The position numbers were made by a program, and so were the translations under genes. This document shows, in pieces, positions 1-37,453 of a DNA stretch of 37,453 nucleotides. The notes beneath the pieces were generated by a model. It saw nothing but the letters and a program-made list of their open reading frames with translations. It made no database searches and was not told where the DNA came from. Position 1 is the first letter of the stretch, and each line of letters begins with the position of its first letter. The stretch is from Aulosira sp. ZfuVER01. Lineage in GTDB: Bacteria; Cyanobacteriota; Cyanobacteriia; Cyanobacteriales; Nostocaceae. The DNA is taken from positions 1 to 37,453 of the forward strand of contig JAVRCV020000082.1 in assembly GCA_034530615.2 (NCBI GenBank). The letters run 5' to 3'.

Positions 1-1899
1 CCAGTTGAATTTCTGACTATTTTTCTTTCCCTGAAGTAACAAAAGAGGGATAAGTGCATCATCGCCTGCTAGATGTCCATGAGTATCGTTGTAAAGCTTA
101 AAACAATCCACATCACACAAAATCAAAGATAAAGAGGCTTGCTCTCGTGCTAACCGTTGCCACTCCGCTTTGAGTGTGTCATCAAAGCAGCGGCGATTTG
201 CTACTTGCGTTAGACCATCCGAAGCCGCAAGACGCTGTAATTCTTGGTTTGCTTGTTGTAATTGGTGGTAGAGTTCCGATTGCTGAATTGCGATCGCAGC
301 TTGACCTGCTAGCTGGTGAAATAAGTTAATCTCTGATTGCTGCCATTGTCTGGTATGACTGCATTGGTGCGCTATTAATAGTCCCCACAAACGTTCTTGT
401 TGCAAGATGGGTACCACAAGGTTGGCTCGGATTTGCAAACTCCGCAATAACTCAACATGACAAGGTGATAGTCCTTCAGTTTCAATGTTGGCGATCGCTC
501 TAGTATTACCTTGTTGGTAATAAGCTGCATGGGTAGATTGAAAGCACGTATCCATCACGTGAAATCCCAGAATGGACATACACCCTTGGGCTAAAGATTC
601 AACAGCAACTACCCCACTCCAGTCTGGTTCAAACTGGTAGATTACCACGCGGTCTACTTCAAACAGTTGTCGTACTTCGGTGGCGGTAGTTTGTAAAATC
701 TCCTCTAACTCCAAAGATTGTCGGATGCGCTGCGTCACAGCAGCGACGATGCGCTCAGACTCACTTTGATGTTGCACGCGCTGCTCAATCTCCTGACACA
801 CACTCACCATACTTACATCAAAGTTAGGGGTTGTAACAGCAGGGACAGCACTGGGTTTAGCAATCAAATAACCTTGAGCAAAAGTTGCACCGCGTTCTCG
901 CAGCCAGTTTAGTTCCTCAATGCATTCAATTCCTTCAGCTACAGTACGGATGTCTAACTTTTGCGCAATCTCCAGAAGCTTCTCGGTAATTGAGGCTTTG
1001 TACAAGTTTTGATGCACATCTCGAATTAAATCCATGTCCAACTTAATAAAGTCTGGACGTAACTGATGTAATAAGTTCAGACTGGAATAGCCAGAACCCA
1101 GGTCATCAAGGGCGACTAAAAACCCAGCATCTCGGTAGAATTGGAGTACTGCTTGGAGGTGGGTTAAATCTTGCGGATTGTCTGACTCCACGACTTCAAA
1201 GACAACCCGTTCATGGGAAATGCCTGCTCGATCGATGGCTTCTACTGTACTCCGCAGGCAAGAAACAGGGTCATAAAGCGCTGTAGGTGCAAAATTGATG
1301 AAGATGTGCCCATTCACTTGATGGCGGTTGAATTCAGCGATCGTGCTGAGGCGGGCAATGCGGTCGAGTTGCGGTAAGAGTCCGGCTTCCTTGGCTAACT
1401 CTAGAATTGGCCCTGGCGATAATAAATTACCTTGTTCATCCAGTCCCCGCAACAGCGATTCATATCCATAAATCTGGGATGTATCTTGAATTGAGACTAT
1501 GGGTTGAAAGTAACTGGTAAATCGTTCCGTTGCCAGCATATCAACCAGCCAGTCGGACTGGTTGTATTTAATGAAGCGTTGCAATGAAGCAATATCACTA
1601 AAATCTTGGAGTTGAGGTTGGATAGCACCTCGAATAAACAGGACTTGCGTCTCTTTGAGTTCTCTTGGTGCAAGTAGTTGGGCTAAGTTACGGGCAATTT
1701 CTTGGGCTTGTCCAGGTTTACAGTCTAAACTCAAACCAGGTCGCTCGTGCATCAGTTCATACTCTAAATTTAACTGCTGTAGGTAGGTAGTAACTTTTTT
1801 GAGAGTATGTGGAACAGGGAACCAAAGAAAGATTCTGCCAGCTTCCCCAGTTTGGCAGCGTTTAACGTTACGACAAGCACAAGTCTTAGAGATACTCAT
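1..1899 (-). CDS. EAL domain + DXCF-type cyanobacteriochrome GAF + GGDEF protein (open at left edge; GGDEF apparently interrupted at ~nt 52)
   Basis: Manual translation from ATG at 1899 ([15 protein letters not shown]...) is open to nt 1, so it is absent from the ORF track. EAL motifs: [45 protein letters not shown]...MDTCF (541-552)...SPCH (457-462)...[15 protein letters not shown] start: [13 protein letters not shown]...[21 protein letters not shown]. Confidence 0.9.
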
Positions 1900-2135
1900 T
1901 AGTAACTACCTTACTCAACCTGATTTACTTTAGTATTCCCACCACTCTTTTTAGAAAAAATAAACCACACTCCAACTCTTTAAAGATTTGATGAGTTCAA
2001 TAAATTAGGTATTTAGCTTGGTTTCTCTAGCTTTAGGCGAACTATCGACAACGATCAAATATATCAGCAGCAGCATCAGATGGCACTCTCTCCTGAAGCT
2101 CGGATCTGATGTCCAAATGATCCACCACTGCGAGT

Positions 2136-5100
2136 TCAAGGCGCAAGGGATAAGGTGAAGTAAAAGGTTGCACCTCGATCAACTGCTGCTTCAGCCCAGA
2201 TGCGCCCGCCGTGGCGTTGAATAATGCGTTGTACGATCGCCAATCCGATCCCTGTACCTTCAAACTCTTGTTCGCGATGAAAACGTTGGAATACTCCAAA
2301 CAGGTTATCGGCATAGCGCATATCAAATCCGGCTCCATTATCTCTAATGAAGTACACTCCTTCAGCATCCCTCAGCTCATAGCCGATTTCAATATGGGCA
2401 ATGGATTTGTGACGAGTGTACTTAATCGCATTTGATAATAAGTTGATCCAGACTTGTGTCAGCAAAGAAAAGTCAGCCTGACATACAGGTAGCTCGGCGA
2501 TCGCCAACTCAATCTGACGATCCTTTAAATCCGGGGCTAAATCCTTCAGCACTTGTTGAATCACCTCATTGGGGAAAACAGGCTTTCGGGACATTTCCTG
2601 ACGATCCAAACGGGATAGGTTCAACAGATCCTCAATTAATTCACCCATGCGTTTGGCATTATCCCGCACCATGTTCAAGTAAAGATTGGCTTCCTCATTG
2701 AGTTGCTCACCGTACTCTTGTTGCAAAATTCTCGAAAAGCCAGCGATCGCCCGCAGTGGTGCCCGCAAATCATGGGAAACTGAGTAGGAAAAGGCCTCCA
2801 ACGCTTTATTCGCAGCTTGCAATTGGGCCGTCCGCTCGATTACCCGTTGTTCCAATTCCGCATTAAGTTGGCGGACTTCTGCTTCTACGGCTTTGAGGGC
2901 GCTGATATCTCGGACGATGGTAGAAAAATATTCCACACTACCATCTGTTGCTTTATGAGCAATGATCATTTGGGAAACTGGAATTTCTCTGCCATCTCTG
3001 CTCAACAAAGCTATTTCACCAACCCAAATCCCATCTCGAATCGCCGCTGGTAGTCCCTGATTTTGCAGAATCTCTAGCGCCCACTGGGGATGGTAGTTGG
3101 CGACGCTCAAGGTGGAAAGATCTGTATCTGGGGAAATGCCAAGTAGTTTGCGACACTGAGCATTATTCCAGAGGATATTGCCTTGAGAGTCTGCCATCCC
3201 AACATAGTCGATGGTGGCTTCCAGCATGGCAATTAAGCGATCGCGGTCTTTCTCCACTCGTTGACGCTCTACAATTTCAGATCGTAAGGATGTATTCAGT
3301 TCTGCCTGCTGCTTTAATAAACGGGCATTGCCAATAGAAATAGCTGCCTGAGTCGAAAGTAAACGCAGAATTTCAATTCGCTCTGGGGTAAATGCACTAG
3401 TGGTGAGATTGTTTTCTAAAAAGACAATTCCAGCCAGTTTTCCCTGGTTCAATAGAGGCGCACAAAGAATCGATTTTGATTGGTGCTGCACAATCCAAGG
3501 TTCAGATTGAAAGTTACCTTCATAAGATGCATTATCGAGGACGATACTTTCCTGAGTGCGAACCACGTAATTGATCAAGGCTGTTGGCAAGTAAGGAGTG
3601 TCATCTGCTGAGATTAATTCCAGGGGAATTGATTGTAAAACGGCTATTTTCTCATTGCCAATCGACCCAATCGCCTCAATTCGCCATTCGTCTTGTGTGG
3701 GTAAAATTAGGTATCCTGTTTGCGCGCCGGCATTTTCAATCAGGATAGTCATTAGTTTTGCCAACAGTTTATCTAAGACAATTTCACTAGCGATCGCTTG
3801 GGAAGCTTTCAACACCGTTTCTAAGTCAAGTGCTTCTAACTTAGTGGAAGCAGATTGTGTAGTGTCAATTTTACTTATGCTATTCCCAACTGCTCGCAAT
3901 TCCAGCAGTTGGGAATAGCGTCTTTCCAAATCTTGGACTTTAGCGGTTGCTCCCCATCTCAAATAAGCGTACCTCGCCTCTTGCAGATAAGTTTTGGCAA
4001 TTGTTATCCGGTTATTTGCCAAATGAAACTTTGCTGAGAGTTCGTTTGCTAGCGCCTCTTCTTGCAGGTATTCGTTCTCCCTCGCCAAGGCGATCGCGCG
4101 ATCGTAGGCATCCATTGCTGGCATTACCTCACCCAACACTCGATGTCTTTCTGCTTCTACTAAGTACCATTTGTGTAGATAGTTCATTGGGGCATGGTGC
4201 GCCCAAAGTTGCATCTTCTGTTGATTATCAGCTACCCGTTGGAGAATCGCTTTTTGCTCCTCCTGATTTACCTGTGGATAGAGCATCAATCGTGCCAGAG
4301 AATCGTAGAAATAGAAGATAGGGAAAACAGCATTCGATCTGCCCCCATCTGGGTAATGTTCTGCTTGATTGGCGTTGTCAACAGCTTGGGGGAAATTCTC
4401 GAAGTAATAGCAAAGAAACAGCTTATTAAAGTAAAGATAAAACAACCCTTTATGATGATTAGCTTGTTGTAGTAAAGGTAATTCTTGCGACTCATCGTAA
4501 GCTTCACCAATCAAAACATGGGGATTCGGTGATGTTTTCATCAAGTTCAAGACTGTCTGTTGATAAACCTTGAGTGCATTGGCATTAGTAGATTCTTTAA
4601 GTTGAGTTAATACTTGGATGTAACTTGCCAATTTCTGCTCCAGTTCGGGCAGGGGCATATCTGTAAAAAAACAATGGTCGCAGTGGTGCAAAATGCTGTA
4701 TGCGGCAAATTCCAAATCTCCCGTCTCAATACCGATTTGGTAAGCTTCCTGTAATGGTTTAATCGTTTCTTTGAGGTGAACATTGCGAAACCGCACAGAG
4801 GTGTTGGCCATGAACAGGGTTTTACAACGGATCGGTAAGTTGCTGGATTTTTCTAGGAGCTTGAGTGCCAACTGGACAAACTGATAGCCCGTTTCAATCT
4901 CTAAACGCACGCTACCCAGAATGTTACTGTATGAGGCATAGACCAAGGCAGAAAGGTCATGATTGCCATACTTAATTGATAAATTCACCATCTCCAGAAT
5001 GATTAGTGGAAATAGTGCCGGGGCTGCTTGGTAGGCTGGAGCCATCAAATTTACCAATAAGCGGATACTAAGGTAAGCAACTGTATCAGTCATTGGCGGC

Positions 5101-7787
5101 AAATCAACCAAATCTTCAATCCGCCTGCCCTGCAAGGTGTGGGCAGTATTGGAGAATGCTTGCTCAATCTCCTTTGCAGTCGGTGCGGCTGGCAAATGCA
5201 CCCCTAATTCCTTTAGAGCCTGAAGACCGATCGCCAGTGCTGACAAAAATTGCATTTGTCCGCAATATGCCTGAATTTTGACCTCATAAACTTTGATTTT
5301 GGCTGCCAGCGATTTGGCATTTTCCACAACTTGGCTAACTAGTTGCTCCATTTGGTCTAGGTTGCCATTGAGGTAAGCTGTTTCTGCTGCCAGACTATAC
5401 AGTGCTAGAGCTAGTTCATACTGAGTCTGCCAGCAATTATCTGCCAACAAATCTAAACCGATTTGGAAGTATCTGAAAGCGGAGTTGTATGCTGTAGAAG
5501 CTTTGGCTTTTTCTCCTGCCATTAAATTTAGTTGAGCCAATTCATCTCGCTCTGACTGGATTTGAATTAGTTCTTTACCTAAATTGAGTTGATTTGTGAT
5601 GTCAAAGATATGCTGCTCTCGCTGTTGAGGAGAAGTTTGCTGGAACAGTTGTTTGCCGATTTGCAGATGAATACCTCGGCGTTCTGATTCAGGAATGAGC
5701 AAATAGGCTGCTTGTTGAATGCGATCGTGAACAAATTTATATTCAATAATAGGGCTGTCGGGGAGTGGCACATCGAACACCACTGATTTGTGAGCATTGC
5801 TCATGGACAGAATCAATCCTTGGGCGATCGCATCTCCTAATGTATGCGCGGTTTCTCTTTGCGATAGTTCAGCCGCAAATGCCAGCATTTCTAGATTAAA
5901 AGAGTTGCCAATGCAAGCAGCTAATCTCAACACTTGCTGCGTTTGAGCATTGAGCTTCTGTATCTTGCCTGCCATCAACTCTACAACATTATCTGTGATT
6001 CCCCGACTTTGAATTTGCTCTATCGACCATTGCCATTTCTTTGTTTGGCGATCGAATTTTACTAACCCTTCGGTGTAGAGAGATTTCAAAAATTCATTCA
6101 TGAAAAAGGGATTACCACCAGTTTTTAATTGCACCAGTTCCGCTAAGGGTAGAGAATCTTCTGGTTGGCAGTGCAATGTATCAGCGATGAGTTGATTAAT
6201 ATCGCTTAGGCTTAATACTGAGAGCGACAGTTGGTTTACCACTCCTTCACCCTGCCGAATTTCCGCCATTGTCTGGATTAGGGGATGAGCTGCATTTACC
6301 TCGTTATCTCGGTATGCCCCAATTAACAACAACGATCGCCCCACGATAGCTAGCAGTTGAATCAGCTTCAGCGAGGCATTATCTACCCACTGGAGATCGT
6401 CCAAAAAAATTACGAGGGGATGTTCTTTTTGAGTAAAGACGCGAATGAAATTTTGAAAGACTTGGTTAAAGCGATTTTGAGATTCTGTCGGCGGTAGAAC
6501 AGGTACATCTGGTTGATTTCCCACAATCAATTCCAATGCTGGAATTACCTGAGTAATCACCCGACTGTTGGCACCGAGGGCAGCTAAAAGCTTTTCTCGC
6601 CACTGACTCAAGCGCTTTTCATCTTCAGTCAGCAATTGTTTTATTAGTGAATCAAAAGCTTGGGCGATCGCAAAGTAAGGAATATCACGCTGATACTGGT
6701 CAAATTTGCCCGAAACAAAATAGCCCCGTTGTTGTGTAATTGGCTTATAAATTTCCTGCACCAATACTGATTTACCAATACCGGAATATCCAGCAACTAA
6801 CATCATTTCAACTTGGTTTGTCTCACCATCTTCACCTGCTACTCTGGCAAAAGCAGCTAATAACATCTCAACTTCTTTTTCTCTGCCATAGAGTTTTTCA
6901 GGGATATGAAAGCGATCGGAAATATCCTGTTGCGCTAAGGGAAATAACTCAATTCTTTCCTTGTGTTGTAGCTGAATAAGACATCGTTCTAAATCAGTTT
7001 TAATTCCCCAGGCACTTTGATATCGCTCCTCCGCTGTTTTCGCTAAAAGTTTCAGAATAATTTCGGAAACTATCACCGGAATTTCTGGATTTATCAAATG
7101 AGGTGGAACAGGTTCCAGAGCCAGGTGATAATGAATCAACTCTAGGGTATCGCTAGCTGCAAATGGCAGTCGATGGGTTAACAGTTCATATAAAGTAGCA
7201 CCCAGAGAGTAAAAGTCAGTTCGATAGTCCAGAGAACGGTTCATTCTGCCTGTCTGCTCTGGAGATATGTAAGCCAGTGTTCCTTCTAATACTGTGGGAT
7301 TTCTGAGAGTTAATGTTTCCCGTAATAGGTCAGTTGCAATCCCAAAGTCAATAATTTTAAGTTGTTGTGTTTTTGGATTGAAAACAATATTAGATGGGTT
7401 GATATCTTTATGAATAATCTTTGCGGTATGAATATCACTTAAACTTTTAGTTATCTGAACAGCTAACTTTAAAAACTCCATTAAAGTAAATTTTGTTGTA
7501 CTTATGATTTTAGCTAAAGATTCCCCGCCAAAATCCTCCATAATGATTGCAAAAGTACTTTGATATTGCTGCAAACTGTAAGCCTGGATGACACCTTCTA
7601 ATGACAAGCTACGGGTAATTTCGTATTCGAGTTTATATCGCGTGATTTCCTCTGGGGTGGGGTAAGCTTTCTTCAAAATCTTGAAGATTATTGGCAAACT
7701 ATCCCGTTCACGAATCCCTCGATAGACTTGTGAATTAGCACTTTCATGGATTTTAGTCTGAATTTGATAACCAGGGATTTTCAACAT
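2136..7787 (-). CDS. HstK-type hybrid: Ser/Thr kinase + STAND-like AAA ATPase + helical/TPR-like region + GAF + PAS + histidine kinase
   Basis: Kinase motifs HKDINPSN, DFG, GTLAYISPEQTGR. Walker A GYSGIGKS, Walker B VIFLDD. GAF KSILCAPLLNQG. PAS ending STIVRDIS. H-box SYSVSHDLRAPLRAI, N-box NLLSNAIKY, DNGAGF, GTGIGLA. ATG at 7787 preferred over the upstream start at 7844. Confidence 0.93.
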   Translation of the reverse strand: MLKIPGYQIQTKIHESANSQVYRGIRERDSLPIIFKILKKAYPTPEEITRYKLEYEITRSLSLEGVIQAYSLQQYQSTFAIIMEDFGGESLAKIISTTKFTLMEFLKLAVQITKSLSDIHTAKIIHKDINPSNIVFNPKTQQLKIIDFGIATDLLRETLTLRNPTVLEGTLAYISPEQTGRMNRSLDYRTDFYSLGATLYELLTHRLPFAASDTLELIHYHLALEPVPPHLINPEIPVIVSEIILKLLAKTAEERYQSAWGIKTDLERCLIQLQHKERIELFPLAQQDISDRFHIPEKLYGREKEVEMLLAAFARVAGEDGETNQVEMMLVAGYSGIGKSVLVQEIYKPITQQRGYFVSGKFDQYQRDIPYFAIAQAFDSLIKQLLTEDEKRLSQWREKLLAALGANSRVITQVIPALELIVGNQPDVPVLPPTESQNRFNQVFQNFIRVFTQKEHPLVIFLDDLQWVDNASLKLIQLLAIVGRSLLLIGAYRDNEVNAAHPLIQTMAEIRQGEGVVNQLSLSVLSLSDINQLIADTLHCQPEDSLPLAELVQLKTGGNPFFMNEFLKSLYTEGLVKFDRQTKKWQWSIEQIQSRGITDNVVELMAGKIQKLNAQTQQVLRLAACIGNSFNLEMLAFAAELSQRETAHTLGDAIAQGLILSMSNAHKSVVFDVPLPDSPIIEYKFVHDRIQQAAYLLIPESERRGIHLQIGKQLFQQTSPQQREQHIFDITNQLNLGKELIQIQSERDELAQLNLMAGEKAKASTAYNSAFRYFQIGLDLLADNCWQTQYELALALYSLAAETAYLNGNLDQMEQLVSQVVENAKSLAAKIKVYEVKIQAYCGQMQFLSALAIGLQALKELGVHLPAAPTAKEIEQAFSNTAHTLQGRRIEDLVDLPPMTDTVAYLSIRLLVNLMAPAYQAAPALFPLIILEMVNLSIKYGNHDLSALVYASYSNILGSVRLEIETGYQFVQLALKLLEKSSNLPIRCKTLFMANTSVRFRNVHLKETIKPLQEAYQIGIETGDLEFAAYSILHHCDHCFFTDMPLPELEQKLASYIQVLTQLKESTNANALKVYQQTVLNLMKTSPNPHVLIGEAYDESQELPLLQQANHHKGLFYLYFNKLFLCYYFENFPQAVDNANQAEHYPDGGRSNAVFPIFYFYDSLARLMLYPQVNQEEQKAILQRVADNQQKMQLWAHHAPMNYLHKWYLVEAERHRVLGEVMPAMDAYDRAIALARENEYLQEEALANELSAKFHLANNRITIAKTYLQEARYAYLRWGATAKVQDLERRYSQLLELRAVGNSISKIDTTQSASTKLEALDLETVLKASQAIASEIVLDKLLAKLMTILIENAGAQTGYLILPTQDEWRIEAIGSIGNEKIAVLQSIPLELISADDTPYLPTALINYVVRTQESIVLDNASYEGNFQSEPWIVQHQSKSILCAPLLNQGKLAGIVFLENNLTTSAFTPERIEILRLLSTQAAISIGNARLLKQQAELNTSLRSEIVERQRVEKDRDRLIAMLEATIDYVGMADSQGNILWNNAQCRKLLGISPDTDLSTLSVANYHPQWALEILQNQGLPAAIRDGIWVGEIALLSRDGREIPVSQMIIAHKATDGSVEYFSTIVRDISALKAVEAEVRQLNAELEQRVIERTAQLQAANKALEAFSYSVSHDLRAPLRAIAGFSRILQQEYGEQLNEEANLYLNMVRDNAKRMGELIEDLLNLSRLDRQEMSRKPVFPNEVIQQVLKDLAPDLKDRQIELAIAELPVCQADFSLLTQVWINLLSNAIKYTRHKSIAHIEIGYELRDAEGVYFIRDNGAGFDMRYADNLFGVFQRFHREQEFEGTGIGLAIVQRIIQRHGGRIWAEAAVDRGATFYFTLSLAP

Positions 7788-8080
7788 GGTTAAACAGCCT
7801 TCAATAAGTATATTTAGGGAGAAAGCTGGGTAGACTTTACACACAAATTTTACAATAGCTGAACTTCTAATTAAGCCATTTACTGGTACTAGGGGTATTC
7901 TTGAGTGAACTGAGCAGGTAGGAGAGATGAGCTAACCACTTGAACGCTCGTTTAGTCGCACTAGTTTACAAATTGTTGCCTTATTTTTTGGCAATATTCG
8001 TTACGTTAGCAGGTAATCGCTGTAATTGGGTATGAAGATGTTGGCTGATTAATCCAAGATTACCAAGGAGACTGTGAGGC

Positions 8081-10603
8081 ATGAACGAACCCTTGAATGT
8101 TCTAATTATTGAAGATTCTGAGGCCGATACTATGTTAGTTCTCTATGAGCTGCGTTTCGGTGGTTTCAGTCCCATCTGGCAGCGTGTTCAAACTGCCCAA
8201 GAATTACATACAGCTCTTGATAACAGTACCTGGGATGTCATCATTTCGGATTATCGATTACCTGAATTCAATGCTCCTGCGGCTTTAGAAATAGTAAAGC
8301 ATAGTCAGAAAAATATTCCTTTCATTCTAGTTTCCGGTGCAATCGGCGAAGTACTTGCTGTGGAAATGATGAAAGCAGGTGCTCATGATTATGTAATGAA
8401 AGATAATTTAAACCGATTGCCAGAGGCAGTACGTCGAGAAGTTCGAGATGCACAGGTACGAGCAGAGCACAAACAAGCCCAAGCAGAACTAGAAAATCAA
8501 AGAATATTCCTGCGGCAAGTCTTTAATCTCGTTCCTAATAGTATTTTTGTCAAGGATACTCAAGGTCGTTTTGTCACTATTAGCCAAGCAGGAGCAGCTG
8601 GCTATGGAGTGAAGGTTGAGGAAATTATTGGTAAGTGGGAAAATCAGTTTACTAATATTGCCCACGAACAGATGGAGCAGTATTTAATCAATAATCAAGA
8701 GACAATTCAGATTGGGCAGCGACAAATTTATCCTAGCCAAGCGATTGTCAACAAACAAGGAGAAGTCCGTTGGTATAAAACAATTGTAGAACCTTTTGTA
8801 GATTTCCAAGGTGTGGTGCAGGGAGTTATCGGTTCTGCAACAGATATTACTGATATTAAACAAGCAGAAGCAGCATTACAGCATAGCCAAAAGTTACTAC
8901 AAACATTAGCGTCGAATATACCCGGAATGATTTACTCCTTTGTGCAGCATTCTGATGGTTCTGCTGCCTTTGAGTACATCAGTTTGGGATGTAAAGATTT
9001 GCTAGAGTTAACGCCAGAGCAAGTTTTAGAAAATGCTTCTCTTTACTTTGCACAAATTCATATTGAAGATCGTGCAGGGTATGACGCGGCGCTCAAGCAG
9101 AGCGCTCAAACTTTAAAACCATTGGCTTACGAGTGGCGATTAGTTACACCCTCTGGCAAACTCAAGTGGGTACAGGTAAACGCTCGTCCAGAGTATCGAG
9201 ATCGTGGGGATATTGTCTGGCATGGTGTTTTATTAGATGTGAGCGAACGGCAAGCCGCGCTTCACGAACGCAAACAGGTACAAGAATTGATTATTCACAA
9301 CGCCTTGCACGATCCATTAACGGGTTTGCCAAATCGCACATTGTTAGCAGAGCGGCTGGAATTAGCAATTAACCAAGCTAAACGATTGGAAAGCTATGGT
9401 TATGCTGTCTTGTTTCTAGATCTAGATCGATTCAAAGTAATCAATGATAGTCTTGGGCACTTAGCTGGAGATGAATTACTTAAAAATATTGCTCAGAAAC
9501 TAAAAACTCATCTGCGGGAGACTGATGTAGTCGCTCGACTGGGTGGTGATGAATTTGTAATCTTGCTGGAAGATATTTCTTGTATTGAAAAAGCCATTCA
9601 AATTACCGAACGGATATTAACAGATTTTCAAACACCATTACTAGTTAATGATTCCGAATTAGTTATTAGTGCAAGCATCGGTATTGTGTTAGGAACAAAG
9701 AACTATCATCAACCCTCCGATTTACTGCGAAATGCCGATATTGCCATGTATCGAGCCAAAGCTCAAGGGAGAAATTCTTATAAAATTTTTGATTTAGAAA
9801 TGCACGCTCAAGCCATAAATCAACTAACTCTAGAAACCGATCTCCGGAAGGCGATCGAACGGCAAGAGTTTATGGTGTATTATCAACCTATTATTGACAT
9901 ATTTAGCGAGCGGCTAATTGGATTTGAGGCATTGGTGCGCTGGCAACACCCAACTCGCGGGTTAATTTTGCCGGGGGAATTTATTTCTCTAGCTGAAGAA
10001 ACTGGATTAATTGTGCAGATAGATCGCTGGATGTTTTACACAGCTTGCCAACATTTAGCGAACTGGAAAGCAAAGTTTGCTAGTGACTTACTGCTCAAAA
10101 TTAATATTAACATTTCTGCCCAAGATATTCGCAATTCTAGCTTCATTGAAGACATCGATCAAACGCTAGCTCAAACAGGTTTAGCCGGCGATTCCATAGC
10201 CATAGAAATTACCGAAAGTATGCTAATTGATAATATCTCTAAGACAATTGATTTATTAAATGAATTAAAAACTAGAAAAATTCAGATTAGCATTGATGAC
10301 TTTGGTACTAGTTATTCATCGCTCAACTATCTTCATCGCTTACCTGCTGATAATTTGAAGATCGATCGCTCCTTTGTGAGTCAAATGCAGCAAGGAAATC
10401 GTAATTATCAGGTCGTTAGTACCATCATTGCTTTGAGTAATCAACTCGGACTAGCTGTTGTTGCAGAAGGTATCGAAACACCTCAACAACTTCAATGGTT
10501 ACAACAACTTAAATGCGAATTCGGTCAAGGGTATTTGTTCTCCAAACCTCTAAGCCACGAGACAGCAGAAGCACTTCTGGCAAATAAAAGTTTGTGGTTT
10601 TAG
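8081..10603 (+). CDS. Response regulator REC-PAS-PAS-GGDEF-EAL (c-di-GMP cyclase/phosphodiesterase)
   Basis: REC: LIIEDS, IISDY, YVMKD. Two PAS domains. HDPLTGLPNR, RETD I-site, RLGGDEF. FEALVRW, DDFGTSYSS, AEGIE, GQGY. SD-like AAGGAG upstream of the ATG. Confidence 0.95.
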   Translation: MNEPLNVLIIEDSEADTMLVLYELRFGGFSPIWQRVQTAQELHTALDNSTWDVIISDYRLPEFNAPAALEIVKHSQKNIPFILVSGAIGEVLAVEMMKAGAHDYVMKDNLNRLPEAVRREVRDAQVRAEHKQAQAELENQRIFLRQVFNLVPNSIFVKDTQGRFVTISQAGAAGYGVKVEEIIGKWENQFTNIAHEQMEQYLINNQETIQIGQRQIYPSQAIVNKQGEVRWYKTIVEPFVDFQGVVQGVIGSATDITDIKQAEAALQHSQKLLQTLASNIPGMIYSFVQHSDGSAAFEYISLGCKDLLELTPEQVLENASLYFAQIHIEDRAGYDAALKQSAQTLKPLAYEWRLVTPSGKLKWVQVNARPEYRDRGDIVWHGVLLDVSERQAALHERKQVQELIIHNALHDPLTGLPNRTLLAERLELAINQAKRLESYGYAVLFLDLDRFKVINDSLGHLAGDELLKNIAQKLKTHLRETDVVARLGGDEFVILLEDISCIEKAIQITERILTDFQTPLLVNDSELVISASIGIVLGTKNYHQPSDLLRNADIAMYRAKAQGRNSYKIFDLEMHAQAINQLTLETDLRKAIERQEFMVYYQPIIDIFSERLIGFEALVRWQHPTRGLILPGEFISLAEETGLIVQIDRWMFYTACQHLANWKAKFASDLLLKININISAQDIRNSSFIEDIDQTLAQTGLAGDSIAIEITESMLIDNISKTIDLLNELKTRKIQISIDDFGTSYSSLNYLHRLPADNLKIDRSFVSQMQQGNRNYQVVSTIIALSNQLGLAVVAEGIETPQQLQWLQQLKCEFGQGYLFSKPLSHETAEALLANKSLWF
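9244..9270 (+). repeat. Probable 21-nt in-frame SDR-like insertion bounded by direct repeat CGAACG
   Basis: CGAACG at 9244-9249 and 9265-9270, 21 nt apart. The protein reads DVSERQAALHERKQ where the related PAS in the next gene ends DISDRKR. Confidence 0.55.
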
Positions 10604-10638
10604 TGCTGATGCCGTTGGTGAATTCAATTCATGACAAC

Positions 10639-10675
10639 CCCTTAGAATAAGCCTACAAGCTGGGTACTCTAAGGG
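10639..10675. promoter_or_regulatory. Imperfect inverted repeat between co-oriented genes (possible RNA hairpin)
   Basis: CCCTTAGAATA (10639-10649) pairs with TACTCTAAGGG (10665-10675) at 10 of 11 positions. No U-tract follows. Confidence 0.35.
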
Positions 10676-10709
10676 ATATATTTCTCGCAGGTTACTCTGA
10701 GGGTTGGAA

Positions 10710-13700
10710 ATGAAGAGCCTCACCATCGATTTACCAGGTTATCAAAGCACAAATCAGCTTTATGCAGGGTCGCGCACCCTAGTTTATCAAGCAATTCGGG
10801 AAGCAGACCAATACCCAGTCGTCCTCAAGCTGCTACGAGAGGAATACCCCTCGTTTGGAGAATTAGTCCGGTTTCGCAACCAGTACGTGATTGCCCAAAA
10901 TCTGGCACTGAAAAGTGTGGTTAAACCATTGGCACTCTTGCGGTATCGTCAGAGCTATGCTTTGGTAATGGAGGATGCAGGCGGAGTTTCCCTGGCGAAT
11001 TATCTTAGGGCAGATGGCGACTGCCCAACCCCCTTAGGAGTCACAGACTTTCTCATCATCGGATTGCAACTAGCAGAAACACTCTGGGAACTGCATCGCT
11101 GTCGGGTGATTCACAAAGACCTCAAGCCAGCTAATATTCTGATTCAGCCAGAAACTAAGCAAGTAAAGCTGATTGACTTCAGCATTTCTTCCCTGTTGCC
11201 TAGAGAAACCCTAGAAATTCAGAATCCCAATGTTCTCGAAGGTACTCTGGCTTATCTGTCGCCGGAGCAAACTGGACGGATGAACCGGGGGATTGACTAC
11301 CGCAGCGATTTTTATTCTCTAGGTGTGACGTTTTACGAACTCCTAACGGGGCAACTTCCGTTTACGACTCCCGATCCGGTGGAACTGGTGCATTGCCACA
11401 TTGCCAAATCTCCGACGCCTGTGGCTGAGATCAATCCGACAGTGCCCACTGTCATCTCAGATATTGTCGCTAAACTCATGGCGAAGAATGCAGAGGATCG
11501 CTATCAGAGTGCCTTGGGGCTGAAGCACGACCTGGAACGCTGTCAACAGCAGTGGGACGCAAATGCCGACGGTATCGCCTCCTTTGCGTTGGGACAGCAG
11601 GATATATGCGATCGCTTCCTAATTCCTGAAAAGCTTTATGGTCGTGAATTGGAAGTGCAAACGTTGTTAGCGGCGTTTGATCGCGTCAGTGAAGGCGCAA
11701 CCGAACTGATGCTGGTTGCTGGCTTTTCCGGGATTGGCAAAACGGCGGTGGTGAATGAAGTTCACAAACCCATTGTGCGGCAACGAGGATATTTCATCAA
11801 AGGCAAGTACGATCAGTTCGGGCGCAACATTCCTCTATCTGCCTTTGTGCAAGCCTTTCGGGATTTAGTCGGTCAATTGCTGGCAGAAACTGACGCCCAA
11901 CTCAAAACCTGGAAAGAGAAAATCTTAAGCGCAGTGGGTGAAAACGGTCAGGTGATTCTGGACGTGATTCCGGAACTGGAGCAGATTATTGGCAAGCAAC
12001 CACCGATGCCCGAACTATCGGGAAGCGCAGCACAAAATCGCTTTAACTTAGTATTTCAAAATTTTACCCAAGTCTTTACAACTAAAGAGCATCCACTGGT
12101 AATTTTTCTGGACGATTTGCAATGGGCAGATTCCGCATCGTTGCAACTGCTGCAACTATTAATGAAGGATGCGGGGCATCTGTTGGTGTTGGGTGCATAC
12201 CGGGATAACGAAGTCTCCCCCACCCATTCATTAATGATAGCGATCGCCCAGATGACAAAAGCCAAAGCAGCAGTGAATACGATGACGCTGATGCCCTTGA
12301 GCCAGGATAATGTAAATCAATTGATTGCAGATACCCTCAATTGTGAGGACGCGATCGCCCAACCCCTGACCGATTTGGTCTATGGTAAAACCAAAGGCAA
12401 CCCGTTTTTCACCACACAGTTTCTCAAGGCACTGCATGAAGATGGGTTGATTGCCTTCAACTTGGAAGCAGGCTGCTGGCAGTGTGATATCGCTCAGGTA
12501 CGCTCACTTGCCCTTACCGATGATGTAGTCCAGTTTATGGCACTACAACTTCAGAAATTACCCCCAAATACCCAAAACATTCTCAAATTAGCTGCCTGTG
12601 TCGGCAACGCTTTTGATTTGCAAACCCTGGCAATTGTGAGTCAGCGATCGCCTGAAGATGTCGCTGTAGATTTGTGGAAAGCCTTGCAGGAAGGTTTGGT
12701 TTTGCCAATTAGCGAAGTCTACAAGTTTTATCAGGGAGAACAAACGAATGCTCCTGCGATCGGCGATCGCGATCGGGTGGCGAAATACCGCTTTCTCCAC
12801 GATCGCGTCCAGCAAGCAGCTTATGAACTCATCCCAGACTCGAAAAAGCAAGCCACCCATTGCGAAATTGGTCAGTTATTGCTGCAAGGCACTCCCATCG
12901 CCGCCAGAGAAGCAAATAGTTTTGAGATTGCGCGGCATTTGAATATTGGTGCTTCCTTAATCGGCGATCGCACATTATTAAATCAATTAGCGCAATTAAA
13001 TCTCTTCGCTGGCAGAAAAGCCAAAAAGTCAACGGCTTACACAACTGCAATTGAACACTTTAGTAAAGGAATTGCTCTGCTAGCAACGAATACATGGCAA
13101 GAGCAGTACGAAACTACCCTGGCGCTGCACAACGAAATTGTGGAAGTTTATTTGCTGACGGCACAGTTCAACCAAGTGGAACAATGGGCACAGGTCGTAC
13201 TGGAACGTGCAAAAACGGTGTTAGATACAGTGAAAGTTTATATTGCGCGAATTCAAGCTTGCATTGCTCAAAATAACCTGTCCTTGGCAGAACAAACTGC
13301 CCTAACCATTCTCAAGCATCTGAATATCCAGTTTCCCGAAAATCCTACAGATGCAGAAGTTCAGCAGTCCCTGACAGCAACTCAAACTCGCTTTGCCTGT
13401 TATAACGTCGAAGCATTGGTAAACCTGGATGAAATGACCGATCCGGTTTACCTGGCAGCAATGGAGATTTTAGTCACCGTTGTCACAGCATCTCACCAAT
13501 CTGTATCGCCATTATTTCCACTGATTGTCTGCAAACAAATCGATTTATCCCTAGAGTATGGTAATTCCCCTGCCTCTGCCTCTAGTTACTCCTGGTTTGG
13601 CTTAATCCAGGCAAGTCCGTCTGGCAATCTCGATCTCTGCTATCAAGCAGGTGAAGTGGCATTAAGGCTGATTGCTACACGACCTAACGATGGTTTAAAA

Positions 13701-16589
13701 GCCAAAACCATGAACATTACTCATGCTTTTGTGATGCACTGGAAACGGCATGGACGCAATGAATTACAGCCTTTGCTGCAAACTCATCAAATTGGTCTGG
13801 AAACTGGAGAACTTGAGCATGGTGCCTATGCCCTGTATAACTACACAGGAATTTCTTTTGCTATTGGGCGGAATTTGAGCGAGATGGAGCAGGAGACGGA
13901 GACATTCGATCGAGTCATTACTGAGCTACAGCAGGGTACGGCTCTTTGCTTTTTGAGAATTATGCGACAGGCGGTGCTAAATCTGCGCGGAAAAGCGCCC
14001 GATCCCTGCCGCTTAATTGGAGACGCTTATGATGAAGCAGTCATGTTACCCCTACACCAAGCCAACCGGGAACAGTATGCGATTTGCAGCATTTATCTCA
14101 ACAAGCTGGTTTTGAGTTATTTATTCAATGATTATCAACAGGCATTTGAAAATGCCATGCTGGCGGAACAAAATTCCGTGGCGCTGACGGCAGCATTGAA
14201 ATATACTCTCATCTACTTCTACAGTTCACTCACACAGTTAGCAATCTACCCAACTGCGACTCCAGCCCAACAAGCGGTGATTTTAGAAAACGTTGCTACC
14301 AATCAAGCCAAGATTCAGCAATGGGCCCACTATGCACCGATGACTCACGCACACAAATTTGACTTGATAGAAGCGGAACGGTATCGAGTCTTGGGCGCAA
14401 CCTATCAAGCAATGGTTTACTACGATCGCGCGATCGCCAACGCTAAAGAAAACGGCTATATCCAAGAAGAGAGCCTTGCCAACGAACTCGCAGCTAAATT
14501 TTACCTGGACTGGGGCAAAGAAAAAGTTGCCGCAGGCTACCTGCAAGAAGCCTACTACGGCTACGCCCACTGGGGCGCCAATGCCAAAATTGCCGATCTG
14601 GAAACTCGCTATCCACAGCTACTCCAGCCCATCCTCAACCAACCTCAATTCAGCTTTAATCCTCTGGAAACCCTCGCCACCTTTAATCATGCTGCCAGCT
14701 ATAGTTCAACTCCAGTCTCTAGCAGTAATACCAACCTGGGCAATGCCCTTGATTTTGCCGCCGTCCTCAAAGCAGCCCAAGCCCTCTCCAGCAGTATCCA
14801 GCTAGAGGAGCTAATTCGCAGCTTAACTCAAATGATTCTGGTAAACGCCGGAGCCGAAACCTGTGTGCTGCTGCTGCCCTACCTTGATGAATGGCAAATT
14901 CGTGCGATCGCCAAGCTGGAATCGGGCAGTTTCTCACCTACTACCCATTTGCAAACCACAACCTTGGAAAACTCGACTGTGGTGCCAATGCAGCTGATTC
15001 AGTACGTCAGACGCACCCAAGAAACACTGATCGTTAACGGTAGCAAAACAGATATTCCTGGTGCGATCGGTGAGTATATGCTCAAGCATCAGCCCCAAAG
15101 TGTCTTGTGTACGCCTATTCTTAATCAGGGTAAGTTGGTGGGTGTGTTGTATTTAGAACATCGAACTACAAAAGGGGTGTTCACGCGCGATCGCCTGTTG
15201 GTCACGACCTTTTTATGTACCCAAGCTGCCATTTCTCTGGAAAATGCCCGCCTTTATCAAGAGTCACAAACTTATGCCCAGCAGTTGGAAAACTCCTTGA
15301 CACAACTGCAAACCAGTGAAGCCCGCTTCCAAGCACTGACAGATAATATTCCTGGTATGGTTTATCGCTTCCATCTGTCTCCCGACGGTTCCACATCAAC
15401 GCCCTACGTCAGTTCTGGCTGCTATGACCTGTATGAGGTGGCTCCTGAAAGTGTGATGAGGGGGGGGGATAACCTGTATCGGATGAACCATCCAGATGAT
15501 GTTTTACTGGTTAATCAAGTCATCAGCGACTCTGCCCAAACCCTAACCCCGTTTAAGCATGAATGGCGGATTATTACTGAGTCAGGCAATATAAAATGGA
15601 TACAAGCAGTCTCCCGACCGCAAACACAGCCCAATGGTTCAATAGTATGGGATGGGGTAGTCATTGACATTAGCGATCGCAAACGTGCTGAAGCCGCCAT
15701 CACCCAAAAATCTCAGGAATTAGAACAAGCCCTACAAGACTTGCAAAAAGCCCAATTACAAATGATTCAAACTGAAAAGATGTCTGCCTTGGGTAACTTA
15801 GTCGCTGGGGTCGCACACGAAATCAATAATCCCGTTGGCTTCATTTCTGGCAACCTTAAAGAAGCCCAGCAAAGGCTGCAAGAATTAATGGAGCATCTGA
15901 ACTTATATCGCACCCAAGCATCAGATACCGAGATCGCAGACCATGCCGAAGAGATTGATTTAGACTATCTCATCGAAGACTTGCCGAAGATGATGGACTC
16001 GATGAAACTGGGATGCGATCGCATCAAAAGCATCAGCACCAGCCTCCGCACCTTTTCCAGAGCCGATCAGAATCATCAAATCGCTGCGAATCTTCACGAG
16101 GGCATCGATAGCACGATTTTAATTCTCAAACATCGCCTCAAAGCAAATGAATTGCGACCCGCGATCGCAGTTATTACTGACTACGGCAATATCCCCGCGA
16201 TTGAATGCTTTCCTGGACAACTGAATCAGGTGTTTATGAATATCTTGGCAAATGCGATCGATGCTTTGGATGAAGCGAATATTGGACGCAGCTTTCTCGA
16301 TATTCAAGCTAATCCGAACCGGATTACGGTGAAAACCTCCCTCTGTGATACTCACCAATCTGTCCGCATCTCGATTCAAGACAATGGCATCGGTATGGCA
16401 GATGATGTAAGAGAGAAGATTTTCGATCATCTGTTTACCACTAAAGATGTGGGGAAAGGTACTGGATTGGGATTGGCGATCGCTAAGTCTATTGTGGTGG
16501 AAAAACATAGTGGGGCAATCGAGGTTAACTCAACCTTGGGCGAGGGTACGGAGTTTGTGATTACGCTACCCGTTAAAGCTAAACGTTAA
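10710..16589 (+). CDS. Second HstK-type hybrid: Ser/Thr kinase + STAND-like AAA ATPase + helical region + GAF + PAS + histidine kinase
   Basis: HKDLKPAN, DFS, GTLAYLSPEQTGR. Walker A GFSGIGKT, Walker B VIFLDD. GAF QSVLCTPILNQG. PAS ending DISDRK. H-box VAGVAHEINNP, NILANAIDA, DNGIGM, FTTK, GTGLGL. Start is ATG 10710 or TTG 10704. Confidence 0.93.
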   Translation: MKSLTIDLPGYQSTNQLYAGSRTLVYQAIREADQYPVVLKLLREEYPSFGELVRFRNQYVIAQNLALKSVVKPLALLRYRQSYALVMEDAGGVSLANYLRADGDCPTPLGVTDFLIIGLQLAETLWELHRCRVIHKDLKPANILIQPETKQVKLIDFSISSLLPRETLEIQNPNVLEGTLAYLSPEQTGRMNRGIDYRSDFYSLGVTFYELLTGQLPFTTPDPVELVHCHIAKSPTPVAEINPTVPTVISDIVAKLMAKNAEDRYQSALGLKHDLERCQQQWDANADGIASFALGQQDICDRFLIPEKLYGRELEVQTLLAAFDRVSEGATELMLVAGFSGIGKTAVVNEVHKPIVRQRGYFIKGKYDQFGRNIPLSAFVQAFRDLVGQLLAETDAQLKTWKEKILSAVGENGQVILDVIPELEQIIGKQPPMPELSGSAAQNRFNLVFQNFTQVFTTKEHPLVIFLDDLQWADSASLQLLQLLMKDAGHLLVLGAYRDNEVSPTHSLMIAIAQMTKAKAAVNTMTLMPLSQDNVNQLIADTLNCEDAIAQPLTDLVYGKTKGNPFFTTQFLKALHEDGLIAFNLEAGCWQCDIAQVRSLALTDDVVQFMALQLQKLPPNTQNILKLAACVGNAFDLQTLAIVSQRSPEDVAVDLWKALQEGLVLPISEVYKFYQGEQTNAPAIGDRDRVAKYRFLHDRVQQAAYELIPDSKKQATHCEIGQLLLQGTPIAAREANSFEIARHLNIGASLIGDRTLLNQLAQLNLFAGRKAKKSTAYTTAIEHFSKGIALLATNTWQEQYETTLALHNEIVEVYLLTAQFNQVEQWAQVVLERAKTVLDTVKVYIARIQACIAQNNLSLAEQTALTILKHLNIQFPENPTDAEVQQSLTATQTRFACYNVEALVNLDEMTDPVYLAAMEILVTVVTASHQSVSPLFPLIVCKQIDLSLEYGNSPASASSYSWFGLIQASPSGNLDLCYQAGEVALRLIATRPNDGLKAKTMNITHAFVMHWKRHGRNELQPLLQTHQIGLETGELEHGAYALYNYTGISFAIGRNLSEMEQETETFDRVITELQQGTALCFLRIMRQAVLNLRGKAPDPCRLIGDAYDEAVMLPLHQANREQYAICSIYLNKLVLSYLFNDYQQAFENAMLAEQNSVALTAALKYTLIYFYSSLTQLAIYPTATPAQQAVILENVATNQAKIQQWAHYAPMTHAHKFDLIEAERYRVLGATYQAMVYYDRAIANAKENGYIQEESLANELAAKFYLDWGKEKVAAGYLQEAYYGYAHWGANAKIADLETRYPQLLQPILNQPQFSFNPLETLATFNHAASYSSTPVSSSNTNLGNALDFAAVLKAAQALSSSIQLEELIRSLTQMILVNAGAETCVLLLPYLDEWQIRAIAKLESGSFSPTTHLQTTTLENSTVVPMQLIQYVRRTQETLIVNGSKTDIPGAIGEYMLKHQPQSVLCTPILNQGKLVGVLYLEHRTTKGVFTRDRLLVTTFLCTQAAISLENARLYQESQTYAQQLENSLTQLQTSEARFQALTDNIPGMVYRFHLSPDGSTSTPYVSSGCYDLYEVAPESVMRGGDNLYRMNHPDDVLLVNQVISDSAQTLTPFKHEWRIITESGNIKWIQAVSRPQTQPNGSIVWDGVVIDISDRKRAEAAITQKSQELEQALQDLQKAQLQMIQTEKMSALGNLVAGVAHEINNPVGFISGNLKEAQQRLQELMEHLNLYRTQASDTEIADHAEEIDLDYLIEDLPKMMDSMKLGCDRIKSISTSLRTFSRADQNHQIAANLHEGIDSTILILKHRLKANELRPAIAVITDYGNIPAIECFPGQLNQVFMNILANAIDALDEANIGRSFLDIQANPNRITVKTSLCDTHQSVRISIQDNGIGMADDVREKIFDHLFTTKDVGKGTGLGLAIAKSIVVEKHSGAIEVNSTLGEGTEFVITLPVKAKR

Positions 16590-17008
16590 GTTTGCAATGG
16601 TGCCAGTACGCTCACTGTCCGCTACATCCAGAGTCATCGTGATGACTATGTACTTGATGAGTATCAGCAGTGCCACCAACTTCTTCGCTTGCTCCGGTTT
16701 GGGATTGTTGGGATGCAGAATTGGATGATTTACCTGTTCGCTTTTACCTCAGCTTAGATTAAAAATAAATACATCTTCCCGTCGATAGAGTCAAGCTCAG
16801 GCTTTTTACCTAAAACGAGAATTGCTTTCACTACTTGAAATGGAGGTACGCGATCGCTTATCTTGAAAAGCGTTAGGGATCTAGAGGAGGATTACTGAAA
16901 TTCAAAAGACTTAAATCGCTAGATATGATTCTGAAGATTGATGCAGAGAAATGCCGTTTTTGTCATTCTAGAAACCAAGTTTAGATGTATTCCTCTAAAG
17001 TCGAGAAA

Positions 17009-17206
17009 ATGGCTGGAAGATCAGAACAGAGAACTTTGATACGTGAAAACACTATCCTTGCTGCCAAAAACTTTTTAGCAAAAATGGACAACGACGCCAC
17101 ACCAGAAGAATTGGACATGATCGCCAATAGTGTCGGTGAGATTGCACTCTTTTGGCATCTGATTGGGAATCCTGAGGAGATTTCTTCGCTGGAGTTGCAA
17201 GGGTAG
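17009..17206 (+). CDS. Small acidic helical hypothetical protein (65 aa, or 73 aa from ATG 16985)
   Basis: Intergenic ORF MAGRSEQRTLIRENTILAAKNFLAKMD... with protein-like amphipathic composition. No family recognised. Confidence 0.55.
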   Translation: MAGRSEQRTLIRENTILAAKNFLAKMDNDATPEELDMIANSVGEIALFWHLIGNPEEISSLELQG

Positions 17207-17831
17207 TACTAAACAGCAATTAACTTGACTGCTACTAACAATTACCATACTAGCACCAAAACTGATTGGGCAATTTTTTTTGCTATCTGCATTGAAGATT
17301 TCTCCTTGGTACAAAATTGTTACTAGAGCTAAAAATCAGTGTGCTAACTTTCCATTTTTTGTCTTTTAGTCTGTTGAATAAAAGGTGTAACATTCCACAT
17401 TAGAAAAATTTATTATTTTGATTATTTAACCCTATATTTATAGATATATTATTAACCTAGTTCTGGGTGGAGTGGAAGTTGATTGTTTTCCATTTAAAAA
17501 ATATAGATTAGCTTGTCAAGACTAATTACTCTGATGAACTGACTTCGAGGTAATATTGATAATCTAACTAATTAAAAGGGTGATTTATTTTTCTCTGGGT
17601 AGAGTATGAAAGCGTGTTAAAAATATCTTTGTACAGCCTGGCGATTAATAAGTACTTTGCATTAATCTTTGTGACTATAAAATTCTAGGGTGAAGATAAG
17701 CAATCATGCCTCGAACCTGTATTTGCTCAAAGTTTCAGCTTGTAGATTGAAAATATTAGATATAGCAAATTTGATACTCAACCGAGCTATTGTCTAGCAT
17801 TATACTCATGAGGCGAAGAAAGAGAGGTGCT

Positions 17832-20615
17832 ATGGCTGCTCGGAGAAAATCACAGTTAAAAGCTTTTGAGACATCTATTTTGGAGGCTTTAGACCAGGTA
17901 GAACGAGCTACCTCAAAACTGTTTAAGCTGGAAGATATTCTAGAAGCAGTCTGTCGAAACATCCTGGCACTGGGTTTTGATTTCGCTAACATATCTTTAA
18001 TTTCTCTAGAAAAAAATATTATTGAAGGAGTACATGGAAGTGGCGCGGGAGTAGTATGGGCTAATCTGGCCAAACATTACCTAGAACCAGACCCAGAACT
18101 AAGAGATATTCAGGCAGATATAGTCCAAACTCAGCAAACTGAGATTATTTCTGGATGGGACAAACGCTTTGACCGCTGGATTTATCAAGAGTATGGTCAT
18201 GAAAAGTTGGTTCGGGTATTTACGCCAATTGTTCTGGTTCAAGATTATAACGGCAAAGTTATAAAAAATTGGTTTGAGCGCTGTAAATGGGAGAAAATAA
18301 ATCCTCAATTTGAGGAAAGTAGGAAAAGACAGCATGAGGTTTACCAGTTGCGTCTAGCACCAGATCTGCAACCTGAGGGGCGCAATCCAGAGGTAATAGT
18401 CATAGGTACAGTAGAAGCAGGTTATAGTTCACCGGAAAGACGAATTGAGGAAAAAACATTATCGCGATTTCTGGACTACATTGCTCGGCAATCTTTGGAT
18501 ATTTGGCAAGCACAACTACCTCGGGTTTTAGAAACAATAGCAGAGAAAGCCAAGCAAATTCTCAATGCTGATGCAGCAACCCTGCATTTTTTATACGAGC
18601 CAAATTTAGAACAGGGTCGTTACATTTATGAAGTATTTTCTCATGGCATTGGTAAGCAATTTCTGAAAGCTTGTCCACCACGTCATAATGGACTGGGACG
18701 ACAAGCGATTCTAGAAAGAAAGTACAAGTTTATCCCAGACTTATCTCAAGGTCATGACAAACTGGAAATGGCAACGCTTAACCCACAAGCTTTTTCGGCT
18801 GGGATTAAAGCAATGGCAGCTTTCCCGTTGCAGGTTGAGAACAAAGAAGGAATACTTTATGTGCTTTTCCGCCGCACATATATATTGTCTACACGTAAAC
18901 TGCGCTTAGTAGAACTATTTGTCCGACAGTGGGCTGTTGATGCAATTTGGCATCCCATCAGAATCCAGCAAATGCGTGATGAAGCACGCCAGCTAGCAGC
19001 GCTCTACTCTGTCACCCAATCCCTTGGTCGTATACCAGAAGATAATCTTTTACATCGTGTCGCTTGGAATACGTTGAATGTCCTAGGTGCAGATGTAGTT
19101 AATATCTACGAATATATCCAGACCGAAAGGCAATTTACGACTCCTCCTAAGACAGCAGGAAGATTGAGACAAGAGCAGAAGATGCAAGATGAGATTATTG
19201 AACACGATGTACCATTTTTGCTAATTCAGCGAGGAGAAAACGTTTATGCTCCACAACTGGAAAAAGAACCGATATTTCAGAATTCAGCCTTTACTCGCAG
19301 GGAAAAAATTCATTCTGCTGCTGGTGTCCTGCTAGAAGTTGATAAAGATATAGTCGGAGTAATGTTTATTAATTACCGACGACCTCACAGTTTTTCGGAA
19401 GATGAGAAAAAGATGATTGAAACTCTGGCTTCTTCAGCTGCGATCGCCATCAAAAATCAACGCTGGCTAGCAACTCTCAGCGACATCGATCGCAAGATTA
19501 TCACTACTCTAGACCAAAAGGAACTCCTGAACCTGATTGTACAGCGAGCAGTACAGATTTGTGGGGCTGATGTTGGAAATCTCCGCTTACTAGATCTCAG
19601 TCAACAAGAGCTTGTTACTAAAGCCAAGTATGCTGTACATGAAACTATTGAACTCATCGAAAGACGGAATAGCATCAACGAAGGGATCACAGGTTGGGTG
19701 GCCAGAAATGGCCAATCGGCATTGGTAAATAATGTCCTAATTGATTCACGTTACCAAGCTGACTTTGCCAATATACATTCTGAGTTATGTGTGCCACTCC
19801 TAGATGATAAGCGCTTACTAGGTGTACTGAATGTGGAAAGCCAGCATCTTTCAGCTTTTAACCAGAGACACCAGCGAATGTTAGAAGCCTTAGCAGATCA
19901 AGCAGTGATTGGTATCCAGAACTTAGAAAACAAAAGGCAACTGGTGAATATGGAAACAATGGCAACTCTGGGTGATTTGGCTGGCCCATTAGTGCATCGT
20001 ATGAATAATGATGTGGGTGCAATTCGAGTCTGGGCACAAGATATTCTGGATGAGGGTGATGAGAACAGCAAGAGTAGGGCGCAGCGAATTTCATCAAGAG
20101 CAGATAGGGTTTTGCAAGGTGCCGATCGCATGAAAATTTGGATTCAGGAGAAACCTCATGCTATTAATTTATCTGAGATAGTGGTAAATGCACTAGCTAG
20201 AATGTCCATACCTGCGAACATCATTCCCAATATTGAGGTATCGTCCGACTTACCAAAGGTCTTAGGGGGTGAACAGCAATTAATATATGTTTTTGATAAC
20301 CTAATCCAAAATGCTGTGGAAGCTATGCCCCAAGGTGGTAGGGTATCGATTGTTGGCACTAATGTGCAAAGAGAAATACAGTGTTGGGTGGAAGTGCAAA
20401 TATGTGATACTGGCGTAGGCATTGCCGCAGAAAACTGGGAAAAGATTTTTCAGCCTGATTACACCACGAAAACAGCAAGGAGAGGTATGGGTTTTGGATT
20501 GTGGTGGACAAAATTGTATGTGGAACGTTTGGGAGGTTATTTAAGTGTGAATAGTGTACTGAATCAAGGGACTAATTTTACTATGCTCTTGCCAATCTAC
20601 AAACCAGAAACTTAA
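17832..20615 (+). CDS. Soluble multi-GAF (four GAF-like domains) sensor histidine kinase
   Basis: Four GAF-like units, e.g. EGITGWVARNG...SELCVPLL...LGVLNVES and VGVMFINYRRPHSF. Atypical H-box LVHRMNNDVGAI (His codon 19995-19997), NLIQNAVEAM, DTGVGI, YTTK, GMGFGL. No transmembrane stretch. GAGG SD precedes ATG 17832. Confidence 0.9.
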   Translation: MAARRKSQLKAFETSILEALDQVERATSKLFKLEDILEAVCRNILALGFDFANISLISLEKNIIEGVHGSGAGVVWANLAKHYLEPDPELRDIQADIVQTQQTEIISGWDKRFDRWIYQEYGHEKLVRVFTPIVLVQDYNGKVIKNWFERCKWEKINPQFEESRKRQHEVYQLRLAPDLQPEGRNPEVIVIGTVEAGYSSPERRIEEKTLSRFLDYIARQSLDIWQAQLPRVLETIAEKAKQILNADAATLHFLYEPNLEQGRYIYEVFSHGIGKQFLKACPPRHNGLGRQAILERKYKFIPDLSQGHDKLEMATLNPQAFSAGIKAMAAFPLQVENKEGILYVLFRRTYILSTRKLRLVELFVRQWAVDAIWHPIRIQQMRDEARQLAALYSVTQSLGRIPEDNLLHRVAWNTLNVLGADVVNIYEYIQTERQFTTPPKTAGRLRQEQKMQDEIIEHDVPFLLIQRGENVYAPQLEKEPIFQNSAFTRREKIHSAAGVLLEVDKDIVGVMFINYRRPHSFSEDEKKMIETLASSAAIAIKNQRWLATLSDIDRKIITTLDQKELLNLIVQRAVQICGADVGNLRLLDLSQQELVTKAKYAVHETIELIERRNSINEGITGWVARNGQSALVNNVLIDSRYQADFANIHSELCVPLLDDKRLLGVLNVESQHLSAFNQRHQRMLEALADQAVIGIQNLENKRQLVNMETMATLGDLAGPLVHRMNNDVGAIRVWAQDILDEGDENSKSRAQRISSRADRVLQGADRMKIWIQEKPHAINLSEIVVNALARMSIPANIIPNIEVSSDLPKVLGGEQQLIYVFDNLIQNAVEAMPQGGRVSIVGTNVQREIQCWVEVQICDTGVGIAAENWEKIFQPDYTTKTARRGMGFGLWWTKLYVERLGGYLSVNSVLNQGTNFTMLLPIYKPET

Positions 20616-20662
20616 GCATAAGCTAGGCATTAAATACCACAAGTGGTGGCAAGGAGGAACCG

Positions 20663-21724
20663 ATGATATTTTTCAAAGTTCTTCTGGTTGAGGATGACTC
20701 AGATTGGCAAGATATCCTTGAAGGCAAGATCCGTACAGCTTTAAGTAATATTGGTCATCCTAAGGATATCATTCAGGTTGTCAGGACTTTTGATGAAGCT
20801 TCTAAAGCATTTAGAGATAGCAATTGGCATTTGCTAATTACTGATATTGGTTTGGGCGATTCATCTCTTTCTCGCCGTCAGAAGTTAGGAATACATTTAG
20901 TTGAACTTGCTTATGCTCGGCAGATACCAGCTATTGCTGTCAGTGGAACACCTGTGGTAAATACTCAGGATGTTCGCGATTTATTGATGGAATACAAAGC
21001 CTATGATTTCTTTAGCAAACGCGATTTTGACAGTAAAAAATTTATCAATAAAGTTCAATATATTTTATATAATGAACTCCAAAAATCATCAAATAATAAC
21101 GAAATTTTAAATAGTTCAACTGTTGACTATCAACAATTTGCGAGCGCAGCTAATCCTCTGAAAATTCTGTTTTTAGCATCCGATCCTAGTGATGCTGCTC
21201 GGTTACGCTTAGGACAAGAGTTGCGAGAGATTCAACAAAGATTGCAATTAGCTAAACAAAGAGAAAAATTTTTGCTAGAACAACGCCTGTCAGTACGTCC
21301 CGGCGATATCAGTCAGGCTTTACTGGATATTGAGCCTCATATCGTACATTTTTCTGGACATGGTATGAATACTGGTGAGTTATATGTAGAAAATGAGTTA
21401 GGTAAAATTCAATCTCTAAAGCCTGATGCTTTAGCTTCATTATTTGAACTCGTAGAAGACCAAGTAAAATGTGTAGTCTTGAATGCTTGCTATTCTCAAA
21501 CTCAGGCGGAGGCTATCGCTAAATACATTCCGTTTGTCATTGGGATGAACCATTTAATTGGCGATCAAGCCGCGATCGCATTTTCTGTTGGTTTTTACAA
21601 AGCACTGGGTGCTAATCGTTCGATAGAGAAAGCTTACAAGTTTGGCTGTACTGAAATTCAATTACATGGTATAGCGGAGAATTTAACTCCAGTTATTTAT
21701 AAAAAAAACTCCAATTTGAGTTAA
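20663..21724 (+). CDS. Response regulator receiver domain fused to CHAT (caspase-like) protease domain
   Basis: REC: VLLVEDD, LLITD61, AVSG, FFSK. CHAT: KILFLASDP...LRLGQELREI, HFSGH233G, VVLNAC276YS, VIGM...FYKAL. AAGGAGG SD; starts 47 nt after the kinase stop. Confidence 0.9.
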   Translation: MIFFKVLLVEDDSDWQDILEGKIRTALSNIGHPKDIIQVVRTFDEASKAFRDSNWHLLITDIGLGDSSLSRRQKLGIHLVELAYARQIPAIAVSGTPVVNTQDVRDLLMEYKAYDFFSKRDFDSKKFINKVQYILYNELQKSSNNNEILNSSTVDYQQFASAANPLKILFLASDPSDAARLRLGQELREIQQRLQLAKQREKFLLEQRLSVRPGDISQALLDIEPHIVHFSGHGMNTGELYVENELGKIQSLKPDALASLFELVEDQVKCVVLNACYSQTQAEAIAKYIPFVIGMNHLIGDQAAIAFSVGFYKALGANRSIEKAYKFGCTEIQLHGIAENLTPVIYKKNSNLS

Positions 21725-21754
21725 ACAATGTAACTTTCTGTAACGAGAAAATTT

Positions 21755-22096
21755 TCAACGTGACTCTAGCTTTGAGACTCGTGTTTCTAATTTGTTGACT
21801 TGTTGCTTAAGTTCAACCACTAAAGTGGCAAGGCGATCGAACATAGTATCGCGCTCTGTTTGTGATAAGCTTCTTGGCTGTCGAGGAGTAAGCGTGCTTC
21901 TGGGGGATGGAGACAGCCGGGATTGTCCTAGTTGAGACTGTATCTGGCTTAACTGCGACTCAACACGACGCAAGTCTGCTTCTAAATTATTAACCCGAGA
22001 ATCTATTTGTTGTGATGCAGCAGGATTCGTTAATAGTGCTATCCAAAGAACAACTGCAAAAATTCCTGCAAATAATAACCTCTTAAACATTATCAT
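21755..22096 (-). CDS. Exported coiled-coil hypothetical protein
   Basis: Signal-peptide-like N-terminus (KRLLFAGIFAVVLWIALLTNPAAS), two heptad-rich segments, AAGGAG upstream. Confidence 0.75.
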   Translation of the reverse strand: MIMFKRLLFAGIFAVVLWIALLTNPAASQQIDSRVNNLEADLRRVESQLSQIQSQLGQSRLSPSPRSTLTPRQPRSLSQTERDTMFDRLATLVVELKQQVNKLETRVSKLESR

Positions 22097-22186
22097 TTAC
22101 TCCTTTGGCTAAGTAGATAGATAAAGAAATCACTATCTACTCACCTCATTTTGATTTCTTATCTTAATTTTCCTCTTGATTTAGAT

Positions 22187-23671
22187 TTATTTATCGTGTT
22201 CTAAGTTAGAAAATAGCCTCTGCCAATCGATAGATTTATTGCTATTTTCGCCCTCTTTTACCTCAAATGTCAGATTACAAGCTTTTGGTTGCTTTAGGGC
22301 TTGTATGCAGATTTCAGCAACATCCTCACGGCTGATTTTGCCTCTAATATTATCACCTTGCTCAAAAATTAATTCTTTACCACCTGCTTCCTCTGTTAAA
22401 GCACAAGGTCGAATAATGGTGTAAGGAATTCCACTCTCTCGTAAACTCTCTTCACCCTTTAATTTCCAAGTTAAAATTCCTCCCAATTGGTCATTTAATC
22501 TGACTGCTGGAGGTTCTTCATCTAGATTAATCCCTGGACGCCCGGGACGAGTCACACCTGCGGAACTCACTAATATAAACTGTGGTAAAGTCGCTCCACC
22601 ATAAGCTTTAATTGATTCTACTTGTAAACTGAAGCCACCAGGTGAAAAACTAGGATTTAACGCACCATCATATTCAAATTTGCTTAACATCAGTTGAAAT
22701 GAGCAAACTTTGCTGGGGTCAATTGCTGGTGCATCATTGACAATCTTGGCGCGAAATACAGGAATCAACTCCGCAAAAGGAATGCGAATATCTATCCAGG
22801 TATTAGCTACAGTATCAAAAGAATAACTGTAACCAATTCCATCCCATTTTGCGTCTGCCCGCAGAAATAATTTATAGCGTTTACCGTCGCCTCTAACGCG
22901 CAGTTCTACACCGTCGTACCCAGATAAATTGAAGGGCGGATCGAAATTTTTAGTTCGGACAGAAGCAAATCCTCCTGAGTTGGCGGTAGAAACATTACCA
23001 GCAAACAAAGCTGTATTTTCTACAAATTGCATATTACTTGCACTCACGCCACCCATGACAACATCATCTAAAGCTCCCCAGCTATTCCGCAATTCATCTG
23101 ATTGCTTGGTAAAATCAAAGATGAGTTTTTCGTTTGATTTATTAAAATATTTTTTGGCGGCTTCTACTAAGTTTTTGACACCGCGATATTCCACATTCTC
23201 AGGTGTATCGCCAACGATTTCTGGCTGATAAAATTTGATACCTTGATAATATTTGGCTCTATCTTCCGTATCTCCTTCTACTGGTTGCACCCGCACTGCT
23301 GTACAACATATCACAGCTTGGATATTAGCCAGCACCACAGAATTCAAAGTTTCGGGTTTAGTAATATCTGCAACTACTAAGTCAACATCATTACCAAGAA
23401 TTGACCTAGCTTTGTCGATGTCACGTACAAGCGATCGCACTTGATAACCACGTTCTAATAATTGCCGCACGACACGTTTACCTAAACCACCTGTTGCACC
23501 AGCTACTAATATTGCACTCACAGTTCTTCCTCCATTGGGTTGATATTTATCATCCTCGGGACGACCTTGGATTAACTGTTTTACCCAGTTCAACAAAGGA
23601 ATGACCTCAAAATATGTCAAAGTTTCAATGAACCTGCCTAAGTCCCATTGAGAACGATTTTTGTCAGCCAC
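22187..23671 (-). CDS. CIA30-family / NAD(P)H-binding (NmrA-like) protein
   Basis: Rossmann motif ILVAGATGGLG, CIA30 motifs WGALDDVVMGGVS and GGFASVR, C-terminal YTIIRP...ISREDVAE. GTG start. Confidence 0.9.
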   Translation of the reverse strand: MADKNRSQWDLGRFIETLTYFEVIPLLNWVKQLIQGRPEDDKYQPNGGRTVSAILVAGATGGLGKRVVRQLLERGYQVRSLVRDIDKARSILGNDVDLVVADITKPETLNSVVLANIQAVICCTAVRVQPVEGDTEDRAKYYQGIKFYQPEIVGDTPENVEYRGVKNLVEAAKKYFNKSNEKLIFDFTKQSDELRNSWGALDDVVMGGVSASNMQFVENTALFAGNVSTANSGGFASVRTKNFDPPFNLSGYDGVELRVRGDGKRYKLFLRADAKWDGIGYSYSFDTVANTWIDIRIPFAELIPVFRAKIVNDAPAIDPSKVCSFQLMLSKFEYDGALNPSFSPGGFSLQVESIKAYGGATLPQFILVSSAGVTRPGRPGINLDEEPPAVRLNDQLGGILTWKLKGEESLRESGIPYTIIRPCALTEEAGGKELIFEQGDNIRGKISREDVAEICIQALKQPKACNLTFEVKEGENSNKSIDWQRLFSNLEHDK

Positions 23672-24134
23672 GATCGCATCCTTATAACTTTCTTAAGTCT
23701 ATAGCACTCCTATTTCATTTGTGAACTTACTCAAGGGACAAGAGCCATTAATTATTCTGCTTGTCTTACTTATGGCTGTTTCATATATGTTGATGAAAAT
23801 GTTTTTCTTGGAGCTACTTTGAAATGAAAAATCTGATATTTTTGACAATACACATATTTATTTACTTGGATTTATTAACCGTAGAGAAACCACGGATGTC
23901 ACTAGAGATGCTGGTTGACAAGCTTCTTTAGGATCGACAATAGGTATAGATGTTGGGGGTTGTATAGGGCAAGAATTACTTACAGGTGATGATAGTATTA
24001 AAGCGTTGCTACAGCCTGTGTTCTCACTGGCTTAAGAATAGCTACAATTAAGTCAAATTTTCATGTCTTCCCTCCTAGCGCTGAAGAACGTTAGGATACT
24101 GAATGATTGTTACTCATCCAACGGTAATTTCCTT

Positions 24135-24632
24135 ATGAGCCAACTGGAAAAAGTTCAAGCTGAGTACGAAAAGTTTACTGAACAATTTCAAAGTGTAATC
24201 ATTAGCACTGTTAACGCCCAGGGAATACCCAACGCTAGTTATGCTCCCTTTGTGATGGATGATTCCCAAAATATTTATATCTACGTCAGTGGTCTTTCTA
24301 CGCATACCAAAAATATCTATGCCAATCCTCATGTTTGCGTATTATTTATTGAGGATGAAGCTCAGACGAATCAAATTTTTGCTCGTCGCCGTTTAAGTTT
24401 TGATTGTACGGCAACTTTAATAGAACGGGAAACTGACCACTGGCATAAAATTGTTGAGCAATTTCAAGAACGTTTTGGTGAAATTGTTGAAGTGCTGCGT
24501 GGCTTATCTGACTTTCGGATTTTCCAATTAACTCCGAGTGAAGGTCGTTTTGTAGTTGGGTTTGGGGCAGCTTATCACATCAGCGGCGATAACCTCAAAC
24601 AACTTGTGCAAATTACAGGAGATAAAGGCTAG
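24135..24632 (+). CDS. HugZ/HutZ-like pyridoxamine 5'-phosphate oxidase family (heme-binding split-barrel) protein
   Basis: PNASYAPF, YIYVSGLSTHTKN, LFIEDE, FARRRL, GRFVVGFGAAY. ATG 24135 is the more likely start. Confidence 0.85.
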   Translation: MSQLEKVQAEYEKFTEQFQSVIISTVNAQGIPNASYAPFVMDDSQNIYIYVSGLSTHTKNIYANPHVCVLFIEDEAQTNQIFARRRLSFDCTATLIERETDHWHKIVEQFQERFGEIVEVLRGLSDFRIFQLTPSEGRFVVGFGAAYHISGDNLKQLVQITGDKG

Positions 24633-24679
24633 AATTTCCTCCTGCATAATTCATAACTTTATACCGCACACATAATTTT

Positions 24680-25579
24680 ATGCTTCAGTTTCAACCTCCT
24701 GGCTTTGGGCACAAAGTCATTCATACCTCATTGGGGGCAATGGTTTACTATACTCAAACAACTGCGCCTTGGTCGATTACTGACACTGAAGATTTACCCC
24801 CTTTACTATTCCTGCATAACTTTGGTGGTGGCGCGTCTGCTTACGAATGGTCTAAAGTTTATCCAGCATTTGCTCCCAGTTACCGCATATTAGCCCCAGA
24901 CTTAATTGGTTGGGGAGAATCTGCGCATCCAGTGTGGGACTATCAAATTAGAGATTATCTGAATGCGATCGCAGAATTTGTTACTAAGACTTGTCGCCAA
25001 CCTGTGAAAGTTGTCGCCTCATCCTTGACAGCGGCTTTTACTATTCGCTTGGCTATTACACAACCAGAGTTATTTAATGCATTGTTTTTAGTCTCTCCCT
25101 CTGGTTTTGATGATTTTGGCCAAGGTTCTGGACGAAGATTGCCCCTGCCAGTCATCAATACACCATTTTTGGATAATATAATTTATGCCCTTGGTGCAGA
25201 AAATGAATTTGCAGTGCGTAACTTTCTGCAAAGTTTTCTATTTGCTAAACCAGAAAGAGTTACAAGAGAGATGGTGCAAGCTTATTTAACCTCTGCACAA
25301 CAGCTTAATGCCAAGTTTGCAGCCTTAGCATTTTTGCGCGGCGACCTTTACTTTGACTTAAGTTTATATATTCAGCAACTCAAAATTCCGACTGTGTTTT
25401 TGTGGGGCGAAAAAGCCCAATTTACCAGCATTAAATTGGGCAGAAGGTTAGCAAATTTAAATCCAGCTGCGATTCGAGATTTTTATGCGATCGCTGATAC
25501 AGGAATCTTACCTCATCTAGAAATGCCAGAGGTATTTATTGGGCTATTACAAAAGTATTTAAAATCCACACACTCCTAA
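24680..25579 (+). CDS. Alpha/beta fold hydrolase
   Basis: LLFLHNFGGG, APDLIGWGES, atypical nucleophile elbow VVASSLT, IPTVFLWG, GILPHLE. Confidence 0.88.
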   Translation: MLQFQPPGFGHKVIHTSLGAMVYYTQTTAPWSITDTEDLPPLLFLHNFGGGASAYEWSKVYPAFAPSYRILAPDLIGWGESAHPVWDYQIRDYLNAIAEFVTKTCRQPVKVVASSLTAAFTIRLAITQPELFNALFLVSPSGFDDFGQGSGRRLPLPVINTPFLDNIIYALGAENEFAVRNFLQSFLFAKPERVTREMVQAYLTSAQQLNAKFAALAFLRGDLYFDLSLYIQQLKIPTVFLWGEKAQFTSIKLGRRLANLNPAAIRDFYAIADTGILPHLEMPEVFIGLLQKYLKSTHS

Positions 25580-26349
25580 ATATTCAGTTTCTCAATTTCC
25601 GATTCAGATAAACCAGTGATATTAGCTACCTGTGCTGCTGTCATACCCGATTGCAGTAAATTTCGTGCTGTTTGCTGCAACTGCAATTCAGCCCGTTCAG
25701 CCCGTTGGCGTTCCTGTTCCGCCCATTGATGTGCTTTTTCTTCTGCTGTTGGTAATAATTCTCCATCTAAAGTTGCCCAACGCAACCAAGTAGTATTTAC
25801 ACCTTTGTAAGTACCTTGCCAACGTAACAACACTAATCCTAATGCTTGACTCACCAATTGATTTTCTGCATTAGGTGTTATTGGTTGATAAACTCCACTA
25901 CCAAGAGAAAAACCAGCCCAGTCATCAGGGTTAAAAGGATCGAACCAGAAATATTCTGGAACACGCATCTGATTTTGATAAATTAGCTTTTTCTCACTTT
26001 TATCTGTGGCTGCGGTAGCTGGGGAAAGCAATTCAATCACTACGTCCGGGCCTTTTCCTTCTTCCCACACAACCCAACTGCGACGTTCTCCCTTGGGGAC
26101 TCCCAATACAGCAAAAAAGTCTGGGCCGCGAAAATCTTGGTTTTTCAGCTGTGCCAAGCTGAAGTAGACAAACATATTGCCACTTGTATATCCATCTTCC
26201 CGTTGTTCTAGCCAAGTTTCTACAACATCAATTAACAATTCCATTTGCACTTTATGTCGTTGGCTTTCCATCGGGATACCGTCATCATAAGGTAGTTCCG
26301 CTTGGGTAGGTGGAAATTTGACATCGGGCGCAGCTAGAGTTTCTGACAT
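25576..26349 (-). CDS. Uma2 (DUF820) PD-(D/E)xK-fold endonuclease with Rpn-like C-terminal tail
   Basis: GNMFVY, GPDFFAV, PDVVIELLS, KKLIY, VPEYFWFDP. Tail ARNLLQSGMTAAQVANITGLS. Its stop codon overlaps the hydrolase stop by 4 nt. Confidence 0.9.
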   Translation of the reverse strand: MSETLAAPDVKFPPTQAELPYDDGIPMESQRHKVQMELLIDVVETWLEQREDGYTSGNMFVYFSLAQLKNQDFRGPDFFAVLGVPKGERRSWVVWEEGKGPDVVIELLSPATAATDKSEKKLIYQNQMRVPEYFWFDPFNPDDWAGFSLGSGVYQPITPNAENQLVSQALGLVLLRWQGTYKGVNTTWLRWATLDGELLPTAEEKAHQWAEQERQRAERAELQLQQTARNLLQSGMTAAQVANITGLSESEIEKLNI

Positions 26350-26572
26350 GGCTTTTAAGGTTTTGGGTAGCCATTGCGGTTATTTATATCTTACTTGAAC
26401 TGGAGAATCGGCATTGCTCCATAGCTAGACTCGAATATTTTTTGCGATCGCTCTTCTCTAAAATAGTGCGTAGATGCAAATTCCTACAATTTACAGCCAG
26501 GATTTTTCTAATGTTGCCTGCTCAAAGGGCAAGGTAAACTGTTGAAACTGGCTGTTTTACAAAAAATGTCTT

Positions 26573-28723
26573 ATGCCTGAATTTTTATTGGAAGTTGGAA
26601 CAGAAGAACTACCTGCAAGCTTTCTCCGTGATGCTATCGTACAGTGGCGATCGCTTATTCCTCAAAGTCTTTTAACAAACAGCCTGACTAGCGATGCTGT
26701 GGAAGTTTACGGTACTCCTCGGCGTTTGGCGGTACTTATTAAAGGTCTACCATCTCAACAACCAGACCGAGAAGAGGAAATTAAAGGCCCTCCCGCACAA
26801 GCAGCTTTTAAAGATGGCAAACCCACACCTGCTGCTGTCGGTTTTGCGAAAAAGCAAGGTGTGGAAATCGAGGCGCTACAAATTCGACCCACTGACAAGG
26901 GCGATTTTGTATTTGTCAACAAAAGCATTGTCGGTCGTCCAGTGGCGGATATTTTAACGGAACTTGTTCCCCAGTGGATTTTGGGGTTAGAAGGTAAGCG
27001 GTTAATGCGCTGGGGTGATGGTGATGTCAGATTTTCCCGCCCAATTCGCTGGCTGGTGGCTTTGTTAGATGCAGAGGTACTGCCGATTGAATTGGTGAAT
27101 GCTTCTAAGGTTGTGAAAAGCGATCGCATTTCTCGCGGTCATCGGGTCTTGCATCCAGAAACGGTTACAATTTCCCAAGCTAATGATTATGTTAGCAGTT
27201 TGCGGTCTGCTTATGTCGTAGTTGATCCCCAGGAACGGGCAAATACTATCCAAGAGCAAGTTAAGTCTTCCGCCGAAAAGCTAAATGGTCATGCGGAAAT
27301 CTACCCAGATTTATTAGAGGAAGTCATTAATTTAGTAGAGTATCCTTCTACTGTTGTAGGCAAATTTGAAGCCGAATTTTTGAATTTACCAACTGAGGTA
27401 ATTACCACAGTCATGGTCAGTCACCAGCGTTATTTCCCGGTGTTCAAGGGTGTAAATAGCAAAGAATTATTGCCTAATTTCATCACGATTTCTAACGGCG
27501 ATCCCAGCAAAGCAGATATTATTGCTGTTGGTAATGAAAGAGTGATCAGAGCTAGATTAGCTGATGGACAGTTCTTCTATAAAACTGATTTAGCCAAGCC
27601 TTTAGAAAGCTTTTTACCACAATTAGAAAAAGTCACCTTCCAAGAAGATTTGGGTTCTTTGCGCCTCAAGGTAGATCGCATCGTTAATATTGCTGGACAA
27701 ATCAGCAATCAACTACAACTGCCAGAAAATCAGCGTCAAAATATCCAAAGGGCTGCATTGCTGTGTAAAGCTGACCTTGTCACCCAAATGGTCTATGAAT
27801 TCCCAGAATTACAAGGGGTGATGGGAGAAAATTATGCTTCCGCTAGTGGTGAACCAGCAGAAGTTGCTAGAGCAATTTTTGAGCATTATTTACCTAGAGG
27901 AGCCGATGATATTTTACCCGAAACTCTCACAGGTCAAGTTGTCGGTTTAGCAGACAGATTAGATACTTTAGTGAGTATCTTTGGACTGGGTTTAATACCT
28001 AGCGGTTCCTCCGACCCCTTTGCCTTGCGTCGAGCAGCAAATGCGGTAATTAACATTACATGGTCAGCTAATTTACCTATTAATTTAGCTGAGTTGTTAG
28101 AGCAAATTACAGCAGATTTCGTGGAGAAATATCACAAAGATCAAGCGCAATTAATCGCGAACTTACGAGAATTTTTCTTGCAACGTATCCGTACACTACT
28201 GCAAGAAGAAAAACAGATTGACTATGACCTAGTAAATGCTGTTTTAGGAGAGAATGACCCCGAATATACCGAACGGGCACTGCAAGATTTATTAGATGTA
28301 CGCGATCGCGCCTTATACCTGCAACAAATTCGCCGTGATGGTACTTTAGATACGATCTATGAAACTGTAAACCGTTCGACACGTTTAGCAGCCCAAGGCG
28401 ATTTGGATACACAACAGTTAGATCCAACTGCCTTAGTTCGCCAGGAACTATTCCAAAAGCCTTCTGAGGCAGCTTTTTACAATGCTCTAGTCGAATTAGT
28501 ACCTCAAACACAAGCAGCACAGCAATCTAGAAACTATCAGCTGTTAGTAACAGCATTAAGCAAAATTACTCCTACTGTTAGTAGCTTTTTTGACGGTGAA
28601 GACAGTGTTTTAGTTATGGACCCCAATCCAGAAATTAAGCGCAATCGGTTAAATTTACTGGGCTTATTACGTAATCATGCCCGTGTTTTAGCTGACTTTG
28701 GGGCGATCGTCAAAAATTTGTAG
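26573..28723 (+). CDS. glyS: Glycine--tRNA ligase beta subunit
   Basis: [64 protein letters not shown]. Confidence 0.98.
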
Positions 28724-28811
28724 CCTAAATCAACCAAAAGCGGGTGTAATTTTTGCCAATAGGCGCTACGATCAGTAGTGCTTAACCAGGGACCTCTGCT
28801 ACTTACAATCT

Positions 28812-30185
28812 ATGCCTAGATCTGCTGTCATTGGATTAGGAAAATCCGGTATTGCTGCGGCGAGATTGTTGCATAGGGAAGGCTGGGAGGTGGAGCTATG
28901 TGACAGCAACACCTCCGAAACCCTCCTGAAACAACAACAAGAACTTGCTACAGAAAACATAACTGTGAAACTAGGGTACTCCCTAGAATTCAATGATGCT
29001 GATTTACCGCAATTAATAGTTGTCAGTCCTGGTGTGCCTTGGGATATTCCTGTATTAGTCAAAGCACGGGAATTAGGTATTGAAACTATTGGGGAAATGG
29101 AGCTTGCTTGGCGATATTTGCAATCTCTGCCCTGGGTAGGAATTACTGGTACTAATGGTAAAACTACCACCACTGCTTTGATTGCGGCAATCTTTCAAGC
29201 TGCTGGCTTTGATGCTCCTGCCTGTGGGAACATTGGCTATGCTGCCTGTGAAGTCGCCTTAGCCGAGAAACAGCCAGATTGGGTGATTGGTGAAATCAGT
29301 AGTTATCAAATAGAATCTTCTGTTACTCTGTCCCCTCGGATTGGTGTGTGGACAACTTTCACGCCAGATCACCTCAGCCGCCACAAAACTTTAGATAATT
29401 ACTACAACATCAAAGCCAAGCTGCTGCGAAAATCTCAATTGCAAGTATTCAATGGCGATGATGCCTACTTGCGGAAAGTAGGTTTAAGTGATTGGCCTGA
29501 TGCCTATTGGACGAGTGTCAAAGGTAAAGATTACCTGATTGGCGAGAAAGGCTTTTACATACAAGATGGTTGGGCGATCGAAAAATTATCTGCAACCTCC
29601 ACACCACAACCGATTGTGGAAGTGTCTGCTTTGCGGATGGTAGGGGAACATAACCAACAAAATCTTTTAATGGCAGTTGCAGCAGCGCGGTTGGCAGAAA
29701 TTCATCCCGATGCTATTTCCCGTGCAATTCGAGAATTTCCAGGTGTAGCCCATCGTTTAGAACATATCTGCACTTGGGAAGGCATTGATTTTATCAACGA
29801 CAGCAAAGCTACTAACTACGATGCTGCGGAAGTTGGTTTAGCATCTGTGAAAAGTCCAGCGATTTTGATTGCTGGTGGCGAAGCCAAAGCCGGGGATGAC
29901 ACAGGCTGGTTAGCAAAAATTCAATCCCAAGCCGCCGCCGTGTTATTAATTGGTAGCGCTGCACCTGCGTTTGCTCAACGTCTGCAAGAGGTGGGATATT
30001 CTAACTATGAAATCGTAGAAACGATGGAGAAAGCAATACCCAAATCAGCAGAATTAGCCAAAAAACACCAAGCTTCCGTAGTGTTGCTATCTCCTGCCTG
30101 CGCCAGTTTCGACCAATATCCCAATTTTGAAGTGCGCGGCGATCATTTCCGTCAGCTTTGCTTAGATTGGGTGGGAATTAAGTAG
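28812..30185 (+). CDS. murD: UDP-N-acetylmuramoyl-L-alanine--D-glutamate ligase
   Basis: [57 protein letters not shown]. Confidence 0.98.
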
Positions 30186-30188
30186 TTG

Positions 30189-30209
30189 TGAGTGCTGAGT
30201 TTTGAGTAC
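30189..30209 (+). repeat. Short degenerate heptamer tandem repeat (STRR-like)
   Basis: TGAGTGC TGAGTTT TGAGTAC immediately after the murD stop. Confidence 0.45.
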
Positions 30210-30249
30210 CAAATAAGTGAATTCAGCAATGTTCTAGTTGAGTGATTTG

Positions 30250-30390
30250 CTAGGATATTGATGAACTTACTGTTCGCTGTTCCGCAACTTCAGAGCAAAT
30301 TAAATACCAGCTTTTACGCTCTATGCATACATCCCCAAGGTAGATGTACTCACAACCATAAGGATGATTTAATTGAGATGAGTCTTTCAC
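30250..30390 (-). CDS. Candidate small protein, 46 aa (MKDSSQLNHPYGCEYIYLGDVCIERKSWYLICSEVAEQRTVSSSIS)
   Basis: Manual translation from GTG 30390 to TAG 30250, below the ORF-track cutoff. No clear SD. Lies ~150 nt downstream of the candidate HetR site. Confidence 0.3.
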   Translation of the reverse strand: MKDSSQLNHPYGCEYIYLGDVCIERKSWYLICSEVAEQRTVSSSIS

Positions 30391-30401
30391 TTCTATATTA
30401 C

Positions 30402-30429
30402 AAGGTTTGGTAACTCTACCAAACCTTTT
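30402..30429 (+). terminator. Perfect 11-bp hairpin, possible intrinsic terminator
   Basis: AAGGTTTGGTA-ACTC-TACCAAACCTT followed by TT, between convergent murD and rhomboid genes. Confidence 0.6.
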
Positions 30430-30537
30430 CCCTGAATGTTACCAGTACTGATTAATAAACGCAAACGTTTTTATTAGTTTTTATAAACAATTTTGGTAAG
30501 CGATCGCATTTGCGAAATTGCTAGTTTTCGCTTAAAT

Positions 30538-30554
30538 TAGGGGTCTCACCCTTC
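30538..30554. promoter_or_regulatory. Candidate HetR-binding inverted repeat
   Basis: TAGGGGTCTCACCCTTC matches 14 of 17 nt of the hetP-promoter HetR site as I recall it (GAGGGGTCTAACCCCTC), with an intact GGG-N5-CCC core. Confidence 0.5.
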
Positions 30555-30604
30555 ACTGACTAGAAGTAGAAATTCTTTCACCAATTATATTTACTGATCT
30601 TTCA

Positions 30605-31300
30605 TCATCGCTGAAATCGCATGAACAGCGCACCAATTAATAATCCCGCCGCTTGTGCCCAGTAAGCAATGCTAAAATGATTAACGCCAACAGGGGGAAT
30701 ATTTAAACTACCTATACTGTAAAAAAACTGTTGGCTAAACCACCAAAATAAATAAACGAAAGCAGGTAATTCAACAGGAATATACACCAATATTAGGGGT
30801 AAAATACTGTCTATTTTAGCTTTAGGGAACTTAGTTATATATGCCCCTAAAATAGATGCGATCGCACCATTCGCTCCAATCAATGGTACTGTCAAATTCG
30901 GTTGGGCTAGTATTTGGACTAATTCTGTTACAACGCCAGCACTCAAATAAAATCCTAAATAGCGTTTATGACCGAGAATATTTTCTAAAGTCTTACCAAA
31001 CACCCATAAAAATAGTAAGTTTCCTAATATTTGGCTAAAGCTACCGTGGAGAAACATTCCAAAAGGCAAAGCAATCAACCGCCAGCATACAACTATCCAA
31101 GCTGCTGGGTTAAGAAAGGCATTAGTAATTGCTCCAGTAAACTGCGCTGGAATTACACCCCAACTGTAAACAAAAGCGGCTAATTTATCGCCTAGTTCTA
31201 ATTGAATTTCCCATAAAAATATTGCAATATTAATGCCAATCAGCCAGTAATTAATAATCGGTCGATGCCGAGTGCGGATATTATCACTAATAGGAATCAT
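30605..31300 (-). CDS. Rhomboid-family membrane protein, predicted catalytically inactive
   Basis: MIPISDN start, WR motif, MFLHG...GNLLFLWVFGKTLENILG. The catalytic GASG reads GANG (N144) and AH reads AQ (Q216). Confidence 0.88.
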   Translation of the reverse strand: MIPISDNIRTRHRPIINYWLIGINIAIFLWEIQLELGDKLAAFVYSWGVIPAQFTGAITNAFLNPAAWIVVCWRLIALPFGMFLHGSFSQILGNLLFLWVFGKTLENILGHKRYLGFYLSAGVVTELVQILAQPNLTVPLIGANGAIASILGAYITKFPKAKIDSILPLILVYIPVELPAFVYLFWWFSQQFFYSIGSLNIPPVGVNHFSIAYWAQAAGLLIGALFMRFQR

Positions 31301-31304
31301 TGGG

Positions 31305-31428
31305 ATTTGTCATTTGTCATCGATTATTTCTCCCTTCGGGTTCACCACTTTGCTTATGCCAGGGAACCCTTCCACCGCAAGTGGTTCACCGCGTCCCCGC
31401 GTCCTCGCGTCTCCTTGTCCTCGTTGTC
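31305..31428 (+). repeat. Composite repeat: heptamer STRR, structured SDR-like element, octamer tandem repeat
   Basis: ATTTGTC x2, then CCCTTCGGG hairpin and CCACTTTGC...AGGGAACCCT...GCAAGTGG stem bounded by direct repeat GGTTCACC (31339-31346, 31383-31390), then CCGCGTCC CCGCGTCC TCGCGTCT CCTTGTCC. Confidence 0.6.
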
Positions 31429-31495
31429 GCGCTGAATCCGGGTTGCTTGTGCCAAGATTGAAATCAGATATATCGCACTCAACTAGGCAAACCTG

Positions 31496-33625
31496 ATGCT
31501 GGGAAACACACTTGTTGGAAGATACCAAATTATTAGCCACTTGGGTGGTGGGGGATTTGGGGAAACCTTTGTCGCTTGTGATACTCAATTGCCGGGATCT
31601 CCTCAATGTGTTGTGAAAAAACTTAAGCCTCAGGCAAACGATCCAGTAACGTTAGAGACTGCTAGACGTTTATTTGATACAGAAGCTCAAGTTCTGTACA
31701 AATTAGGCACTCACGATTATATTCCCCAACTTTTAGCATATTTTGAAGAAAATGCAGAATTCTATCTGGTACAGGAATTTATCGAAGGACATAACCTGAG
31801 TCAAGAATTAATACCAGGGAAAACTTTTAGCCAAGATGAGGTAATTTCGCTATTGATGGAAATCTTGGCAATTTTAGAGTTTGTTCATCAACAGAAAGTA
31901 ATTCACCGCGATGTCAATCCGTGCAATGTTCTCAGACGGAAGCAAGATGGCAAGTTAGTATTAATTGACTTTGGTGCGGTTAAACAAATTACTACCCAAG
32001 TTATCACGCCACAGGGTCAAACTAAATCTACTGTTGCTATCGGTACGCCGGGATATCTCCCTGGGGAACAAGCACAAGGTAATCCCAAATTTAGCAGTGA
32101 TATTTATGCGGTGGGAATCATTGCGATTCAAGCTTTAACAGGATTACCACCTGAACAATTAGAAAAGGATGATGATACTAATGAAATTATCTGGCAAAAA
32201 TATACTCAAGTTTCGCCAGAATTCGCACAAGTATTAAACAAAATGGTATGTTATGACTTTCGGCAGCGCTACGCTTCGGCAACAGAAGCATTACAGGCAC
32301 TCAAGGAGTTAACAAAGCCAGCCCCGCAAACAATAGCATTAACTCCGATACTGCAATTTAAGAATTTAAAAAATCATAAATATAAAAAAGAGATAATTCG
32401 CAAAATTTTAGCAGCAGTATTTATCTTGGGCGTAAGTGGGGCTGCTTTGACATTTATTCTTGACGGTATCTATACGAATAACGCCACAGAATTATATAAA
32501 CAAGGCAATACCTTGTATGACTTACAACGCTATCAAGATGCACTTGCTGTCTATGATAAAGCAGTGAATATTAGACCGAATTATGCTCAAGGATGGTATG
32601 GCCGAGGCAACACTTTATCTGCATTAAAACAATATAAAGAAGCGTTAGCAGCATACGATAAAGCAATTCAAATTCAGCCAGATTACTTAGAAGCTTGGAC
32701 TAGTAGAGGCTTAGTTTTAGAAAATTCACAGCGCTACCAAGAAGCGATCGCCTCTTTTGATAAAGCTCTACAATTAGAAAGTAACTCTCCCGAAATCTGG
32801 AATGCTAAAGGTGAAGCTTTTAGTAATTTGCAGCAATATGAAAATGCGATCCAAGCTTACAATCAAGCAATAGAATTGCAAAATAATTATGATATTGCTT
32901 GGTATAATAAAGGTTTATCGCTGCAAAATTTAAAACGCTACGAAGATGCAATTACAGCCTACGATAAAGCCATAGAATTAAAGCCAGATCGTCAAAATTA
33001 CTGGTACAATCGTGGCAATTCTTTGGTAAATTTAAACCGCTATGAAGATGCATTTAGAGATTATGATAAAGCGGTACAATATAAATCAAATTATTATCAA
33101 GCTTGGTTATCTAGAGGTAATGTGTTGATTACTCTGCGACGTTATCCTGAAGCAGTTACATCTTTTGACCAAGTAATTAAATATAATGCTAATAACTACC
33201 AAGCATGGTATAGTCGAGGCTGGGCATTACATCAAAGTCAACGCTATCAAGAAGCAATTGAATCCTACAATAAAGCCATAGCTTTGAAGCGTAACGATTA
33301 TCAAGTTTGGTATAACTTAGGAAATTCTCAATACAATTTACAGAAATACGCAGATGCGATCGCATCCTATAATAGAGCAGTGCGTTACAAGCCAGACTAT
33401 TACGAAAGCTGGTACAGCAGAGGCAATGCTCTAGTGAATTTAAAACGCTATCAAGATGCGATCGCATCTTATGCTCAAGCAATAAAATATAAGCCTGACT
33501 ACCAACAAGCAATAGAAGCGAGCAAGCAAGCACAAAATCAACTACAACGTGAAAAACCACAGCCTGTAGTTGTACCCATAATGCGACTTCCTAATCCTTT
33601 TGCTCCTAATCAACAACCACGCTAA
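31496..33625 (+). CDS. Membrane Ser/Thr protein kinase with 10 C-terminal TPR repeats
   Basis: LGGGGFG, VVKKL, HRDVNP, IDFG, GTPGYLPGEQ. Transmembrane segment ILAAVFILGVSGAALTFIL, then ten 34-aa TPRs. Confidence 0.95.
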   Translation: MLGNTLVGRYQIISHLGGGGFGETFVACDTQLPGSPQCVVKKLKPQANDPVTLETARRLFDTEAQVLYKLGTHDYIPQLLAYFEENAEFYLVQEFIEGHNLSQELIPGKTFSQDEVISLLMEILAILEFVHQQKVIHRDVNPCNVLRRKQDGKLVLIDFGAVKQITTQVITPQGQTKSTVAIGTPGYLPGEQAQGNPKFSSDIYAVGIIAIQALTGLPPEQLEKDDDTNEIIWQKYTQVSPEFAQVLNKMVCYDFRQRYASATEALQALKELTKPAPQTIALTPILQFKNLKNHKYKKEIIRKILAAVFILGVSGAALTFILDGIYTNNATELYKQGNTLYDLQRYQDALAVYDKAVNIRPNYAQGWYGRGNTLSALKQYKEALAAYDKAIQIQPDYLEAWTSRGLVLENSQRYQEAIASFDKALQLESNSPEIWNAKGEAFSNLQQYENAIQAYNQAIELQNNYDIAWYNKGLSLQNLKRYEDAITAYDKAIELKPDRQNYWYNRGNSLVNLNRYEDAFRDYDKAVQYKSNYYQAWLSRGNVLITLRRYPEAVTSFDQVIKYNANNYQAWYSRGWALHQSQRYQEAIESYNKAIALKRNDYQVWYNLGNSQYNLQKYADAIASYNRAVRYKPDYYESWYSRGNALVNLKRYQDAIASYAQAIKYKPDYQQAIEASKQAQNQLQREKPQPVVVPIMRLPNPFAPNQQPR
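32483..33502 (+). repeat. Ten tandem TPR-coding units (102 nt each)
   Basis: 34-aa period W..RG..L..L.RY..AI..Y..AI...P.Y. The DNA word GATGCGATCGCATC recurs 102 nt apart in the last two units. Confidence 0.9.
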
Positions 33626-33715
33626 TCGCCTCTAATATTGAAGTGATTTCAGGATGCTGTCACCAATTGCTAACTGCATTTTGGTGAATTTTGCTTCTAT
33701 AACTTGAGGTAGTAA

Positions 33716-35503
33716 CTATTGAATACTCATGCCTTCAATATCAATGATAGGTCTGAGTTTTTCAATTTTCCTATTTGAGTAGTAACGGCTATCTGAATTT
33801 GGCTTTTTTACCGCAGAATTTTGTTTTGATAAAGCTACGCTATTAGTTTGCGATCGCAAGCGTTGCTTTTGAGTATACTCATTCAATTTGATTCGAGCTT
33901 GTGCGTAAACTGGAGTATTTTTTGGAACCTTTTGGAGAAATTTGACAGCGTCTTCAAATTCACCAGCAGAGGCTTTATTGTAAGCTTTTTGGAGAAAGAA
34001 TGTAGCTCTAACTTTTTGCTTTTGATCGTACTCAGCCAATTTTTTCTGTACTATAACTCCCGCCGAACTTTCTACAGGAACTTGACGCAGATATTCTATA
34101 GCAGTGGAAAACTCTCTGTTATTTGCACTTGCATAAGCTTTTGCTAATAAGTCTTGTGTCTGTGCTTCAACATGAGTGCGTGCTTGCTCAACTAGTTTAT
34201 CTGTTTTCGATTGCCAATATAAAATATCCGGCACTTTAGCAGCAACACTCAGTACATCTGACCATCTACCAGCATTAAAGGCTGTTTCCGCAAATTGGTA
34301 TTGTTCAGCAGCCACTTGCCATTGCTGTTGCCATTCGTCAATTGTGGCTTGAGCTTCTGGATAAATTTTACTGTCTGAAGGAATCGACTTTACCAGAGCG
34401 ATCGCTTCTTGTAAATCTCCAGCTTGATATTCTTCTGTTGCTTTATATAAAGTTTCTGTTTCTGAATAGGCTGGGGAATTAGTAAATAAAGAATACATTC
34501 CCAATCCTAGCAACATAGAATTAGCCGCTATACCTATTCTCATTCCTGTTAGTAGAGGAGCCGATTTTTTGGTTGCAGAACTTTGAGGTAAATGGCTAAC
34601 TGTTACAGATGGTTCTAGGTACAGGCCATGCTGTTCTTCTACAGGTGGTAAATGAGTTTCCCACAGCATTTCTTGAAGTATATGCAGTACTTCACTTGCA
34701 GATTGAAAACGGTCTTGAAAATCGTAGCGGATCATTTGGCTGAGAATCGCAGCTAAATAATCATTAACTGCTATTTGTGGAGAATGCCAAATAATCTCAT
34801 TCGTATAAGGATCTAATTTAAATTGTAGTGGTGACAATCCTGTTAATGCTTGGATAGCAATTATACCTAAAGAATAGATATCACTGTTGGGCTGTGTTTG
34901 ACCAATAAATTGCTCTGGCGGTATGTATCCCAATGAAGTCACAGGAACTGAATGGATAGGTAATTCTGAATCTGCACCAAAATCAAAGGGCTGGATTGAG
35001 CCAAAGTCAATTAGGACTAATCTGCCATCATAAGCACGTCTGATCAGATTTTCCGGCTTGATATCGCAATGGATAACGCCTTGAGCATGAACAAATTCCA
35101 GAATTCCTAAGACATCCTCGAGAAATGCGATAACTTGGCTCTCACTCCAAATATCCCCACACTGTTTATTAATTGGTAATTCTTCTGTCAGTGCGTGTCC
35201 TTCAATAAACTCTTGCACTAAGTAGAATCGCTCATTTTCTTCAAAGCAAGCAATGAGTTGGGGAATTTGAGCGTGGCGTCCTAGACGCTTGAGAGTTTCG
35301 GTTTCCGTGAGAAAACGCAGCCTTAAGTTATCTAAGTAACTAGGGTGAGAACTGCTAACCTTTAGTTGTTTAACAACGCATTTCGGGTTTTCTGGGTATT
35401 CTATGTCTACGGCAATGTATGTCTGTCCAAATACCCCTGCACCTAGGCTTTGGACGATTTGGTAACGCGCCTGTAGTACTTTACCGATCATGTGGTGGGT
35501 CAT
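33716..35503 (-). CDS. Non-RD Ser/Thr protein kinase with single TM and helical (TPR-like) C-terminal region
   Basis: LGAGVFG, VVKQL, IHCDIKPEN, IDFG, SLGYIPPEQ. Hydrophobic segment IGIAANSMLLGLGMYSLF. ATG 35503 or 35491 preferred over GTG 35584. Confidence 0.9.
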   Translation of the reverse strand: MTHHMIGKVLQARYQIVQSLGAGVFGQTYIAVDIEYPENPKCVVKQLKVSSSHPSYLDNLRLRFLTETETLKRLGRHAQIPQLIACFEENERFYLVQEFIEGHALTEELPINKQCGDIWSESQVIAFLEDVLGILEFVHAQGVIHCDIKPENLIRRAYDGRLVLIDFGSIQPFDFGADSELPIHSVPVTSLGYIPPEQFIGQTQPNSDIYSLGIIAIQALTGLSPLQFKLDPYTNEIIWHSPQIAVNDYLAAILSQMIRYDFQDRFQSASEVLHILQEMLWETHLPPVEEQHGLYLEPSVTVSHLPQSSATKKSAPLLTGMRIGIAANSMLLGLGMYSLFTNSPAYSETETLYKATEEYQAGDLQEAIALVKSIPSDSKIYPEAQATIDEWQQQWQVAAEQYQFAETAFNAGRWSDVLSVAAKVPDILYWQSKTDKLVEQARTHVEAQTQDLLAKAYASANNREFSTAIEYLRQVPVESSAGVIVQKKLAEYDQKQKVRATFFLQKAYNKASAGEFEDAVKFLQKVPKNTPVYAQARIKLNEYTQKQRLRSQTNSVALSKQNSAVKKPNSDSRYYSNRKIEKLRPIIDIEGMSIQ

Positions 35504-35534
35504 GAGCTGGTTACTGAGTAAGTCCTGATATAGG

Positions 35535-35563
35535 TTTTCTGACTTTTCCCCCCAATTTCCGGA
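35535..35563 (-). promoter_or_regulatory. Candidate DIF1 (heterocyst differentiation) promoter
   Basis: The minus strand reads TCCGGA (35563-35558), N18, GAAAA (35539-35535), ~30 nt upstream of ATG 35503. Confidence 0.6.
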
Positions 35564-35699
35564 ATGCCTGAGAATTAATTCCACAGGGGGATGACTCTAG
35601 GAATGACAAGCATAGTTGTGTAAGTAATTTTTACTAAAAAGCACGATATATTAAGATTTTTATACAAAATATAGTAGTAAGTCCTCATGTATGAAATAG

Positions 35700-35724
35700 T
35701 GCCAAGATTTTGATAATTTTGGCA
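35700..35724 (-). terminator. Hairpin downstream of the cysteine protease gene
   Basis: TGCCAAGATT-TTGAT-AATTTTGGCA, 9 of 10 Watson-Crick pairs, weak U-tract. Confidence 0.35.
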
Positions 35725-35817
35725 TCAAGCGGCACTGATAGGCTGTGCTGTTAACGGGTGTTTTTTAACAGTTGAAGAGTCTTACTTTTATAAAGCCGCA
35801 GACTCGCCCTATCTGCT

Positions 35818-37453
35818 TTAATCAGTTTGACCTTCCTTGATATCACCATCTCTGTCTCCTTTATCCGGGTTCCAAGCACTCGCCCCAGCACCAAAGCGTC
35901 CAGTAGCTAACCATTCTGCCTTCAGGAGCGACCACCAATCAGCTGTCAATCCTTCCATGATGTAATCGTATGGTAGCCAGCCGTAGCCACCTTGACCCCA
36001 ACGAGTTCCCCAAGAGTTACGAATTAACAAAGCTCCTTTCGATGTTTTACCATCTTCATTTTCGATAATCTTGCGATCGTGATAACCAACTGCAACTACA
36101 GTGTGACCACCAATAACTTTGCTTCGTTTGTTGGGTAAAGGAATATGTCCTTTAAGGACATTTACTTCGTCGTAGACAGAATTGTAGAGGGTGAATCCAA
36201 ATATACAGGGAATTTCTGATGCCAGTAGCACTTTCACTTGTGAGAGGAGGGTGTATCGCGAAATCTGCCCGTAATCTAAACGAAAATATTTGATTGTTTT
36301 GTAGTTCTCAGCAAAGGAATAGCAGAAAGGTGTTGGTTCTTGATCAAACCTATCTTCGTTGTAAGGCCAATGTTCCTCTGGACAAACTCCAAAAGCTACC
36401 ATCGCCTTGATTGTATCCCTTACAGAAGCTCCTGAATCTCCCTCTCGTTGCATTAAATTGCGGGTAACTCGGTAGAGGAAGAGGGGAGAAGCATCTGTAT
36501 AGGTGTCAGAACTTTTTTTCTCAGCATATTCCATCAAGGCAACTCCAGCATGGGCTGTGCAAGAGTTCAATAGTCCTTGATCTTCAACTGGAGAACACCA
36601 ATAGGTTAAATCTACAAATTCTGGTAAGGATAAAAATATACTTTTGTCATTGCATTCTTGGTTTTCTAAAGCTTTCGCTTTAATTTGCTTACGAAGTTGA
36701 CTACAAAGAGGAAACTGTAAACTATTTTTTTGTTGAGATGCAGTTTTACTCCTACTCAACAAAGTGTTACCTAAATTAGGTTGATTTCCGTTTATTTCTT
36801 TTGATGATGTCGGTTCAATATTGGTAATTTTAAACAGAGGTTTTTTAATGGGTTTTTGAGTCTGAGTTCCGGGAGATTTTTTTTCTATGCGTAGATTTTC
36901 ATACAGTCTTGTATCTTGCAATTCTCCTTTGTTCTCTTGAGTTAGATTTTCAATTGTGGGTTGCTCTGCTTCTGTAATAAATCTTTGTAGTGCTGTTAAA
37001 ATGAGGTCTTGTAAATTCAATTCCATCATCAGGCTATAGTTTCTAGCCATACCAAAATTATATTCTTCTATCGTTTCCCGAATCAGTCCTCTCATCTCTT
37101 GGTAGTTATCTTGTTTTCCTGTAATTAAATCTAAAATTTTTTCTATTCCTTGCTCCACCGCTTCGCTAAGGTTACTGTATTGTCCCAATGGCATCAGTAT
37201 CTGGGCCAAGACCTCAATAAGTGATTGCAATATTTCATCGGGAATTGGATTAGTTCTTAGAGAATCTATAAGTTGTTGGATTGATGTTTGATTTTCTGAA
37301 TGCAAAAGTTTGAGTTCTAATTTACTTGATATCTTGTTTGGGAATTTACTGTTGAACAATTTCACTAGCAAATCAGGAATTGGCGAAGATATAGCTATGG
37401 GAGCATCCCATTTTTTATTTAGTGAGCAAAGATTAATCCGTTGAGATAGGCAC
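35818..37453 (-). CDS. Papain-like (C1A) cysteine protease with long N-terminal helical region, probably 5'-partial
   Basis: LPEFVDL..WCSPVEDQGLLNSCTAHA, GGHTVVAVGY, IRNSWG..WG..GYGW. The frame has no stop from 37371 to the window edge (CLSQRINLCSLNKKWDAPIAISSPIPD), so the real start is probably outside the window. Confidence 0.88.
   Translation of the reverse strand, partial: CLSQRINLCSLNKKWDAPIAISSPIPDLLVKLFNSKFPNKISSKLELKLLHSENQTSIQQLIDSLRTNPIPDEILQSLIEVLAQILMPLGQYSNLSEAVEQGIEKILDLITGKQDNYQEMRGLIRETIEEYNFGMARNYSLMMELNLQDLILTALQRFITEAEQPTIENLTQENKGELQDTRLYENLRIEKKSPGTQTQKPIKKPLFKITNIEPTSSKEINGNQPNLGNTLLSRSKTASQQKNSLQFPLCSQLRKQIKAKALENQECNDKSIFLSLPEFVDLTYWCSPVEDQGLLNSCTAHAGVALMEYAEKKSSDTYTDASPLFLYRVTRNLMQREGDSGASVRDTIKAMVAFGVCPEEHWPYNEDRFDQEPTPFCYSFAENYKTIKYFRLDYGQISRYTLLSQVKVLLASEIPCIFGFTLYNSVYDEVNVLKGHIPLPNKRSKVIGGHTVVAVGYHDRKIIENEDGKTSKGALLIRNSWGTRWGQGGYGWLPYDYIMEGLTADWWSLLKAEWLATGRFGAGASAWNPDKGDRDGDIKEGQTD

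Follow-up and report, generated by a model that had tools for sequence, protein, structure and literature searches.

A GAF-sensor kinase and its receiver-CHAT partner belong to a relocating cassette family with interchangeable outputs

What does a sensor kinase control when it is linked to a caspase-like protease in place of a gene regulator? Two adjacent genes in the window, that is the whole stretch of 37,453 nucleotides analysed here, raise this question. They belong to a family of two-gene cassettes that is patchily distributed and changes its chromosomal position, and in which the receiver (REC) carries interchangeable outputs. The predicted wiring from the kinase to the REC-CHAT protein is well supported, since pairing is conserved, the His, Asp and dyad residues are kept and selection is purifying. 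That the same kinase family appears to drive swappable immune-type enzymes in other strains suggests a defence or cell-death switch, as yet undescribed, that would be triggered by phosphorylation.

Layout of the locus and anatomy of the two proteins

The locus comprises the following features:
17585..21704, + strand: two-gene cassette extent common to congeners (~250 bp upstream region plus both genes)
17832..20615, + strand: sensor kinase gene, 927 aa counted from the ATG (42 nt 5' of it is an in-frame TTG)
17889..19466, + strand: GAF1-GAF2-GAF3 triad, residues about 20-545 (AlphaFold model, structural matches)
19467..19931, + strand: GAF4, residues about 546-700 (Pfam GAF_2 at 560-696)
19932..20612, + strand: kinase core with N, G1, F and G2 boxes
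19995-19997, + strand: phospho-acceptor His722 (H-box HRMNN, H+1 not acidic)
20652..20657, + strand: Shine-Dalgarno sequence AGGAGG, 5 nt ahead of the REC-CHAT ATG
20663..21724, + strand: REC-CHAT response regulator gene, 353 aa
20663..21073, + strand: receiver domain (E10, D11, D61, S94, K119)
20843-20845, + strand: Asp61 codon
21074..21151, + strand: flexible linker, residues 138-163 (variable length in homologues)
21152..21706, + strand: short-type CHAT domain, predicted protease (Pfam CHAT, E 2.8e-6, above cut-off)
21359-21361, + strand: CHAT His233
21488-21490, + strand: CHAT Cys276

The kinase has the architecture GAF1-GAF2-GAF3-GAF4-DHp-CA. A sequence-only reading had described it as soluble with four GAF-like domains, and this picture held up: Pfam recognises three GAF stretches and HATPase_c (E 8e-19), the N-terminal fourth GAF is backed by an AlphaFold model (residues 1-558, pLDDT 87.7) and by tandem-GAF structural matches in a fold search, and no membrane helix is predicted because the hydropathy maximum in a 19-residue window is 1.39. 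In GAF1, a beta-hairpin region is inserted and many polar residues are invariant. Fold searches with the GAFs returned generic matches only (9-20% identity) that indicate no ligand, an Atlas search retrieved generic GAF clusters only, and inspection of the kinase by eye for the bilin-binding motifs DIP, CH and DxCF spotted none of them. The phospho-acceptor His is present in 34 of 35 family kinases (Gln in L014), and in a wider alignment 107 of 113 kinases keep it, while 119 of 121 have the N-box Asn. In classical HisKA kinases, an acidic residue follows the phospho-His. None of the 35 family kinases has an acidic residue at this H+1 position, which among 124 kinases is most frequently occupied by R, K, Q, W or H.

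The 47-nt gap between the two genes and the strong Shine-Dalgarno sequence within it had been recognised correctly, and the proposed REC-linker-CHAT layout is likewise borne out. Pfam does not match the REC itself; 19 of 23 aligned homologues match Response_reg, and the REC model agrees with solved receivers (Z about 17, rmsd 2.0-2.5). The linker, with 9 Asn/Ser among its 26 residues, is predicted to be disordered and evolves with a dN/dS of about 1, and the CHAT domain aligns to the dyad motifs of SAVED-CHAT (PDB 8tl0, E 2.6e-12). By fold and dyad, CHAT is a putative clan CD protease, for which proteolysis is predicted. The key residues named before (E10, D11, D61, S94, K119, H233 and C276), plus H722 of the kinase, occupy the expected positions. 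An Atlas search with REC-CHAT gave no feature match, and its structure matches covered CHAT alone.

The phospho-acceptor Asp is found in 37/37 receivers, and the conserved Lys is absent from some RECs bearing other outputs. Among 38 REC-linked CHATs, all have the Cys and 36 the His, and thus the complete dyad; the His-less CHATs form one small clade (P0050, P0112). The concern that the gene might be a truncated piece of a longer CHAT-STAND gene is dispelled, because 22 homologues of 323-396 aa cover its full length. Self-cleavage within the linker was considered and rejected, as homologues and congeners share no conserved site.

A family of cassettes with conserved pairing and swapped outputs

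Kinase pairing turned out to be general. Of the loci fetched with the kinase, 37 have both an N-terminal GAF1 and a complete kinase, and each of them carries a REC of this family next to it; the kinase lies upstream of the REC at 17/17 REC-fetched cyanobacterial loci; these 54 loci include redundant ones and hold 41 distinct RECs. Four non-cyanobacterial REC matches (L028-L031) have no family kinase upstream and were set aside as generic. Distances in the kinase and REC trees correlate with a Spearman coefficient of 0.76 (0/2000 permutations), kin not being independent. In one relative, P0298, GAFs, kinase, two RECs and a TIR domain are joined in this order in a single chain. Conserved adjacency, co-phylogeny and this fused relative are compatible with the predicted His-to-Asp phosphotransfer within the pair.

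The outputs were counted over 35 distinct pairs. Twenty-five pairs end in a protease, i.e. short CHAT (15), C14 caspase (4), C14-EAD7 (2), EAD8-trypsin (3) or long CHAT (1), and the others carry TIR (2), TIR plus PNP (1), PNP nucleosidase (2), STAND ATPase (3), a calcineurin-like phosphoesterase (1) or an unassigned output (1). The PNP-bearing sister loci are L009, L011 and L036. REC-EAD1 occurs among the family outputs as well. EAD1, EAD7 and EAD8 are found on sister RECs, Pfam giving no EAD match in the window pair, and Pfam scans of the family RECs detected no DNA-binding output. Within one lineage whose kinases are 97-100% identical, the RECs split into three alleles of 40-66% identity, and REC-linked CHATs are not monophyletic (AU p 0.00035). 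The output domains of the family figure as conflict effectors in passages of two papers (PMC7159879, PMC8195603).

The GAF1-3 triad moves as a unit and represents the family-defining sensor module. It is located C-terminally in the TIR-nSTAND1 proteins P0304 and P0323, in the nSTAND1 protein P0311 and in the AAA_35 protein P0249, and it occupies the sensor slot of TIR-nSTAND1 NLR-like proteins. Its distribution is patchy: GAF1 is matched in 8 of the 14 congeners, in 46 of 389 genomes across the family and, weakly, in one of 351 genomes from the phylum of G762. Blastn similarity to two congener loci (L093, L095) spans exactly 17585-21704 at 88-89%, and there the cassette sits at a chromosomal site different from that in the window. 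Insertion sites differ among close relatives, and the genome to which the window belongs also carries a broken remnant of the sister clade. A functional tie to the signalling genes that lie upstream (10704-16589 and others) was rejected, since similarity to four congeners ends at 17502-17585. Promoter and terminator scans yielded hits at chance level only.

Proposed mechanism and alternative explanations

The sequence-only reading had left a choice between defence, cell death and development. Because the kinase-REC module elsewhere carries TIR, PNP, caspase, EAD-trypsin and STAND, we lean towards defence or cell death, and the developmental part of that proposal recedes. We regard it as reasonably likely that the pair is a Detocs-like, phosphorylation-gated conflict cassette, serving defence or cell death, whose CHAT domain is clustered or released and then cuts an unlinked target. 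The cytoplasmic GAF1-3 triad would respond to a conserved danger cue; a small molecule or some conserved state of the cell interior is a more probable candidate for it than a phage protein, which changes fast. Judging from the conserved residues, H722 would autophosphorylate and the phosphate would pass to D61. By analogy with SAVED-CHAT, and because outputs are swapped freely, phosphorylation may make the receiver dimerise or cluster, or may end its inhibition, whereupon the loosely tethered CHAT domains would turn active. The H233/C276 protease would finally cut a target encoded elsewhere, and arrest or death of the cell would protect the filament.

Several observations count against the defence reading. 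At E <= 1e-20, PADLOC matched 12 of 114 neighbours at 31 loci, a raw count without a control set, and all matches are generic types (7 PD-T4-6 kinase-like, 2 PDC-S03/S17, 2 mad3 and 1 WD40-type); no defence-island signal was seen among these neighbours. Neither the kinase nor the REC matched any PADLOC model, the neighbours of the pair are signalling and housekeeping genes (Pfam, 17 window proteins), and the sensor displays no sign of diversifying selection among five congeners. The absence of an evident substrate gene, recognised early on for the pair, holds over the homologous loci too, where no third gene is conserved beside REC-CHAT. The atypical H-box, the loss of the CHAT His in one small clade and the missing Lys in some RECs with other outputs weigh in the same direction. 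Two candidate targets were rejected. A divergent protein of 850 aa, which adjoins the cassette in one clade and matches nothing in Pfam, PADLOC or NCBIfam, is absent beside the window's clade. A locus with CHAT and TRADD-N/HetZ-related-2 (C34) is full-length in 2 of 15 genus genomes, and one of these two (G423) has no GAF1 match.

Some of these observations would equally suit a non-defensive stress or developmental two-component system, in which the GAFs would respond to a cue from metabolism, redox state or nucleotides and CHAT would make a HetF-like regulatory cut. We consider this unlikely. It would agree with the ordinary chromosomal neighbours, the lack of a PADLOC island signal and the strong purifying selection among five congeners (dN/dS 0.08-0.14 across all domains, 0.08-0.12 in the sensor). 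Contigs of four RNA libraries from one study span the pair of a relative, which is not proof of transcription; as the RNA runs contained no more than 0.05 of the words and the contigs stem from a relative, expression is not thereby demonstrated. HetF makes such a specific cut in the control of heterocysts and of division. Its protease domain is related to that of REC-CHAT, though the similarity is weak (NF045509, E 5.3e-10): the CHAT part alone matches, with a score of 38 against a cut-off of 1200. However, 6 of 14 congeners lack a GAF1 match with this query, and the differing sites in close relatives and the broken sister-clade remnant in the same genome also speak against such a system. Moreover, TIR and PNP outputs suit metabolite destruction rather than regulation.

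Inverted or non-canonical control, which we deem improbable, would leave the kinase with weak or unconventional autophosphorylation, or in the role of a phosphatase or scaffold, with a phosphorylated or kinase-bound REC restraining CHAT as a guard that is freed upon signal loss. The uniformly non-acidic H+1, the Gln in L014, the Lys-less RECs and the toxicity of the Detocs effector domain alone, as stated in passages of the preprint (bioRxiv 10.1101/2023.01.24.525353), are compatible with this scheme, whereas the retention of the His, the N-box Asn and the REC Asp argues against it. Standalone 'buffer' receivers, present in 2 of the 35 distinct pairs (L118, L119), also suit activation by phosphorylation, as proposed for Detocs in those passages. 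It is highly improbable that CHAT is a docking module recruiting the genome's other short-CHAT conflict proteins, or a domain-shuffling passenger, and that the output is not proteolysis: short CHATs are numerous, with 3-15 matches in each of 15 congener genomes, and repeatedly exchanged, and two have lost the His, but the invariant Cys, the widely kept His, a CHAT dN/dS of 0.09 and the use of the same slot by other protease types all contradict it.

The conflict-cassette reading carries a broader suggestion, which we put forward tentatively. The triad may be an undescribed prokaryotic danger sensor for histidine kinases and NLR-like STAND ATPases, and the kinase platform a second, independently assembled defensive two-component family, mainly of filamentous cyanobacteria, in which Asp phosphorylation would directly activate caspase-like proteases and single filament cells would be killed or arrested. 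If true, response regulators with a caspase-like protease output would provide a direct switch from phosphorylation to proteolysis, defensive two-component systems would have arisen more than once, here with a sensor unlike that of Detocs, and two genes with four point mutants would suffice to test for regulated cell death in filamentous cyanobacteria. Whatever triggers the shared GAF sensor could be sought conveniently with the natural series of TIR and PNP sister cassettes, whose action should be readable as a loss of NAD+ or ATP.

Comparison with known systems

In the literature searched, no response regulator with a caspase-like protease output is described, and the earlier statement that no characterised REC-CHAT output is known stands to this extent; a kinase with a REC-caspase or REC-CHAT partner may be listed outside this scope, in Table S5 of the Detocs preprint or by Burroughs and Aravind (J Bacteriol 2020), who reportedly discuss receiver domains in conflict systems. 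Text searches of bioRxiv 10.1101/2024.01.29.577857 and PMC13581612 found no mention of the topic, and the passages of 10.1101/2024.09.03.611090 and PMC11811056 are unrelated to it. Two points go beyond the sequence-only reading: the family exchanges its outputs, CHAT being one of several, and a characterised analogue exists in Detocs.

Gasdermin-associated CHAT (PADLOC 'chat', PDLC02988, probably tied to gasdermin systems judging from neighbouring accessions) has a related protease domain (E 4.3e-18), but the match is confined to the CHAT part and Pfam reveals no gasdermin gene in the locus. The bGSDM model had no match in G000, its control being equally silent, and the neighbouring PADLOC model (cll) gave no match. 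As far as passages of PMC7159879 and PMC8195603 describe them, the EAD/TRADD-N conflict systems of multicellular bacteria share the constant-plus-variable layout and the effector pool (caspase, trypsin, TIR, PNPase, calcineurin-like, STAND, EAD1/7/8). In contrast, receivers there come without histidine kinases, no kinase being found among the vWA-associated effectors in these passages, whereas a dedicated kinase is the constant part here.

SAVED-CHAT is the closest match in sequence and structure and the nearest solved relative. According to passages of its description (bioRxiv 10.1101/2023.06.23.546230), a flexible linker joins the sensor to a CHAT of this short type, whose dyad motifs are the same, and oligomerisation activates the protein. 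Here, a receiver replaces SAVED, and Pfam detects no cyclic-oligonucleotide source, CRISPR gene or PCaspase among the 17 window proteins.

Detocs, as presented in passages of 10.1101/2023.01.24.525353, consists of the TPR-sensor kinase DtcA, the standalone receiver DtcB and DtcC; all three genes are needed, and phage defence depends on the His and Asp residues as well as on the effector's active site. The present cassette is not a Detocs member, because it has a GAF sensor, no standalone receiver here and no PADLOC kinase match; no TPR was found in the kinase, and the family is usually two-gene. PDC-M60, presumably Detocs given its A/B/C architecture, was searched as PDC-M60A and not found in the genome, the control being silent. 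Outputs here are mostly proteases, whereas the effectors named in those passages are PNP (80%), REase, TOPRIM, transmembrane and hydrolase, and anti-phage activity is a prediction for the present family. Nevertheless, both combine a soluble sensor kinase with a receiver whose fusion partner is an exchangeable enzymatic effector and not a DNA-binding domain, and the PNP effector itself is shared, as sister loci encode REC-PNP and REC-TIR-PNP.

Anatomy and conservation of the gene pair

The pair consists of two genes in tandem:

17832-20615, + strand: sensor kinase ORF, 927 aa
20663-21724, + strand: REC-CHAT ORF, 353 aa

The ORFs are separated by 47 nt, and AGGAGG is located five bases 5' of the REC-CHAT start. 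Pfam detects three GAF stretches plus HATPase_c in the kinase and CHAT in the second ORF. Modelling of kinase residues 1-558 with AlphaFold (pLDDT 87.7) supports the N-terminal GAF missed by Pfam, the model matching tandem GAF structures, albeit generically; no membrane helix was found in the kinase sequence. The REC-CHAT model (pLDDT 82.2, pTM 0.54, residues 144-162 below 50) matches solved receivers with Z of about 17, and its best overall structural match is SAVED-CHAT (8tl0; Foldseek E 6e-12; Z 19.8, rmsd 11.6 over 279 residues). The CHAT domain alone aligns with 8tl0 by sequence with both dyad motifs matched (E 2.6e-12). Both genes are as described in the sequence-only reading, every residue it named was found at its place, and the HMM searches and structure predictions it had proposed (GAF, HATPase_c and CHAT by Pfam; tandem GAFs, receivers and 8tl0 by model) agree with it.

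In an alignment based on 22 homologues covering the full length, taken from the best 120 of 1713, Cys276 is invariant (23 rows), while His233 and Asp61 are kept in 21 and 22 of the 23 rows, respectively. The dyad, on whose conservation the earlier proposal depended, is likewise preserved among 38 distinct REC-linked CHAT domains (His 36/38, Cys 38/38). Comparison of the window with four congeners yielded dN/dS values of 0.08-0.14 for all domains of the two proteins, against about 1.0 for the linker. REC-CHAT is a real, maintained, intact and conserved unit. Among 35 distinct kinase-receiver pairs, obtained after removal of duplicates and of one locus with a cut-off kinase, the phospho-His is present in 34/35 kinases, and the receiver Asp and Lys in 37/37 and 35/37 cases, two standalone receivers counted. 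The H-box His is usually followed by an acidic residue, which is absent in 35/35 kinases.

Kinase pairing and exchangeable outputs

Loci were collected from both directions, that is with REC and with kinase queries. A good kinase-core match was present in 61 ORFs, 54 of which are directly followed by this REC family; redundant loci are included in these numbers (41 RECs are distinct), and four generic non-cyanobacterial matches and loci without a complete kinase are excluded. Adjacency holds in 17/17 REC-fetched cyanobacterial loci and, with the REC directly downstream, in 37/44 kinase-fetched loci; in all seven exceptions GAF1 is preceded by additional N-terminal sequence, which consists of pentapeptide repeats in those scanned. 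Distances in the kinase tree correlate with those in the REC tree (Spearman 0.76, inflated by related loci). REC matches occur in 7/401 genomes of the order, and the kinase GAF1 profile matches 46/389 family genomes (ten of these matches are weak) and 8/14 congeners.

Two further arrangements were observed. In L101-L107 and L111-L114, N-terminal pentapeptide repeats precede the GAF triad; some of these variants have a kinase core and others do not. No REC follows, and CHAT, alpha/beta hydrolase or EAD8 genes lie upstream. In L121-L125, a distant GAF kinase subfamily heads a Detocs-like layout of three genes, the second being receiver-sized and standalone and the third a large ORF (a subtilase in L121 and L123, the loci scanned); L121 additionally carries a CHAT gene.

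Output classes among the 35 distinct pairs
short CHAT: 15
C14 caspase: 4
EAD8-trypsin: 3
STAND ATPase: 3
C14-EAD7: 2
TIR: 2
PNP: 2
longer CHAT: 1
TIR plus PNP: 1
calcineurin-like phosphoesterase: 1
output domain without class: 1

Proteases account for 25/35 outputs, and domain scans revealed no DNA-binding output domain among the 35 pairs. On the kinase tree, 13 changes are needed to account for the 11 classes (10 would be the minimum, and shuffling gives a mean of 19.4), so that outputs cluster by lineage, with a few repeated switches. Neither the kinase nor the REC tree requires more than one origin of the CHAT label. The CHAT domains of REC-linked proteins fall into more than one clade (10 changes across 132 rows), and a single CHAT clade was rejected with AU p 0.00035 in a 34-row subset picked after seeing the first tree. 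Short CHATs give 3-15 matches per genome in the genus, and the simplest reading is that CHAT domains were repeatedly exchanged with this large pool.

Eight loci of one caspase-EAD7 lineage (L013, L040-L044, L046, L047) encode kinases that are 97-100% identical. Their RECs fall into three types (40-66% identity), each in at least two contigs, and two of these types miss the conserved Lys; EAD7 comes in two types (about 55-60% identity). These loci, seven of which are metagenome contigs, appear to be mosaic alleles.

Mobility of the cassette and platforms of the GAF triad

The cassette moves between genomic sites. It (17585-21704) also occurs in L093 and L095, there between two Ser/Thr kinase genes that lie next to each other in the window (31496-35584):

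33613-33759: short gap between the two convergent Ser/Thr kinase genes, site of the whole cassette in L093 and L095

Inspection by eye showed no obvious terminal repeats.

The genes around the cassette in the window are ordinary. They include a signalling cluster (2136-16589; two Ser/Thr kinase-AAA_16-GAF-PAS-histidine kinase genes around a REC-PAS-GGDEF-EAL gene), which precedes the cassette in one of five genomes compared, that of the window, a 73-aa ORF between this cluster and the cassette (16985-17206, + strand; no Pfam or NCBIfam match) and a papain-family (Peptidase_C1) gene of 517 aa (35818-37371, - strand). Across 31 loci, 12 of 114 neighbours match PADLOC at E <= 1e-20 (a raw count over ORFs of up to 1100 aa), all of generic types. 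According to Pfam, EAD, TRADD-N, iSTAND or nSTAND1 genes adjoin L010, L091, L110 and L120. Throughout one REC-CHAT clade (L010, L021, L022, L024, L088, L091), the gene transcribed divergently from the kinase encodes an 850-aa protein that matched nothing in Pfam, PADLOC or NCBIfam. The window's genome further contains a remnant CHAT (G000:C13:1430-1975) that is similar to the sister REC-CHAT clade and interrupted by one internal stop; it has no REC match and is followed by the same 344-aa gene as in L021.

Most of the 216 relatives examined have GAF1, GAF2 and GAF3 together (E <= 1e-10 gave 560 clusters). The triad forms the C-terminal part of the TIR-nSTAND1 proteins P0304 and P0323 (the latter named from Dankookia rubra), of the nSTAND1 protein P0311 and of the AAA_35 protein P0249, a position that usually holds the sensor in NLR-like proteins. 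In P0197, GAF1 follows trypsin-nSTAND1, and P0298 unites GAFs, kinase, two receivers and TIR in a single chain. A locus of this kind (L016) is present in the window's own genome:

G000:C46:73965-78498, - strand: L016, with a 1044-aa ORF, triad plus STAND ATPase end

The first 545 residues of this ORF, the triad, share 91% identity with the window kinase, and the DNA similarity extends over 1683 bp. Such architectures link the GAF sensor to immune-like platforms independently.

The relatives also include longer multi-GAF kinases with the triad and a fusion of the triad to an AAA_15/AAA_21 ABC-type ATPase (P0176). Upstream of the 1044-aa ORF lies a gene for a 370-aa coiled-coil plus AAA_16 protein, whose N-terminus has no Pfam match, resembles by eye the tails of P0124, a REC protein, and of CHAT proteins, e.g. 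P0081, and is presumably EAD9-like.

Proposed mechanism and comparison with known systems

We consider it fairly probable that the cassette is a phosphorylation-gated conflict switch, of which we infer every biochemical step. The triad would sense a conserved cytoplasmic cue, H722 would phosphorylate D61, the receiver would cluster or stop inhibiting, and CHAT would cut a target encoded elsewhere. Three points favour receiver clustering: the linker is variable and disordered, unrelated enzymes occupy the same output slot and, by analogy, SAVED-CHAT is described as activated via sensor-driven oligomerisation (bioRxiv 10.1101/2023.06.23.546230).

As in the sequence-only reading, no substrate gene is evident in the pair, and the survey of homologous loci for a third gene revealed none that is conserved. 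A TRADD-N/HetZ-related protein was rejected as target, its presence not tracking the cassette. In the window's genome it is encoded at L017:

G000:C34:75140-77280, + strand: standalone 192-aa CHAT, then TRADD-N fused to HetZ-related protein 2

The HetZ-related protein 2 part is an extra copy, and a third match to this protein lies in an 870-aa frame on contig C61. The locus has its full-length form in 2/15 genus genomes. A bGSDM model search of the window's genome gave no match, the control being likewise silent.

Several points count against a conflict role: PADLOC neighbours are few and generic, the cassette's neighbours in the window ordinary, a conserved substrate gene is missing at homologous loci, the sensor is not diversifying in the clade of the window and four congeners, and the H-box lacks its acidic residue in all 35 kinases, which concerns predicted kinase activity. 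Because of these points, alternatives remain. A developmental or stress role is unlikely, albeit the strongest of them; inverted or non-canonical control is less likely still, and a non-catalytic role is highly improbable.

The conflict switch has its closest known counterpart in Detocs, and by analogy the cassette may work like it. In Detocs, a kinase with TPR sensor is combined with one receiver that stands alone and one that is fused to an effector, and defence depends on the His, the Asp and the effector site (bioRxiv 10.1101/2023.01.24.525353). However, the cassette's sensor is GAF instead of TPR, the standalone receiver is missing in the window and found in only 2/35 family pairs, and no PADLOC model matched the window kinase. 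The EAD conflict papers set out the same pool of effectors, but the receivers they describe come without kinases (PMC7159879, PMC8195603). In the literature covered, mostly open papers, neither a REC-CHAT output nor this kinase family is described; an earlier bioinformatic mention is possible. Taken together, the cassette probably represents a variation on the defensive two-component type, in which the sensor module is undescribed and proteases dominate the outputs. More tentatively, a shared danger sensor might feed both kinases and NLR-like ATPases, with caspase-like proteases switched by phosphorylation.
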